Below, one piece after another: positions 1 to 64,000 of a stretch of DNA of 64,000 bases. Each line of letters starts with the position of its first letter. The first letter of the stretch is position 1. The position numbers were made by a program, and so were the translations under genes. This DNA comes from an uncultured Gemmatimonadaceae bacterium (GTDB lineage Bacteria > Gemmatimonadota > Gemmatimonadetes > Gemmatimonadales > GWC2-71-9): positions 11,037-75,036 of the forward strand of contig CAZQWQ010000046.1 in assembly GCA_964596925.1 (NCBI GenBank), in the 5' to 3' direction. The notes below the pieces were generated by a model. That model was not told the origin of the DNA. It did no database searches and was given only the letters and a program-made list of their open reading frames with translations.

Positions 1-151
1 AATCAGGCCCGACCCGGCGATAACCGGCCGCCAGCGCGGCGCTCGGCTCCTGGTACCGCGCGGTCGCGGCACGCGCCGCTGCCACGAAGTCCGCGACGGA
101 GTCGGGGGCCTGTGCCGTAGCCAACAGCGCGCTCAACGCACACGCGATCAC
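1..151 (-). CDS. Secreted hypothetical protein, N-terminal part only (runs off the window start)
   Basis: GTG at 151 overlaps the stop of 148..555 (GTGA). Reads VIACALSALLATAQAPDSVADFVAAARAATARYQEPSAALAAGYRRVGPD: signal-like N-terminus, open to the window edge. Not in the ORF track. Confidence 0.6.
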   Translation of the reverse strand, partial: MIACALSALLATAQAPDSVADFVAAARAATARYQEPSAALAAGYRRVGPD

Positions 152-555
152 GGCGCAACCACCACCAGCGCACGCTGCCCGTAGGCTTCCAGCAGCGCTT
201 GCAGCTTGTCCGCGGAGAGTCCCTGGGGGAAACGACTCACGAGCTGCAACCGTTCACGACCGTCCTGCATGCGAACGAACGCCCCGCGCCGGATCTGCGC
301 TTCGCTCACGTTGGGGAACGTTCCCTCCCGGATGACCGCGACCGGAACGAAGTACAGGCTGTCACCACGGCGGATGATCAACGCCGTATCCTGGACGACG
401 AGGACTTCCCCACTGAGTGGCCGGTGGCTGCGGGTGACGAGCCGCGCGGCGACGCCTTCGGGACGTTGCGCCGGCGGGAATGATTGAGCGCGCGGCCCCA
501 CGTAGCAGCTGGTGAGACCGAGCCAGGCGACGAGAACGATCGAAACGGCACGCAT
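148..555 (-). CDS. Hypothetical lipoprotein (135 aa)
   Basis: Signal peptide with lipobox LTSC; 4 nt after the stop of the upstream gene, so same operon. Confidence 0.7.
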   Translation of the reverse strand: MRAVSIVLVAWLGLTSCYVGPRAQSFPPAQRPEGVAARLVTRSHRPLSGEVLVVQDTALIIRRGDSLYFVPVAVIREGTFPNVSEAQIRRGAFVRMQDGRERLQLVSRFPQGLSADKLQALLEAYGQRALVVVAP

Positions 556-559
556 GGGC

Positions 560-2122
560 TCACCTCATCGGAATGCGGGTGGAGGCAAAGCGGCGCTCGA
601 AGCTGTCCTGGGCGACGCGCCAGCGGCGCAACGCGGTGAACAAAGCGGCATCCGAGGGCTCGAAGGCGCCGGTATCACGACCCGCCGCGATCCAGCCGGG
701 ACGAATCCACTCGATGTAGTAGCCCTGGGACTCGAGGAAGAAGGTGCGCGCCTCGCCCCGTGCGACAGCGCCCGCCTCGAACACGGCGATGTACCGCTGC
801 CCGGGCGACGTTTGCAGATACCGATGGTCGGCGTCCCGCACGCTCTCGAGGGCGGCGGTGTCCGCCGTGCCCGCCGCATCCAACAGGCGCGCGACCGGGA
901 TCGACCGTGCGTCGGGGCGACGGATGGCGGCCGCGAGGGCTACCCGATCAATCCGCCAGTTGTCGGCGACGAACGACAACCGCACGCGGAGGCTGTCTCC
1001 GGGAGGGACGGGGATGACCGCGGCCACATCGCGCCAGGCGATTGGCCCCGCGTCGCGCAGGCGCGTCACGGTGCGCCACACGGCGCCGTCTTGCACGTCG
1101 ACCCGCAGCCCCATCCGCCCGGCATACCAGGCACCGAGCTGCACCGCGGGGCCAATGCGATCGAGGTCGACGCCGATCCAGTCGAGCGCCCGGGCTCCTC
1201 GCTCGGCGAGCATGCCGTCGTACAACAGCACGGTATTGAGCAGGCTATTGCGGAGGCGCAGCGTCAGCGCCGCGCTGTCCACGCCCATGGGTCGAGCAAA
1301 CGTCAGATCGATATGGTCCTCGAGATCGTCGGCACGGATTCCCGCGAGCGTGTGGGGGTCGCTGCGGAACGCGGCGTCGTCGGCTTCGCTCAGGATCCGA
1401 CGCACGTCCCGTCCGCTCCGGTCCGTTGCCGAGACCGGGGTCGCCAACGCGCGCACCACCACCGGCTGGCCGGCCGCATCGGGGAGCGCCAGCTCGTCCG
1501 GCGCATGCCGGATCTCGAGCAGGCCGAGGTGGTTCGCGTAGTGCGTCTCGGCGGCTTCATTGCGGATCTCGAGCCGCACATGGCCGTCGGTCCCGGTCGT
1601 GAGACGCAGACGATCCACGTCGCGGGCCTCGAACAGCGGCGCGATGCTGTAGGAATACGTTTCGGCCTGGAGGATACGGGTGCCAGCGCTATCGGCGTAT
1701 ACCGTCGGGCACGAGCCGAAAATCGCGACGGCGAGCAGCGCGGTCCCGAATGCTACGACGCCGGTCGCGAGGGTCGAGACAACGATGGTCTCGCCCGCCC
1801 GCACGTAGTCGCGGAACGATTCCATCCCCACTACGCTATCCAGCGGAACGCTCTGGACCGCCGTGGTATCGCTCAGCACCAGGTTGTATCGCGCGCCGGC
1901 GCCCCGGACCGCGCCGCTCACGATCGTCACACCTCTTCGAAACACGACGGTGGAACCATCGAGCAGGTGGGCCTTGACGGGGGAACGCACGGTGACAGAG
2001 TCGGTCGACCAGCGGATCGGCTCGACGTTGACGCCGTGAAAGATCACGCAGGCGTCGAGCGAGATCGCGCCCCCGAACAAGAGGAGCGCTCGGAGCAGTA
2101 GGAAGCGGTGGGCACGGTGCAT
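560..2122 (-). CDS. Hypothetical lipoprotein/membrane protein (520 aa) carrying a GSCP-start domain shared with the C-terminus of 45371..48892
   Basis: ATG 2122 with RBS CAGGAGGG; lipobox LDAC; internal hydrophobic segment followed by FGSCPTVY. Confidence 0.7.
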   Translation of the reverse strand: MHRAHRFLLLRALLLFGGAISLDACVIFHGVNVEPIRWSTDSVTVRSPVKAHLLDGSTVVFRRGVTIVSGAVRGAGARYNLVLSDTTAVQSVPLDSVVGMESFRDYVRAGETIVVSTLATGVVAFGTALLAVAIFGSCPTVYADSAGTRILQAETYSYSIAPLFEARDVDRLRLTTGTDGHVRLEIRNEAAETHYANHLGLLEIRHAPDELALPDAAGQPVVVRALATPVSATDRSGRDVRRILSEADDAAFRSDPHTLAGIRADDLEDHIDLTFARPMGVDSAALTLRLRNSLLNTVLLYDGMLAERGARALDWIGVDLDRIGPAVQLGAWYAGRMGLRVDVQDGAVWRTVTRLRDAGPIAWRDVAAVIPVPPGDSLRVRLSFVADNWRIDRVALAAAIRRPDARSIPVARLLDAAGTADTAALESVRDADHRYLQTSPGQRYIAVFEAGAVARGEARTFFLESQGYYIEWIRPGWIAAGRDTGAFEPSDAALFTALRRWRVAQDSFERRFASTRIPMR

Positions 2123-2176
2123 CAGGCCCTCCTGGCAGGCGGTCTCGGACAATACCGCAGCCCGGTCAAGCACCTG

Positions 2177-2575
2177 TCAAGCAGCCGGCCGCACCTCGCT
2201 CATCAGGGCGAGAATATTCTCTTCGGAGTCGCGGAAATCGGCCAACCACAGGTCATGATCCGGCAGCTTCGCGACGAGGTGGGGGGCGGTGACGAATGTC
2301 ACGCCCCGTTGCCGCAACGTTTCGTGCGCCGCGCGAATGTCGGCCACCCGGTAGTAGATGATCGACGCCGGATGGTTGAGTTCGGGCCGCTCGGGCACCC
2401 CGATCAGCAATCGCACCCCGCCGCAATCGAAGAACGCCATCTGGGGCGGCGCCTGAAACAGGAACCGCATCCCGAGGGTGTCCCGATAAAACCGGATCGC
2501 CCGTTCCAGATCCTGGACGGTGACCGCGATCTGGCCGATCCGCTCGAGTCCGAAATCACCGGGTGTCGCGCTCAT
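2177..2575 (-). CDS. VOC (glyoxalase/bleomycin resistance) family protein
   Basis: IGQIAVTVQDLERAIRFYRDTLG and LADFRDSEENILAL motifs; 132 aa. Confidence 0.85.
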   Translation of the reverse strand: MSATPGDFGLERIGQIAVTVQDLERAIRFYRDTLGMRFLFQAPPQMAFFDCGGVRLLIGVPERPELNHPASIIYYRVADIRAAHETLRQRGVTFVTAPHLVAKLPDHDLWLADFRDSEENILALMSEVRPAA

Positions 2576-2602
2576 GAGCCCCTCTCTTGCATTTAGTTAG
2601 CT

Positions 2603-3082
2603 ATGCTAACTAAATTACCCACCGTGACCGCCTCCGCAACCCCCCCGCCCGACTCCCTCGGGCCGGTGGCCGACCGCCTCCACTCGGCCGCCATCCACCT
2701 GCTCCGCGCCCTGCGCCAAGAGGATGCGCGGCTGGGGATCGGCCCGGCCAAACTCTCCGCCCTCTCGGTGCTGGTATTCGGAGGAGCGCGCTCGATCAGC
2801 GCGTTGGCAGCGGCGGAGCAGGTCCGCGTCCCGACGATGAGCCGGCTGGTGGCGGCCCTGGAACGGGACGGCCTCGCCACGCGCTCGCCGGACCCGGCCG
2901 ATGGCCGCGCGTCGCGGGTACGGGCCACCGCGTCGGGCCGGCGCGCGTTGCGGCACGGCCGCGCGCGCCGCGTGGCCGAGCTGGCCCGTCGCCTGGCCGT
3001 TTTGCCGCCCGCGGAGCTGGAGGTATTGCGGCGCGCCGGCGACCTGATCGAGCGAGTCGCCGCGGCGGGACCGGCTACTTGA
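2603..3082 (+). CDS. MarR family transcriptional regulator
   Basis: Winged HTH pattern SISALAAAEQVRVPTMSRLVAALERDGLATRSPDPADGR; divergent from the VOC gene. Confidence 0.9.
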   Translation: MLTKLPTVTASATPPPDSLGPVADRLHSAAIHLLRALRQEDARLGIGPAKLSALSVLVFGGARSISALAAAEQVRVPTMSRLVAALERDGLATRSPDPADGRASRVRATASGRRALRHGRARRVAELARRLAVLPPAELEVLRRAGDLIERVAAAGPAT

Positions 3083-4703
3083 GGATGTAGCTCTTCCGAA
3101 GCGTCAGGGCCCAGGGGCTGCCGGTGAAGCCGTCCCCGAACCGCCAGGAGATATCGAACTCGGCGACGTCGCCGCGTACCGAGCGTGGAGACCCGAGCCG
3201 CAGCGCCAACCCCACGTCGCCACCCAGGCGCGGAGCTTCCTGCCCTGCATACCAGGCGCCCCCGTACTCGAAGTACGGCGCCACGCCGACCCCCACCAGC
3301 CCCCACAGGCCATCGCTCACCTGCACGCGGTCTTCGACCATCGCGTACACCAGGCGCGTGCCGGTGAAGGCGTGCGCCCCGAATCCGCGGGGCCCATTCT
3401 GCGTCGACCAAGGATCGAACGCCGTTCCCGGCCGGGGGGCGCGCAACGCCCCCGCTTCGAGATGCACGAGCCACGTCTGGCGCGCGAGCCGCGTACTGGC
3501 GACATCAAACGTCGCGCGCAGCTGCCCCGAGTCGAGCCCAGCCGATCCGACGACGCCGTTCGCCTTGACCCGCAGCAACGCGAGCCCCGACGGCCACAAC
3601 GCGGCGATCTGGCCCCGAAGCGTCGGCCCGAGCCCCGCGCGGCCGGCCGGATAGCCCCAGGCGCGCGGCGCGGCCCACACACCGAGGCGCAGGGCGGACG
3701 AGAGGTCCACGTCCTCGCGCCGGCCGAAGCCGTTCAGGTGCTCGAACACGCCGTATCGGACGCGTGCCGCCTCGATCCCGACGCCCACCGATCCGAACGC
3801 CGAGTAGGGAATGGAAGTCGAGCCGACCGGGGTGAAGTCCTCGCGCCGCCAGGCTGCGCCAAGCCACAGTCGGACGTAGCTCCGCGGCGAGGCGCGCAAC
3901 GCCACGCCACTCAGCAGGTCGAAGCGCAGGGTGTGTCGCTCCGAGCTGTCGGCCAGCGCGCCCCCCCGGAAGTCCAGGACGCGCTGGTGTCCCGCCTCCC
4001 CGGTGGTTGCGAGCGACCAGCGGGCATCGGCTCGATGGAATGGGCGGCCGTAGCTCCACGCGCCCAACCGGCCATCGGAGAGATCGCTGTAGGCGACGAG
4101 CAGCGGGGCATGACGCAGCAGCAGGCCCGGGCTCGCGAACTGCAGGTCGAGGGCGCTGCGGTCGGGGTTACGCCCGTAGGAGACGCTGACGTGCGTTGCG
4201 GTGCCGAGAAAGTTCCGTTCCACCAACGCGACGTTCCAGGTCGTGGACCCCGCGGCGCTCGAGAAGTTGAGCTGCGGCGAGGTGCTCCACCCGTCGGCCG
4301 TTTCGACGCGCAGCGCCAGGCGATTTCCGACCCGCAGCGTGTCGAGGCGCACCGAGCGAAACACCCCGAGCTCGCGCAGCGCCCGCTCGCTTTCGACACG
4401 CCGGGCGGAATCGAACGGCACGCCCGGGCTCACGAGGAGCAGACGTCGGATCACGGCTGGGTTCGTGGTGATGTGCAGCGCATTCCCGAGTCGGACCAGG
4501 AATCGCGGCGCACCTCCGGGAGGCTCGAACACATTGCGCGAGACGACGACCACGGTGTCGATCGTCAGGTCGGCCGGCGCGCTCAGCGCTGACCCTGGCG
4601 GTCTCGCTTGGGCTCCCAGCCCCGGCGGCGCACCGGCCAACTGCACCCACACCCCCAGACCAATCGCGAGTCCAGCGACGCGCGATCGGGGGGGGGCCGT
4701 CAC
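3075..4703 (-). CDS. POTRA/Omp85 (BamA/TamA-like) outer membrane beta-barrel protein (542 aa)
   Basis: GTG 4703 overlaps the upstream stop (GTGA); signal peptide; POTRA-like ESERALRELGVFRSV; ERNFLGT barrel entry; amphipathic strands. The ORF-track extension to 5201 is not considered real. Confidence 0.7.
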   Translation of the reverse strand: MTAPPRSRVAGLAIGLGVWVQLAGAPPGLGAQARPPGSALSAPADLTIDTVVVVSRNVFEPPGGAPRFLVRLGNALHITTNPAVIRRLLLVSPGVPFDSARRVESERALRELGVFRSVRLDTLRVGNRLALRVETADGWSTSPQLNFSSAAGSTTWNVALVERNFLGTATHVSVSYGRNPDRSALDLQFASPGLLLRHAPLLVAYSDLSDGRLGAWSYGRPFHRADARWSLATTGEAGHQRVLDFRGGALADSSERHTLRFDLLSGVALRASPRSYVRLWLGAAWRREDFTPVGSTSIPYSAFGSVGVGIEAARVRYGVFEHLNGFGRREDVDLSSALRLGVWAAPRAWGYPAGRAGLGPTLRGQIAALWPSGLALLRVKANGVVGSAGLDSGQLRATFDVASTRLARQTWLVHLEAGALRAPRPGTAFDPWSTQNGPRGFGAHAFTGTRLVYAMVEDRVQVSDGLWGLVGVGVAPYFEYGGAWYAGQEAPRLGGDVGLALRLGSPRSVRGDVAEFDISWRFGDGFTGSPWALTLRKSYILK

Positions 4704-5215
4704 CGCATCCCGTCGATCCGCTGTCGCAGCCGATAGGTGACGTGCTTGGTCGTGTCGTCCCATGCCGTAAAGAATAGCGTGGCGTCGAGGCGGCCGATGA
4801 TCTGGGCGATGCCGCGCGAGGAGATGGTGAACGTCCCCCGCACCGAATCGGGCCGGAGCGGCCGGCAGAGGCAGGCGACGGTGGCGTAGGCAGGAATCCG
4901 CGCCGGCGGGGGCCCTAACGCATACGGCGTCGCGCGGCGCAACTGGCGCACGTCGCCCAGATCGAACGCCACTGTGAGCGCGTACTCGTCTCCCGCCGAC
5001 GGCAGCGCGGGATTGAATTCGAACCGGGTGGCGAGCACGTCGTGGCCGCCGCGCGCCGAGTCCAACGGCTCGACGCGCATACGCACGAGGGTCAGGGTGG
5101 GATCGGTTTCCACCACCAGCCGGCCGTGGTGGAGCCATTGGGCTTGTTGTTGTTCGCCTTCGGTGTCGCCCTTTTGGGGGAGGAGTTCGCACCCAACACA
5201 AGACAGCGTAAGCAA
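4700..5215 (-). CDS. Hypothetical lipoprotein (start uncertain)
   Basis: LLTLSCVGC lipobox-like N-terminus; TTG 5215 chosen tentatively because the start region overlaps the repeat at 5204-5258. Confidence 0.55.
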   Translation of the reverse strand: MLTLSCVGCELLPQKGDTEGEQQQAQWLHHGRLVVETDPTLTLVRMRVEPLDSARGGHDVLATRFEFNPALPSAGDEYALTVAFDLGDVRQLRRATPYALGPPPARIPAYATVACLCRPLRPDSVRGTFTISSRGIAQIIGRLDATLFFTAWDDTTKHVTYRLRQRIDGMR

Positions 5216-5258
5216 AAGGCGTAAGGGGGAAAAACGTATGGAGTAGGCGTAAAAAGGA
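5204..5258 (+). repeat. Left arm of an imperfect inverted repeat (4 CGTA-core units, 13-15 bp period)
   Basis: CGTA at 5207, 5220, 5235, 5248 in purine-rich context (e.g. AGGCGTAAGG). Confidence 0.75.
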
Positions 5259-5294
5259 TACCGAGTCCAGAGGCGCGAAGCTCTAGACTGTCGC

Positions 5295-5663
5295 ATGGCC
5301 ATCCATGCACATGTGGGCCGACTGCTCGTCCATCAGCTGGCCTCAGAGGTTGCTGCCGAATCCATCAAACTGGCTGATCGGATCAATGGTCCCGGAGCCG
5401 CGAAGCGGGCGGATCAACTCGTCCGCGCGGCCATCTCGATTCCGTCCAACATAGCGGAAGCGTGCGGCCGCGGTACCCTGGCGGAGTTTCGTCGGTTTCT
5501 CGTGTATGCGCGGGGATCAGCGCAGGAACTGCGGACGCATCTGGAAATCGTGAGACGCGTGGATCCGGAGCAACAAGCTCAAGCCAGACGTCTGGAAAGC
5601 CGTGTCGCACTGGTGATCAAAATGCTCGGTCGACTCTATGAGAACCCGCCGAAGAATTCCTGA
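5295..5663 (+). CDS. Four helix bundle protein (23S rRNA intervening-sequence protein / Avd-like family)
   Basis: DQLVRAAISIPSNIAEACGR and FRRFLVYARGSAQELRTHL family signature; 122 aa. Confidence 0.9.
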   Translation: MAIHAHVGRLLVHQLASEVAAESIKLADRINGPGAAKRADQLVRAAISIPSNIAEACGRGTLAEFRRFLVYARGSAQELRTHLEIVRRVDPEQQAQARRLESRVALVIKMLGRLYENPPKNS

Positions 5664-5671
5664 CCGCGTCG

Positions 5672-5729
5672 CCTTTTCCTACGTCTTTTCTTTACGCCTT
5701 CCTCCCTTACGCTTTCTTCCTTACGCCTA
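5672..5729 (-). repeat. Right arm of the imperfect inverted repeat (4 TACG-core units)
   Basis: TACG at 5680, 5693, 5708, 5722 in pyrimidine-rich context (CCTTACGCCT); reverse complement resembles 5204-5258. Confidence 0.75.
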
Positions 5730-7070
5730 GTACAACCCGAGATATCTCTCCAACTCCCACTCACTAACTTGTCCGATATACTCCTGCCACTCCTCCCGTT
5801 TCGCCTCCACGAATCGCGCGTAGATATGCTCGCCCAGCGCCGCACGGACGACGTCATCTTTCTCGAGGCATTCGAGCGCCTCATGCAGGTCCCGCGGCAG
5901 CTCGTCGATGCGGTATTTGCGACGCTCGCGAAAGCTCATCTCGAAAATGTTCTTGTTGACCGGATCGGGCGGTACGAGCTTGCGCTCGAGGCCGTCGAGT
6001 CCGGCGGCCAGCTGCACGGCGAGCGCCAGATACGGGTTCGCCGAGGGATCCGGCATGCGCAGCTCGCACCGCGTCCCGGTGCCGCGCTTGTCGGGAATCC
6101 GCACCAACGGCGAGCGATTGCGCATCGACCACGCCACGTTGACCGGCGCCTCGTACCCCGGCACCAGTCGTTTGTAACTATTGACGAGAGGGTTCGTGAC
6201 GGGGCAAAAACCCCTCGCGTGGTCGAGTAACCCCGCGATGTAGCCCAGCGCGGCGTCCGAGAGCTCCCACCGCCCCTTGGGATCGTGGAAAGCGTTCTTC
6301 CCCTTGGCGAACAACGACTGGTGCGTGTGCATCCCGGAACCGTTCTGTCCGAAGATCGGCTTCGGCATGAACGTGGCGAGAAAGCCGTGGCGATACGCTA
6401 CATCCCGCACGATGAACCGGAACGTCGCGAGGTTGTCGGCCGTCTCCAGCGCCTCGGCGTACTTGAAGTCGATTTCGTGCTGGCCCGGTGCGACCTCGTG
6501 GTGCCCCGCCTCGACCTCGAAGCCCATCGCCACCAGGTCGCGAATGATGAGCCGCCGAATCTCCTCGGCGCGATCCACCGGCGTAAGATCGAAATAGCCG
6601 CCCTGGTCGTGCGTTTCGGTGGTCGGCGCGCCCTTGGCATCGAGCTGGAAAATGAAGAACTCGGCCTCGACGCCGGCCATCATCTCGAAGCCCAGTCGTG
6701 CGGCACGGGCAATCTGGCGTTTCAGCGCCTGGCGCGTACATCCGGCGAACGAGGTGCCGTCGGGGTTGTAGATGTCGCAGATGACCCGGGCCACTTTGCC
6801 GCCCTCATCTTCGTAGGGCAGCATGCGAAACGTGTCCAGGTCGGGCTTCAACACCATGTCCGATTCCTCGATCCGCACAAACCCTTCGATCGAGCTGCCG
6901 TCGAACATGACGTCCCCATCCAGCGCCTTCTCAAACTGGCTTTCGGGAACCTCGATGTTCTTGTTGACGCCGAGGATGTCGGTGAACTGTAGGCGCAGGA
7001 AAGCGACGCCCCGCTCTGTTGCGAGGGCGAGAATGTCCCGCTTGGTGGCGCCGGTGGTTCGTTGGGTCAT
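5727..7070 (-). CDS. glnA: Glutamine synthetase type I, GSI-alpha-like (447 aa)
   Basis: EAEFF, HHEVAPGQHEIDF, FMPKP-GQNGSGMH, YKRLVPGYEAP, ELRMPDP motifs; short form lacking the GSI-beta insertion; NIFEM at the adenylylation-loop position. Confidence 0.92.
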   Translation of the reverse strand: MTQRTTGATKRDILALATERGVAFLRLQFTDILGVNKNIEVPESQFEKALDGDVMFDGSSIEGFVRIEESDMVLKPDLDTFRMLPYEDEGGKVARVICDIYNPDGTSFAGCTRQALKRQIARAARLGFEMMAGVEAEFFIFQLDAKGAPTTETHDQGGYFDLTPVDRAEEIRRLIIRDLVAMGFEVEAGHHEVAPGQHEIDFKYAEALETADNLATFRFIVRDVAYRHGFLATFMPKPIFGQNGSGMHTHQSLFAKGKNAFHDPKGRWELSDAALGYIAGLLDHARGFCPVTNPLVNSYKRLVPGYEAPVNVAWSMRNRSPLVRIPDKRGTGTRCELRMPDPSANPYLALAVQLAAGLDGLERKLVPPDPVNKNIFEMSFRERRKYRIDELPRDLHEALECLEKDDVVRAALGEHIYARFVEAKREEWQEYIGQVSEWELERYLGLY

Positions 7071-7166
7071 GAGGAGACTCGGTGGAAGGGGCGAAAGGAA
7101 CGCGAGCGGGGACGGGCGGAGCGCAGGGTGCCCCCTGTCATCTCCGACCGTCCCCTCCGTCGCCGT

Positions 7167-8633
7167 TCAGCAGTCGTAGTACAAGAAGAACTCGTACGGA
7201 TGCGGCCGCAGGGCCACGGGGTCGATCTCCTTGGCCCGCTTATAGGCGAGCCAGGTATCGATCAGATCCTGCGTGAACACTCCGCCCTCGAGCAGGAAGG
7301 CGTGATCCGCTTCCAGCGCCGCCAGGGATTCAGCGAGACTCCCTGGCGTGTTCTTGATGTGTTTGCGCTCGGCCGGCTCGAGCTCGTACAGATCCACGTC
7401 CATCGGCTTGGGCGGCTCGATCTTGTTGCGCACGCCGTCGAGACCGGCCAGGAGCAGCGCAGCGAAGGTGAGGTACGGATTGCACGCCGGGTCCGGCGCA
7501 CGGAACTCGACCCGTTTGGTCTTCGGCGATTTCGAGTACATCGGGATGCGGCAGATCGCCGAGCGATTGCGCTGCGAATAGATGAGGTTGATCGGCGCCT
7601 CGTAGCCGGGCACCAGCCGCCGATAGCTGTTGGTGGTCGGCGCCCCGAACGCCAACACCGCCGCGGCGTGTTTGATCAATCCACCGATGTACCAGCGCGC
7701 CGACTCCGACAACAGGGCGTACCCCTTGGCATCAAAAAACAGGGGCGTCTTGTCGTTCCAGAGGCTCATGTGCACGTGCATGCCAGAGCCATTGTCCCCA
7801 TACATCGGTTTCGGCATGAAGGTCGCGGTGTAGCCATTCTGCGCGCAGACGTTCTTGACGATGTATTTGTACATCATCACCTGGTCGGCCATACGGGTCA
7901 GCGTGGTGAACCGCATGTCGATCTCGGTCTGACCGGCGGTGCCGACCTCGTGGTGGTGCACTTCGACATCGACGCCGGCCGCGATCAGTGCCAGCATGAT
8001 CTTGGAGCGCAAATCCTGCAGTTTGTCCACCGGCGGCACCGGGAAGTATCCCTCCTTGTGCCGCGGACGGTGGCCGAGGTTCGGACCGCCGTCGGCCCCG
8101 GAGTTCCAGATCCCTTCCTCGGAATCGATGTGGTAGTAGCCCTCATGCGCGTTCTGGTCGAACCGCACCGAGTTGAAGATGTAGAACTCCGCCTCGGGTC
8201 CGAAGTACGCCGTGGTGGCGATGCCGCTCTTCACGAGATAGTTCTCGGCCTTCTGCGCCACGAAGCGCGGATCGCGCGAGTAGCGTTGACCCGTCATGGG
8301 ATCGACGATGTCGCAGGTGAGCGACAACGTCGGCACCTGCAGGCACGGATCGACGAACGCGCTCGCCGGATCGGGCAGCAGCAGCATGTCGCTCTCGTTG
8401 ATCGCCTGGAATCCCCGGATCGATGAACCGTCGAATCCGAGGCCATCGGCGAACACGTCCTCGTTGAGCTCCCGGAGCGGCAGCGAGAAATGCTGCCACG
8501 TGCCCGGAAGATCACAGAACTTCACGTCCACGATCTGCACCCCTGCTTCCCGGGCGCGGCGGATCACCTCTGCGGGGGTGGCCTTGGTGCCACCCTTCGC
8601 ATCGGCCTTGCTCGGCTCCAACGTCGCGGTCAT
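7167..8633 (-). CDS. glnA: Glutamine synthetase type I, GSI-beta (488 aa)
   Basis: FDGSSIRGF, HHEVGTAGQTEID, GDNGSGMH, RVEFRAPDP, adenylylation motif DLYEL, C-terminal RPHPYEFFLYY. Confidence 0.95.
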   Translation of the reverse strand: MTATLEPSKADAKGGTKATPAEVIRRAREAGVQIVDVKFCDLPGTWQHFSLPLRELNEDVFADGLGFDGSSIRGFQAINESDMLLLPDPASAFVDPCLQVPTLSLTCDIVDPMTGQRYSRDPRFVAQKAENYLVKSGIATTAYFGPEAEFYIFNSVRFDQNAHEGYYHIDSEEGIWNSGADGGPNLGHRPRHKEGYFPVPPVDKLQDLRSKIMLALIAAGVDVEVHHHEVGTAGQTEIDMRFTTLTRMADQVMMYKYIVKNVCAQNGYTATFMPKPMYGDNGSGMHVHMSLWNDKTPLFFDAKGYALLSESARWYIGGLIKHAAAVLAFGAPTTNSYRRLVPGYEAPINLIYSQRNRSAICRIPMYSKSPKTKRVEFRAPDPACNPYLTFAALLLAGLDGVRNKIEPPKPMDVDLYELEPAERKHIKNTPGSLAESLAALEADHAFLLEGGVFTQDLIDTWLAYKRAKEIDPVALRPHPYEFFLYYDC

Positions 8634-8779
8634 GTGGTCGGTCCCCTCTCGATGGGTCGGCGTCTTGGCATGGCGGAAAACGATGAGAGCCCGGCGTGGG
8701 GCTCGACGCGCCGGGCTCTCATTCCTGGACTGCTTCGTTCAGGCATGGAGGAAAGTATCCGGCGCTTGCCAGGCCGTCA

Positions 8780-8796
8780 AGCAATTCCTGCGCCAG
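8780..8796 (-). promoter_or_regulatory. Sigma54 (-24/-12) promoter for the glnA pair
   Basis: Minus strand CTGGCGCAGGAATTGCT = TGGC-N7-TTGC with exact spacing, about 150 bp upstream of the glnA start. Confidence 0.8.
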
Positions 8797-8808
8797 ATGC
8801 ACTGAAAT

Positions 8809-8880
8809 GACAGTCTGAAGCAGATTGTCCATCCAATAGCGACAGGTTGCCGTAGAAATTGTGCAACATTCGCACACTTT
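8809..8880. promoter_or_regulatory. Two palindromes upstream of the sigma54 promoter (candidate activator/repressor sites)
   Basis: GACAGTCTG-AAG-CAGATTGTC (8809-8829) and AAATTGTGC-N7-GCACACTTT (8856-8880), each with 8 of 9 arm positions matching. Confidence 0.45.
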
Positions 8881-8893
8881 GCGCGACACGACG

Positions 8894-9166
8894 TTATCCG
8901 GGGATCGCCTCGACGAATTGCAGCAGCTCTACGGCCGAAAATTCACCGAAGCGCTCAAGTATGTCCTTCTCCTGCCATTCGAGAAACACCCATCCGGTGG
9001 TCTTGTGCGTCCCGTCGCCCACGAAGTGGATTCGGCCACGGATCGCGTTTAGCTCGGCGTCGGGCTGGATCTCGAGATACACATCCCAGCGGAGCGGGCC
9101 GCGCTTCAGCTCACCCATGTGGCGCGCGTGCTCCTGGCCAGGAAAGGCGTCACTCATACGTCCCAT
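8894..9166 (-). CDS. Small hypothetical protein (90 aa)
   Basis: Typical codon pattern, globular-looking sequence; fills the gap between the glnA promoter and the next gene. Confidence 0.65.
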   Translation of the reverse strand: MGRMSDAFPGQEHARHMGELKRGPLRWDVYLEIQPDAELNAIRGRIHFVGDGTHKTTGWVFLEWQEKDILERFGEFSAVELLQFVEAIPG

Positions 9167-9211
9167 ACGCTACGCTACCGCCGCACATCCTGCCAGTTAC
9201 ATTGCCCCACC

Positions 9212-9901
9212 ATGAACTGCCAGTCGTGCGACACCCCGCTTTCCGCCGGCGCCCGCTACTGTCACAAATGCGGGGCCAGTGCCGGCACCCATGCCGCCGC
9301 CGGCTGGCGCGTCGGCCTCCCGTGGGGAATCGCGGGGCTCGCTTTGGGCGCGTTGCTCGCGGTCCTGCTGATGCGTGTTGGTGGCGAAGGCGGTGCGGCG
9401 GTTTCGGCGGGGGAGGTACCGGGTGGCGGCGCCCCGTTTGGCGGGATGGCGGCACCGGACATCAGTCAGATGTCCCCGGAGGAGCGTGCCCAACGGCTGT
9501 TCGATCGGGTGATGCGCCTGGGTGAGGAAGGCAAGATGGACAGCGTACAGTTCTTCCTCCCCATGGCGATCGGCGCCTACCAACAACTGCCGGCGCTCAG
9601 TCTCGATTCCCACTTCGACATCGGCCTGTTACGCCTGGCCGGCGGCGATGCACCCGGCGCCTCCGCCGAAGCCGACGCGATCCGACGGCTGGTCCCCACG
9701 CACCTGTTCGCTTCCGTGCTTCGGGCCCGCGCGCTCCAGGCGCAGGGTAACGCAGCCGGTGCGCGCGGCGCCTATCTCGACTTCCTGAAAAACGAAACGG
9801 CAGAACGAGCCCGCCGCCGGCCGGAATACGAGGAGCACGGCCGCATTCTCGACGCGTTCCATGCCGAAGCGCTGAGCAGCACGGGACGATCCGGCCCATG
9901 A
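9212..9901 (+). CDS. Zinc-ribbon membrane protein with helical (TPR-like) C-terminal domain (229 aa)
   Basis: MNCQSC...RYCHKCG ribbon, one TM segment, Gly-rich linker; start moved to ATG 9212. Confidence 0.75.
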   Translation: MNCQSCDTPLSAGARYCHKCGASAGTHAAAGWRVGLPWGIAGLALGALLAVLLMRVGGEGGAAVSAGEVPGGGAPFGGMAAPDISQMSPEERAQRLFDRVMRLGEEGKMDSVQFFLPMAIGAYQQLPALSLDSHFDIGLLRLAGGDAPGASAEADAIRRLVPTHLFASVLRARALQAQGNAAGARGAYLDFLKNETAERARRRPEYEEHGRILDAFHAEALSSTGRSGP

Positions 9902-9926
9902 GCCGAACCACCCGAGGCGGCGGCGA

Positions 9927-10484
9927 TCAGCCGCCCTTGAGCTGCGGCTCGACCTCCAGTTTGTAGCACTCCGGACAGATTCCGTGGCTGAATTCCGCGC
10001 GCGACTTCCGTTCGATGTATCCCTCCAACGAGCTCCACTGCTCCTGGTCGTTGCGGATGCGCTTGCAGTAGCTGCAAATCGGTAAGAGCCCTTCGAGGTT
10101 GTACATCCGCTCCCGCAAGCCGAGAATACGCTCGGCGGCGCGCAGCCGGGCCTTCAACTCGTCCGCGTCCACCGGCTTGGTAATGAAGTCGTCGATGCCC
10201 GCCTCCATCGCCGTCAGGTAACTGGCCTTTCCGCTTTTCCCGGTGAGCAAGATGAAATACGTGTAGCGGTCGGGGCGCTCCTTCCGGATCCGGCGGCACA
10301 GATCCAGTCCATCCAGCTCTGGCATCATCCAGTCCGAAACGACCACCTGGGACTCGGCGAGACGCCACGCCGCCCAGGCGTCGACACCGTTGTCGGCAAC
10401 GCTCACCTGGTGGCCCGCAGCCTCGAGCGCCGCCTGCAGCACCTGGCGCGAGACCGGCTCGTCTTCCGCGATCACGATGTTCAC
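9927..10484 (-). CDS. Response regulator (REC plus C-terminal CxxC...CxxC domain; 185 aa)
   Basis: GTG 10484 with RBS GAGGGG; IAED, SDWMMP, FITKP; tail LLPICSYCKRIR...HGICPEC. Confidence 0.85.
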   Translation of the reverse strand: MNIVIAEDEPVSRQVLQAALEAAGHQVSVADNGVDAWAAWRLAESQVVVSDWMMPELDGLDLCRRIRKERPDRYTYFILLTGKSGKASYLTAMEAGIDDFITKPVDADELKARLRAAERILGLRERMYNLEGLLPICSYCKRIRNDQEQWSSLEGYIERKSRAEFSHGICPECYKLEVEPQLKGG

Positions 10485-10524
10485 GATTTCGCCCCTCGGT
10501 ATTCGATTGGTCGTGATGTCAGAC

Positions 10525-11682
10525 TCAGGGCTTCTGCTCCACGCCCGGCGGTCCGTGCACCGGCAGCGCAAACCAAAACGTGCTACCCCGGCCGACCTCA
10601 CTCTCCACGCCGATCCGGCCGCCGTGTGCTTCCACGGCGAACTTGCAGAACGTCAGCCCCAGGCCGCTCGAGTGCTTGTTGCCCTGACTGGCGGCCTCCA
10701 CCTGACCGAATTTCTCGAAAATCTTCTCGTGGTACGCGGGCGCAATGCCTTGGCCGCGGTCCGAGACCGAGACCTTGGCCTCTGTGCCGTTCCCCTGGAC
10801 TAACACTACGATCTGGCTGGACGTGGGGGAGAACTTCACGGCATTGCCGACCAAGTTGGTGATCACACGGCGGATGACGCTCTGGTCCCCGATGATCCGT
10901 GCCTGCTCGGCCGAGGCCTCCACCCGCACCGTGACCCGGTGCGTGGCCCGTCCGGTGGTAGCCGCCACCTCGGTAACGAGGGCGGCGAGATCGACGTGGG
11001 ACACCTCCAGCGGCATCCTGCCGGTCTCCAGGCGGCTCACGTCGAGGAGGTCGCTCACCATCTCGGTCATCTCCACCGCCACCTTGCGGGCCTCGTCGAT
11101 TGACTGAGTCATCTCCGGCTCGAGTTTTCCCTCGCCGTCCATCTTCATGAGGTCGAGGTACGCGCGGATGCCCGCGAGCGGCGAGCGGAGGTCGTGCACG
11201 ATCATATGGACGAGACTGTCCCGCAGCAGCTCAAGCTTCTCGAGTCGCCGGTATTGCACTTCAATCTCCGCGTACAACTGGTGCATGCGAATCGCGTTGC
11301 GGACGCGAAGGCTCAAGTCACTCTTGTCGATCGGTTTGGTGATGTAGTCGTTCGCCCCCGCGCCGATCCCGAGCAGCCGTTGGTCTCGCTGGTTCATGGC
11401 GGTCACCAGCAGGACGGGGATCGTGGCAGTGGCAGGGTCCGCCTTGAGGCGGCGACACACTTCGAAGCCATCGATCCCCGGCATCCCGACGTCCAGCAGG
11501 ACGACATCCGGCGCCGCGTCCGCCACACGCTCCAGCGCTTCGATGCCGTCGACGGCTTCGGCCACCTCGTGCCCCTGCGACTCGAGGAGATCCCGCAGCA
11601 GCAGTCGGTTGGCCTCCTGATCGTCCACGATCAGGACGCGACCGGTGATCAGCTCACGCCGGCGGACTGCGGGCTCGCTCAC
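10525..11682 (-). CDS. Hybrid histidine kinase (REC-HisKA-HATPase_c)
   Basis: VDD, LLDVGMP, HDLRSPL H-box, NAVKF, DRGQG, GLGL. Confidence 0.92.
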   Translation of the reverse strand: MSEPAVRRRELITGRVLIVDDQEANRLLLRDLLESQGHEVAEAVDGIEALERVADAAPDVVLLDVGMPGIDGFEVCRRLKADPATATIPVLLVTAMNQRDQRLLGIGAGANDYITKPIDKSDLSLRVRNAIRMHQLYAEIEVQYRRLEKLELLRDSLVHMIVHDLRSPLAGIRAYLDLMKMDGEGKLEPEMTQSIDEARKVAVEMTEMVSDLLDVSRLETGRMPLEVSHVDLAALVTEVAATTGRATHRVTVRVEASAEQARIIGDQSVIRRVITNLVGNAVKFSPTSSQIVVLVQGNGTEAKVSVSDRGQGIAPAYHEKIFEKFGQVEAASQGNKHSSGLGLTFCKFAVEAHGGRIGVESEVGRGSTFWFALPVHGPPGVEQKP

Positions 11683-12068
11683 GACTTCGCTCCTTGCGCC
11701 AGCATGCGCGCGACCATCCCTGGGAAGGCGCGCGTATCGATCGGCTTCGTGACGTACGCGTCGAACCCGGCGGCTCGCGCCGCCTCCTCATCGCCTTTCA
11801 TCGCCTGGGCCGTCATCGCGACCGCCGGGATGTGGCGGGTGGCGGCATCGCGTTTCAGCAATCGGACGGCAGACAGGCCGTCCATCCCGGGCAGCCGCAC
11901 GTCCAGCAGGATGAGATCCGGAGCCTCCGTCCGGGCGAGCCGCAGGCCCTCTTCGGCCGTTCGGGCTTGGAGCACCGTGTGGCCGGCCCCGGTGAGCAGC
12001 TCACTGGCCAGCTCCAGGTTGAGGGCGTTGTCTTCGACGACCAGGATCTTCCCTGATTTCATGCTCAT
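11679..12068 (-). CDS. Single-domain response regulator (DivK/CheY-like; 129 aa)
   Basis: ATG 12068 overlaps the upstream stop (ATGA); VVEDN, LLDVRLP, TAQAM, YVTKP. Confidence 0.9.
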   Translation of the reverse strand: MSMKSGKILVVEDNALNLELASELLTGAGHTVLQARTAEEGLRLARTEAPDLILLDVRLPGMDGLSAVRLLKRDAATRHIPAVAMTAQAMKGDEEAARAAGFDAYVTKPIDTRAFPGMVARMLAQGAKS

Positions 12069-13621
12069 CCGCTCCTGCCGACCGGCGGTGCCGGAAGTGT
12101 CGGTGCGTAGTCCGGCCGGAGCGCCCGCTCGAGCACCTCGATCAACCCGGCGCGGTCCACCGGCTTCACGAGCCATGCCAGAGCCCCGAGCTGGAGCCCG
12201 ACGTCGCGACGCTCCGTGACCGAAACGACGACGACCGGAATATCACGGGTCGCGGGGAGCGATTTGAGCAACGCCAGTACCTCCAGGCCGTCGCGGTCCG
12301 GGAGCAGTGTATCCAAAGTGATCGCGGATGGCCGGAGTTCCTGCGCCATGCGGACGGCCTGTTCGCCCGTGTATGCCCGCGCCACGGCATACCCACTGTC
12401 GGCGAGGTGGTGCCAGAGCAGCTCACTGGCGTGCGGATCGTCTTCGACCACCAACACCAGCGGCCCGAGCCGGGGCCGCTCACCGCTGTCGTTCTCGCGT
12501 GGGGCCGCCTGATCGTGTGGTCGCCCCGCGACGGGGAGCTGGAACGTCACTGCCGTTCCTTTGCCCACCTCGCTCTCGAGCCAGATCTTCCCGCCGTGCA
12601 GTTCTACCAATCGGCGGGCAAGCGCCAATCCCACCCCGTTGCCCTGGAACGTCTCGAAGAGACCTGCCTGGTGTTCGCGCGGAATGCCGCGCCCCGTATC
12701 CACCACCTGGATCTCGACCCATTCCCCCGGTTCCGGGTTCGTCGCCGGCGCGGCAACGCGGGCCGTCACCATCACGCGGCCGCCTTCCGGCGTGAACCGG
12801 ATCGCGTTGCTGAGCAGGTTGAACAGGGCCTGCTTGATTTTGGGTTGGTCGAGGGACACCGCGGGGACGCTCTCGGCCGATTCGAACGTGAGCTCGAGCC
12901 TCTTTTTTTCAGCCAACCGCCGCACCAACATGTCCACGTCGTGCAAGATGACGCCCACATCCGACAAACTGAGCTGCAGCGACAGACTCGCCGCTTCGAC
13001 CTTGGTCAGGTCGAGCACATTGTCGATCAACTCAAGGAGATGGCGTCCACTCACGAGAATGTTGTGCACATACCGCTGCTGGCGCTCGCCCAGCGGCCCT
13101 CCGGTCTGTTCCTCCAGAAGCTGCGAGAATCCGATGATCGCGTTCAGCGGGGTCCGCAGCTCATGGCTCATGGTGGCGAGAAACGCGGACTTGGCGTGGT
13201 CGGCGGCCTCCGCGGCCTGCTTGGCCCGGCGCAGTTCTTCTTCCACGCTGCGGCGCTCGGTGACGTCGACCTGGGCGATGACCACGCTGCTTCCCCCGGC
13301 CTCCAAGGCCGTGGCCGAAAGCAGGAACCACCGGGGCGGAGCCGAGTGGTCCCACCGATATTCCAGTCGGAATTCGCGCCGTCGACCTTGGAGCACGGCG
13401 CGCACCCCCGCCAGGACCTCAGGCGCCTCCGCCGCACCGCGGTACAGATCCAGATAGTTCAGCTTGCGCGCCGCTCCCGGCGCGACGACCGTCCAGCCCC
13501 GCGCGCGCGCCGCACGGCTCCAGGCATCGTTCGCCGCGACGATCGTGCCGTCGCGATCGAGCACCGCGATCTCCGCCGGCAACGACGGCACGTCCACCTG
13601 CTCGAGCTCAGGGCTGCCCAT
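12065..13621 (-). CDS. Hybrid histidine kinase (PAS-HisKA-HATPase_c-REC)
   Basis: PAS-like N-terminus, SHELRTPL, NAIRF, DTGRG, REC with TLDTLLP. Confidence 0.9.
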   Translation of the reverse strand: MGSPELEQVDVPSLPAEIAVLDRDGTIVAANDAWSRAARARGWTVVAPGAARKLNYLDLYRGAAEAPEVLAGVRAVLQGRRREFRLEYRWDHSAPPRWFLLSATALEAGGSSVVIAQVDVTERRSVEEELRRAKQAAEAADHAKSAFLATMSHELRTPLNAIIGFSQLLEEQTGGPLGERQQRYVHNILVSGRHLLELIDNVLDLTKVEAASLSLQLSLSDVGVILHDVDMLVRRLAEKKRLELTFESAESVPAVSLDQPKIKQALFNLLSNAIRFTPEGGRVMVTARVAAPATNPEPGEWVEIQVVDTGRGIPREHQAGLFETFQGNGVGLALARRLVELHGGKIWLESEVGKGTAVTFQLPVAGRPHDQAAPRENDSGERPRLGPLVLVVEDDPHASELLWHHLADSGYAVARAYTGEQAVRMAQELRPSAITLDTLLPDRDGLEVLALLKSLPATRDIPVVVVSVTERRDVGLQLGALAWLVKPVDRAGLIEVLERALRPDYAPTLPAPPVGRSG

Positions 13622-16583
13622 CGAGCCCGTCCTTCCACCCAGGCGTGCACACCCGCGCCAGCTCGCTCAGCAACTCCGCCGGACCCTCCTTCGGCACGAC
13701 CGCGAGCACGCTGTCCTGCAGCTGCGCGCGATCCGCCAACGTCAGCTCCTTGGCCGTGAAGATCAGGATCGGGATGTTTCGGCCGATCGGGTGATCTCGC
13801 AGCCGACGCACCACCTCGAAGCCGTTCAGCCCCGGCATGATGAGGTCGAGCACAATGGCATCGGGACGCTGCGTCAACGCGGCCGTGATCCCCTGATGCC
13901 CGTCAAACGCAGACGTCACGCGGAACCCCTGCGACGTGAGCAGGTCGGTCACGAGCTCGATCGCTGCCGGATCGTCGTCCACCGCCAGCACGGTTGGTGT
14001 GCTGCCGGCAGGCAGGACGCCCACGGCCCGGCGGACCGCCTTGACGAAGCCGTCGCGTTGCACGGGCTTCACGAACCATTCCACGGCTCCCAGGCTCAGA
14101 CCCAGCTCGCGGTGTTCGGTGATCGAGACGACCACCACTGGAATGTCCTTGGTCTCCGGTGACGCTTTGAGCTGCGCCAGGATGGCGAGGCCGTCTTCGC
14201 CGGGCAGGAGGATGTCGAGGGTGATGGCATCGGGCTTGAGGCTCCGGGCCAGGGCCAGCGCTTGGGCCCCGGTCGACGCGTGCGCGACCCGATACCCCGC
14301 CTCTGAGAGATAGTGGCCCAGCAGGTCGCCGGCGTGCTGGTCGTCCTCCACCACCAGCACGAGCGCGCCCGCGTTGCGCTGCACCACCGCTTCACGAGGG
14401 GCCGCGGTCAGTTGTGGCGTGACGCGGGTCCGCACCCGGAGCGGCAACACGAACCGGAACGTCGTCCCACGTCCGAACTCGCTTTCGACCCAGATACGGC
14501 CGCCATGCAACTCGACCAGCTTCTTGGTGAGCGCCAGCCCCAATCCGGTACCCTGCTGTTCCCGTACATAGGCGCTGTCGAGCTGCTCGAACTCTCGGAA
14601 GATGCGCCTCTGATCCTCGGGCTTGATCCCGATGCCGGTGTCGACGACCGCGATTTCGATTCCCGATGGGGTATCTTGCGGACGGCCGGCGGTGATGCGG
14701 ATGCGGCCTCCCTCCGGGGTGAATTTGATGGCGTTGCTCAGGAGGTTGTACATGATCTGCTTGAGTTTCGCCTGATCGAGCAGCACCGGCGGGAGTCCTG
14801 GTTCGACGTCGATGTCGACTTTGAGGCGCTTCTGGTCGGCAAGCGCTCCCATGAGCGTCCGCGTCTCGGCCAGCACGTCCGCCACGTCGAATTCCGCGGG
14901 GGTGAGATCCATGCGGCCGGCTTCGACTTTGGAAAGATCGAGAATGTCGTTGATGAGCTGGAGCAGCTGGCGGCCGCTGGTGAGCACATTGGTCACGTAC
15001 CGGTGCTGCTTCTCGTTGAGGGGCCCGAAGGTCTGATCCCCCAGCATTTCCGAGAAGCCGATGATCGAGTTGAGCGGCGTGCGGAGCTCGTGGCTCATTT
15101 TGGCCAGGAACTCGGATTTCGCCTCGCTCGCGGCCTCGGCGGCCTCCCGCGCTTGCCGCAGCTCCTCCTCCGACCGCACGTCGTCCGTGATGTCGAAGAG
15201 CGCTCCGACGATCTGTACGGGCGCCCCCATGGCGTCTCGCAACACCTGCTGCTCGACCCGAATCCACCCGTACTGGTCGTTCTTGAAGCGAAACCGGAGG
15301 TCCCGGCTGGACCGATCTTGCTGGAGCAGCGCCCGGGTTTCCCCCAACAACCGCGCGCGCTCATCGGGGTGGAATTGCTCCTCCCACCAACCCGGTCGGA
15401 GGGCTTGCGATACGTCGTGACCCGTCAACCGCGTGAAGTTCTCGCTCATCCACGTGGGCGTGATGGTCTCGCCGGCGACGTCTGCCACGAAGATCACCGT
15501 CGTGCTGAAGGCGAGCACCTGTTTCAGCCGCGCTTCGGCGGACCGCAGCGCGTCCGCGGCCTGCCGCTGCTCGGTGACGTCTTCGGAGACCCCGAGCAGG
15601 AATTGCGGCCGTCCGCCCAGATCCAGTACGGGGACCTTCTTCGTGTGGAGGATCCTGGTTCCCTTATGGCGCGTGTGGATCGGCTCCTCGGGGATATCCA
15701 AAACCGTGCCGCGCGCTAGGACCTCGCGGTCATTCTCGATGAAAAACCGGGCTTCAGGCTCGGGGAAAAAATCGAAATCGGTTTTGCCGATGAGCTCATC
15801 CCGTGCGTAGCCCAGCAACTCTTCGCCCGCCCGGTTGAGCCGCACGAAGCGGAGGTGCGCCGCGTCCTTGATGAAGACCATGTGCGGGATCTGCTCGATG
15901 ATCGAATCCAGGAAAGTGCGCGAACGCCGGACTTCTTCTTCCACTCGCCGACGTTCCGTGACGTCGCGGTTGATGACCACCCCGGACACGAGTACGACCG
16001 CGACCGCCAACAGGATACCCGCGATGATCGTGAGCCGCGCGACGGTCCCGGCGTTGCGCACCCGGTCATCCGATCGCTCAGTGCGCGCGGCCTCCGTCGC
16101 ATCCATCCCCTCCAGGATGCGGCGCACGCGGTCCATGACCTGACGTCCGCCATCGCTGGTCACGATCGGCAGCACAGCGTCGAGACCACGCTGGCGACGC
16201 ACCTCGATGGTCTGGTTGAGCTCGGCGAGCTTCTCCAGGACCAGCGTATCGAGCGTCGCCAGCCGACCCTGCAGCTCAGCGTCCGGCCCGGCGACTTGCC
16301 GGAGCGCCGCGACATCTCTCGCGAGCGAGGATACGCCCCGGACGTAGGGGGCGAGGTAGGGTTCCTGGCCGGTGAGGAGATACCCTCGCTGTCCGGTCTC
16401 GGCGTCTTGTAGGTGCATCTGCACGTCGTTCAGCAGGGCACGAACTTCGTAGCTGTGTCGCCGCTCGTCCGCCGCCGCGAGGAAGCCGGAGACGCTCCAC
16501 CAGCACACGCCACCGATCAGCAGGAGAAGGAAGAGTGCCGCCCCGAACGTGGCGTTCACGTTGCGGCGTAGGGATTCCGTCAT
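13608..16583 (-). CDS. Membrane hybrid histidine kinase (CHASE3-PAS-PAS-HisKA-HATPase_c-REC-REC)
   Basis: Two TM segments flanking DAETGQRGYLLTG (CHASE3), two PAS domains, SHELRTPL, two receivers. Confidence 0.92.
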   Translation of the reverse strand: MTESLRRNVNATFGAALFLLLLIGGVCWWSVSGFLAAADERRHSYEVRALLNDVQMHLQDAETGQRGYLLTGQEPYLAPYVRGVSSLARDVAALRQVAGPDAELQGRLATLDTLVLEKLAELNQTIEVRRQRGLDAVLPIVTSDGGRQVMDRVRRILEGMDATEAARTERSDDRVRNAGTVARLTIIAGILLAVAVVLVSGVVINRDVTERRRVEEEVRRSRTFLDSIIEQIPHMVFIKDAAHLRFVRLNRAGEELLGYARDELIGKTDFDFFPEPEARFFIENDREVLARGTVLDIPEEPIHTRHKGTRILHTKKVPVLDLGGRPQFLLGVSEDVTEQRQAADALRSAEARLKQVLAFSTTVIFVADVAGETITPTWMSENFTRLTGHDVSQALRPGWWEEQFHPDERARLLGETRALLQQDRSSRDLRFRFKNDQYGWIRVEQQVLRDAMGAPVQIVGALFDITDDVRSEEELRQAREAAEAASEAKSEFLAKMSHELRTPLNSIIGFSEMLGDQTFGPLNEKQHRYVTNVLTSGRQLLQLINDILDLSKVEAGRMDLTPAEFDVADVLAETRTLMGALADQKRLKVDIDVEPGLPPVLLDQAKLKQIMYNLLSNAIKFTPEGGRIRITAGRPQDTPSGIEIAVVDTGIGIKPEDQRRIFREFEQLDSAYVREQQGTGLGLALTKKLVELHGGRIWVESEFGRGTTFRFVLPLRVRTRVTPQLTAAPREAVVQRNAGALVLVVEDDQHAGDLLGHYLSEAGYRVAHASTGAQALALARSLKPDAITLDILLPGEDGLAILAQLKASPETKDIPVVVVSITEHRELGLSLGAVEWFVKPVQRDGFVKAVRRAVGVLPAGSTPTVLAVDDDPAAIELVTDLLTSQGFRVTSAFDGHQGITAALTQRPDAIVLDLIMPGLNGFEVVRRLRDHPIGRNIPILIFTAKELTLADRAQLQDSVLAVVPKEGPAELLSELARVCTPGWKDGLDGQP

Positions 16584-16743
16584 CGGGTCCCCGCCCACCC
16601 AGTCGCGCGCATCCCCGTTTCGCCCCCTGGACTCTCGTCCTCGCCGGTAGCCATCATTGTCAACGACAGCCCACCGGGCAAGACTCTGCTGCGTTTTTGC
16701 GACTCGGGGAGACTCACCTGCGATGGATCCTCGGGTGTAGCGT

Positions 16744-16760
16744 GTCAGTATTAGTCTGAC
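16744..16760. promoter_or_regulatory. Palindrome GTCAG-N7-CTGAC in the divergent promoter region
   Basis: Perfect 5-bp inverted repeat with AT-rich spacer between the kinase operon and the HD-GYP gene. Confidence 0.25.
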
Positions 16761-16853
16761 GGTCCGCTCGTGGGCAGTGAGACCTAACGTTCACCGCTCC
16801 CCGGTCGTAGAATTGGACTTGTTCTGGCCCAGGACAGATGAAGGGGGGCGTCC

Positions 16854-17960
16854 ATGACCGTATCAGGGTTGGCGTCGGTGCTCGTCGTCGACGATGAGGA
16901 GCCGATCCGTAGCGCCCTCAAGCGGTACCTCACCAAACAGCAATTCGAAGTGTTCACCGCCGCATCCGGAGAGGACGCGTTGGTGCAGCTCGGCCAGCAC
17001 GAGGACATCGCGTTGATGTTGTGCGATATCCGGATGGCCGGGATGAGCGGCGTGGACATCGTTCCCAAGGCACTCGAGATCTCGCCCGACCTATCCATCC
17101 TGATGCTCAGTGCCGTCAACGACGCCACGACGGCGGCGCTGTGCATGCAGCGGGGCGCTATGGATTACCTCACGAAGCCAATCGAGCTGATGGAGCTCGG
17201 ACGGACCATCCAGCGGGCCCTCAAGCGGCGCGAAGGTCATATCGGCAGACGCCAGCTGGACCAGCATATCAAGGAGGAAGTCGCCAAGCGAACGGCCGAG
17301 TTCCAGCGGGAGCGAACGCGCCTGGAGCGCGTATCCGTCGCCACGTTGGAGGTGCTCATCAACGCGCTCGAAGCGAAGGATCCGTACCTCCGCGGGCACT
17401 CGGCGCGCGTGGCGGATTTGTCGGCCACCATCGCCGCCCACCTGGGCCTCCCCGATGATGAGATCGACCAGGTCCGACTGGCCGGCCGCCTGCACGACAT
17501 CGGCAAGATCGGGACGCGGGAGGACGTGATGAACAAGCAGGGCCCGCTGACCCCGGAGGAGTACGATCACATCAAGCAACACGTCGTGATCGGATCGCAG
17601 ATCCTCGCCCCGCTCGACCATCTGGGTCCGGTGATCGACACCGTTCGCAGCCATCACGAGCGATGGGATGGCACGGGGTACCCCGACGGTCGCCGCGGCG
17701 AGGAGATCCCGTTGATGGGCCGGATCGTCGGTGCGGCGGAAGTGTGGGATGCCCTCAGCACTTCGCGACCCTATCAAGAGAAGCTGACCGCGGAGCAGGC
17801 GCTCCGACGGTTGAGCGAGTTGGTCGGGACCGTACTCGACCCCAAAGTGTTCGCGGCGCTGTCGGAAGTCGTCAACCGACGTCGGTCGCTCGTGTTCCTC
17901 ACCGATGGCAAGGAAGGCCCCCACGAGATGCGGGAGTGGGGCATGGAAAGTGCCCCGTAA
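16854..17960 (+). CDS. REC-HD-GYP response regulator (putative cyclic dinucleotide phosphodiesterase), copy 1
   Basis: VDDE, LCDIRM; GHSARV, LHDIGK, HHERWDGTGYP, RPY. Confidence 0.92.
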   Translation: MTVSGLASVLVVDDEEPIRSALKRYLTKQQFEVFTAASGEDALVQLGQHEDIALMLCDIRMAGMSGVDIVPKALEISPDLSILMLSAVNDATTAALCMQRGAMDYLTKPIELMELGRTIQRALKRREGHIGRRQLDQHIKEEVAKRTAEFQRERTRLERVSVATLEVLINALEAKDPYLRGHSARVADLSATIAAHLGLPDDEIDQVRLAGRLHDIGKIGTREDVMNKQGPLTPEEYDHIKQHVVIGSQILAPLDHLGPVIDTVRSHHERWDGTGYPDGRRGEEIPLMGRIVGAAEVWDALSTSRPYQEKLTAEQALRRLSELVGTVLDPKVFAALSEVVNRRRSLVFLTDGKEGPHEMREWGMESAP

Positions 17961-18056
17961 GGGGGGCCCCTTCGCCTTCACAAGCACGAGGGCATGGGGA
18001 TATGTTTGGGTTGGGGGGGGGCGGTCCGATGGCACACAAACGGCGGAGCCTACGAT

Positions 18057-19322
18057 ATGGCTGAAGCGAGCCCGACGCTGAGCGGGTTGCTCCATGTGGT
18101 TTTTCTCGAGCGCGCCGGCAGTACGCCCGACGCCTCATCAAGCGACCATCTCGGAGAAGCGGCCTTCATCGTGCTCCGGCTCGTGGATCTGCTGGCGACC
18201 GATCGGGGTGCCCCGTCCCGGGACCAGGTCTTCCGGTTTCAAGCGGCCGCCACGGCTCGGTTTTGCCGAGAAGAGGTGGAGCCCGGCGTGGAAACCGACT
18301 ATCTGATCGAGCTCGTGCGCAGCACGAGCGCTGCCCACCAACGACGCGACGTGGGCCTTGCGGCGCCGGCGATGCTGGCGTATGCGGCCTACCTCGAGAA
18401 CGCGGCGAGATACGAGGAAGCACTGGACGTCGTGCAGACCCTCGAGCGAGCCGCCGGCTCCCGCGTGCCGGTGGATCAGGCCGTCGCCGCGGCGCTCCAG
18501 TTGGGTCGGGTCAACCGGAAGATCGCCCGCTTCGATGATGCCGACGCCGCCTACGAACGCGCCGCGTCGTTGGCGGCGGTCGCGGGCGACCGGCACGCGG
18601 AGCTATTGAGCCGGCTGGGTCGCGCGAACGTGTGCTGGGGCCGGGGCAACCTCGCCGCAGCCGAGCGGTGGAATCGGGAAGTCCTGACGGACGCCCGCGC
18701 AGCCGGTGAGCGGGACGCAGAGGCACGGGCCGAGCACGGCCTCGGCACGGTGTTGGGTGCGCGCGGCCAGCCGCTGGACGCCCTGCCGCACTTCTGGCGC
18801 GCCTTCGAGTTGTACCAGGACGAGTCGCTGTCGCTGCTCGCGCTCCACGATCTGGGATTCGACCTGGCCCGGCTCGGGGCTATCGAGGACGCTGAACGGG
18901 CGCTGCGTCACGTGGTCCAGGCGACGCATGACCAAAGCGCGCGGCAAAACGCGATGATCGAGCTACTGCACTGTGCCTCGTACCGCCGCGATCGCGTCGG
19001 GTTCACGCGCTGGCGGACCCAGTGCGAAACCGAGGTGCCGCGGATGGCGCCGAATATCCTCACGGACTACCATCTGAAGCTGGGGATCGGTCTCGCCAGA
19101 TTCGGGCGATTCGAGCGAGCAGTCTCCGAGATGGAGCAAGCGCTCGAAACAGCCCGCGCTCACGGGCTCCACGAATTCGAGTTCCGGATCGATCGCATTC
19201 GCACGGGGCTCCCGGAGGTTGAAGCGCTCATGTGCGCTGGGCACGAACCGGACGCGGCGCCCGCTGCCCAGGGGGCGGTCCTCAAAGAGGTGTCCGCCGC
19301 CCTGGCCACGCTTGGGGGTTGA
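18057..19322 (+). CDS. Tetratricopeptide repeat protein, cytoplasmic (421 aa)
   Basis: Repeated helical units (LGRVNRKIARFDDADAAYERA, LGTVLGARGQPLDALPHFWRA, LGIGLARFGRFERAVSEMEQA); no signal peptide, no catalytic motif seen. Confidence 0.85.
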   Translation: MAEASPTLSGLLHVVFLERAGSTPDASSSDHLGEAAFIVLRLVDLLATDRGAPSRDQVFRFQAAATARFCREEVEPGVETDYLIELVRSTSAAHQRRDVGLAAPAMLAYAAYLENAARYEEALDVVQTLERAAGSRVPVDQAVAAALQLGRVNRKIARFDDADAAYERAASLAAVAGDRHAELLSRLGRANVCWGRGNLAAAERWNREVLTDARAAGERDAEARAEHGLGTVLGARGQPLDALPHFWRAFELYQDESLSLLALHDLGFDLARLGAIEDAERALRHVVQATHDQSARQNAMIELLHCASYRRDRVGFTRWRTQCETEVPRMAPNILTDYHLKLGIGLARFGRFERAVSEMEQALETARAHGLHEFEFRIDRIRTGLPEVEALMCAGHEPDAAPAAQGAVLKEVSAALATLGG

Positions 19323-19329
19323 GCGCAGG

Positions 19330-19476
19330 CTATAGACAGGTCCCGTTGCTGTTTCTGTCGCACACCTGGGCGCGGATCTCCGAAGGGGGTTCCGGTGCCA
19401 TAGAATCGGCGCAGGCGGCGGTCAGGCCAACGAGAACGAGGACGAGAACCAGGAACGAGGGTGTGCGGCGCGACAT
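19330..19476 (-). CDS. Small lipopeptide precursor (48 aa), not in the ORF track
   Basis: RBS GGAGG 6 nt before ATG; MSRRTPSFLVLVLVLVGLTAAC (SPII signal, lipobox TAAC) + ADSMAPEPPSEIRAQVCDRNSNGTCL, TAG stop. Confidence 0.75.
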   Translation of the reverse strand: MSRRTPSFLVLVLVLVGLTAACADSMAPEPPSEIRAQVCDRNSNGTCL

Positions 19477-19532
19477 ACTGGCCTCCGGGAATGAGAGTAG
19501 ACGACGGAACTACGGGGAATAAGATCAAGGGT

Positions 19533-19552
19533 TTTTAGGGCAATTTTAGGGC
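19533..19552. promoter_or_regulatory. Tandem direct repeat TTTTAGGGC x2, 11-bp period
   Basis: Copies at 19533-19541 and 19544-19552 in the AT-rich divergent gap between the peptide gene and the AraC gene. Confidence 0.45.
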
Positions 19553-19588
19553 GTTATTGCGACAGGATAGAACGTTCTCGCGACAGCC

Positions 19589-20392
19589 ATGCTCGTCCTA
19601 GCAGCGGTTCCCGATACCCAGATCCAGCGACTGCGCCGCGCCGCGGCGGGCCGGTTCAGCTTCGTGCCAGCCCGGCGGTGGGGCGATGTCGTCGACCTCA
19701 TCTGCCGCCAGCCTATCGAGTTAGCGGTCGTGGACCCGTTCCTGTCGGGCGAGCCCAGCAGCCAGGAGATCGAGCGACTGCTGCTCCTGTTCCCATCCCT
19801 GCCGGTGCTGCTCTATACGATGTTCACGCCGGCCCTGGCGCCGGTGCTGCTGTCGCTCGGACGGCAGGGCGTGCGAGAAGTGGTTTTCTGCCGGCTCGAC
19901 GACCATCCGGACGCGCTCCGAGCAGCCCTCGAGCGCGCCCAGGCACGCGCCTGCTCGCAACGTCTCCTAGATGAGATAGCGACGGCATTCGCGCCGTTGC
20001 GATCCGAGATCCGCTGGGTTCTCGAAGCGGCCCTCCGCGCGCCCGAAGGGGTGCAGACCGTGGAGCAGCTCGCCGCCTCGGCCGGGGTGGGGCGGCGGAC
20101 CTGCGAGCGCTGGTTCATGCGCGCCTCGATGCCGAGCCCGCGTCATTTTCTCGCCGCCGCGCGAATCCTCTACGTGCACCGCCTGCTCCAAGATCCGGGG
20201 TTCACCGTGGAAGATGTCGCCAAGCGTCTCGGGTACTCACAGGTTCGGACGCTGCAGCAGCATGCACGGTTGTACCTGGGGTTGACGGCCGGAGAGATGC
20301 GGCTGTCCCTCACGCCCGACGCGGCGCTCCAGCTCGTCGTCAAGCGGTTTCTCACGCTGCCGCACACGACGTTCGAGGCGGAGGTGTCGTGA
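19589..20392 (+). CDS. AraC-family regulator with receiver-like N-terminal domain
   Basis: C-terminal double HTH (TVEQLAASAGVGRRTCERWF; VEDVAKRLGYS); N-terminal alpha/beta domain with LAVVDP but no beta1 acidic pair or beta5 Lys. Confidence 0.85.
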   Translation: MLVLAAVPDTQIQRLRRAAAGRFSFVPARRWGDVVDLICRQPIELAVVDPFLSGEPSSQEIERLLLLFPSLPVLLYTMFTPALAPVLLSLGRQGVREVVFCRLDDHPDALRAALERAQARACSQRLLDEIATAFAPLRSEIRWVLEAALRAPEGVQTVEQLAASAGVGRRTCERWFMRASMPSPRHFLAAARILYVHRLLQDPGFTVEDVAKRLGYSQVRTLQQHARLYLGLTAGEMRLSLTPDAALQLVVKRFLTLPHTTFEAEVS

Positions 20393-20411
20393 CCGCCGCC
20401 GTCGCCGCTGT

Positions 20412-21269
20412 GTGAGCGGCCCCGCCTCGCGACTCATCCACGTCTCCCACAGCCCGGACGCGGACGACGCGTTCATGTTCTGGGCTCTGGCAACGGGAAA
20501 AATCGACACCGCAGACCGACGCTACGTCCACGAGCTCGGCGATATCGAGTCGCTGAACCGGCGGGCGCTGGCGGGGGAGCTCGAGGTGACGGCGGTGTCG
20601 CTGCACGCCTATGCATACCTCTCCGAGCGCTACGCCCTGCTCGCACACGGCGCCAGCATCGGCGACCGCTACGGCCCCCGATTGGTCGCCCGGACGCCCG
20701 CTCCCACCGATCTCCGCCACGCCCTTGCCGGCCGCACTGTGGCCGTGCCCGGCGAGCTCACCACGGCCTATCTCGCCCTCAAGCTGTACCAGCCCGACAT
20801 CCGGCACGTCGTCGTGCCGTTCGACCAGATCGAGGACTACGTGGCGGCCGGACACGCCGAGGCCGGGCTGCTGATCCACGAGGGGCAACTCACCTTCGCG
20901 GATCGTGGGCTGCGCCTCTGGGTCGACCTGGGGGAGTGGTGGGACTCGGAAACCGGCCTTCCGCTGCCCCTGGGGGGCAACGTGGCGCGGCGCGACCTGG
21001 GCGCGGCGCTGCTCGTAGCGATCGCCCGAGACCTGAAGGCGAGCATCGAGTACGGCTTGGCGCACCGGGTAGAGGCCCTCGCCCACGCGCAAGCGTTCAG
21101 CCGTGGCCTCGATCCCTCCCGCACCGACCGTTTCGTCGGCATGTACGTCAACGATTTCACGGTCGACTTCGGTGAGCGCGGGCGCCGCGCCGTCCGGGAG
21201 CTGCTCGCACGCGGCGCTCGTGCCGGGCTATTGCCGCCACCGATAGCGTTGGAGTTCGTCGCCGCGTAA
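20412..21269 (+). CDS. mqnD: 1,4-dihydroxy-6-naphthoate synthase (futalosine menaquinone pathway)
   Basis: HSPDADDAFMF, DIESLN, LLIHEG, LPLPLGGN, FVGMYVN. Confidence 0.92.
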   Translation: MSGPASRLIHVSHSPDADDAFMFWALATGKIDTADRRYVHELGDIESLNRRALAGELEVTAVSLHAYAYLSERYALLAHGASIGDRYGPRLVARTPAPTDLRHALAGRTVAVPGELTTAYLALKLYQPDIRHVVVPFDQIEDYVAAGHAEAGLLIHEGQLTFADRGLRLWVDLGEWWDSETGLPLPLGGNVARRDLGAALLVAIARDLKASIEYGLAHRVEALAHAQAFSRGLDPSRTDRFVGMYVNDFTVDFGERGRRAVRELLARGARAGLLPPPIALEFVAA

Positions 21270-21301
21270 TTTGTCAGGCCTTCAACAGGGCCTGGTCGCG
21301 C

Positions 21302-22369
21302 GTGGTGGAGAGCAGCACTCCCGTCGCCGTGCTGGTGGTGGACGACGAAGAGCCGATTCGCAACGCCCTCAAGCGGTTTCTGACCGGGGAACACTTCACC
21401 GTGCATACGGCCGGCTCCGGCCCCGACGCCCTCGGGTTGCTGCGCCAGCACGACATTGGGCTGATGCTGTGTGACATCCGCATGCCGGGCATGAGCGGCG
21501 TGGACCTTGTGCCGCAGGCACTGGAGGTCGCTCCCGATCTCGCCATCGTGATGCTCTCGGCCGTCAACGACGCCACCACCGCCGCGCTGTGCATGCAACG
21601 CGGCGCGTTGGACTATCTCACCAAGCCCTTGGAGCTCGCTGACCTGGGGCGCGCCGTCCAACAGGCGCTGCGACGCCGGGCCAGCCAGGTCGAGAGTCGG
21701 CAGCTGGACGTGCACCTGAAGGAGGAATTCGCCGACAAGGCCGCCGACTGGGCGCGCGAGCGCGCTGAGGTGCATCGGGTCACTGTGGCGACCCTCGAGG
21801 CCCTAGTAAACGCGATGGAGGCGCGGGACCCGTATCTCCGCGGTCACTCCGCCAGGGTGGCTGATCTCTCTGCGACGATCGCCGCACAGCTCGGCTTGTC
21901 GGACGACGAGATCGAGCAGGTACGGCTCGCCGGCCGGCTGCACGACATCGGCAAGATTGGCACGCGTGAAGGGGTCATGAACAAGCAGGGTCCGCTCACG
22001 CCGGATGAATACGACCACGTGAAGCAGCACGTGATCATCGGGTCACAGATTCTCGCCCCACTCAAGCATCTAGGCCCCGTGCTCGGCGCCGTGCGAAGTC
22101 ACCACGAGCGCTGGGATGGCGCCGGCTACCCCGACGGGTTGCGCGGTGAGGAAATACCGATCTCCGCCCGCATTATCGGGGCCGCCGAGGTTTACGATGC
22201 GCTGAGCACGACCCGACCCTACCAGAACAAGCTGCCCACCGATCAGGCGGTGCGACGGATGGGAGAGCTCATCGAGACCGTGCTCGACCCCAAGGTCTTC
22301 ACCGCGTTGGCGGAGGTGGTGACCCGGCGGCGATCGCTGGTGTTCTTGGAAGGCGGCGACAGTCCGTAG
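21302..22369 (+). CDS. REC-HD-GYP response regulator, copy 2
   Basis: Same motifs as copy 1 (LHDIGK, HHERWDGAGYP); close paralog. Confidence 0.92.
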   Translation: MVESSTPVAVLVVDDEEPIRNALKRFLTGEHFTVHTAGSGPDALGLLRQHDIGLMLCDIRMPGMSGVDLVPQALEVAPDLAIVMLSAVNDATTAALCMQRGALDYLTKPLELADLGRAVQQALRRRASQVESRQLDVHLKEEFADKAADWARERAEVHRVTVATLEALVNAMEARDPYLRGHSARVADLSATIAAQLGLSDDEIEQVRLAGRLHDIGKIGTREGVMNKQGPLTPDEYDHVKQHVIIGSQILAPLKHLGPVLGAVRSHHERWDGAGYPDGLRGEEIPISARIIGAAEVYDALSTTRPYQNKLPTDQAVRRMGELIETVLDPKVFTALAEVVTRRRSLVFLEGGDSP

Positions 22370-22402
22370 AAAAACCAAACCCGGGGGCTTGCGCACCCCG
22401 GG
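22370..22402 (-). terminator. Rho-independent terminator (minus strand)
   Basis: 7-bp GC stem (22380-22386 / 22396-22402) followed on the minus strand by TTTGGTTTTT. Confidence 0.7.
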
Positions 22403-22589
22403 CTGGTGGGTCGGGCGAAGTGGCCGTCACACTTCCACCGCGACCGCTTCCTTCTATGTTCTCAGACGCCGATCTAACGCTCGCGTCTGCTGGATTGTTT
22501 CAACTGCCCCCGCCCCGCTCTCCTGCCCCCGTTCTGCGTTCACATCCTTAGATGCCCATCCCCCTGGAACGGTTGCAGCACCCCCCGGG
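22403..22589 (-). ncRNA. Candidate structured RNA or long 3' UTR, family unknown
   Basis: No credible ORF; hairpins CAGACGC/GCGTCTG (22463-22489) and GAAGTG/CACTTC (22417-22435) directly before the terminator. Confidence 0.25.
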
Positions 22590-23027
22590 TCAGCGGCGCT
22601 TCACCCGCCCCAGCCGCGAGGTGGTAATCGTTGCAAACTGAGACCCGCGGCGCAGCACGACCGTAGTGTTCGCCGGCCCCCACCCGATGCCGATGGGCCC
22701 GAACGTGAGGTTTGGGTTGGACACGCTCAGGGCGACCCCTGACTGCGCTGGTCCCGGCCAGCGGGCATACGGCTCCCATCCAGCGAGGCCCTCCCGATCG
22801 ACCCGCAGCGAGTCAGACGCGATGTGCAGTCGCGCGCGCGTCCCCTGCATCACGGCCGCGGCGCGAGCGACGGCGATCGCTGTGGTGACGTCACGCGCCG
22901 CCCCGTCGGTGGCGATCCAGTCGAACGCCGGGCCGAGACGTGGTACGACCAGCGCCGCGAGCAGCCCCGCCAAGGCGATGACTGCCACCATTTCTGCCAG
23001 CGTGAATCCTCTGCGCACGGTTACCAC
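22590..23027 (-). CDS. Prepilin-type N-terminal cleavage/methylation protein (FimT/GspH-like)
   Basis: RRGFTLAEMVAVIALAGLLA class III signal; start at GTG 23027 or 23018. Confidence 0.85.
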   Translation of the reverse strand: MVTVRRGFTLAEMVAVIALAGLLAALVVPRLGPAFDWIATDGAARDVTTAIAVARAAAVMQGTRARLHIASDSLRVDREGLAGWEPYARWPGPAQSGVALSVSNPNLTFGPIGIGWGPANTTVVLRRGSQFATITTSRLGRVKRR

Positions 23028-23173
23028 GATGCATCGGAGTCGACTGTCCGGTGTCACCGGAATCACGCGCCCGTGGGCGAAAAACCGCGTGCCGACACGC
23101 CTCCCGGCGCGGGCTAACCCCAGAGCGCTGGACGCGCTATGTTGGTGCCCTTGCTTTCGTCCGGGCCTACGTG

Positions 23174-23812
23174 ATGACCGCCGCACCGCAGCGCGATCCC
23201 CTCCATACCCTGCGAGAGTACCGCAATCTCGCGCCGTGGAACCTGCACGACCTGTCCGTGCTGGTCGGCGCCCTGCTACAAGCATCGGCGGTCACACCGA
23301 TCAACGCGGCGGCCCGCGCCACGCCCAGCCAGCGCACGATCCGCTTCTATGTGGCCCGGGGGCTCGTGTCCCCCCCTGAAGGCCGCGGCACCGCCGCGAC
23401 CTACACTTACCGGCACTTCCTCCAACTCCTGTGCATCAAGCTGCGGCAAATGGAGGGCACCACGCTCGCGGCGATCACGCGCGAAATGCAGGACCAGACG
23501 GGCGACGTGTTGGAGCGACGCGCGGCGCAGCAGCTGGGCCCCGCCATGCCACCGCCCGATCGGCTGACCCTGCGGGGCACGCAAGGGCTGCCCCGCGGGC
23601 GATCGGGGCGCGCGATCAGCTCCTGGCTGACCCGCGACGTGGAGCGCGAACCCGGCATGCCCACCAGCTGGCGGCGCATCCCGGTGGCGCGAGGGGTGGA
23701 GCTCCACCTCGACACCGACCACCCGCTCGCCCGTCTCGGCCCCGAGGAAGCGGGGGTGGCGGAAGTCGTGCGGCAGGCGCTGGCGAAACTGCTGCCACAG
23801 TGGCCCGCGTAG
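23174..23812 (+). CDS. MerR-family HTH regulator
   Basis: PSQRTIRFYVARGLVSPPEGRGTAATY; start moved to ATG 23174. Confidence 0.8.
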   Translation: MTAAPQRDPLHTLREYRNLAPWNLHDLSVLVGALLQASAVTPINAAARATPSQRTIRFYVARGLVSPPEGRGTAATYTYRHFLQLLCIKLRQMEGTTLAAITREMQDQTGDVLERRAAQQLGPAMPPPDRLTLRGTQGLPRGRSGRAISSWLTRDVEREPGMPTSWRRIPVARGVELHLDTDHPLARLGPEEAGVAEVVRQALAKLLPQWPA

Positions 23813-23862
23813 TATCCCCGCCGGCGCGCCCCGCCGGCTGTCTCTTCATCTAGGGAGTGACC

Positions 23863-24453
23863 ATGGGCGGTTCGTTGATTCTCCTGATTGTCCTGGCGGT
23901 CGTGGTCCTGTACGGGATCAGCGCGTACAACGGGCTGATCAACCTGAAGAACCAGACCCTCAATGCGTTCAAGCAAATTGACGTGCAGCTCAAGCGGCGA
24001 CACGACCTGATCCCGAATCTGGTGAGCGCCGTCAAAGGAGCCATGGATTTCGAGCGACAGACCCTCGAGGCCGTGATCCAGGCCCGCAACCAGGCGGTTG
24101 CCGCCGGCGCGAACGCGGGGCCCGGGGCCATGAAGCAGGTGGCGGCGGCCGAAAACCAGCTGTCGGCCGCGCTGTCGCGGTTCAACGTGGTGGTGGAACA
24201 GTACCCGCAGCTCAAAGCGACCGGCAACGTGATGCAGCTGCAGGAGGAGCTCACGTCGACCGAAAACCGGATCGGTTTCTCGCGCCAGGCCTACAACGAC
24301 ACGGCGACGCAGTACAACACCAAGCAGCAGCAGTTCCCGACCAACCTGTTTGCCGGGCTCGCGAAGGCCACGCCCGCCGAGTTGTGGGAGATCACCGACG
24401 AAGCGGAGCGGGCCGTGCCGCAGGTGGATCTCTCGATGAAGCCCAAGGCGTGA
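23863..24453 (+). CDS. lemA: LemA family protein
   Basis: YNGLINLKN...IDVQLKRRHDLIPNLV, EQYPQLKA, NTKQQQFP; RBS AGGGAG. Confidence 0.93.
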   Translation: MGGSLILLIVLAVVVLYGISAYNGLINLKNQTLNAFKQIDVQLKRRHDLIPNLVSAVKGAMDFERQTLEAVIQARNQAVAAGANAGPGAMKQVAAAENQLSAALSRFNVVVEQYPQLKATGNVMQLQEELTSTENRIGFSRQAYNDTATQYNTKQQQFPTNLFAGLAKATPAELWEITDEAERAVPQVDLSMKPKA

Positions 24454-25505
24454 CGGACGAAGCGGGACTCAATCTTTTTCAGCAACAAGAAGCCAATCGC
24501 CGGCGCACTATTTGGCTGGTGATTGGCTTCGTGCTGTTCTTCGCCTGGCTCGGGTTCGGCGGCGACCTCATCTACTACCTGGGAACGAAGGGCGCCGAGC
24601 CCGACGCGTATCGCCACACCTTCCCCTGGTTTGGCCTGTTGCTCACCGGGATCGGCGCCGGGATCGCGCGGTATGGCTTCTCGACCGGGCCCACCAAGGT
24701 GCTCTGGGCCACCGGCGCGACGGAGATCCTCGAGCCCACAACTGACAAGGAGCGGCAGCTGGTGAACGTCGTGGAGGAGATGGCGATCGCCGCCGGGCTC
24801 CCCCGCCCGCGTATCTGGATCGTGCCGGATGCCGACCCCAACGCATTCGCGACCGGGCTCGATGCGACGCACGCGCACATCGCCGTCACGCACGGGCTGC
24901 TCGATCTCTGCAGCCGCGACGAGCTGCAGGCGGTGATCGCCCACGAGCTGGGCCACGTGAAGAACCTCGATGTGCGTCTGATGACGACGCTCGCCGCGCT
25001 GGTCGGCGCCGTCGCCCTGATGCACGACGGAACCAGTCGCCTGTTGGGCCGCGGCCTTCGGCTGGGCGGCGGGAGAAGCGGGGGGGGCGGTTCGCGCGGC
25101 GGCAAGAAGGGTGGGCTCGGTCAGCTCGCCATCATCCTGCTCGTCCTCTGGATCCTCTCGTGGATCCTGGCGCCGCTGATCACGAGGCTCCTGGCAATGG
25201 CTGTGAGCCGCAAGCGGGAATACCTCGCCGACGCCATGGGCGCCCAGTTCACTCGCAATCCGATGGCCCTGGCGACGGCACTCCAGAAGATCGAGGGTGC
25301 CGAGTCGCCAACGAGCTCCATCAAACAGGGCGCCGCCCATCTGTGCATCGCCGATCCCCTGGGCCGCCGCACGAACCTGCGCGAGGGTCGTCTTTCCAAC
25401 TTCTTCGGCACCCATCCCCCGATGGCGGCCCGGATCGCGCGCCTCAAGGGCATGGCCTATCAGCGGCTGAAAACCGAGGAGGGGTGGTCGCCCGCGACTG
25501 GCTGA
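24450..25505 (+). CDS. htpX: M48 family zinc metalloprotease (HtpX-like)
   Basis: PNAFATG, HELGH, SRKREYLAD, THPP; GTGA overlap with lemA. Confidence 0.88.
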   Translation: MTDEAGLNLFQQQEANRRRTIWLVIGFVLFFAWLGFGGDLIYYLGTKGAEPDAYRHTFPWFGLLLTGIGAGIARYGFSTGPTKVLWATGATEILEPTTDKERQLVNVVEEMAIAAGLPRPRIWIVPDADPNAFATGLDATHAHIAVTHGLLDLCSRDELQAVIAHELGHVKNLDVRLMTTLAALVGAVALMHDGTSRLLGRGLRLGGGRSGGGGSRGGKKGGLGQLAIILLVLWILSWILAPLITRLLAMAVSRKREYLADAMGAQFTRNPMALATALQKIEGAESPTSSIKQGAAHLCIADPLGRRTNLREGRLSNFFGTHPPMAARIARLKGMAYQRLKTEEGWSPATG

Positions 25506-26950
25506 TCGCCGGCCTGCTCGTCGTCACGATCGGAAGCGGGGCGCTGTACCTCGCGCGCCACCAGCTGCGCCGGGCGGCGTTGCGCGCTGTCTACCAGTTC
25601 CGCACTCGCCTCGCCCGCTACCAGCTGCAGCAGCACCGGCTCGCCAAGGAGGTGTTGAACCGTGATGAGACCGTGGCGGCGGCCGTGCGCGCGCATGCCG
25701 CGGAGCACCAGGTCCCCGAGGGGCGCGTCTGGCGGCGCGTGAACGGATACATCGGCGAGATTGTACCGCACTTCAACGTCCTGTCGTACTACAAGCTCGG
25801 TTACAACCTGGCCAGGATCGTGCTCAACCTGCTTTACAAGGTGAGCGTCGATTACCAGGACGAGTCCGCCCTGAAGCGGCTCCCCCGGCGCGACGTCGTG
25901 ATCTACCTCATGAACCACCGCTCCAACGTCGACTACATCGTGGTCGCCTACGTCCTCGCCTACGGGGTCCAGGTGAGTTACGCGGTGGGCGAGTGGGCGC
26001 GGGTGTGGCCGCTGGAATACGTCTTCAAGTCGTTCGGCTCGTATTTCATCAGACGAAGGTTCAGGGAGCCTCTGTACCACGCCGTGCTGGAGCGGTACGT
26101 GCAGCTGATCACCAGGAACAGCGTCACCCAGGGGCTTTTTCCGGAAGGCCGGCTGAGCAGGGACGGCCGGCTCGGGCCACCCAAGCTGGGGCTGCTCGAC
26201 TACATCTGTCGCACCGTGCTCGACCCTGAGTTCACCCGGGACATCTGGTTCGTGCCGGTGGGCATGAATTTCGACCGGGTGCTCGAGGACCGCACGCTCA
26301 TCCGCGAGCTGATCGACGAGCGTGACCGGCCCGGCCGGCTCACCCAGCTTGGCGTCGTGCTGAGCTACGTCACGGGCAACGTGGTCCGCCTGCTCACGGG
26401 GCGGCTCAAACGCTACGGCCGCGCCGCCGTCACGTTCGGCACGCCCCTCTCGTTGCGACACTGGCTCACGAGCGTCCCCGCCGACATGCTGACCTGGCCC
26501 AAGGAATCGCGCCTCCCCCAACTCGAAAAACTCGCCAAGGAAATGCTGGAACGGATCGGGGCCATCATCCCGGTGACGCCGGTGCCGCTCGCCGCCGCGG
26601 CCCTGTTGTCATTCGAGCAGACGGTCGTCGGCCGGGACGCGTTACTCGAGCGCATGGATGAGCTCCGCGACCGCCTGCGAGACGTGAACGCCAAGGTCGT
26701 CCGCGGGGGCGCGCGCATCGAGGACGTCTGGGACCGGGCGTGGCGCATGCTGCGGTTGCGGCGTTTGGTGGTCCAGGATGGCGCAAGTCTCGTCATCCTG
26801 CCGCGCGGGCGACCACTGCTCGAATACTATGCCAACTCGATCGCCCACCTGGTGGCGATCCGCGGCCCGCGCCTGCCGTTTCACAAGGAGCATGACCGCC
26901 AAACCGACCTCCCAAAGCTGCGCACCCCGCCCCCGGCCACGCATGCGTAG
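25484..26950 (+). CDS. Glycerol-3-phosphate/lysophospholipid acyltransferase (PlsB-like)
   Basis: NHRSNVD (HX4D), FIRR, FPEGRLSRDG. Confidence 0.85.
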   Translation: MVARDWLIAGLLVVTIGSGALYLARHQLRRAALRAVYQFRTRLARYQLQQHRLAKEVLNRDETVAAAVRAHAAEHQVPEGRVWRRVNGYIGEIVPHFNVLSYYKLGYNLARIVLNLLYKVSVDYQDESALKRLPRRDVVIYLMNHRSNVDYIVVAYVLAYGVQVSYAVGEWARVWPLEYVFKSFGSYFIRRRFREPLYHAVLERYVQLITRNSVTQGLFPEGRLSRDGRLGPPKLGLLDYICRTVLDPEFTRDIWFVPVGMNFDRVLEDRTLIRELIDERDRPGRLTQLGVVLSYVTGNVVRLLTGRLKRYGRAAVTFGTPLSLRHWLTSVPADMLTWPKESRLPQLEKLAKEMLERIGAIIPVTPVPLAAAALLSFEQTVVGRDALLERMDELRDRLRDVNAKVVRGGARIEDVWDRAWRMLRLRRLVVQDGASLVILPRGRPLLEYYANSIAHLVAIRGPRLPFHKEHDRQTDLPKLRTPPPATHA

Positions 26951-27034
26951 CGACGAGCGCGCCGCACGCCACGCTCCGGACACGTATATTCCCCGTCCCG
27001 TGAGCCGCATCCTCGACCTCCCTTCCTTCCCGGA

Positions 27035-28924
27035 ATGACCGCCGGGCAGCCCGCTCCGAACGGCAAGTATCTGGCGACGCTGTCCATCGCGGCGCTGGGG
27101 GTCGTGTACGGCGACATCGGAACCAGCCCGCTGTACGCGCTACGCACGGCGTTCCACGGCGCCCACGCGATAGCCCTGACACCCACAAGCGTGCTAGGCG
27201 TTCTGTCGCTGATCCTGTGGGCGCTGGTGGTGATCATCTCGGTGAAGTACGTCGTGTTTGTGATGAGCGCCGACAACAAGGGCGAGGGCGGCATACTGGC
27301 CCTGATGGCGTTGGTCCAGCGCGGCCGCATGGCCCGCGGGCTGAACCCGCTCCGCATCATCATCCTGCTCGGCATCTTCGGGGCGGCGTTGATGTATGGC
27401 GACAGTGTGATCACACCGGCCATCTCCGTGTTGAGCGCCGTTGAGGGCCTGCAGATCGCCACGCCAGCCTTGGCTCACTGGGTCATCCCCCTCACGCTCC
27501 TGATCCTGTTCGCTCTGTTTCTGTTTCAGAGCCGCGGGACACGAAGTGTCGGCACCGTGTTCGGGCCGGTGATGGTCCTGTGGTTCCTCACGCTGGGCGT
27601 CCTCGGCGCCGCCCACATCGTCGCTCGGCCCGAGGTCCTTGCGGCGGTCAGCCCGCACTACGGCATCCGCTTCGTGTTCGAGAATGGCCGCGCCGGGTTC
27701 TTGGTGCTCGGCGCGGTATTCCTCGCTGTGACCGGCGGGGAGGCGCTGTACGCAGACATGGGACACTTCGGGGTCCGGCCCATCCGGATCGCGTGGTACA
27801 CGCTCGTTCTACCCGGCCTGCTGCTCAATTATTTCGGGCAAGGGGCCCTGTTGCTCGGCAACCCGGCGGCGGCCGCCAACCCGTTCTACTACCTGGCCCC
27901 GGACTGGGCGCTCTATCCGCTCATCATCCTTGCTTCGGCAGCGGCGGTCATCGCATCGCAGGCCGTGATCTCGGGCGCGTTCTCGCTCACGCGGCAGGCA
28001 GTCCAGCTTGGGTACTGCCCCCGGATGCAAGTCGAGCATACTTCATCCTTGGAGATCGGGCAGATCTACATCCCCACCGTCAATTGGGCACTCTGCCTCG
28101 TCACCTTTGCGCTGGTGCTCGGGTTTCAGAATTCGACCAACATGGCCGCGGCCTACGGCGTGGCCGTTTCGAGCGAGATGGTCATCACCAGCCTCCTCTT
28201 CTATATCCTCGCACGTGAGGTCTGGGGCTGGAGTCTGGCCCGGGCGGGACTCCTCGTCGCGTTCTTTCTCGTGCTGGACCTTGCATTCTTTGGTGCCAAT
28301 GCGCTGAAAATTCCCCAGGGTGGCTGGCTGCCCTTGGCGCTCGCGGCAGGGGTCTACCTGTTGATGGCTACCTGGAAACGCGGGCGGGAGATCCTTTCGA
28401 AACGGCTTCAGGAGAAGTCGGTGCCGCTCAACCTGCTGATGGCGGACCTTGCGGCGGAACCACCGCTCCGCGTGCCCGGAACGGCGGTGTTCATGTCCGG
28501 CAACCCCGGCCGGACGCCGCCGGCGCTGGTGCACAACCTCGCCCACAACAAAGTGCTGCACGAAAAGGTCGTGTTTCTGACGGTCGTGACCGAGGAGGTG
28601 CCGCACGTGGCCGCCAGCGAACGCGTAGCGGTGAAGGCCCTCGGGAAGGGATTCCACAGCGTCGGCGCACGCTACGGGTTCATGGAGGACCCGAGTATCC
28701 AGGACATTCTCGAGCGGTGTCTTGAGAAGCGCCTCGCGATTAGCCTCGAGGCGTCGACATTCTTCCTGGGCCGTGAGGTTCTGGTCTCCACGGAACGGCC
28801 CGGCATGGCCCGCTGGCGCGAGCGCCTGTTCGCGTTCATGTCGCGGAACGCGCTGCCGGCGACCGCCTTTTTCCAGATCCCGTCGTCGCAGGTGTTCGAG
28901 GTGGGCGTACAGGTCGAGCTGTAG
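27035..28924 (+). CDS. kup: KUP/HAK/KT potassium transporter
   Basis: LGVVYGDIGTSPLY, DNKGEGG, TGGEALYADMGHFG, MAAAYG. Confidence 0.97.
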   Translation: MTAGQPAPNGKYLATLSIAALGVVYGDIGTSPLYALRTAFHGAHAIALTPTSVLGVLSLILWALVVIISVKYVVFVMSADNKGEGGILALMALVQRGRMARGLNPLRIIILLGIFGAALMYGDSVITPAISVLSAVEGLQIATPALAHWVIPLTLLILFALFLFQSRGTRSVGTVFGPVMVLWFLTLGVLGAAHIVARPEVLAAVSPHYGIRFVFENGRAGFLVLGAVFLAVTGGEALYADMGHFGVRPIRIAWYTLVLPGLLLNYFGQGALLLGNPAAAANPFYYLAPDWALYPLIILASAAAVIASQAVISGAFSLTRQAVQLGYCPRMQVEHTSSLEIGQIYIPTVNWALCLVTFALVLGFQNSTNMAAAYGVAVSSEMVITSLLFYILAREVWGWSLARAGLLVAFFLVLDLAFFGANALKIPQGGWLPLALAAGVYLLMATWKRGREILSKRLQEKSVPLNLLMADLAAEPPLRVPGTAVFMSGNPGRTPPALVHNLAHNKVLHEKVVFLTVVTEEVPHVAASERVAVKALGKGFHSVGARYGFMEDPSIQDILERCLEKRLAISLEASTFFLGREVLVSTERPGMARWRERLFAFMSRNALPATAFFQIPSSQVFEVGVQVEL

Positions 28925-28936
28925 GGCCGCCTGGCG

Positions 28937-29899
28937 CTATGCGGCGGCGTCCATGCCCTCGTGCGCGCCGTTCTCCTTCGCCGCCATCAGCCCGCGGACC
29001 CCCGACCACCCGACCATCGCTACTGCCAGGCCGAGGATGGGCAATACCTGGATGGCCTGCAGCGCGAGTCCGGCGGCGACGGCTCGCTCGGCCGGCACCC
29101 CGAACGGAAGCAACGCGCCGACCATCGCCGCCTGCACGACGCCCAGGTTGCCGGGGGTGAGTCGGCCGAAGCCGCCGAGGTTCACCGCCAGCAAGGCGGT
29201 CAGCGACCCCCCGACCGGAAGGTCGAGTCCGCCGGCCCGCAACACCATGTCGTACGTCGCCCACTGCACGACCCAGTTCGCCAGCCCGAACAGCACCGGG
29301 ACCGCCAGCCGCGTCCCGATACTCATTTGGGCGATCGTCGCCACCGATCCTCGCAGGACGCGCGGCAGACGGACGATGACCCGTGCCCAACGCCGGAACC
29401 GCGACAAGGCGAATACGGTGAGGAGCGCCGCGCCGGCGGCGAGCTGTAAGCCACGCAGCGGCGGCGGGAGCCGGAGCAGGAAGGGAGCGAGCACCAGGAA
29501 GAGCGCGAGCCCAATCGCCTCCACGACGCGGGTCCAGGCGACCGACAGCACCGCCGCCCGCAGCGGCACCCCGTCGCGCCGGACGAGCAGCGACACGCGG
29601 GCGGCATCGCCGGTGACGCCCACGCTGATCGAGTTCACGGCCGTCCCCACGTACGTCGCCTCCTGGGCCGAACGCCAGCGGTGCGGCGCGATCGGCTGGA
29701 GCAGTAGATGCCACGCCCACCCTTTGGCCAGCGGCGAGAGGAGGTTCAGGGCGAGCGCAGCGAGCAACGGAGGGAGATGCATCGCGAAGAGCGCGGCGAT
29801 GGTCTCGGGCCACGGGAACCGGATAAGCAGACGCGTCGCCGCGACGAGCCCGGCGAGAATCACCAGTCCCCACAGCCAGCGCTTCGCGCTGCGTGTCAT
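28937..29899 (-). CDS. Lysylphosphatidylglycerol synthase TM region (UPF0104/flippase-like) protein
   Basis: Multi-TM; GDAARV and LTPGNLGV motifs. Confidence 0.8.
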   Translation of the reverse strand: MTRSAKRWLWGLVILAGLVAATRLLIRFPWPETIAALFAMHLPPLLAALALNLLSPLAKGWAWHLLLQPIAPHRWRSAQEATYVGTAVNSISVGVTGDAARVSLLVRRDGVPLRAAVLSVAWTRVVEAIGLALFLVLAPFLLRLPPPLRGLQLAAGAALLTVFALSRFRRWARVIVRLPRVLRGSVATIAQMSIGTRLAVPVLFGLANWVVQWATYDMVLRAGGLDLPVGGSLTALLAVNLGGFGRLTPGNLGVVQAAMVGALLPFGVPAERAVAAGLALQAIQVLPILGLAVAMVGWSGVRGLMAAKENGAHEGMDAAA

Positions 29900-30021
29900 G
29901 TCGAATGTGTCGCGATGGGCGCCTCCTCATTCCCGCTCGGATCCGACCCGGTACGAGCCGAGGCGGCCGCCGATGGGTGGATTCTGGTTGCGGCGTACCG
30001 CCGCCCCGTCCACATTGAAGA

Positions 30022-30375
30022 ATGCGACCGAAACTCCATGTCCCGCCAGGGCGGTATGCCGCCCTGACTAAGGGACTCGTCGACCCTGTGCTGGACACGC
30101 CCGGCCACACGCCAAGCGCGCTCCGACGCGCCGCCCTGGCGCGAGCGGCGAGGCCGGGCGGGCCTGCGGACGGGCTACCCGCCCAGCTCGCGGGCTACGT
30201 CGATAAGGTCGCCCTGCATGCCTACCGGGTCACCGACGACGACCTCGCCGCGCTGCTGCGCGTCGACAGCTCTGAAGACGCAGTCTTCGAGATTACAGTT
30301 TCCGCGGCGCTCGGCGCCGCGCTGGCCCGGCTCGATCGCGGGCTGGCCGCCCTGCGGGGCGAGGGGTCGGCCTGA
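30022..30375 (+). CDS. AhpD-like helical protein without redox cysteines (partner of the selenoprotein)
   Basis: YVDKVALHAYRVTDDDLAALL...EDAVFEITVSAALGAA resembles the AhpD/CMD C-terminal helices; 1-nt overlap with the next gene; start uncertain. Confidence 0.7.
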   Translation: MRPKLHVPPGRYAALTKGLVDPVLDTPGHTPSALRRAALARAARPGGPADGLPAQLAGYVDKVALHAYRVTDDDLAALLRVDSSEDAVFEITVSAALGAALARLDRGLAALRGEGSA

Positions 30376-30962
30376 TGCGCCTCCGGACGGTCGAACACGG
30401 CCACCGACTGGTAGAGCGGCTCAAGATCTTCCTCATCGGCCTGATCGGCCGGCGCCGCGTCCCCGACGTCGTGAAGACGCTGCTCTATCGGCCGGAATTC
30501 TTCGGCCGCCCGATGTGCGCCTGGACCCAGGCCGTGATGCGCGGGCCATCGCCCTGGAGTGTGGGCGAGCGGGAGCTGTTCGCCGCGTTCACGTCGCGCT
30601 TGAACCAATGCGTGTTTTGAACGGGTGCTCACGGCGCGGTCGCGTCGCTGGCCCTGAACGATGACAGACTGGTCGACGCGGTGCTGGCCGATTGGCGCAC
30701 CGCGCCGATCGACACCAGACTGCGGGCGACCCTCGGCTTCCTGGAGAAGCTCACGCTCGCCCCGGCCGACGTGCGCCCCGCCGATATGGAGCCGCTCCGC
30801 GCCGCCGGCGTGAGCGACGAGGGTGTAGAGGACGCGATCCAGGTGTGCGTGCTGTTCAACATCTATGACCGGATCGCCGATTCACTCGGCTTCCACCTCC
30901 CGGAATCGGATGGGTATGCCGCGTCGGGCCGCTCGCTCATGAAGCGTGGGTATTTGCTCTAG
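30375..30962 (+). CDS. AhpD/carboxymuconolactone decarboxylase-like peroxidase, selenoprotein (CxxU; 195 aa)
   Basis: ORFs 30375..30620 and 30681..30962 share a frame and join through TGA 30618-30620: ERELFAAFTSRLNQCVF-U-TGAH, with His at the conserved position after the motif. Confidence 0.88.
30618..30654 (+). promoter_or_regulatory. Bacterial SECIS element
   Basis: 17 nt after UGA: stem GGCGC (30633-37), loop GGUC (30638-41), GCGUC (30642-46); same apical GGUC as the E. coli fdhF SECIS. Confidence 0.8.
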
Positions 30963-30977
30963 TAGCGCGCTACCCAG

Positions 30978-33572
30978 CTACGGTCGCGCTCTCGGAGCAA
31001 GCTGAGCGAGGAGCCGACCATCCAATTGCCGATACAGCTCGTGCATGTGGGTTGAGAGGCTTGCGCTGTCCAGGCTGGGCAGCCTGCCGACCTGAGCTTC
31101 AAAGACCTGGCATCTGGATGTTTGGGCGACCGCCAGGGCGAGTCCTCTCTTGGTGTCGCCTTCCCCGGGACGGTTCTGGACGGAAGGAGTCGGGCGCGCC
31201 AGCGTCACCGCCGCGCGGAAGAGCACAGCGGCGCGCTCCGGTTGGGCACGCTTCCAGGCCACGTAGCCCTTGAGGAAGTGCGCTTCCACGCTGCGACTGT
31301 GGGACCCAATCACGGCATCGAAGTGGGAGATGGCGTCGGTCAGGTTGCCCCGCATCAGCGCAATCTGGCCCAGGTGAAGCAGCGGTCCCGTCTCCTCCCG
31401 ATTGAGTTGCAGGGCTCGGCGAAACTCGCCCTCGGCCCTGGCGAGATCTCGCGGGGCGCCGGGATCCGCGCAGGCGTAGAGGTCCCCCAGTCGCGAGTGG
31501 GCCCGTGAGCTACCAGGGTTGACCTGGACCAGGCGGTCCCAGGCCAACCGAGCCTCGTCGTAGTGGCCCAGTTCGAGCTCCATGTTCCCGAGGTAGTAGA
31601 GAGCATCTTCGTGCCGCGGGTTCAGCTCCAGGGCCCGGCGGTACGCGTCCCGTGCGGCACCAATCCTCCCGGCAATGCGGTGACCGGTCGCCCCGCGATA
31701 GATCTCCCAAAACTCGCGAATCCCGGCCCGAGCGCCCATCGTGTCACGACCCGCATCGAGTGCGGCATCGTCCAGCTGGGACTCTCCTTCCGCCACGTTC
31801 AGGGTCTGGTTGGACGCCACGCCGGTCCATACCTGGCGGATGCCACTGGGCCATGTGACCACGAGGCTGTCGACCTGGGGCGTAGTGCCCAGGCCGAAGT
31901 GCTCGGTCAGATCGTTCTGCGAGAGATACGACGCCTGGGCTCCGACCTCTCGAACCTGCGTCGTGAGCCCCGCCACGACGCGGAGCTTCGCTCCGATCGC
32001 GGTGCGGTTGCTGCGGCGCCCTTCCAGCTTGACCTTGAGCCAGTGGGCGCGGTTCCCCCCATCGTTCCGGAGCAGGACCGCAGGGCCACCGTGGTTCACC
32101 ACGACGACGTCGAGATCCCCGTCCTTATCGTAATCGGCAAAGGCGGCGCCCCGCCCCACGTACGGCTGGTGGAAGTACGCGCCGCTGGCAGCTGACGCGT
32201 CGTAAAAACCGTCGTCGACACCCCGGTTCCAGAAGAGCTGAGCGGTCTCAGGGGCCAGAAGGTGAGGTGCGTCGCGTCGCTGGAAGGTGTGCCCGTTGGC
32301 GACGAAGATGTCGAGCTTGCCGTCGTTGTCGTAGTCGAAGAAGAACGTGCCCCACCCCACGAAATCCAGCGTTATCTGGCCCAGCCCGTAGCGATCCGCC
32401 TCGTCCTTGAAGTCCACCGCCGGACCGGAATGGGTGCCGGGGGATCGATGCCCGAGGTTGGTGTACAGCGCGTTCTCCTGGGCAATCCAGTGGGTGATGT
32501 ACATGTCCAGGTCCTGATCGTTATCCCAGTCTCCCACAGCCAACCCCATCGCGCTCCGGTAATCCGCGACGTGGGCGATGTGACTGATATCTTCGAACGT
32601 GCCGTTCCCCAGGTTCCTGAACAGTTGGTTGTCGGTGACGTCGTTCGCCACGTACAGGTCGGGCCAACCGTCCTCGTCGAAATCGGCCCACGCCGCCTCC
32701 AGGCTCTTCCCTTGATCGCCCAGGACGCCGGCCCGGGCGGCAACCTCAGTGAACGTGCCATCCTGGTTATTGTGGTACAGCAGGTTGCGCTCCGGCGGAA
32801 ACGCGTTGGGATTGATGCTCGCAGGGTTCTCCACATCGTATTGCGCTGCGGCCGTCGGCTCAGAGGGGCGGGAATACTTGACGTAACCGGTCACGTACAG
32901 ATCGAGAAACCCATCCCGGTCGTAATCGGCCCAGGCCACGCCCGACCAGAACCCCCGTCGTCCCCCGATGCCAGCCCTTCGGGTGCGATCGCTGAAGGTG
33001 CCATCGCCGTTGTTGTGGTAAAGAACGTTCTCACCGTACGTGGAGACGACCAGGTCGAGCCACCCGTCGTTGTCGTAGTCTGCCCACTCCGCGCCCAACC
33101 CCCAGACGCGCAGATCGACGCCGGCTTCCACGCTGATATCGGTGAACGTCCCGTCCCGGTTGTTGCGGTACAGCGCACACCGCGCCGGGGACCGGCGCAC
33201 CTCTTCGGGGGTCAGGGTGATAGGGCCAACCACGTTGACGAGGAACAGGTCCGGCCAGCCGTCGTTGTTGTAATCTCCCCATGCCGCACCGGAGCCCATG
33301 TCCTCCGGGATCTGAGATGACCGCTGCCCCCAGTAGTGGTGGAATTGGATCCCGGCTTCACGGCTCACGTCGACGAACGTGACTCGGGGATAGTCCGGCG
33401 GCAGGGAGCGCGACAATTCTGAGGTAAGCCCTTCGACCTGCTCACCGGGCCGGTACGCCGGCTCGGGTTTCCCGGTGAGAAGCACGATCGCTCCGGCGAC
33501 CGCGACGAAGCCCAGGACCAGCATTGCCGTGAGGACGAGCCGGCGTTGCCGGCGAGAGAGGCCACCGCGCAC
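30978..33572 (-). CDS. FG-GAP/ASPIC-UnbV (CRTAC1-like) protein with C-terminal TPRs (864 aa)
   Basis: N-terminal TM; repeated DYNNDGWPDLF-type motifs; SNRTAIGAK and YLSQN...HFGLG (ASPIC/UnbV); TPRs. Confidence 0.88.
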   Translation of the reverse strand: MRGGLSRRQRRLVLTAMLVLGFVAVAGAIVLLTGKPEPAYRPGEQVEGLTSELSRSLPPDYPRVTFVDVSREAGIQFHHYWGQRSSQIPEDMGSGAAWGDYNNDGWPDLFLVNVVGPITLTPEEVRRSPARCALYRNNRDGTFTDISVEAGVDLRVWGLGAEWADYDNDGWLDLVVSTYGENVLYHNNGDGTFSDRTRRAGIGGRRGFWSGVAWADYDRDGFLDLYVTGYVKYSRPSEPTAAAQYDVENPASINPNAFPPERNLLYHNNQDGTFTEVAARAGVLGDQGKSLEAAWADFDEDGWPDLYVANDVTDNQLFRNLGNGTFEDISHIAHVADYRSAMGLAVGDWDNDQDLDMYITHWIAQENALYTNLGHRSPGTHSGPAVDFKDEADRYGLGQITLDFVGWGTFFFDYDNDGKLDIFVANGHTFQRRDAPHLLAPETAQLFWNRGVDDGFYDASAASGAYFHQPYVGRGAAFADYDKDGDLDVVVVNHGGPAVLLRNDGGNRAHWLKVKLEGRRSNRTAIGAKLRVVAGLTTQVREVGAQASYLSQNDLTEHFGLGTTPQVDSLVVTWPSGIRQVWTGVASNQTLNVAEGESQLDDAALDAGRDTMGARAGIREFWEIYRGATGHRIAGRIGAARDAYRRALELNPRHEDALYYLGNMELELGHYDEARLAWDRLVQVNPGSSRAHSRLGDLYACADPGAPRDLARAEGEFRRALQLNREETGPLLHLGQIALMRGNLTDAISHFDAVIGSHSRSVEAHFLKGYVAWKRAQPERAAVLFRAAVTLARPTPSVQNRPGEGDTKRGLALAVAQTSRCQVFEAQVGRLPSLDSASLSTHMHELYRQLDGRLLAQLAPRARP

Positions 33573-33577
33573 GAGTC

Positions 33578-35662
33578 CTACGGCCCGTGGCTCGGCACCA
33601 CCTCGATGCTCTTCGTGTCCTCCGAGATGACCGTCACGGTGGCGGTGACGCCCGCCGACTCGCCGAAGAGATAGTTCAGCAGGAATTGGTCGATCTTGCG
33701 GTACAACAGCCTCGCCGTAACGTCCAGTCTCGCCACTCGCCCGGGCGCGTGGAATCCGAAGGTCTCCCGACCGGGTTGGTGGGACGGCATACCCGGTTGT
33801 CGCACCAGGTTCACCGGAGTGTGGAACCCGAAGGAGGTTCGGTCCGACTGACCGGGGAACAGCATCCGCCGGTACCGCACGCCCACCATCTCCCAGAGGT
33901 TATGGCGGTCGATCAGTTTGCCGTATTGGTCCACCGGCTCGGCCTTGAAGATGAACGAGCCGGGCTGGATGAAATGCTTCGCATCCCTCACCCCCGATGC
34001 GAACACCACGTTGCCGTCCTGGTCTTTGACCACGACTTCGAGCCACGACTGGATGATGTCCAGCGGTCCGGTGGGAAAGTCGTGGCCGACCTTGTTGTTG
34101 GTGATCTCCACTTCGAGGCGAATCTCCTCGCCCAGTCGGGCCTGCGCCGGTGCCACCAGCTCGATGGGAACCGCCGGTCCGGTGCGCCATTTGTCGGCGA
34201 TCTCGGGGACGTCGATCCTGCCCTGAAGCCACCGTTCGGTGAGGGCCACCTGGTCCTGGGCACCGCGCAGGTGCAGCGCCACCGGCATGAACTGGTTGGA
34301 CGCGAGGAACCGATGGCTGCGGTGCTTCCCGTCACTGGACGACCGGTTGTAATCGAGGTTGTCGCCTCGTGCCGGGTCGTCCGAGTCCTGGAGCATCATA
34401 TGGCACTCGCGACATTCGATCGTCTTGCGAGGGTTGGTGGAATCGTTCCAACGGCTCTTGCGCCAGTTGTCGTACTGGTTTTGCAACTGCACCCAGCCGA
34501 CCTGGTTGATTTCTTCGTCGATGAACTGCTTGTGGCACGCGGCGCAGAACTGCGGACTCTTGAAGAGCCGGTGCTGCAGTGATTGCACGTGATGCCTGGG
34601 GTAGGCCTTGATCAGGAAATCCCGCACCAACCGGGCGCCGCCGCCCTCACTCAGCTCGAACATGTACCGCCGCGGCTGCGTGATGACGTAACTCGCATTG
34701 CCCTTGACGTCGGTCTCCGTGATGGAGTGACAGACGATGCAGGAAACCCCTTCGTCACGTCCGATGGGGTTGGTCAGGTCGTCACGGTACAGGTTCTTGG
34801 TGCCCGCGAACAGCGATATCGGATCGTGGCAGCCGGCGCAGTAGCGGGTCGACTCGGGCCCGTTCTGCTCTCCCATGGTGGTCTGGATGGCGCGAAACCC
34901 GAGATCCAGGGCCGCGTAGCGGTGCGCACTCACGGACCATTCCTGGTAGATCTGCTCGTGACACCCCGCTGAGCCGCACGACTTGGAGCCGCCCATGGAG
35001 CTGGCATCGAAGGCCTGCCCCGTGCTGGTGCGGGCCAAGCTCGGCGCAAACGGGCGGTCGGGACCGTAGACGTAGCTGTAGTCTTCCGGGAGCCGGTTCA
35101 CCAAGGGGACAGGGCGGTAGGCGTACACCCCGAGCACTACCATGGCCCCGAGCGCGGCCGTAACGTACAGCGTATTCAGACCCAGCCGCCGTTGTGCCCC
35201 ACGTAGCTCCAGCGCTTCAGGCGTCTGGCCCCGCCGGGCGTAGTAGACCAGGGACAAAACATGCGGCAGCACCGACGCGACCAGCGCGAACGTGGCGATG
35301 ATGTGCACGAGATCCCAGCCGTAGCTGATCCGACTCTTCAAGAGAGCCTCAGCCGAGAGCACGAGCCCCGAAACGGAAAGCGCGATCGCGGCGACCATCG
35401 CGAGGTAGCCGGTGAGCTGAATGTGCGTCAGCTGCCGCTTGCGGTACGCCAACCAGTGACGGATCTGGTACCACGCGTAGGGAACCACGAACAGCAGGCC
35501 GATCCCGGTGTGAAGCAAGACCGACACCTGGATTGGGACGCTGAAGGGGAGCAGGTAGATGGCAAGACCGGTCAGCGTTTCGAAGACCAGCAACCCGGAG
35601 ACGCAGATCAACAACCGGCGCTGCCACTCCGAAATTTGCGGACGAAGATCGACTGAACTCAC
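33578..35662 (-). CDS. Membrane-anchored multiheme c-type cytochrome (c554-like) with His-bearing N-terminal TM domain (694 aa)
   Basis: GTG 35662 with RBS AGGAAGG; about 5 TM helices; CAGCH, CIVCH, CAACH, CRECH plus CGSAGCH. Confidence 0.85.
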   Translation of the reverse strand: MSSVDLRPQISEWQRRLLICVSGLLVFETLTGLAIYLLPFSVPIQVSVLLHTGIGLLFVVPYAWYQIRHWLAYRKRQLTHIQLTGYLAMVAAIALSVSGLVLSAEALLKSRISYGWDLVHIIATFALVASVLPHVLSLVYYARRGQTPEALELRGAQRRLGLNTLYVTAALGAMVVLGVYAYRPVPLVNRLPEDYSYVYGPDRPFAPSLARTSTGQAFDASSMGGSKSCGSAGCHEQIYQEWSVSAHRYAALDLGFRAIQTTMGEQNGPESTRYCAGCHDPISLFAGTKNLYRDDLTNPIGRDEGVSCIVCHSITETDVKGNASYVITQPRRYMFELSEGGGARLVRDFLIKAYPRHHVQSLQHRLFKSPQFCAACHKQFIDEEINQVGWVQLQNQYDNWRKSRWNDSTNPRKTIECRECHMMLQDSDDPARGDNLDYNRSSSDGKHRSHRFLASNQFMPVALHLRGAQDQVALTERWLQGRIDVPEIADKWRTGPAVPIELVAPAQARLGEEIRLEVEITNNKVGHDFPTGPLDIIQSWLEVVVKDQDGNVVFASGVRDAKHFIQPGSFIFKAEPVDQYGKLIDRHNLWEMVGVRYRRMLFPGQSDRTSFGFHTPVNLVRQPGMPSHQPGRETFGFHAPGRVARLDVTARLLYRKIDQFLLNYLFGESAGVTATVTVISEDTKSIEVVPSHGP

Positions 35663-35795
35663 GATGCCCCCTTCCTGGCCGCAGCTGCTGTGACGGTGAC
35701 GGGTCATACTAGCTCGGCGAATGTTCCTCCGTCCAGAAGTCGCGAAGGGACGGGGCATAATGAATCTGGCATGTGGAAATCATGAAGCGACGCTC

Positions 35796-37382
35796 ATGCG
35801 ACGCATAATGGTCGTGGCGCTCGGCGCCGCGCTGCTCACATCCATCGGCACGGTTGCCGCCGCCGCGCAGGATTGGAAGCGCGGCGCGGTGTGTTACGAA
35901 ATCTTCGTTCGCTCGTTCTCCGACAGCGACGGCGACGGGGTCGGCGACCTGAACGGGCTCATCCAGAAGCCGACTACGTCGAGGGCCTGGGCGCTCGCTG
36001 CATCTGGCTCATGCCGGTGGCCGAATCGCCGAGCTATCACGGCTACGATGTGGCGGACTATTACCGCATTGACCGGGAGTACGGCAGCAACGAGGACTTC
36101 CGTCGGCTGGTGGCCGAAGCGCACCGGCGCGGCATCCGCGTGCTGGTCGACCTGGTGCTGAACCACGCCTCGAGCGAGCACCCGTTCTTCCAGGCTGCGC
36201 TCCAGGATTCGAGCTCTCCCTACCGCCACTGGTTCCGCTGGTCCGCCACGAAACCGCCGACGACCGGTCCCTGGGGCCAGGTGATCTGGCACCATTCCCC
36301 GGTGCGCGACGAGTACTACTACGGGATCTTCTGGCATTGGGATGCCGGATCTGAACTACGAGACCGAGGCCGTCCGTGAGGAAGCGAAGCAGGTCGCCAG
36401 CTTCTGGCTCGAGGACATGGGAGCGGACGGGTTCCGTCTGGATGCGGTCCCCTACCTCGTAGAGGAGGGTGAGCGGGTAGCGAACACCCCCGGCACCCAC
36501 GCCTTCCTGCGGGAGTTCGCCGCTCACCTCCACCGCACGGCGCCCGGGACGTTCACCGTCGGCGAAGTATGGGACAGTGTGGGCTCGATGCTTCCTTACT
36601 ACCCGGACCAACTCGATGCCCATTTCGCATTCGAGCTCTCGGACGCCATCCTGGAAGCCGTGAGGACGAGCTCGGCCAGGAAACTCTACGTCGGGTATTT
36701 ACGACTCCAGGACACGTTGCCCGCCGAGCGCTGGGCGCCGTTTCTCAGGAACCACGATCAGACTCGCACGCTCACGGCATTGGGCGGGGATGTCGCCCGC
36801 GCGAAGGTCGCCGCAGCCCTCCTCCTCACACTCCCGGGCCTGCCGTTCGTCTACTACGGCGAGGAGATCGGGATGACTGGCGACAAGCCGGACGAGCGGC
36901 TGCGGACGCCGATGCACTGGAACCGCGGCCAGGCGGCGGGTTTCACCCGCGGGACGCCGTGGGAATCCCTCCAGCCGGACTCGTTCACCGCAAACGTCGA
37001 GGCGGAGGCGGCCGATCCCCGCTCGCTGCTCAACCTCTACCGCCGGTTGATCCACCTGCGGGCGGCGAACTCCGCGCTCGGCTCGGGTGTCCTGGTGCCG
37101 CTCGTGGCCAGCAACGACGCCGTGGCAGCCTATCTACGGCGCGCGGGCGATCGCGTGGTGCTGGTGGTGGCCAACCTCGGCAGGACGGCGCTCTCGGGCG
37201 TGACCCTATCCTCAGGCGGGCCCGTGCTGCCGGCGGGGCGGTATGCGGCGACCAACCTGCTCGCCGGTCCGGGTGCCGCGCCGCTACGGATCGGGTCGGA
37301 CGGGCGGATCCGGGCTTACCTCCCCCTCCGCGCGCTCGGGTCGAGGGAGAGCTATCTCTTCGAACTCTCCGGCAGGAGATAA
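35796..37382 (+). pseudogene. Secreted GH13 alpha-amylase family gene interrupted by two frameshifts (or two sequencing indels)
   Basis: Three overlapping ORFs join into one GH13: [19 protein letters not shown] / IWLMP...YHGYDV / MPDLNY, GFRLDA, VGEVW, FLRNHD. A base is missing at 35970-71 (AAG C-C GAC, expected K-L-D) and there is an extra T at 36338. Confidence 0.85.
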
Positions 37383-37694
37383 CCGGCTCCAGCGCAGCTC
37401 CCAGAGTTCAACGGTATGGTGCCGGTCGGTGCGCCGCGAAGGACGCAAAAGTATAGGCGGTCACGGCGCCGGCGTCCGACCTCTCACCGTCTGGGTACCG
37501 ATTCGAATCCGGCCACCAGCACCGCTGCACGGGGGTTAGAGTGAGGGGGGGAACCATAGTAGCGTAGGTTTCGAGGGACCTCTGCGGGCAGGTCTCGCCG
37601 CACGAGAAAGCCGAGGGGCTGACCGCAGGCATGGAGAGAGACCCTTTCTCCAAGCCTCCGAGGCCCGGCGATTCGTAGCGCGGCGTGCCCGAAT

Positions 37695-40604
37695 TCAGCC
37701 CCTCGGCTTGATCAGCGCCCGGAACCGGGGATCGGGCCAAAGCGGTGCCAGGTCCGGGCGAGCATGGCCATCGTTACCCCAGACGCTGTCCCAGATCAGT
37801 CCCCGGGTGAGTCCCTCTGTCAGAACCGCCAGGGCGCTCTCCACGTCGCCCATGCGCACCAGCGCGCTCGCCCGATCGAGCTCCAATCCGCGCAGGCTTC
37901 CCCAGCGATCCAGATGCTGGCGTTCGGCCCGCTGGAGCGCCGTGCGGGCGGCCTCGTGCCGACCCTGAGCGCCTGCCACGCGGGCAAGCAGTAGGCCATG
38001 AACATCCGGGTCGCCAAGCTGCGCCGCGAAGTTCCCTGCCGCGTCTACATCCCCGAGCAGCAGCGCCAACTCGGCCCGCTCGTGCAGCCACTCGTCCTTC
38101 GCTCGCTCGAAAAGTGAACGAGCGTCGAGGCGCTTGAGCGCAAAGTAGTCCAACACCTCCGACTCGCCTGTGAAAACTCCGAGCGCAGCGCGCTGCTGTA
38201 ACCACTCCTGCGGGGATTGGTCGGTCGGTGGCCGACCCGCTAGCAACTCGGCCGCGTACTGAGCCAGCCGCCGGGCAGCCTCGGCGTGTCCGTGAGCCAG
38301 CAGTTCACCCGCAATGGCTCGAGCCAGAAGGCCGCTCTGCCCTGGTACGACGGACAGTTCCGCGCGCACCAGCGAGTCGAGCTCCAGGGTGCGGCCCAGC
38401 GCGGCCAGCGCCCGGAGCTCGAGAAAGCGAAAGTGACTGCTTGAGGGGTTCAGCGCACGGCCGCGCCGCGCCGCCACGAGCTCTCTTTGGTGCTCGCCGA
38501 GTATGTGGTGGCTCCAAGCGACGGGGCTCCAGTATTCTGGCCACTGTCGTATGAGCCCGCGCTCCGGGTGGAGCTCCCCGAGACCCGTCAGCGCTTCGCG
38601 GGGCCGCAGCACGCGGAGCGCCGAGAGAGCGGCCTCGCGCCGAGCATTGATCGAGCCAGGGGCACTCTCCACCATGCGCAACGCCGCCCTGTAGGCGTCC
38701 TGGAAGTCTCTGGCTCGCTGCGCCACTAGGAAGTCGAGCTGTGCTCGATCGAAGGGTCCAAGGCGGTGGCGCACCGGTTGTAGGCCTTCCAGCAGGGAAT
38801 CGACTGCGATCAGGTTCCCTGGACGTGGCCCCAGCCAAGCCTGCACCGCCCACAGCCGGGCGACCAGGAAGCTCGTATCCAGCGCGGCCGCTCGCTCGAA
38901 GCGCCGGGGGGCCTCGGCCTGCCTCCTGATGTATAGCTCCAGCCCTTCCGTGTACTCGCGGTATGCAGCATAGGTGGGGAGGTGCGTGAGCGTGGTCTGG
39001 AAGGCGATAACCTCTTTGTCGTGGAGCGATGCCAGGGCCGCGAGCGCCCGTTGCCGGAGCTGCTCGACCGCCTCGAGCGGTCGGTCCCGTGGCGCCGCGA
39101 CTCCACCAATGCCGAAAAGAATGCTGCCGTCGCCGGTGGACGCGATCTGCGCCTGGAAATGCAACGAGTCGCTCTGGAGAAAGTACGATCCCGCCACCAC
39201 GACACCGGCGCCGGTCGCGCGCCCCACTGCCACCGGCGCGGCCGCGGAGCCAAGGGCATGCGCGGCGGCCAGCGCGCTGCGCGTGTCGAGCACCGTCAGG
39301 AACCCTGCCTCAGTCAGCCCCTGCGCCACCCAGTCCGCCACCATGGCGCCCAAAGCGTCAAGCTCGCGCTCTCCTGAGCGGTTCTCGAACGGCATCACGA
39401 CAACAGGGGAGAGCGCTCCAGCACCCTGCTCGCCGCTGCGGCTCAGAAGAAGCACTACCCCGGACACCGCTACCACCATGCCCACTGCCGCCGCAACGCC
39501 CATGCTCTGGCGCCGCCTGCGGGCAATGAGCCGCCACCGCCACAGGAACCGAATGCCCGGCCCCTTGATCGGTCCAGCGGCAGCCAGCTTGCTGACAAGC
39601 TCTTCCGCGGTCCCGTACCGCCTGGCCGGGTCTTTTTCGAGCAGGGTGAGGATGATCTCCTCCACCGCGGCCGGGATATCCCTGCGGATCTTGGAGGGAG
39701 CGACGGGCTCATCGTGCAGAATCGCGTGCGCCATGCCGACCTCGTGCCCCCCCACGAAAGGCGTCTGTCCGGTGAGCATCTCGTACAGCACCACACCCAA
39801 CGCCCAGAGGTCTGCGCGCCCGTCAACCGTATCCCCGCGAATCTGCTCGGGCGCCATATAGGCCACTGTCCCCAGTATGGCCCCAGAACCCGTCAGGCTC
39901 TGATCCCTCGCCTTCGCCAGCCCGAAGTCCAGGATCTTCACCGTCCCGTCCGGCAACAACATCGCGTTGCCAGGCTTCAGGTCCCGGTGTACGATCCCCG
40001 CCGCGTGCGCGCAGGCAAGCCCCTTCGCGATCTGCCGCGCGATCCCAAGCGCGTCGCCCAGGGGCAGCAGCCCCTCCCGCGCGAGGCGGGCGTTGAGAGT
40101 CTCCCCAGGATAAAGCGCCATCGCCAGGAACAGCCGTCCGTCCTCGCTCTCGCCGACCTCGTAAATAGTGCAGAGATTCGGGTGATCGAGCGCCGCAGCC
40201 GAACGGGCTTCCCGAAGGAACCGCGCCTTGGCTGTCGCATCTGGGCTTAGTTGGGGCAGCAGGAATTTCAGTGCGACGGCCCGGCCCAGGCGGGTGTCCT
40301 CGGCGCGGTAGACCACGCCCATGCCCCCCGCGCCAATCGGCTCGAGCACGCGGAAGTGCGAGACCGTGCGCCCGGCCAGGCTCAGGGGATCGGGCGCGGG
40401 CGTGTCGGGGGAAAGGAACGCGGCTTCGAGCGGGGCGAGCCGCCGATCAGCCTCGGCATCGGCAGCTAACAGGTCCTCGACGGTCTGGCGCAGCACGGGG
40501 TCGGTGGCGTCGAGGGCCGCAAGGCGGAGCACCCGTTCCTCCGCGTCCAGCCCGACAAGCGCGTCGAAGGTAGCCTGGATCTCTTCCCAGCGGCGGGGAT
40601 CCAT
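37695..40604 (-). CDS. Hanks-type Ser/Thr protein kinase with TM and extracytoplasmic TolB-N-like/TPR region (969 aa)
   Basis: IGAGGMGVVY, VALK, HRDLKPGN, DFG, YMAPEQ; TM; VVVMPFENRSG. Confidence 0.93.
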   Translation of the reverse strand: MDPRRWEEIQATFDALVGLDAEERVLRLAALDATDPVLRQTVEDLLAADAEADRRLAPLEAAFLSPDTPAPDPLSLAGRTVSHFRVLEPIGAGGMGVVYRAEDTRLGRAVALKFLLPQLSPDATAKARFLREARSAAALDHPNLCTIYEVGESEDGRLFLAMALYPGETLNARLAREGLLPLGDALGIARQIAKGLACAHAAGIVHRDLKPGNAMLLPDGTVKILDFGLAKARDQSLTGSGAILGTVAYMAPEQIRGDTVDGRADLWALGVVLYEMLTGQTPFVGGHEVGMAHAILHDEPVAPSKIRRDIPAAVEEIILTLLEKDPARRYGTAEELVSKLAAAGPIKGPGIRFLWRWRLIARRRRQSMGVAAAVGMVVAVSGVVLLLSRSGEQGAGALSPVVVMPFENRSGERELDALGAMVADWVAQGLTEAGFLTVLDTRSALAAAHALGSAAAPVAVGRATGAGVVVAGSYFLQSDSLHFQAQIASTGDGSILFGIGGVAAPRDRPLEAVEQLRQRALAALASLHDKEVIAFQTTLTHLPTYAAYREYTEGLELYIRRQAEAPRRFERAAALDTSFLVARLWAVQAWLGPRPGNLIAVDSLLEGLQPVRHRLGPFDRAQLDFLVAQRARDFQDAYRAALRMVESAPGSINARREAALSALRVLRPREALTGLGELHPERGLIRQWPEYWSPVAWSHHILGEHQRELVAARRGRALNPSSSHFRFLELRALAALGRTLELDSLVRAELSVVPGQSGLLARAIAGELLAHGHAEAARRLAQYAAELLAGRPPTDQSPQEWLQQRAALGVFTGESEVLDYFALKRLDARSLFERAKDEWLHERAELALLLGDVDAAGNFAAQLGDPDVHGLLLARVAGAQGRHEAARTALQRAERQHLDRWGSLRGLELDRASALVRMGDVESALAVLTEGLTRGLIWDSVWGNDGHARPDLAPLWPDPRFRALIKPRG

Positions 40605-40612
40605 TACGCGAC

Positions 40613-41188
40613 TCAGTGCAGCCGTTCGCCCTTGAGCTCGAGCGCGAGCCAGGCTCGCGCTGAGCGCAACTCGCGCTTCGCCGTGGCGAGCGAGACCCCC
40701 AGTGCGGCGGCGGTCTCCTCCAGCGATAAGCCCCCGAAGTAACGATGCTGCAGCAGCTGACTTTGTCGTGCGCTAAGGGCCTCAAGCCGCGTGAGGGCTT
40801 CATCCAGCTCCGTGACCGTATCCAGATCCACGTCCGAAATCCAGAGCGCCTCTTGGAGCTCTAGGGGCGCCTTGCCTCCGCCCCGCTTCGCCGCCATTCG
40901 GGCGCGGGCACGGTCAACCAGCAGGTTGCGCATGATCTGAGCCGCCAGCGCCAGAAAGTGCGCCCGATCCGGAAGGTCCACCCGGGGCGCGTCCACCAGC
41001 CGCAAGTAGGCTTCGTGAACCACTTCGCTCGTGCTCAGCGAGTGCTCGCCAGGCGCTTTACGCAACCGTTGGTGCGCCAACTGGCGGAGTCGGTCGTAAA
41101 CCAGTGGAATGAGCTGATCGCGGGCGTGCACGTCTCCCGCGGTCCAGCGCTTCAGAAGGCGGGTGACTTCCGAGGGTGCAGACGACAT
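40613..41188 (-). CDS. ECF sigma factor, kinase-associated (ECF43-like; 191 aa)
   Basis: EVTRLL, LIPLVYDRLRQLA, LSTSEVVHEAYLRL, YFGGLSLEETA; 8 bp upstream of the kinase; start moved to ATG 41188. Confidence 0.9.
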   Translation of the reverse strand: MSSAPSEVTRLLKRWTAGDVHARDQLIPLVYDRLRQLAHQRLRKAPGEHSLSTSEVVHEAYLRLVDAPRVDLPDRAHFLALAAQIMRNLLVDRARARMAAKRGGGKAPLELQEALWISDVDLDTVTELDEALTRLEALSARQSQLLQHRYFGGLSLEETAAALGVSLATAKRELRSARAWLALELKGERLH

Positions 41189-41393
41189 AGCCACCTGCGC
41201 TGGCGGCACACGGGGCCAGCGGAACGGGATGATCGACTCCCAGAGATAGGCGTCCCTCGCGACGCTTGCAAGGCTGAGCCTGGCGCGCGTCTGCCTCCCC
41301 GCCTGAGCCGTTTCGCCGTTCGATTCCGTTTTAGAAGGGTGAGAAGGAAGGAGAGCGAGGCTCAGGCTCGCGATTCTCACACCAGGAGGCATC

Positions 41394-41909
41394 ATGTCAA
41401 TGTCCCTTTCTCGCGCGCTCCTATCGCGCGCCTCTGGAGTTCTGCTGTTGGGGCTCACGCTCCCGGCCCTGTCCGCATGCCACCACAGGCCGTCCGTCGC
41501 TGCGGAGCCCTCACCTGCGGAGAAGGTCAAGGTCGGGTATGGCGAACAATCCAGGGAGCAGACGGGCGGAGCGGTGCAGTCCGCCACCGCCGAGGAGTTG
41601 AGCAATGTGAAGGCGACCCAGGTCGAAGGGCTATTGGAGGGTCGCTTCCCGGGCGTACACGTGATCCGAACACCCGGCGGGGGCTTTTCGATCCGCATCC
41701 GGGGTGTCAGCACATTCCTCGGTGAGACGGAGCCGCTGTACGTCGTCGATGGGATGCCCGTGAATGTTGAGCCGGGACGGGGTCTGGACTGGCTCAGCCC
41801 GGCGGAGATCGCGCGCATCGACGTGCTGAAGGACGCCGCCGAAACGGCCATGTATGGGGTGCGCGGCGCCAACGGAGTAATCCTCATCACCACAAAGCGA
41901 CCTCGCTGA
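41394..41909 (+). CDS. TonB-dependent receptor plug-domain-only lipoprotein
   Basis: Lipobox LSAC; IRIRG, EPLYVVDG, IDVLKDA, YGVRGANGVILITTKR, then stop; no barrel. Confidence 0.85.
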   Translation: MSMSLSRALLSRASGVLLLGLTLPALSACHHRPSVAAEPSPAEKVKVGYGEQSREQTGGAVQSATAEELSNVKATQVEGLLEGRFPGVHVIRTPGGGFSIRIRGVSTFLGETEPLYVVDGMPVNVEPGRGLDWLSPAEIARIDVLKDAAETAMYGVRGANGVILITTKRPR

Positions 41910-41924
41910 CGCCTGCTGGGTGGG

Positions 41925-44900
41925 CTATCTCTTCGAGCTGTTGCGGGGCGGCCGGTAACGCAGCGGGCGGAGCAGCTGGAGCTCATCGTCGTTGCGCGCA
42001 ACAACTATCAAGCGGTCGCCCCCCGCCCGCCGCAGCAGCGCCATGTGCCGCACCTGGCCCTCGATCAGGAGATTCGAGGACTCGAGATCGACCGCCTCGA
42101 ACTGACCTGCCCCGTCGCCGCGCAGCAGCAGCCCATAACTCGCATCGTAGCGCCCCTGCACGGGCGTCACGCCATTAAAGTTCCCCGCGGCCAAGAGATC
42201 AGTGTGCCCGTCGCCGTCGAAGTCAGCCGCCAGCGTTGCGTAGATGGGGGCGAACTGCGCCTCGATGGGAAGCGGCTGGAAGTCGAAGCGGCCGTTCCCA
42301 CGATTGAGCGCAACGGCGTTCGAGAACTCGCGCGCCTCGAGGACGGTTGCTTGCCCCAGTTCCCCTGCCGGGAAGATGTCCTCGATGCGGCTGGCGCCGA
42401 ACGAGGCATACGAGGGGTACCGGCTGCGAAGCTGCGGCATCATGCGGACCAGCTCGTCCCGTCCCGCAAGCGGATACCGCACGCCGCCTTTGTAGAACGT
42501 GAGGATCTGCTCGAGCGCGCCGTTCTCGAAGAAGTCGCGGACGAACAGCTGGGCGGGCTCCTTTCGGGATGCCCGGATGTAGGAGTTGCGGCCGAGATTC
42601 CCCAGCACGAGGTCCTGGCGACCGTCCCCGTTGAGGTCGACGGCGGTCACGCGGTTCCACCAGCCGTTCGTGCCCGACAACCCGGCCTCCGTGGTCCGAT
42701 CCACGAACACGCCACTCTCCTGGCGAAACACTCGGACCGGCAACCACTCACCAACGACGATCAAGTCGAGCTGGCCGTCGTGGTCGTAATCGAGCCAGGT
42801 GGCCGAAGAGACCATCCCCGCCTCGACGAGCGCCGGGGCCAAGGCGGCGGTCACGTTACGGAAGTGTCCCGTGCCGTCGTTTTGCAGCAGGTGGCTGCGC
42901 GGGCTGAGACCGTACTGCCGGGAGACGACTCGGCCGCCGAGGAAGAGATCGACGTGGCCGTCGCCGTTGAAGTCGCCGGGCACGACGCAGGAGCCGTTGT
43001 CGAAGAGATCCGGGAGGGCGCCCTCGGACCGATGGAAGTTCCCCTGTCCGTCGTTGATGTACAGCCGGTCGCGGAGTGCCTCAGCGTCGCCCCAGAATTC
43101 ATTGCCGGCGCTCACGACATAGAGATCGGGATGCCCATCCCCATTCGCGTCGAAGAACGCCGCGTCCACGTCTTCGGGCAGACTGTCCGCTCGCAACACC
43201 GGTTGCCTGCTCGTGCGGAACCCACCGTCACGCCGCTGGATCAGGAGCGCTCCGGCCTGCCACTTCGCCCCTCCGACGTAGAAGTCGTCCAGCCCGTCGC
43301 CGTTGACGTCGCCGACGGCGAGGGCCGGTCCCTCGGTCGACAGCAGGTGCGGCATAAACGGCTCGCGGTCGTAGTCGAAGAACGTGTTTTCTTCGTGCTT
43401 GAAATCGATGGCGAGCTGGGTCGTCACATCCGAGAACAGCGGCTGCGCCGCCGACCGCTGCTGGTAGGCATACCGGCCGGCGGCGTCCCGCTGGGTCAGC
43501 GTGATCGTCCGGTCGGCCGGCACGTTCGTCAGGACTTGATAGCGACGATCGGGCCAGACGACGGTCAGTGAATCGATGCGCGCCGAGCCACCCAGCCCGA
43601 AATGCAGGCGGGCGTCGACGGAAGACTGGAAGCCGCGGGTGGGCATCTGTTCCAACAGCTGCCGCGTCCCCTGCTGGCTGATCATGACCTTGGCGCCGAT
43701 CCCGGCCGTATTCGCCCCGGCGCCCACGAGTTGCACGTGCAGATAGTGGTTGCCGTTGATCTCGCGGGCGCGGTTGCGGTAGATCGTCGCGGGCGCGTTC
43801 AGGTTGTTCATGACCAGATCCAGCGCCCCGTCGTTGTTCAAGTCGACGTAGACGGCGCCACTTGAGAACCCCGGCTGCGCGAGTCCCCAGGCTTGGGCCT
43901 CGTTCGTGAACGTCAGGTCTCCGTTGTTGTGATACGCATAGTTGGACAGGGGGATCTGGGGCATTTTCTGCAGCAACGTGAGGTTCTCCAGAGTGATGCC
44001 TCTCGCCAGTGACGCCTGGACCGCCTCGTTGCCCACGTAGTTGATGTAGTCCAGGTCGTTCGGGCGGCGATAGATCCCGTTGGTGATGAAGAGGTCCTTC
44101 CGGCCGTCGTTGTCCAAGTCCGCGAACAGCGGGGCCCAGCTCCAGTCGGTGGCCGAGACGCCAGCCAAATACCCGATCTCGCTAAACCGTGTCGTCCCTC
44201 CCACGGGGCCGCGGTTGAGTTGCAGGGTGTTGCGGGTGTATTGCGGATGATAGCCGGCCTTGAGCCGCAGATTGAAGACGTTGAAGCCCTCGGCATTGGC
44301 CGACGTCTTCAAGATCTCCTCCCGCTCCGGCAGCATGTCGAGGACCATCAGGTCCGGCCGGCCGTCGTTGTTGAAGTCGGCGGCGTCGACGCCCATCGAG
44401 AACCGGCTGGTGTGCCCCGTGGCCGTGGCGATCGACTCGGTGAACGTGCCGTCGCAGTCGTTGACGTAGAGGAAGTCGTTCTCCTGAAAGTCGTTGGCGA
44501 TGTAGAGGTCGGGGCAGCCATCGAGGTTCAGGTCGCTTGCGACGACGCCGAGCCCGTACCCTTCCACGCCACCGTAGATGCCGGCTTGCTCACTGACGTC
44601 CACGAAGTGGCCGCCGTCGTTCCGAAAGAGTCGGTCTCCCGCCTTCGCGTTGCGCTCCGTGCGGCTCGTGCTCGGGCTGATCGCGCGCTCAGTGTGGGTC
44701 GAGTTGTTCAGGAGGTACATGTCCAGGTCGCCGTCTCCGTCGTAGTCGAAGAACGCGGCCTGCGTGGAATAGCCGACATGCTCGAGCCCGTATGCCTGCG
44801 TCTGGTCGGTAAAGGATCCGTCACCGTTGTTGATGTAGAGGACATTGTGTCCGCGCAGATGGAGGTAGCTGATGGCGGAGACATAGATGTCGAGGCGGCC

Positions 44901-45287
44901 ATCGCCATTGACGTCGGCCATCGCGACGCCGGTGGTCCAACCGGGAGGGCCTGCTACGCCGGCGCGCTCGGTGATGTCCTCGAACCGGAACTGCCCCTTG
45001 TTGCGATACAGCTTGTCTGGCCCCAAGTTCGACGTGAAGTACAGGTCCGACAACCCGTCGCCATCGATATCGCCCGCGGCGACGCCACCGCCGTTGTAGT
45101 AGTACAGGAAATTCAGGATGTTGAACGAGGTATCTTCCGGCAGCGCGTTGACGAACGCCACGCCGCTGGCTTCAGGGGTGACGAGATCAAAGAGCGGGGG
45201 ACCCGCGCCAGTGCGTTCACAGCTCGCGCATGACACCGCGCTGGTGAGAAGGACCAATCCCGACAGATGACGATACAAACCGGGCAT
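41925..45287 (-). CDS. FG-GAP/VCBS repeat ASPIC-UnbV (CRTAC1-like) lipoprotein (1120 aa)
   Basis: Lipobox AVSC; many DxDxDG repeats; central RGFQSSVDARLHFGLG; second propeller. Confidence 0.9.
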   Translation of the reverse strand: MPGLYRHLSGLVLLTSAVSCASCERTGAGPPLFDLVTPEASGVAFVNALPEDTSFNILNFLYYYNGGGVAAGDIDGDGLSDLYFTSNLGPDKLYRNKGQFRFEDITERAGVAGPPGWTTGVAMADVNGDGRLDIYVSAISYLHLRGHNVLYINNGDGSFTDQTQAYGLEHVGYSTQAAFFDYDGDGDLDMYLLNNSTHTERAISPSTSRTERNAKAGDRLFRNDGGHFVDVSEQAGIYGGVEGYGLGVVASDLNLDGCPDLYIANDFQENDFLYVNDCDGTFTESIATATGHTSRFSMGVDAADFNNDGRPDLMVLDMLPEREEILKTSANAEGFNVFNLRLKAGYHPQYTRNTLQLNRGPVGGTTRFSEIGYLAGVSATDWSWAPLFADLDNDGRKDLFITNGIYRRPNDLDYINYVGNEAVQASLARGITLENLTLLQKMPQIPLSNYAYHNNGDLTFTNEAQAWGLAQPGFSSGAVYVDLNNDGALDLVMNNLNAPATIYRNRAREINGNHYLHVQLVGAGANTAGIGAKVMISQQGTRQLLEQMPTRGFQSSVDARLHFGLGGSARIDSLTVVWPDRRYQVLTNVPADRTITLTQRDAAGRYAYQQRSAAQPLFSDVTTQLAIDFKHEENTFFDYDREPFMPHLLSTEGPALAVGDVNGDGLDDFYVGGAKWQAGALLIQRRDGGFRTSRQPVLRADSLPEDVDAAFFDANGDGHPDLYVVSAGNEFWGDAEALRDRLYINDGQGNFHRSEGALPDLFDNGSCVVPGDFNGDGHVDLFLGGRVVSRQYGLSPRSHLLQNDGTGHFRNVTAALAPALVEAGMVSSATWLDYDHDGQLDLIVVGEWLPVRVFRQESGVFVDRTTEAGLSGTNGWWNRVTAVDLNGDGRQDLVLGNLGRNSYIRASRKEPAQLFVRDFFENGALEQILTFYKGGVRYPLAGRDELVRMMPQLRSRYPSYASFGASRIEDIFPAGELGQATVLEAREFSNAVALNRGNGRFDFQPLPIEAQFAPIYATLAADFDGDGHTDLLAAGNFNGVTPVQGRYDASYGLLLRGDGAGQFEAVDLESSNLLIEGQVRHMALLRRAGGDRLIVVARNDDELQLLRPLRYRPPRNSSKR

Positions 45288-45370
45288 CGAGACTGACCAC
45301 CATTTCCGCAGGAGGCGCCAGCGTGGGCAGACTCACCACGAACAACACGACGGCGCACATCACGAAGGCA

Positions 45371-48300
45371 GTGAAAGCGAAGTGGGCGCAGTATAGTGCA
45401 TCGCCGGCCCTGCGGCAAAGGGCGCTCGCCATCTCGCTTGGCGCGACGCTGGTCTTCGCTGCGTATGGCTGCCGGTCGAAGCCGGTCGACCAACAGGAAC
45501 TCCTCACGGCTCATTACCTCGGGCTCACCGACCTCGAGCGGGGCCGGTTGCCGGAAGCGGAAGTGCAATTCAAGAGGGTCGTGACACTCGCACCGAGAGA
45601 TCCGCTCGGATACGCGAACCTCGGCCTCACCTATTTGCGCGGCGGCCGTTATGCGGACGCCGAGGCCCAGGTGCGTCGCGCTCGGCGACTGAATCCGGCG
45701 AGTCCCGAAATCGGGCTCATCGCCGCCAAGCTCTATGCGCTCACGGGGCGATTGGCCCAAGCGCGCGAGACGCTCGAGGAGCTTCGGCACGACGCGAAGG
45801 TGCTGTACGCGCTCGCCGAGCTAGAGGCGGCGCAGCAGGCGGACAGCGCCGCCGTCCGCCGCCACGAGGATCGGTTGCGGGAGGTTCTCGGCCTGGCGCC
45901 GGCCAATCTCGCCGTCCGGCTCAAGCTGGTGGGTGTGCTCGTGCGCCGTGGTGAGGCCGACAGCGCGGTCCAGCACCTCGAAGAGGTGCGTCGTATTCGT
46001 CCAGAGCCGCCGCAAGAAGCAAGGCCGCATCTCGACGCAGCCCTCCGACACCTGCGGGCCGGCAGGCTCGCGCTGGCGCAGATTCCGCTCGATCGCTTCC
46101 TGCACCTCATGGAGCTTACCGCGCCGTATCAGGCGTCGCTGCATGACGTACAATGGATCGAGGGACCACTCGTTGGACGACCAGTGCTGGCGTTCAACCC
46201 GCAGACGGTGATCACCATGCGTGGGCTCATTCCCCTGAGCCGGACGTCCGACGTGCGCTTCACGGACGTGACGGGTGAGGCCGGTCTGTCCGACGGTGGA
46301 ACAGTGCCCACGGCGCTCGCCGTGGGCGATCACGACGGCGACGGCGCGGACGACCTGTTCGTCTCGGTCTCGTCACGCGATCCACCCCGGTCCGAAGGTC
46401 GTCTGTACAGGGTGCGCGGCGGCTTTGTCGCGGATGTCACGGCGGGAACGGGTCTCTCGCTGCCGACCGGCGCCGCATACGCGACGTTCGCCGACTTCGA
46501 CAACGATGGCTGGCTCGATCTATTTGCCATCGGCGGCGATGGCCGGGGTTACCTGCTGCGCAACGATGGGAGCGGCAAATTCGACGACGTCACGGCCACC
46601 GCCGGAGTCGCCGACGTCGGGGGTGCCCGAAAGGCGTTGCTCGTCGATCTCGACCATGACGGCGACCTCGATTTGCTGCTCGTCGGCGGAGCGACGAATC
46701 GTTTTTACCGGAACAACCTCGACGGCACCTTCACGGAGGGCGCGGGCGCCGTGGGTCTTCAGGGCGCCTCTCCAGGTTGGGATGCGGCGACCGGCGATCT
46801 CGATGGCGACGGGCGCATCGACGTGTTCGTGACCAGCCCGGATGGCGCCGACGCACTCTACCAAAACACCGGATTTCGAGGATTTCGGGACGTGACCGCG
46901 GCGAGCGGACTCGCCGCCAGTCGGGCTTCCAGCGCGGTCGCCGTCGGCGATTACGACAACGACGGCGTGTTGGACATCTTCGTGCTGCGCACGGATGACG
47001 GCGAGGCCATGCTCTGGCACAACGCGGGGAACGGCACGTTCTCGAGCGATCGACGGTCTGTCGATGCCTTCCGTCGACTGCGCGGCGTCGGAGAAAGCGC
47101 TGAGTTCGTGGACTACGACAACGACGGCTGGCTCGATCTCTTCGTCGCGGGGCAGCGCGGCGTGCTGCTGTTTCGCAACAATCGTACCGGTCGATACGAA
47201 GACCGCACCGCCCTGCTCCCAACGACGCTGGTCGCGGGTGGCGCAGCCACCGCGATCACCGTCAGCGACGTAGACGGCGACGGCGACCAGGATCTGTTCG
47301 TGGCCGACTCCGCCGGTGTCCATTTGCTCCGCAACGACGGAGGCAATGCCAACTTGGCCATGCAGGTGCAACTCTTCGCCCTCCGTACGGGCAGCGGCAA
47401 GAACAACAATTTCGGCATCGGTGCGACGATCGAGATGCGCGCGGGGGAGATCTACCAGACGCGCGTCGCCACCGGACGTGTCACGCACTTCGGCTTGGGG
47501 CCGCACCTCAAGGCCGACGTGCTGCGCGTGCAATGGCCCAATGGCGTTCCGCAGACCACTTACTTCCCGGGAACCGACCAGGACGTCCTCGAGCTCGAAC
47601 AGCTCAAAGGATCGTGCGCGTTCCTCTATACATGGGATGGGAAGCGATACCGGTTCGTGACCGACGTGATGTGGCGCAGCGCGTTGGGCATGCCGCTCGG
47701 CATCATGGGTGGCAGCCGTAGTGCCACGTACGCCCCGGCTGGGGCGTCGCAGGAGTATTTACGGATCCCCGGCGACGCGCTCCAACCGCGACATGGCCGC
47801 TACAGCCTCCAGGTCACGGAGGAATTGTGGGAGACTGCGTATCTGGATGAGATCAGACTCCTCGCTGTGGATCACCCCGACAGCGTCGAGATTTTCGTGG
47901 ACGAGCGTTTCGTCCCTCCGGGTCCGGTTCGGCTGCGGCTGTTCCAGGCGGTGCGTCCTCGACCTCCCGTCTCGGCTATCGACGATCGTGGTGAGGATGT
48001 GCTGGCAGCGCTGCGCGAGAGGGATGATGTGTACGTGTCGAACCTCACGCCGACCCACTACCAGGGGTTGGTCGAACCGCACGACCTCGTCCTCGATCTA
48101 GGCGAGGACGCGGGTCGCGCTGGTACCTTTCTTTTCCTTCGCGGCTGGATCTATCCGACCGACGCGAGCATCAACGTCGCGGTGTCACAGCAGACACGCG
48201 TGAGAACGCAGATGCCATCGCTCGAGGTCCGCGACGCACAGGGGCGATGGACGACCGCGATCCCCAGCATCGGCTTCCCGTCCGGGAAGGACAAGACGAT

Positions 48301-48892
48301 CGTGATTGGCCTCGCGGGAAAGTTCCCGACGAAAGACCATCACGTGCGCATTCGCACGAACATGCAGATCTACTGGGACCACGCCTTCACGTCGCGCGAT
48401 GCCCCGGCCAGTCCGGTCCACATCGCGCCGTTGCAGCCCGCCTCAGCGGACCTGCATTTCCGGGGCTTCTCACGCATGTATCGGCGTGGCGGCCGGTACG
48501 GCCCCCACTGGTTCGCCTACGAAGACGTCAGCAAGGATTCTCCGTGGCGACCTATCGAGGGGGCGTTCACGCGATTCGGCGACGTGCTACCGCTGCTGCG
48601 GAGCGCCGACGACATGTACGCTATCATGGCGCCGGGCGACGAAGTCACAGTCGAATTCGACGCCGCCTCAGCGAGCACGCCTCCGCCGGGCTGGAGGCGC
48701 ACGTTCCTCCTCTATAGCGACGGCTGGATCAAGGACGCGGACCTGAACACCGCGTTCGGCAATACCGTCGAGCCGCTCCCATTCCACGCAATAGAGGCAT
48801 ACCCGTACGCGCCAGGTGAATCCTACCCGACCGAATCGGTACACCAGCGATACCGTCGGGAGTACAACACGCGGCTCGGCAAGCGGCGCTGA
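45371..48892 (+). CDS. TPR + FG-GAP + ASPIC-UnbV lipoprotein with a large C-terminal GSC-start domain
   Basis: Lipobox AYGC, TPRs, DxDxDG repeats, HFGLG, then GSCAFLYTWDG domain; start uncertain (45323 or 45371). Confidence 0.85.
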   Translation: MKAKWAQYSASPALRQRALAISLGATLVFAAYGCRSKPVDQQELLTAHYLGLTDLERGRLPEAEVQFKRVVTLAPRDPLGYANLGLTYLRGGRYADAEAQVRRARRLNPASPEIGLIAAKLYALTGRLAQARETLEELRHDAKVLYALAELEAAQQADSAAVRRHEDRLREVLGLAPANLAVRLKLVGVLVRRGEADSAVQHLEEVRRIRPEPPQEARPHLDAALRHLRAGRLALAQIPLDRFLHLMELTAPYQASLHDVQWIEGPLVGRPVLAFNPQTVITMRGLIPLSRTSDVRFTDVTGEAGLSDGGTVPTALAVGDHDGDGADDLFVSVSSRDPPRSEGRLYRVRGGFVADVTAGTGLSLPTGAAYATFADFDNDGWLDLFAIGGDGRGYLLRNDGSGKFDDVTATAGVADVGGARKALLVDLDHDGDLDLLLVGGATNRFYRNNLDGTFTEGAGAVGLQGASPGWDAATGDLDGDGRIDVFVTSPDGADALYQNTGFRGFRDVTAASGLAASRASSAVAVGDYDNDGVLDIFVLRTDDGEAMLWHNAGNGTFSSDRRSVDAFRRLRGVGESAEFVDYDNDGWLDLFVAGQRGVLLFRNNRTGRYEDRTALLPTTLVAGGAATAITVSDVDGDGDQDLFVADSAGVHLLRNDGGNANLAMQVQLFALRTGSGKNNNFGIGATIEMRAGEIYQTRVATGRVTHFGLGPHLKADVLRVQWPNGVPQTTYFPGTDQDVLELEQLKGSCAFLYTWDGKRYRFVTDVMWRSALGMPLGIMGGSRSATYAPAGASQEYLRIPGDALQPRHGRYSLQVTEELWETAYLDEIRLLAVDHPDSVEIFVDERFVPPGPVRLRLFQAVRPRPPVSAIDDRGEDVLAALRERDDVYVSNLTPTHYQGLVEPHDLVLDLGEDAGRAGTFLFLRGWIYPTDASINVAVSQQTRVRTQMPSLEVRDAQGRWTTAIPSIGFPSGKDKTIVIGLAGKFPTKDHHVRIRTNMQIYWDHAFTSRDAPASPVHIAPLQPASADLHFRGFSRMYRRGGRYGPHWFAYEDVSKDSPWRPIEGAFTRFGDVLPLLRSADDMYAIMAPGDEVTVEFDAASASTPPPGWRRTFLLYSDGWIKDADLNTAFGNTVEPLPFHAIEAYPYAPGESYPTESVHQRYRREYNTRLGKRR

Positions 48893-48904
48893 GCGGCCCG
48901 CTTC

Positions 48905-49260
48905 TACGGACGGCCGGCTCCGGCGCCATGCCACGCAGAGCCGGTAGCGCGCTCACCAGCTCATCACGGCTCAGCCCCAGCAAGGCGTGTCGGTCCACCA
49001 GCGCGTTGGCTCGCCGTCCCAGGACGCCCTCGACCCTGTGTGATGCGCTGGAGCCGCCGGTGCCTCTGTCGCGGCGAGGGATCCACCGTCGGGTGGCCGA
49101 CGCCGAGGAATCCACTCCACGCGGCCGACTCCGAGTCGGGACGGATCAGCCGCTGATGGATTTCGGCGAACGAGACGGTCGCGAAATAGATCATCGCCTG
49201 CGCGGTAAACAGGTCAAAATGTGCCATCGCCTCGTGGGCGCTGCCCATCGCCTTCAACGC
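48905..49260 (-). pseudogene. Degraded 3' remnant, possibly of a flavin-dependent oxidoreductase/halogenase-like gene
   Basis: AHEAMAHFDLFTAQAMIYFATVSFAEIHQRL in one frame and LLGLSRDELVSALPALRGM in another; no intact 5' part. Family assignment is from memory of similar C-termini and unverified. Confidence 0.4.
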
Positions 49261-49343
49261 CGCACCGCCACTCGTGGCGCTGGCGCTGGTAGGCCCGGTC
49301 GCGAAGTGGATCGACCTGCGTCGATCACTCCGCGCTACGGAGG

Positions 49344-51026
49344 CTACCGCTCGCTCAGGAGCACCAGACCGAATGCGGTCGTGAGCGAGATCCTGCCGTT
49401 CCGAATCGTGCCCCTCGTCCCCGAGTACGCGTCCACCAGCTCGCTGCCATCCCGGAACACGCCGAAGACGGGGATGGTCTTGGCGCCTTCCTCCTGGTCC
49501 ATCGCCACCAGGACGCGATCGACGTGCCCGTCCGCCTCGAGGGTGCGGCTGAAGATGTAGGGCTGCACCTGGAGGCGATGATGCGTCCCTGCCCCCACCG
49601 CTGGGTGGGCCCGGCGGAACCGGCCCAGTTTCCGCCAGTGTCGCACGATCCCGGCGGTGGCGCCGCCGCGCTCCAAGTCCCTCCAGTTCATGAACGAGCG
49701 GAGGTTGGCGTCGCCCTCAGCGCCCGCGACCCTGAGGGGCCGGGCCAACTCGTCCCCGTAGTAGATCTGGGCGCCGCCCGGCGCGAGCAGGAGGCGTGTC
49801 CCTGCGCCGAGCGGGTCTGCGCGATCACGGTCGTACGGCGACCCGTCGTCGTGGGAGCTGATGTAGTTGAGGATCGCGACCCCCCGCAGCGCGCCTTCAT
49901 GAAGCGCAGCGGAGTACCGCGTGTAGAGATCGTCCATCGACCCAGCGGCCTCCCGCTTGAAGCCGAAGTTGATGAGACCATCGTACCCGTGGGCGAAGAA
50001 GTCCACGGTTCGGTCCCCGAAGTTGTACGCCCGCCCCTGACTCGGCTCGTAACCATAGACCTCGCCCATCATGTAGAAGGGAAGGCTGTCCAGGACCTGG
50101 GCTGGATGGGCACGCTTCCAGTCCGCGAACGCCCGCGCGGCTTCCCGCTTCAACTCGGCGCTGACCGTCTCTCCGAAATGCTTGGCGGTGTCCATCCGGT
50201 AGCCGTCGAACCCAAACTCGCGCACCCAGTCGGTGAGCCACTTGATGAGGTAGTAGCGAGACGCCTGCGGGTAACCGGTGCGCGCGAAGAAGGTGTTCAG
50301 CTCGGTCCGCTCCTGCTCCAGGCGGCCCTCCAAGCTCCACTTCTCGATCAGCGCCGGTGGAAGCTCCACGGGATCGTCTCGATCGGTGAGGACGTCCGGG
50401 AGCGTGGCCACCAGGGTGCAGTTCACCGTGGTGGTGTAGTCCCGGTAGGAGCAGTTGGGGCCCGTGCGGACCCAATCGTCAGGCCACTGGGGATCCTGTG
50501 GAGTCACAGGCCCCGTGTGGTTGATGACGGCGTCCATGAGGACGCGGATGCCATGCCGGTGGGCTGCATCGACCAGCGCGCGCAGGTCGTCCCTCGTCCC
50601 CAGCGCCGGATCCACCGCGGTCCAGTCCCTGGTCCAGTAGCCGTGGTATCCGTAGGTCTTCCCCGTCCCCTCATCCACGCTCCCGTGGATCTGCTCCACG
50701 AAGGGGGTCAGCCAGATGGCGTCCACGCCCAGGCTGTCGAAGTACCCGGCCTCGATCTTGCGGCGCACGCCGGTAAAGTCCCCGCCGAGGAAGCTGCGCA
50801 GCACCGCGCCATCCTGCGCGCGGCCCAGGGCGCGGTCGTTCGTGGAGTCGCCGTTCGCGAAGCGGTCGGTGAGGAGGAAGTAGACGGTGGCGCTGTTCCA
50901 GAACAACTCCGGCGCCGTGGCCGAGCCGACGACGCGGGCCTGCGATCCGGAGCCGGAAGTGCCGGCTGGGCAGGCGGAGAGACCGACGGCGACGACGAGC
51001 GTCGCGGCACGGATGACCGGGGTCAT
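49344..51026 (-). CDS. GH13 alpha-amylase family lipoprotein (560 aa)
   Basis: ATG 51026 overlaps the MFS stop; lipobox LSAC; YFLLTDRF, YHGYW, GYRMDTAKH, MGEVY, SSHDD. Confidence 0.92.
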   Translation of the reverse strand: MTPVIRAATLVVAVGLSACPAGTSGSGSQARVVGSATAPELFWNSATVYFLLTDRFANGDSTNDRALGRAQDGAVLRSFLGGDFTGVRRKIEAGYFDSLGVDAIWLTPFVEQIHGSVDEGTGKTYGYHGYWTRDWTAVDPALGTRDDLRALVDAAHRHGIRVLMDAVINHTGPVTPQDPQWPDDWVRTGPNCSYRDYTTTVNCTLVATLPDVLTDRDDPVELPPALIEKWSLEGRLEQERTELNTFFARTGYPQASRYYLIKWLTDWVREFGFDGYRMDTAKHFGETVSAELKREAARAFADWKRAHPAQVLDSLPFYMMGEVYGYEPSQGRAYNFGDRTVDFFAHGYDGLINFGFKREAAGSMDDLYTRYSAALHEGALRGVAILNYISSHDDGSPYDRDRADPLGAGTRLLLAPGGAQIYYGDELARPLRVAGAEGDANLRSFMNWRDLERGGATAGIVRHWRKLGRFRRAHPAVGAGTHHRLQVQPYIFSRTLEADGHVDRVLVAMDQEEGAKTIPVFGVFRDGSELVDAYSGTRGTIRNGRISLTTAFGLVLLSER

Positions 51027-52573
51027 CAGCAGACCTCGTCTTCGTCCTGCACGCGGAGTGTCAGCGCCGCGGCGAGCACGAGAGACACGCCCCCGACCAG
51101 GAGGGCGTAGATCGCTTCGCCGCCGAAGAAGCGCCCGACGATGAAGCCGAGGATGGCAGCCGCAACGATCTGAGGGATCACGATGAAGAAGTTGAAGACC
51201 CCCATGTAGTACCCGAGCTTCGAGGGCGGGAGCGACCCGGTCAGCATCGCGTAGGGCATCGAGAGGATGCTGGCCCAGGCGATCCCCACGCCAACCATGG
51301 AGCCCAGCAGGTATCGAGGGTCTGTAAGGACGAAGACGGAGAGGAGCCCCACGGCGCCGCACACCAGGCAGATCGCGTGGGCGGCCCTCCGGCTGGTCCT
51401 CCGCGCCAGGACCGGGATGCCGAAGGCCACCACGGCGGCCACCCCGTTGTATGTGCTGAAGCCGACCCCCACCCAGTTCGCTCCCTCGTTGAACAGCGCC
51501 GAGGTCGTGTCGGTCGTGCCGTAGATATGGCTGGTCACCGCCGCCGTCGTATAGATCCACATCGCGAAGAGAGCGAACCACGAGAAGAATTGCACCCAGG
51601 CGAGCTGCCGCATTGTCCGCGGCATGTCCTGGAGGTCGTTGAGGATGGTGACGAAGCCGTTGTCGTACCGGCCGCTCTTCTGCATGAGCCCGCCGACGAT
51701 GAGCAGCACCCCGATGACGCCGACCCCGGCCGAGAGGATCATGACCTGGTAGATCGCCTGGCTGGCCAGCCAGGCGCTGAGCAATCCACCCGCGGCGACG
51801 AAGACCCCGCCCAGGCGGATCTGCCGGCCGCCGTTGTGCGCGTACTGCTCCGCCGTCCGTTTCTCCCGGACGGTGCTCTCGCGCGTCTGGTTCTCTTCAA
51901 AGGAGGCCATCTCCTCCGGCGAGTACTCTTTCGACCGGACAACCGTCCAGAGCACGGCAACGAAGAAGACCGCGGCGCCGAAGTAGAACGAGAGGCGCAC
52001 CGAGTCGGGGATCATGTGCTCGGGGGCTTCGTTGCTCACCCCGAACTGGTTGGTGAGCAGCCAGGGGAGCATAGACGCCACGACCGCACCGGTGCCGATG
52101 AGGAAACTCTGCATGGCGAACCCGGTGGTCCGCTGCGCCGAGGGCAGGTTGTCGCCCACGAAGGCCCGGAACGGCTCCATGGAGATGTTGATGGAAGCGT
52201 CCATGATCCAGAGCATCCCGGCCGCCACCCAGAGGGCCGGGGAGTTCGGCATGAGGACCAGGGCCAGCGAGGCAAGGATGGCCCCGCCGAGGAAGTACGG
52301 ACGCCGCCGGCCCAGGCGGTTCCAGGTGCGGTCACTGAAGTAGCCGACGATGGGCTGGACCATGAGCCCGGTGACCGGGGCGGCGATCCACAGAATCGGG
52401 ATGTTCTCCACCTTGGCGCCCAGGGTCTCGAAGATCCGGCTCACGTTCGCGTTCTGCAGCGCGAAGCCGATCTGGATGCCCAGGAAGCCGAAGCTCATGT
52501 TCCAGATCTCCCAGAACGACAGGCGCGGCTTGGGCCGGGCGGTGCGGGGAGCGCTGGCTGCGGGTGATCCCAT
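51026..52573 (-). CDS. MFS sugar transporter (GPH/SLC45, maltose permease-like)
   Basis: IWNMSFGFLGIQIGFALQ, SDRTWNRLGRRRP, MEPFRAFVGD, MGVFNFFIVIPQ. Confidence 0.9.
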   Translation of the reverse strand: MGSPAASAPRTARPKPRLSFWEIWNMSFGFLGIQIGFALQNANVSRIFETLGAKVENIPILWIAAPVTGLMVQPIVGYFSDRTWNRLGRRRPYFLGGAILASLALVLMPNSPALWVAAGMLWIMDASINISMEPFRAFVGDNLPSAQRTTGFAMQSFLIGTGAVVASMLPWLLTNQFGVSNEAPEHMIPDSVRLSFYFGAAVFFVAVLWTVVRSKEYSPEEMASFEENQTRESTVREKRTAEQYAHNGGRQIRLGGVFVAAGGLLSAWLASQAIYQVMILSAGVGVIGVLLIVGGLMQKSGRYDNGFVTILNDLQDMPRTMRQLAWVQFFSWFALFAMWIYTTAAVTSHIYGTTDTTSALFNEGANWVGVGFSTYNGVAAVVAFGIPVLARRTSRRAAHAICLVCGAVGLLSVFVLTDPRYLLGSMVGVGIAWASILSMPYAMLTGSLPPSKLGYYMGVFNFFIVIPQIVAAAILGFIVGRFFGGEAIYALLVGGVSLVLAAALTLRVQDEDEVC

Positions 52574-52587
52574 GGTAGACCTCGGCC

Positions 52588-54501
52588 TCAGGGGTTCCGA
52601 GCGTGGTGGAGGCGACGGATCAGCCCGTCAACCTCGGGGTCGGTGAAGATCTCGTCGAGGAGCCGCCGCATCGGGCGTTGCCAGTTTGGGCGCTCCGAAG
52701 ACCGCGTCCCCGGGAGGTTCACGGCTTGATCCTCGAGCCAGAGATCCTCGAGCCAGGGAATTACGAGCGGGCTGTCCGACCGGCCGAGCCACTCGAGTAG
52801 CTCGGCCAGGAATGCAGCGGGCTCTTCCACGCGGTGACCCAACCGCTTGGCGAGCCACCGCACGGCCCTCGCGCGTTCCTTTCTGACGCCCGTGACGGCC
52901 TGCTGCGCCAGGAGGCCGTGGCGAACCCGCTCCGCGATATCGTTGCCCGCGAGCCATCCCGCGAAGGTAGGCGTGTCGTGCGTGCCTACCAAGGCAACGT
53001 GCGCGGCGGTCGGGGGGGTGACGTCCGGGCCCTCCGATGACTGGAACTGCGCCAGGTACATCCCCCAGATCCGGTGGCGCGGAAGCGCCTCATCGATCTC
53101 GGGAGGAACGGTTCCCAGGTTCTCGCCCACCACCTCGCACCGGTTGCAGGCCGACTCCTGGGTGAGAATGGCGAAGAGCTCCTCGGCGGGATACGAGACA
53201 TACGTTCCCTCGTGCAACCCGAACCCGTGAGGGATCCAGTAGAGCCTGGTCCAGGCCATGATGTGGTCCACTCGGAGCACCCCGGCGAGACCCGCTTGGA
53301 GACCAATGGACGCTGCCAGGTAGCGGTGGCCCTCGTGGCGGGACGCCTCGGGAAGCACGGGGGCGAAACCCCAATCCTGCCCGCTCGGAAAGCCTGCATC
53401 GGGAGGGGCGCCCACCGACATCCCTTCGGCGAACAGGGCCTGTCGGGACCACGGGTCATAGCCGTCCGGGTGGGCACCCACGGCCAGGTCCAACCCCAGG
53501 CGAAACCCGTCGTGCTCCAATCGCTGGCGGAGGCCCTGGAGCTGCCGGCGCACCAGCGTCTGAGCCACCAGGTGGAAGTGCTCGACCTCGGAATCGACGT
53601 CGTGGGGCTCCAACGTTCCCGCCCGGGCTTTCGAGGCCCAAGCCCGCCAGCTCCTTCCGAGCCGGGCCTGCGCACCGCGGAAACGCGCGTAGCGGATCAG
53701 TTCCTCGTCCAGCTGTGACGGGTGTGGAACCGGCTGCCCCGCCAGGGCAGTCCGGACCTCGGCGTCTGCGCGGGTCACGTCCAGGGTCGTGGTGCGGTCC
53801 GACGGGCGATGGGCATCTCCCAGATTGACGATCACCTCGGACCAGAAGAGTCGACTCACCGGGGAGTATGGGCTGGGCTCCGCCGGCTTCGAGTTGAAGG
53901 TAGGGAGCAGGGGGAGGACGGTGACCAGGTCTCCGCCCCGCTCGCGCACCCAGCGGCATAGGGATTCCAAGTCCTGCAGGTCTCCCACGGAGCGGCTGCG
54001 CGCCGAGCGGAGAGCGGCGAGCTGCGTTCCCACCCCCCAGCTCCGATGCGCCCCCGGCCGACGCCACGCCTGCACGGGTGCGGCGATAACCGTGCACGTC
54101 TCGCGACTGCCCGAAGCCTCGACGGTGAGGCGGTGGTAGCCGGAGGGAATGGGGCGAGTCGTTCGAAGCTCGCCGCCGGAGATCTCGAGCGGGGCGACAT
54201 CGCCGTCCGCGAGATGTAGTTCCGCATGGACGAGATCGCCTTCGGCGATCGCGAGGGCAGGCATGGTTCCGTCCCAGGCGACGAGGACGGGCGGCACGAG
54301 TCCCGTGTTCCGGATCGCGCGGCGTGCCCGCAATGCCTCGACGGCATCACCTGGGCGGGTGATAGGGGCGCCCATCGCGGCGCAGACGCGAACCAGCGTC
54401 TCAGGGGCCACGATGACACGCCTGCAAACGCCGTCCGTGTAGCGGGTGTGCACACCCATCGCTCGGGCGAGGGATCGGAGCGCCTTCAGCTCATCCGTCA
54501 C
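52588..54501 (-). CDS. malQ: 4-alpha-glucanotransferase (GH77)
   Basis: SPYSPVSR, LDLAVG, GAPPD, QDWGF, LRVDH, GENLG, GTHD, NLPGT...PNW. Confidence 0.92.
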   Translation of the reverse strand: MTDELKALRSLARAMGVHTRYTDGVCRRVIVAPETLVRVCAAMGAPITRPGDAVEALRARRAIRNTGLVPPVLVAWDGTMPALAIAEGDLVHAELHLADGDVAPLEISGGELRTTRPIPSGYHRLTVEASGSRETCTVIAAPVQAWRRPGAHRSWGVGTQLAALRSARSRSVGDLQDLESLCRWVRERGGDLVTVLPLLPTFNSKPAEPSPYSPVSRLFWSEVIVNLGDAHRPSDRTTTLDVTRADAEVRTALAGQPVPHPSQLDEELIRYARFRGAQARLGRSWRAWASKARAGTLEPHDVDSEVEHFHLVAQTLVRRQLQGLRQRLEHDGFRLGLDLAVGAHPDGYDPWSRQALFAEGMSVGAPPDAGFPSGQDWGFAPVLPEASRHEGHRYLAASIGLQAGLAGVLRVDHIMAWTRLYWIPHGFGLHEGTYVSYPAEELFAILTQESACNRCEVVGENLGTVPPEIDEALPRHRIWGMYLAQFQSSEGPDVTPPTAAHVALVGTHDTPTFAGWLAGNDIAERVRHGLLAQQAVTGVRKERARAVRWLAKRLGHRVEEPAAFLAELLEWLGRSDSPLVIPWLEDLWLEDQAVNLPGTRSSERPNWQRPMRRLLDEIFTDPEVDGLIRRLHHARNP

Positions 54502-54534
54502 GGAGTTACGCGAAGGTGACCGTGGTACCTGGGG

Positions 54535-55809
54535 TCACCCGAACCGCGTCGCCCGCCACAGCGCCAGGCCGCCCAAGACGAGGAACCCGAAGAGCGCGAG
54601 CGTGAGCACGGCGGCCCACAGCCAACTGATCTGGAGCGCGGGCACCCGGGCGACGGCGCCGAACCCCACGAAGGCCGCGGTCGCGACGAGGACGAGCAGC
54701 CAGTCGAGCGGACTGCGGCGCGCGCGCGCGGCACCCGCGTCGTCACCCGCCATCCGCGCCGCCACATAGGAGGGATCCACGCCGTAGCGGGCGCTCTCCC
54801 GGGCCCCCGCCTCTTGCCAGCGGCGGTACTCCCGGCCGGGCGCTGACGCGAGCGCGATCGCGCCCGCCCCCGCCGCCATCAAGAGCGAGCCCGCAATCAC
54901 GGCACCCCGACCGCCACCGGCCAGCTCACCGAACACCAGAATCCCCCACAGGAGCCCCCACAGCTGGTTGGTGTTCGAGAGCGGGATGCCGCGGCTAATC
55001 CCGACGTACTTGGCCGCGTACTGCTGGAACAGGTCGCCCACCACCCACACGAATCCGGCGACGAGCAGCCAGAAGAGGACGTCACGACTGCCGGAGAGCT
55101 CCTGCCACAGCTGCCCCGGCCCGCCCGTGAAGCCGAGCGCCAGCACCGTCATCATGCCGAGCTCGCCGATCGTGAAGAACGCGACGAAGGACAGCGGATG
55201 CATGCCGGTCAGGTACGCCTTGCGGTAGGGGATGTACATCGTGCCCCACAAGGCGCCGGCGGTGAGCGCGGCGGCGACGCCGCGCAGGGCGTTGCCCCCG
55301 GGTGCGTGCGCGGACGACGCCACGGCGAGGAACGTGGCACCGGCGAACATGACGACGGCCCCGCCCAAAACGCTGAGCCAGCGCGCCCGCCCCGCGTCGC
55401 GCAGCTCGTTGAACAGCAACGTGCCCCAGAGGATGCCGAGCAGGCTGTTCGAGTTCCACAGCGGGAACGCGATGGCGAGGCCGACGTCCTTGATTGCGAA
55501 GATCGTCAGCGTGTTGGCGACCGCCCACAGGCAGCCTGCGAGCGCCGCCCAGACCAGGAGGTGCGGAGCCTGACGGACGTCCTCTCTGAGAGTGGCCGTG
55601 CCGCGCAACAGAGCCGGGAGGCTCCAGCGGGCGAGAAACACACCCAGCACCATCATGAACGAGATCACCACCGGCGAGACGCCGAGCGTGACGAGCTTCG
55701 TGGGCGCCTCGGCGGCGCCCAGCCAGGCGCCCGCGGCGAAACCGGAGAGGGTACCCACGCGCTGCAGCCGGCGCAGCCGCGCAGGGTCGAGCTCGCTCAG
55801 GCGATCCAC
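54535..55809 (-). CDS. GRP/DMT-family sugar transporter (GlcU-like)
   Basis: About 12 hydrophobic segments with internal duplication (IAFPLWNSN / RGIPLSNTN); GTG 55809 start is tentative. Confidence 0.75.
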   Translation of the reverse strand: MDRLSELDPARLRRLQRVGTLSGFAAGAWLGAAEAPTKLVTLGVSPVVISFMMVLGVFLARWSLPALLRGTATLREDVRQAPHLLVWAALAGCLWAVANTLTIFAIKDVGLAIAFPLWNSNSLLGILWGTLLFNELRDAGRARWLSVLGGAVVMFAGATFLAVASSAHAPGGNALRGVAAALTAGALWGTMYIPYRKAYLTGMHPLSFVAFFTIGELGMMTVLALGFTGGPGQLWQELSGSRDVLFWLLVAGFVWVVGDLFQQYAAKYVGISRGIPLSNTNQLWGLLWGILVFGELAGGGRGAVIAGSLLMAAGAGAIALASAPGREYRRWQEAGARESARYGVDPSYVAARMAGDDAGAARARRSPLDWLLVLVATAAFVGFGAVARVPALQISWLWAAVLTLALFGFLVLGGLALWRATRFG

Positions 55810-55907
55810 CGGAGGACCATGAGCCCGGCGAGCAGCACGGCCACCGGGATCCAGAAGTGGACGTCTCCCAAGATGGCGCGCCAGCGGGAATGGGGTGTGG
55901 GGTCCAT
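55797..55907 (-). CDS. Small single-pass membrane protein (36 aa), not in the ORF track
   Basis: MDPTPHSRWRAILGDVHFWIPVAVLLAGLMVLRWIA; stop overlaps the transporter start by 13 nt; no clear RBS. Confidence 0.6.
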   Translation of the reverse strand: MDPTPHSRWRAILGDVHFWIPVAVLLAGLMVLRWIA

Positions 55908-56065
55908 CAGCGATGGAACAATGGCGGCCAAACGGTGCGCTAGCTAGTACCGTTACTCGCCGTGCTCCTGGTCTGGCCGTACCCGATCTCGGCACTTATG
56001 ATGGCGTCGCCACGTGTCCGTTCGTCCCCTTCACCACGTGAATCCCGAACCGGGCAGGAGACCCT

Positions 56066-57418
56066 ATGAAGCAGAAAGACTACTCGCGGCGTGAGTTTCT
56101 GGGTATCGGTGCCGCGGCCGCCGGTGCATCGCTCGCGGGGGAGACAATCCTGCCGAGCTCCCAGCTCCTTCAGAGCCCTCCACGGACCGTTCCAGCCAGC
56201 GACCGCATCCGCTTCGGCATCATCGGCGTCGGCATGCAGGGATCGGGGCTGTTGGCCACTTCCATCGAACTGCCTGACGTCGAATGCGCCGCCGCTTGCG
56301 ACCTCTACGACGGGCGACACACCTTGGCCCGAGAGATCGTTCGAGCCGATCTGCCCGTGACGCGTCGCTATCAGGACCTGCTGAACAACAAGGACATCGA
56401 TTGCATCGTGGCAGCGGTTCCCGATCACTGGCACATGCAGATCGTGACCGACGCAGTCAGCGCGGGCAAAGACATCTACTGCGAGAAGCCGATGTCGCAC
56501 AGCCCGGCCGATGGAGTGGCCATGGTCGGCGCGGCGCAGCGGAGCGGCCGAATCGTGCAGATCGGCTCGCAGCGCGTCAGCTCCCCGATCTGCGCCAAAG
56601 CCAAGGAGATGATCACACAAGGAAAGCTAGGGGATCTGATGCTGGTGGAGGGCTGGCTGGGGCGAAACGATCCCACCGGGGCCTGGCAATACCCGCCTCC
56701 ACCGGATCTTTCTCCTCGCAACCTGGACTGGGATACCTGGCAGGGGCGGGTCCCGAAACGCGCGTTCGATCCTCTGGTGTTCGCCCGTTGGCGCTGCTGG
56801 AAGGAATACGGCACCGGGGTCGCCGGCGATCTCCTGGTCCACCTGGTCAGCGGCATGATGTTCATCCTGGGCATCAACGAACCACCGGCGCGGGCGATGT
56901 CGATCGGCGGCATCCGGCGCTGGAAGGACGGGCGCAACATGCCCGACGTTCACGCGGTGCTGTTCGATTACGGTGCGTGTCCGGTGTACATGCGGCTGAG
57001 TCTCGGCACGGACATGCCGGAGACGTATCGCTTTCAGGGATCGAAGGGAATTCTCGAAGTGACCGGATCTACCATCGCCTACAGTCCGCAAAGCGGGGAG
57101 GATTCATACCCCAGCTATTACACCGGAAGTTTTCCCCGCGCGATGCGCGAGGCGTACCTCACCCAATGGCACAAGGACAACGATGCGAGGCTGAGCCAGG
57201 CCGCGATGCCAGAGACCATCGCTCTCCGCGGACCCGACCTCGACGACATCAGGCCGCATCTCTCGACCTTCTTCGAGGCCGTGCGCACTCGCAAGCCCGT
57301 GGTGGAGGACGCGGTGTTCGGTCACCATGCCGCGCTGGCCTGCCACATGGCGAATGAGTCCTACTTCCGCGCCAGCCAGGTCAGTTGGGACGCGGCATCG
57401 AAGAGCATGAAGGACTGA
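56066..57418 (+). CDS. Tat-exported Gfo/Idh/MocA oxidoreductase
   Basis: SRREFLG twin-arginine signal, GIIGVG, PDHWH, CEKP; RBS AGGAG. Confidence 0.9.
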   Translation: MKQKDYSRREFLGIGAAAAGASLAGETILPSSQLLQSPPRTVPASDRIRFGIIGVGMQGSGLLATSIELPDVECAAACDLYDGRHTLAREIVRADLPVTRRYQDLLNNKDIDCIVAAVPDHWHMQIVTDAVSAGKDIYCEKPMSHSPADGVAMVGAAQRSGRIVQIGSQRVSSPICAKAKEMITQGKLGDLMLVEGWLGRNDPTGAWQYPPPPDLSPRNLDWDTWQGRVPKRAFDPLVFARWRCWKEYGTGVAGDLLVHLVSGMMFILGINEPPARAMSIGGIRRWKDGRNMPDVHAVLFDYGACPVYMRLSLGTDMPETYRFQGSKGILEVTGSTIAYSPQSGEDSYPSYYTGSFPRAMREAYLTQWHKDNDARLSQAAMPETIALRGPDLDDIRPHLSTFFEAVRTRKPVVEDAVFGHHAALACHMANESYFRASQVSWDAASKSMKD

Positions 57419-57422
57419 CGAT

Positions 57423-58505
57423 ATGGGTGACAAGATCGGCGTCGGGCTTGTCGGGTCGCAGTTTATTTCCACGATCCACGCAGAGGCCCTGCGATCGGTT
57501 GCAGACGCAGCGATCCTGGCGGTCGTGTCACCAACCAGCGGGCACGCAAGGGATTTTGCAGGAAAATACAACATACCTACGCACTTCACTGCCCTCGATC
57601 CGATGTTGGCCATGGACGACATCGATATGGTCGTCATCGGGGCACCGAACTTCCTGCACTGTGATCTCACACTCCGGGCCGCGAAGGCCGGCAAGCATGT
57701 GGTGGTCGAGAAGCCGTTGTGCATGAATCTGGCCGAGGCGGACCGCATGATCGAGGCGTGCAAACGGGCGAACGTCAAACTCATGTATGCCGAAGAACTG
57801 TGCTTCACGCCAAAGTATGTCAGACTGAAGGCGCTGTTGGATGAAGGGGCCCTGGGCAAGCCGGTGTTGCTCAAGCAATCGGAAAAACATGATGGGCCGC
57901 ACGCCGATCATTTTTGGGACGTCGAGCGGTCTGGCGGAGGGGTCACCATGGACATGGGGTGCCACGCTATCGGGTTCTTCCGGTGGTTGAATGGCAGGAC
58001 CCCCATCACCTCCGTCTATGCGCAGATGAGTACGAGTGTCCATACCGCGAAGACCAAGGGGGACGACAATGCCATCATCATTCTCGAATTTGAGAATGGT
58101 GTCAGCGCGGTCGCCGAGGAGAGCTGGACAAAGCTGGGAGGCATGGACGACCGGGCAGAGATCCATGGCTCGGAAGGAGTTGCCTATGCCGATGTCCTGC
58201 AGGGCAATTCGATCCAGACCTACAGCAGACGCGGAGTGGGTTACGCTGTTGAAAAAGCGGGGATTACCACAGGGTGGAGTTTCACGATGTATGAGGAGAT
58301 TTGGAACTATGGGTTTCCTCAAGAATTGGACCATTTCGTTCGCTGCGTGAAGCACGACCAGAAACCACTGGTGACCGGTGAAGATGGAAGAGCGGTGCTC
58401 GAGGCAATATTTGCGGCTTATGAATCAGCAGGCACCGGCAGAAAGGTCATGTTGCCCTTTGAGACTGATGCCGACAAACCGTACAAGCTCTGGAAAAAGC
58501 CCTAG
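57423..58505 (+). CDS. Cytoplasmic Gfo/Idh/MocA oxidoreductase
   Basis: GLVGSQF, PNFLH, VEKP, DMGCH. Confidence 0.9.
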   Translation: MGDKIGVGLVGSQFISTIHAEALRSVADAAILAVVSPTSGHARDFAGKYNIPTHFTALDPMLAMDDIDMVVIGAPNFLHCDLTLRAAKAGKHVVVEKPLCMNLAEADRMIEACKRANVKLMYAEELCFTPKYVRLKALLDEGALGKPVLLKQSEKHDGPHADHFWDVERSGGGVTMDMGCHAIGFFRWLNGRTPITSVYAQMSTSVHTAKTKGDDNAIIILEFENGVSAVAEESWTKLGGMDDRAEIHGSEGVAYADVLQGNSIQTYSRRGVGYAVEKAGITTGWSFTMYEEIWNYGFPQELDHFVRCVKHDQKPLVTGEDGRAVLEAIFAAYESAGTGRKVMLPFETDADKPYKLWKKP

Positions 58506-60433
58506 GGCTCGACGACCTCGATGGTCCGACCGGCCTCGATCGGGCCGGCCACCGTCTGGCGTCGACCCGAAGGCCAGCGGACTTCGATCCCTCCGGCGTA
58601 GTCAACGTTCGCGAGGCCGAAATACAGCGGCATGTCACTTTGGGAGAGGTATCCCGACTTGCCGTCGAGGACCTTCAGAATCCGACGCCCGTCGGGGAGC
58701 ACGACGGTGACGTGAGCGCCGAGCCCCTCGCGGTTCGAGCGTGTGCCGCGAAGCCGGACTTTGAGGAACCGGATGCGATGGCGCTGCGCGAGGTCGCTGA
58801 CGAGCACCTGTGGGGGCCCGTTGAACTCGTTGGTCACGATGTCGAGATCACCGTCATCGTCCAGGTCGAGGGCGACAGCGGCGCGGGTCCCGAGTGAGCC
58901 CATCATAGTCAACTGGCGAGCGGCATCGAGCCGACACCCCATGGCCGACGCCTCCGGTTTGGCACAGGCGGCACACAAAGGATTGAGCGCGTCCGCTCCC
59001 TTGCAGTCAAGGGTGAACCATACCTGCTGTGTGGCGCCGTTCGGTCGCGGCTCGACCCCCACTACGAATTCGCTCGGCAGGAAGTGGTGCCCTCCCTCGT
59101 TGAGCAGCACGGAGTTGATCCCATATCGATAGGGGAAGTTCATGCCCGCGGCGATGAAAATGTCATCCCATCCGTCCGCGTTGAGGTCGTCCACACTCGG
59201 CCCCCACGGCCAATACGTTTCGACCCCGACGGAGTCGGAAACCTCCTCGAACCGGCCACCGCCCCGATTCGCGAACAGCTCGTTTCCGAAGAGGAAGCGT
59301 TCCTTCCCTTCGGGAAACATCCGGCCAGCCACCGTCGAGGAGTCGGCCTTGCGACCCTCGGCCTCCCAGTCGCCGGGAGCGATGTCGACCCACATGTCCG
59401 GGTGCATGCTCGTGACGAAGATGTCGAGCTGACTGTCCCCATCGAAGTCGAACACCTTCACCCCCATCGAACCCCAGGGAGCTTTCGGGAAGTAGCGCTC
59501 CGTCGCGTCGCGAAAATGCTTCCCGCCCTCATTGAGCCACAGGTGATCCCCACCCTGCATGTCGAGGATGTAGAGGTCGGGAAATCGGTCATGGTTCACA
59601 TCGAGCGCCGTGGCGTCGCCGCTCCAGCTCCGATCCACCAGCCCGACCTCTAGCGTAACGTCCTGGAACCGGTTGCCGCCCCGATTGCGGTAGAGAATGC
59701 TCGCTTCGGCGCGTTCGGGGTGGAGGTGACCCATGATCGCGTCGATCAGACCCACAAAGTAGCCGCCGGGCCCCCGCTCGTTGCTGGTGAACACACCCAC
59801 ATTGGCCACGAAGAGATCGAGCAAGCCGTCGCCGTCATAGTCGTAGAACACCGCGCCGGAGGAGTGGCCGACGTATCCCACTCCTGCCTGTTGGCTGATG
59901 TCGCGAAACGTCCCATTGCCATTGTTTTCCAAGAGCCGGTTCCCGTGGCGCACCGTCGTGACGAAGAGGTCGGGATCGCCGTCGTTGTCGATGTCGGCGA
60001 ACGAGCATCCGACCGCAATGGCATCCGGCATGCCGATCCCCGCCTCACTCGTGACATTCACGAACCGACCGTTGCCCTGATTCTTCCAGAGTTCGTTGGT
60101 GCCAAGTTGGTTGGCGAAATAGAGCTCGGGCAGGCCATCACCATCGACGTCCGCGGCACACAGGCCGGAACCGTGGTCGTAATGAACCAGCTTGTACGCC
60201 TTGCCCGCGTCGTCTACGATCCGGTACTCGAACGTGATCCCGCTCGCCTGCCGCTGATCCGTGAACCGGAAGTCATGCAGTATTTGCGACCGCGCGGCCA
60301 GCTCGGCTTCCTGACGGGCCCGCTCGACCAGCCATGCCGGCGTCGCCGTGGCCGCCGAGCGCTCCGCACGGGGAGAGTCGCTGCACGAGGCGAGCAGCGG
60401 CAGTGCCGAGACAAGAAGTCGGAGCCCCGCCAT
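58502..60433 (-). CDS. FG-GAP/ASPIC-UnbV (CRTAC1-like) lipoprotein (643 aa)
   Basis: ATG 60433 overlaps the GH97 stop; lipobox LASC; DxDxDG repeats; SNREGLGA, YLSQSDMPLYFGL. Confidence 0.88.
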   Translation of the reverse strand: MAGLRLLVSALPLLASCSDSPRAERSAATATPAWLVERARQEAELAARSQILHDFRFTDQRQASGITFEYRIVDDAGKAYKLVHYDHGSGLCAADVDGDGLPELYFANQLGTNELWKNQGNGRFVNVTSEAGIGMPDAIAVGCSFADIDNDGDPDLFVTTVRHGNRLLENNGNGTFRDISQQAGVGYVGHSSGAVFYDYDGDGLLDLFVANVGVFTSNERGPGGYFVGLIDAIMGHLHPERAEASILYRNRGGNRFQDVTLEVGLVDRSWSGDATALDVNHDRFPDLYILDMQGGDHLWLNEGGKHFRDATERYFPKAPWGSMGVKVFDFDGDSQLDIFVTSMHPDMWVDIAPGDWEAEGRKADSSTVAGRMFPEGKERFLFGNELFANRGGGRFEEVSDSVGVETYWPWGPSVDDLNADGWDDIFIAAGMNFPYRYGINSVLLNEGGHHFLPSEFVVGVEPRPNGATQQVWFTLDCKGADALNPLCAACAKPEASAMGCRLDAARQLTMMGSLGTRAAVALDLDDDGDLDIVTNEFNGPPQVLVSDLAQRHRIRFLKVRLRGTRSNREGLGAHVTVVLPDGRRILKVLDGKSGYLSQSDMPLYFGLANVDYAGGIEVRWPSGRRQTVAGPIEAGRTIEVVEP

Positions 60434-62493
60434 CACCTTGCCGGGCGGATGCGGATCGCCTGGCCGCCTCCGGGAGCGAGCACCAGGCGCAGCCGCGTCG
60501 CCTGTGTCACCGTTTGCTGCGTGATCGTGACCGGCAGGGGATTGTCCACCCAGTTCGCATTCGGGCCGTCGGCGTAGATCTCGGCCACATACTGCCGGCC
60601 CGGCTCGAGGAATGAGAGTGGGACGTCGAACGTGCGCGCTTCCTCGTCGGTGATCGCGCCCACGAACCAGCTTTGGCCGTTCCGCTCCCGCCGCGCGACT
60701 ACCACGTAGTCGCCGATCTTCCCCTCGAGCACGCGCGTCGTGTCCCAGTCGACCGCTACGTCGCGGATGAATTTGAACGCCGGCTGCCGTTCGTAATTCT
60801 CCGGCAGGTCCGCCGCCATCTGGAGCGGTGAGTAGAGCACCACGTAAAGGGCCAGTTGCTTCGCGAGCGTGGTGCGCACCCGTGGCTCCTCCGGACGGCG
60901 CGGCCGACCCGTGCCGCGTTCGATCAGGATATCGAAGACGCCCGGGGTGAAATCCATCGGTCCGGCCAGCAGGCGCGTGAAGAAGAGAATCGTCTCGTGC
61001 TCCGGCGGGTTGCCGCCCTCGCCGCCCCACGCGTTGTACTCCTGCCCCCGCGCGCCCTCCCGACTCATCATGTTCGGGTACGTGCGGCGCTCGCCGGTGT
61101 CGTGGATCGGCTCGTGGACGTCGAGCATGATCCCGTACTGCGCCGCCTTCTCGATCACCCGGCGGTAGTGCCGCACCATGTACTGCCCGTGGTGCGAGTG
61201 GCCTTCGCTGGTCAGGTCCGTCACGTAGCCCGACTTGATGGCGTCGAGGCCGAGAGAGCGGTATAGCGCGAACGCGCTGTCCATTTGCCGCTCGTAGTTC
61301 TCGACTCCGCCCGACGTCTCGTTGTGCACGATCAACTTCACGCCCTTCTGTTTCGCGTAGGCGGCGAGTCCCGGGAGGTCGTAGTCCGGATACGGCTGCG
61401 TGAACGAAAAGGCGTTCCGGTTCGCGATCCAATCGCCGTCCCACCCGACGTTCCAGCCCTCGACCAGCACGCCGCCGATGCCGTTGGCAGCCGCGAAGTC
61501 GATGTACCGTCTGGTGTTCGCGGTGGTCGCACCGTGTTTGGGCCCGGAACTCCACGTCATCGTGCCGATGTGCATGCCCCACCAGATCCCCACGTACTTC
61601 ATGGGCCGGATCCAGGTGGTGCTCGGCAAGGCGTTGGGCGGGTTCAGGTTGAGTCCGAGGACGGAGGGCGCCAGATCGACGGCGCGGTCGGCGAGCTGGA
61701 TCGTGCGCCAGGGGGTGACGAACGGCGTGCGGCCGCGCACCTTGATCCCGTCGGCATAGGGAGCCAAGGCCGCCCGCAGGGTTCGATTCTCCAAACGTGC
61801 CCCACGGAGATTCATGCGCGCGTAATCCACGAGATTCGCTTCATGGATGACGATGAACGTGCGGCCGTCGCGCGTCTCCATCGTGAGCGGCGTCTGCACG
61901 CTGTCCACCACGCTCACCGGTGAGGATGAATACAATATCTCCGAGCGGTCGAGGCGTGGCCGGTTCGACGGAATCCACCACGTGCGGGCATCATTCGCCA
62001 GTGTGAATTCGGTCAACTCCTCGGTGATCGCGAACGCTCCGAGATTGGGCTGTTCGGGAACTTCGTAGCGGAAGCCGACGCCGTCGTTGAAGAGCCGGAA
62101 CACCACGGCGAATGTCCGGCTGGGAAACGCCGTTTCCACCACGGAGATCTTCAGCTCGTTGTGGTGGTCGCGCACGCGGGCGACCTCGCCCCATGGTTGT
62201 GTCCATGTTTCGTCGACCGTTTGCCTGGTTGAGTCGACCAGCTGCAACCCGTTGCGCAGGGGCGGCGCCCCTTGAAACTCGAAGCCGAGAAGGGACGGCA
62301 AGATCAGCGGCCGGCCGTCTCGCTGCACGCTGTAATAGAGCTTCCCCTCGCGGAGCTCGGCGGTCACCTGGTTTCGCTCGTCCGGTGAGGCGACGCGGAC
62401 CTGGCCCTGAGCCGACGAGGTAACGCCAAAGAGCGCCGCGATCGCAACAGCAAGCGCGGAGGGGCTGGGGCAAGGCCGGAAGGATGTCCGCAT
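60433..62493 (-). CDS. GH97 alpha-glucosidase (SusB-like; 686 aa)
   Basis: Signal peptide; [59 protein letters not shown]; RBS GGAG before ATG 62493. Confidence 0.93.
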
Positions 62494-62547
62494 GGGCATC
62501 TCCGTGAACCGTGGATGAAAGCTATATTCGTGCAAAAGGGGGACTCC

Positions 62548-62997
62548 ATGACTCCGTTCGCGTTCCGCGCCCTGCTGCCCGTCGGTCTGCTCCTCGGACT
62601 CACATCCGGATGCGGCCAAAGACGCGGCAAGACCGCGGAGCAGAGCCCTCCTCCCGCCTCGAGCGTGACCTCCGACGACATTCAACGCTCGCCGGGCCAG
62701 CCGATCGAAGAGGTGCTGCAGGGCCGGATCGCCGGCGTCACGGTGACTCGAACAGCCGACGGCGGCATCGCGGTTCGCATCCGCGGCCAGACGTCCATCC
62801 TTGGCTCGAACGAGCCGCTCTATGTGCTCGACGGTATCCCGATCCAGGCGGGCCCGGACGGGAGCCTGTCCGGAATCAGCGTCTACGACATCGAGTCCAT
62901 CGAGGTGCTGAAGGACGCGGTCAGCACGGCAATGTACGGCGCCCGGGGCGCCAACGGGGTGATCGTCATCAAAACGAAGCGTCCCGCTCCCAACTAG
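62548..62997 (+). CDS. Second TonB-dependent receptor plug-domain-only lipoprotein (149 aa)
   Basis: Lipobox TSGC; [36 protein letters not shown], stop 4 residues later. Confidence 0.85.
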
Positions 62998-64000
62998 TTA
63001 CTGGTCACACGCGCGGATGCCGGCTCGCGCGGCCGTATGCGCTGCACCACCAGTTCACCTACCTTGCGCCCCTGGCTGACGCCTTCCTCGATCGCCATCC
63101 GGTAATGGATCCCGCCGTACAGGCGGCTGATGGCCGCCTCGGCGGCTGCTTCGTTGAACGAGGAAAACGACCGGACCGGGAGCCCATAGTGGATCTCGGT
63201 GCTGTCGGTGAATGCGAACCCGTCGCCGAACTCGTCCGTCAGCACCGTGGCCGCCGCGGTCGAAATGCCACTATGTCCGCTCGTGTACTCCGGAAAGGGC
63301 GGCGTCTGGAGCAACGGCTCCCATTGCTCGTCCAGGTGCGCGTTGATCACCGTTTCGGGCCGCACCAGGTTGCTGCGGTATTTCTCGTCCCAGACGCTGA
63401 TGAACCCGTCGGCCAGGGCAATCGCGGTGCGGGCGTACGCCTCGGCGGACCGCATGAGATCGGCGCCGGATTTGCGAGCGGCGATCCCGACGATGCCCAT
63501 CCAATGCCCGCCGGGCGTGATTTTCTTGGTCGCGAACATGGTATGTCCCTGGACGTGCATGACGAACGGGTTGCAGTCCCAGAACGAAGCGATCTCGCGC
63601 TGCTCCGGCGTAAGTTTCCGTCCCACCGCGAAGACCTCGTACACCTGCCGAAAAAACGGGCTGCCGCGCGACATGTCGTAGGGGAGCGGGGGCCTGGGTC
63701 GGAACTGGCTCGACGAGTCCAGCGCGAACGGGCGTAGCCGGGTCCAGTTGGGCTCCACGGCGTCCATGTAGGCCGGCGGGGTGGGCCGCCACCGCGCCGG
63801 CTCGGCGGTCACCGTGTACCTGGGATACCCCCGCGTCTCGAGAAAATGGTCCTGCCTCGACCAGGCCAGGATATGCTGCGCCACCTGGTCGCCATACGCG
63901 ACGGAGCGCTCGAACACCGCTGCCGGGATTCCCATGCGGCGCATCGGCTCTTCGATGGCGGAGCGCAATGAGTCCATGCGCGCTCGCGAGAATGTGAGCG
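62994..64000 (-). CDS. Vanadium-dependent haloperoxidase / PAP2-superfamily protein, 5'-truncated by the window edge
   Basis: [32 protein letters not shown] active-site motifs; frame stays open to position 64000. Confidence 0.85.

Follow-up and report, generated by a model that had tools for sequence, protein, structure and literature searches.

Results

The stretch of DNA that we analysed (the window, 64 kb in length) carries two overlapping genes on the forward strand. The upstream gene (30022–30375) encodes a truncated 117-aa paralogue of the AhpD family that comprises the C-terminal helices only and has no CxxC, and its TGA stop overlaps the ATG start of the downstream gene (ATGA). The downstream gene (30375–30962), a predicted AhpD-like selenoprotein gene of the TIGR01926 type, is complete, with 195 codons plus TAG in a single frame. 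On translation, the only internal stop in this frame is the TGA at codon 82 (30618–30620), in the context SRLNQ-C-V-F-(TGA)-T-G-A-H-GAVAS; this is the second position of a CxxC/U motif, C79-V-F-TGA-T-G-A-H86, and is the predicted site of selenocysteine (Sec). As the preliminary description had noted, coding is continuous beyond the TGA: the frame stays open for 113 further codons and ends at the TAG at 30960–30962. With U at position 82, the peptide spanning this residue reads …LNQCVF-U-TGAHGAVASLALNDDR. The mechanical ORF list cuts the gene into an 81-aa ORF (30375–30620) and a 93-aa ORF (30681–30962), and the earlier expectation that standard pipelines would report two fragments is matched by the public gene calls on an identical metagenome contig, which contain exactly these two (81 aa and 93 aa). 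A scan of the 64-kb window for further selenoprotein genes returned the AhpD-like gene only; two other same-frame TGA junctions in the window were considered and rejected as ordinary gene ends rather than Sec sites.

With Cys placed at codon 82, the product scored 107.5 bits against TIGR01926 (‘peroxidase-related enzyme’, AhpD-type; curated cutoff 81.8 bits), with residues 27–173 aligned to profile positions 26–173 of 178. Full-length database homologues are 192–199 aa long. The Pfam CMD domain PF02627 reached 22.0 bits against a gathering score of 23, and it is faint or absent in many of the full-length database homologues too. Membership in two other families was rejected, the scores being far under the cutoffs: NF041238 (AhpD_rel_CFYUT) gave 38.6 bits against a cutoff of 175, with only the C-terminal 115 residues placed on a 357-position model, and NF053654 (GroundWater_YciW) gave 15.9 bits against 310. 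In the PDB, residues 55–179 matched 6k40, which is annotated as AhpD (E = 3.9e-27), and 2oyo (E = 1.7e-24). Judged from these alignments, the protein is predicted to have the AhpD-like all-helical fold, and the AhpD-type identity first proposed for it stands. The relatives 6k40, 2oyo, 2pfx, 2prr and 3c1l all have Cys at the TGA column, so that the TGA stands in for the second Cys in the AhpD CxxC motif, just as originally proposed.

The predicted active-site signature, E67-x11-C79-x-x-U82-x3-H86, spans 30573–30632 (E67, 30573–30575; C79, 30609–30611; H86, 30630–30632), and a 34-sequence family alignment shows no variation at E67, C79, position 82 or H86. We take the spacing to be that of Glu118, Cys130, Cys133 and His137 of M. 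tuberculosis AhpD, so that the Sec position here would presumably correspond to Cys133, the nucleophile of that enzyme.

To follow codon 82 across the family we compared 129 distinct homologous gene copies at the DNA level. TGA was present in 122, TGC in five, CGC in one and AGA in one; TGG was found in none. At the protein level, Cys occupies the codon-82 column in 102 of 120 database homologues among the matches listed, which together with the five TGC copies provides the alignment to Cys-containing homologues that had been proposed as a check. TGA was found in 62 of 70 loci in a first genome scan. A second scan, seeded with Cys forms only, recovered TGA in 77 of 78 motif matches within the best 80 of 514 family relatives, the latter being matches to a single peptide pattern among GTDB species representatives. 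The TGA copies come from Gemmatimonadota, Acidobacteriota, Desulfobacterales, Myxococcota, Chloroflexota, Actinomycetota and Planctomycetota. A neighbour-joining tree contains approximately 13 switches between Sec and Cys, an indicative figure from a rough distance tree without support values, and the biggest all-Sec clade in this same unsupported tree holds 77 of its 118 Sec forms.

The region immediately after the UGA can form a SECIS-like upper stem-loop (30632–30647), in which the strands CGGCGC (30632–30637) and GCGUCG (30642–30647) form a 6-bp stem closed by a GGUC loop (30638–30641). The stem begins 11 nucleotides and the loop 17 nucleotides after the UGA, the latter as first described, and the hairpin overlaps the codons for His86-Gly-Ala-Val-Ala-Ser91. 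The single-sequence folding energy is no better than that of shuffled sequences (z = 0.12), so that the hairpin taken alone is not beyond chance and the case rests on comparative evidence. Here, RNAalifold picks precisely the 30632–30647 helix, 97.4% of cells are paired, compensatory changes occur at three of the six pairs, the covariation score was reached by no shuffle, and slid registers pair only 16–69% of cells. At codons +5 to +9 after the TGA the entropy of synonymous codon use drops sharply, and of the 122 TGA copies 113 have GGUC as the apical loop and nine have AGUU.

The same pressure can be read in the protein. Residues +5 and +9 covary as G/S, A/A, T/V or V/T, in each of which the first two bases of one codon can pair with those of the other. 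A-V-A at positions +6 to +8 is present in 122 of 122 Sec forms versus 51 of 102 Cys forms. The constraint that the SECIS exerts is plain to see in the residues just beyond the active site. Since the Ala-Val-Ala peptide itself dictates two of the six stem pairs, and since a weaker hairpin is possible in the same register in L157, a Cys-form Mycobacterium gene, the pairing is partly a by-product of the protein sequence. A lower-stem extension (30622–30629 with 30650–30656, spanning 30622–30656) is part of the minimum-free-energy fold of the window; it is weak, being approximately 35–80% paired across 63 distinct sequences and dropped by RNAalifold, and a longer SECIS including it is not conserved family-wide, so we class it as possible. 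No Rfam family matched at gathering score in the window, and around the hairpin only chance-level matches to unrelated families (E above 1) were returned. Covariation together with canonical spacing after the UGA supports the assignment of this conserved hairpin as a putative SECIS, in line with the preliminary description.

We next searched for the genes that would be needed for Sec insertion. The 64-kb window contains no selA, selB, selD or tRNA-Sec, and no tRNA genes of any kind; likewise, Pfam scans of 36 window ORFs detected no SelA, SelB or SelD domains. Neither tblastn with E. coli SelA, SelB and SelD nor ARAGORN gave a match in DNA flanking related loci, of which 0.96 Mb was covered first and about 1.46 Mb later. 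When plasmids were searched with E. coli SelD, no Gemmatimonadota match emerged; the search did return a selD-selA-selB operon of Miltoncostaea, and through the SelA of this operon Gemmatimonadota SelA genes were reached. By this route 30 Gemmatimonadales/Gemmatimonadota assemblies proved to have selA, and 24 of them also carry the TGA gene with its hairpin. Of the four sel genes that the preliminary description took to be implied elsewhere in the genome, selA is the one for which relatives provide evidence. In 12 Gemmatimonadota loci, neither SelB nor SelD was encoded within 4 kb of selA. No selA match came from DATBLG01, the closest relative (93% identity), in a search that used exact 8-residue patterns on incomplete metagenome-assembled genomes. 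A literature search on selenium use in Gemmatimonadota found nothing useful.

The upstream gene is a regular companion of the Sec forms. Of 65 Sec-form loci, 60 have a homologue of it immediately upstream, and in three of the remaining five there is no space for one; homologues also precede three Cys-form genes (L154, L155 and L157). By hhalign, the partner aligns with residues 121–171 of the selenoprotein family (93% probability), its profile matches the AhpD structure 6k40 at 7e-5, and weak TIGR01926 matches were obtained for 18 of 21 partner members. In one locus (L048) the partner is fused in frame. Apparent in-frame stops in the partner, seen by tblastn in five loci (L011, L015, L018, L025 and L073), were rejected since they lie upstream of the true start codon. 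The ATGA overlap suggests, from the arrangement of the two reading frames, that the partner and the selenoprotein are translationally coupled.

We weighed four other explanations of the internal TGA. The first is that read-through or recoding puts a residue other than Sec at the UGA, by near-cognate insertion of Trp, Cys or Arg or by a lineage-specific codon reassignment (as in codes 4 and 25). It could draw on the 15 ‘W’ proteins among the database homologues, since the JGI caller put Trp at codon 82 in several of them, and on the two natural variants with Arg codons; Sec insertion at this site is, moreover, itself a prediction made from sequence. However, TGA serves as a normal stop more often than any other codon in the window, ending 15 of 29 Pfam-supported genes, and codon 82 is the sole internal TGA across these 29 genes, which rules out reassignment. 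The preliminary description had held that Trp or Arg at this position in homologues would speak against Sec. Among the 15 ‘W’ proteins, the two examined at the DNA level both have TGA, rendered as Trp; the Arg variants are AGA, one base off TGA and with the hairpin intact, and CGC, in two isolated contigs; and, with TGG absent from all 129 copies, the objection does not hold. The position aligns with a catalytic Cys, not with Trp, and the conserved fdhF-like hairpin constrains the codons in a way for which plain leaky read-through has no need. Finally, selA and the TGA gene occur together in 24 related assemblies. We therefore regard decoding as an amino acid other than Sec as improbable.

A second explanation is that the gene is a pseudogene, in which a Cys (TGC/TGT) or Trp (TGG) codon has mutated to TGA, leaving an 81-residue fragment and a decaying downstream region. 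The two fragments given by ORF callers and the lack of visible Sec machinery in the window would fit such a history. It is countered by the presence of TGA at the identical codon in 122 of 129 distinct copies from several phyla, by the complete lack of TGG at this codon in the same set, and by the state of the sequence downstream: 110–130 codons are still open after the TGA in all complete copies, and in close relatives dN/dS is similar on the two sides of the TGA, at 0.10–0.26 downstream and, in most of them, 0.09–0.20 upstream. By this measure the coding sequence after the TGA is under purifying selection, and we saw no sign of an overlapping same-frame gene that would account for the downstream conservation. 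We regard the pseudogene reading as effectively refuted.

The alignments also refute the view that the locus holds two separate small genes, of 81 aa and 93 aa, that share a frame by chance. Both fragments are indeed called in public assemblies, but Cys-form homologues are single proteins of 192–199 aa covering both parts, PDB homologues span the junction, the 60 nucleotides between the ORFs (30621–30680) encode conserved in-frame residues, and the supposed GTG start at 30681 sits within a conserved helix region. A sequencing or assembly error in the window can be dismissed with near certainty, because the freshwater-sediment contigs of four independent runs match the region with zero variant letters and the same codon is found in more than 120 other assemblies.

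Discussion

Collectively, these comparisons make us highly confident that 30375–30962 encodes one 195-residue AhpD-type (TIGR01926) thiol/selenol oxidoreductase with UGA as Sec; on the comparative sequence evidence, the internal TGA almost certainly encodes selenocysteine. In the mechanism that we propose, the UGA at codon 82 would be decoded as Sec when the 6-bp hairpin with its GGUC loop recruits a SelB-type elongation factor with Sec-tRNA(Sec), after which translation would proceed to the TAG at 30960. The Sec would replace the second Cys of the E-x11-C-x-x-C-x3-H site, where M. tuberculosis AhpD has its nucleophile, and for this reason the enzyme most likely alternates between two states, a selenolate and, with Cys79, an intramolecular selenenylsulfide. 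Its predicted role is to reduce a peroxide or a peroxiredoxin-type partner. The selenoprotein and its 117-aa paralogue would be co-transcribed, probably with translational coupling through the ATGA, and the paralogue probably assembles with the enzyme.

A more far-reaching joint reading, which we put forward only tentatively and think rather doubtful as a whole, is that the Sec forms are a distinct two-protein system in which the SECIS has reshaped the catalytic helix, and that this form predominates among the Gemmatimonadales of soils and sediments, mostly hidden in protein databases. Here, the selenoenzyme would be an obligate hetero-oligomer with the coupled truncated paralogue, which lacks a redox motif. 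The peptide after the active site would be fixed as H-(G/A/T/V)-A-V-A-(S/A/V/T), and the covariation of its amino-acid pairs would arise only because their codons must base-pair. The invisibility in protein databases would follow from the gene being split in two or mistranslated as Trp. If true, this would be a clean natural case of RNA structure dictating protein covariation.

For the single-enzyme interpretation the consequences are more modest. The finding is an annotation fix and not new biology, because the gene belongs to an already catalogued selenoprotein family; with the family and the decoding mechanism both established, current understanding is not overturned. What is corrected is that a predicted functional 195-residue enzyme passes as two hypothetical fragments or carries a false catalytic Trp. 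Since 77 of 78 motif matches (within the best 80 of 514 relatives) are TGA, protein databases are biased towards Cys for this family. The gene also implies Sec use by the source organism and by many Gemmatimonadales, through which selenium supply could affect oxidative-stress defence in sediments and soils. Together with the partner gene, the conserved hairpin and its constraint on the peptide offer a compact, testable model for the co-evolution of a coding-region SECIS and an active site.

The closest known system is the AhpD-like CxxU selenoprotein family (COG2128/TIGR01926), known since 2005, which was originally described from Sargasso Sea metagenome data (PMC1088965), was found to be abundant in GOS as ‘AhpD-like 1’ (PMC2398784) and is included in a 2026 review of prokaryotic selenoproteomes (PMC13188914). 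The preliminary description was thus correct that AhpD-like selenoproteins were already known. Shared with the catalogued family are the TIGR01926 type, Sec at the second position of CxxU, a bacterial-type SECIS right after the UGA and widespread Cys homologues; unlike the catalogued sets, which consist mostly of marine metagenome reads, the gene described here comes from a sediment and soil clade of Gemmatimonadales. The NF041238 and NF053654 selenoproteins have the AhpD superfamily and CxxU in common with our gene, which lies outside both families.

Among solved structures, the closest relatives are the TIGR01926-type proteins 6k40, 2oyo, 2pfx, 2prr and 3c1l (E = 3.9e-27 to 8e-17), which are 188–197 aa long and align with our gene over the CxxCxxxH region; they have Cys rather than Sec, and most are annotated just as ‘uncharacterized peroxidase-related protein’. 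M. tuberculosis AhpD (1knc, 1gu9, 1me5 and 1lw1) has the same Glu-x11-Cys-x-x-Cys-x3-His signature but is very distant in sequence, being reached by the partner-gene profile only (E ~0.6). It is a two-lobed protein of 177 aa encoded beside ahpC, whereas the neighbourhood of the selenoprotein gene in the window has neither ahpC nor a lipoamide-system gene, nor any other evident redox partner.

The predicted decoding signal is most similar to the SECIS of E. coli fdhF, which also lies inside the coding sequence, starts its stem at nucleotide 15 (11 nucleotides after the UGA) and bears a GGUC loop. In fdhF this loop occupies nucleotides 22–25, as compared to nucleotides 21–24 here. Our hairpin differs in having a perfect 6-bp stem, which includes a G-U pair, with no bulged U and no conserved lower stem, and the lack of the bulged U in the upper stem explains why the loop is one nucleotide closer to the UGA than in fdhF.

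Results

The AhpD-like gene at window positions 30375-30962 (+) comprises 195 codons in one reading frame, which is interrupted once, by a TGA at codon 82 (30618-30620, +) in the context SRLNQ-C-V-F-TGA-T-G-A-H-GAVAS; translation ends at a TAG (30960-30962, +). The preliminary description had placed this TGA at the second Cys of a CxxC motif, with continuous coding sequence beyond it, and had expected standard pipelines to report two fragments. All of this held: most listed homologues have Cys at this position, the frame past the TGA is open to the TAG and conserved in relatives, and our mechanical ORF list gives the gene as two ORFs, one of 81 aa (30375-30620) and one of 93 aa (30681-30962), exactly the two fragments called on an identical public contig.

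Translated with Cys at codon 82, the protein reaches 107.5 bits against TIGR01926 (NCBIfam, 'peroxidase-related enzyme', AhpD/CMD superfamily; cutoff 81.8) and 22 against Pfam CMD, just below the cutoff of 23; scores against NF041238 and NF053654, other models of AhpD-superfamily selenoproteins, fall far below their cutoffs. The closest solved structures, 6k40 (annotated AhpD, E = 3.9e-27), 2oyo, 2pfx, 2prr and 3c1l, all have Cys aligned to codon 82. The invariant family columns E67, C79, position 82 and H86 constitute the AhpD signature E-x11-C-x-x-C-x3-H, the second Cys of which is the nucleophile in M. tuberculosis AhpD.

A protein database yielded 636 homologues; among the 120 listed, column 82 is Cys in 102, 'W' in 15 and 'R' in 2. 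Since that description had named Trp or Arg at this position as evidence against selenocysteine, we inspected the DNA. The 'W' proteins (P0001, P0002, P0003, P0006, P0017 and 10 others) are JGI calls from short contigs, and the two inspected both have TGA, not TGG (L001 position 725, L002 position 846), so the caller applied a TGA=Trp code on those contigs. One of the 15, the 313-aa 'protein' P0006, joins the upstream gene to the enzyme by reading through two TGAs. The 'R' cases are an isolated AGA (L158, 1575-1577), one base from TGA, and an isolated CGC (L003, position 2487); both loci retain a hairpin in the SECIS register, intact in L158, and the Arg codons could be read errors, each in a single metagenome contig, or loss-of-function mutations that arose recently. 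Neither residue, then, refutes the assignment.

When the window protein was searched against species-representative genomes, 70 loci were recovered (best 93% identity), mostly from Gemmatimonadales MAGs, with others from Acidobacteriota, Desulfobacterales, Myxococcota, Chloroflexota, Actinomycetota and Planctomycetota; TGA lies at exactly the codon 82 position in 62 of them. In a second scan, for which only Cys-form proteins served as queries, one peptide pattern retrieved 514 relatives; the best 80 loci gave 78 motif hits, 77 of them with TGA. After removal of duplicates, the 129 distinct gene copies comprise 122 with TGA, five with TGC, one each with CGC and AGA, and none with TGG.

An internal TGA might also mark a pseudogene, a pair of separate small genes or a reassigned codon. 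The TGA is conserved in these copies, every complete one of which has 110-130 open codons past it. Among relatives close enough for dS to be unsaturated, dN/dS is 0.10-0.26 downstream of the TGA and, in most of them, 0.09-0.20 upstream. TGA is the commonest ordinary stop in the window (15 of 29 Pfam-supported genes) and codon 82 the only internal TGA among those 29 genes, which indicates the standard genetic code. Conservation, downstream selection and the standard code together exclude these alternatives or make them very unlikely. An assembly artefact is ruled out, since contigs from four independent freshwater-sediment runs match this region without a single variant letter.

A second clade of Sec-containing paralogues, more divergent (…RELIAAFTS.RN.C.F-U-..SHAAVAA…) and without the upstream partner gene, occurs at L031 (positions 4822 and 7248), L069 (2734) and L072 (10157), and one Longimicrobiales contig carries both paralogue types 2.4 kb apart. 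A naive read-through scan also picked out tandem glutamine synthetase genes at 5727-8633 (-), which share a frame with a single TGA between them; this junction is an ordinary gene end.

The SECIS-like hairpin, CGGCGC-GGUC-GCGUCG (+), has a 6-bp stem (30632-30637 with 30642-30647) beginning 11 nt past the TGA, and its GGUC loop (30638-30641) begins at 17 nt, the distance originally noted. Folded by itself, the window sequence does not outperform shuffled controls (z = 0.12), so all claims about the hairpin rest on cross-sequence comparison. In a gapless alignment of 66 segments (TGA plus 45 nt), RNAalifold returned exactly this helix and no other, with 97.4% of its cells paired, two of the six pairs being forced by an Ala-Val-Ala peptide. 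At three pairs both bases change in a compensatory way (G-U becomes C-G in 11 cases and U-A in one; C-G becomes U-A in four; G-C becomes A-U in two), 0 of 500 shuffles matched the observed covariation score, and pairing falls to 16-69% when the 3′ arm is shifted by 1-3 nt. A GGUC loop is found in 113 copies and an AGUU loop in nine. A lower stem appears in the window's fold and is not conserved across the family, and no Rfam family matches the hairpin. Among the five Cys-form genes, L157 (Mycobacterium) has the potential for a weaker hairpin at this register; the remaining four form 3-5 of the six pairs.

The constraint imposed by the predicted RNA hairpin is visible in codon choice and in the protein sequence. 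Synonymous codon entropy, 1.3-1.8 bits at the gene's other four-fold sites, drops to 0-0.5 bits at codons +5 to +9 (GGC 56/56; GCG 60 and GCA 8; GTC 60 and GTT 8; GCG 68/68; TCG 47/52). Ala-Val-Ala occupies +6 to +8 in all 122 Sec forms and in 51 of 102 Cys forms. Residues +5 and +9 pair as G/S, A/A, and T/V or V/T, their first two codon bases being complementary, with seven exceptions among the 122 Sec forms (G/A in four, A/V in three). ARAGORN called an 82-nt 'tRNA-Val(cac)' across the TGA and hairpin of the gene in L091 and L114 (3180-3261), almost certainly a false positive from local stem-loops.

The 117-aa partner gene (30022-30375, +) belongs to the same unit: its TGA stop shares ATGA with the selenoprotein start at 30375, and 60 of 65 Sec-form loci have a homologue of it immediately upstream; in three of the five that do not, there is no room for one. 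It accompanies both Sec and Cys forms, the latter including Mycobacterium, in several phyla (L002, L004-L066, L154, L155 and L157), and in L048, a Gaiellaceae MAG, partner and enzyme form an in-frame fusion. Its profile matches the C-terminal helices of the enzyme family (residues 121-171; 93% probability, E = 3e-7) and PDB AhpD-like chains; 18 of 21 members match TIGR01926 weakly, and the CxxC motif is absent. Judged from these similarities, the simplest reading of the partner is a truncated AhpD-family paralogue that would assemble with the enzyme.

The 64-kb window contains no tRNA, its 36 scanned ORFs no SelA, SelB or SelD domain, and some 1.46 Mb of DNA around related loci no Sec machinery. 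An E. coli SelD query led to a selD-selA-selB operon on the 816-kb Miltoncostaea oceani plasmid NZ_CP064357.1 (L159; 3908-4474 and 6001-10134), where a carboxymuconolactone decarboxylase (CMD) family gene lies 1.5 kb away. With the aligned Miltoncostaea and E. coli SelA as query we found 12 Gemmatimonadota selA loci, one of which, used in turn, detected selA in 30 Gemmatimonadales/Gemmatimonadota assemblies. The TGA gene with its hairpin had previously been found in 24 of these 30; the lineage thus has at least the Sec-specific synthase.

None of the flanking genes, which belong to separate transcription units, points to a redox partner: they encode a Kup K+ transporter, an LPG-synthase-type membrane protein, an FG-GAP/ASPIC/TPR protein and a multihaem cytochrome. 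The window holds four large FG-GAP/ASPIC(UnbV) repeat proteins (30978-33572 (-), 41925-45287 (-), 45323-48892 (+) and 58502-60169 (-)), two with TPR regions, beside an ECF sigma factor, a Ser/Thr kinase and several starch/maltodextrin genes (GH13, GH77, GH97, MFS). An alpha-amylase family gene at 35873-37382 (+) is split near 36342-36379 by an apparent frameshift, ORF 35873-36379 covering Pfam PF00128 positions 26-152 and ORF 36342-37382, in a different frame, 156-445.

Discussion

The original observation is confirmed, and window 30375-30962 very probably encodes an AhpD-like selenoprotein, with predicted Sec at the UGA and a SECIS element. Its value lies in correcting a systematic mis-annotation and in documenting predicted selenocysteine use in Gemmatimonadales; smaller additions are the conserved partner gene and the peptide covariation imposed by the SECIS. 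The largest all-Sec clade of a rough tree holds 77 of 118 Sec forms, mainly from Gemmatimonadales; the tree suggests repeated Sec/Cys switching, which would fit the published picture of dynamic Sec/Cys exchange.

Compared with E. coli fdhF (K-12 genome), in which the upper stem starts at nt 15 counted from the U of UGA and the GGUC loop spans nt 22-25, the window hairpin has the same stem start and a loop at nt 21-24; the one-nucleotide offset corresponds to a bulged U that is present in fdhF and absent here. AhpD-like selenoproteins were already known, as the preliminary description stated: 27 CxxU sequences (COG2128) came from the Sargasso Sea in 2005 (PMC1088965), 'AhpD-like 1', with 299 sequences, was among the most abundant selenoprotein families in GOS data (PMC2398784), and a 2026 review places them under TIGR01926 with the motif CxxU (PMC13188914). 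The window gene shares both TIGR01926 and CxxU with these catalogued selenoproteins.
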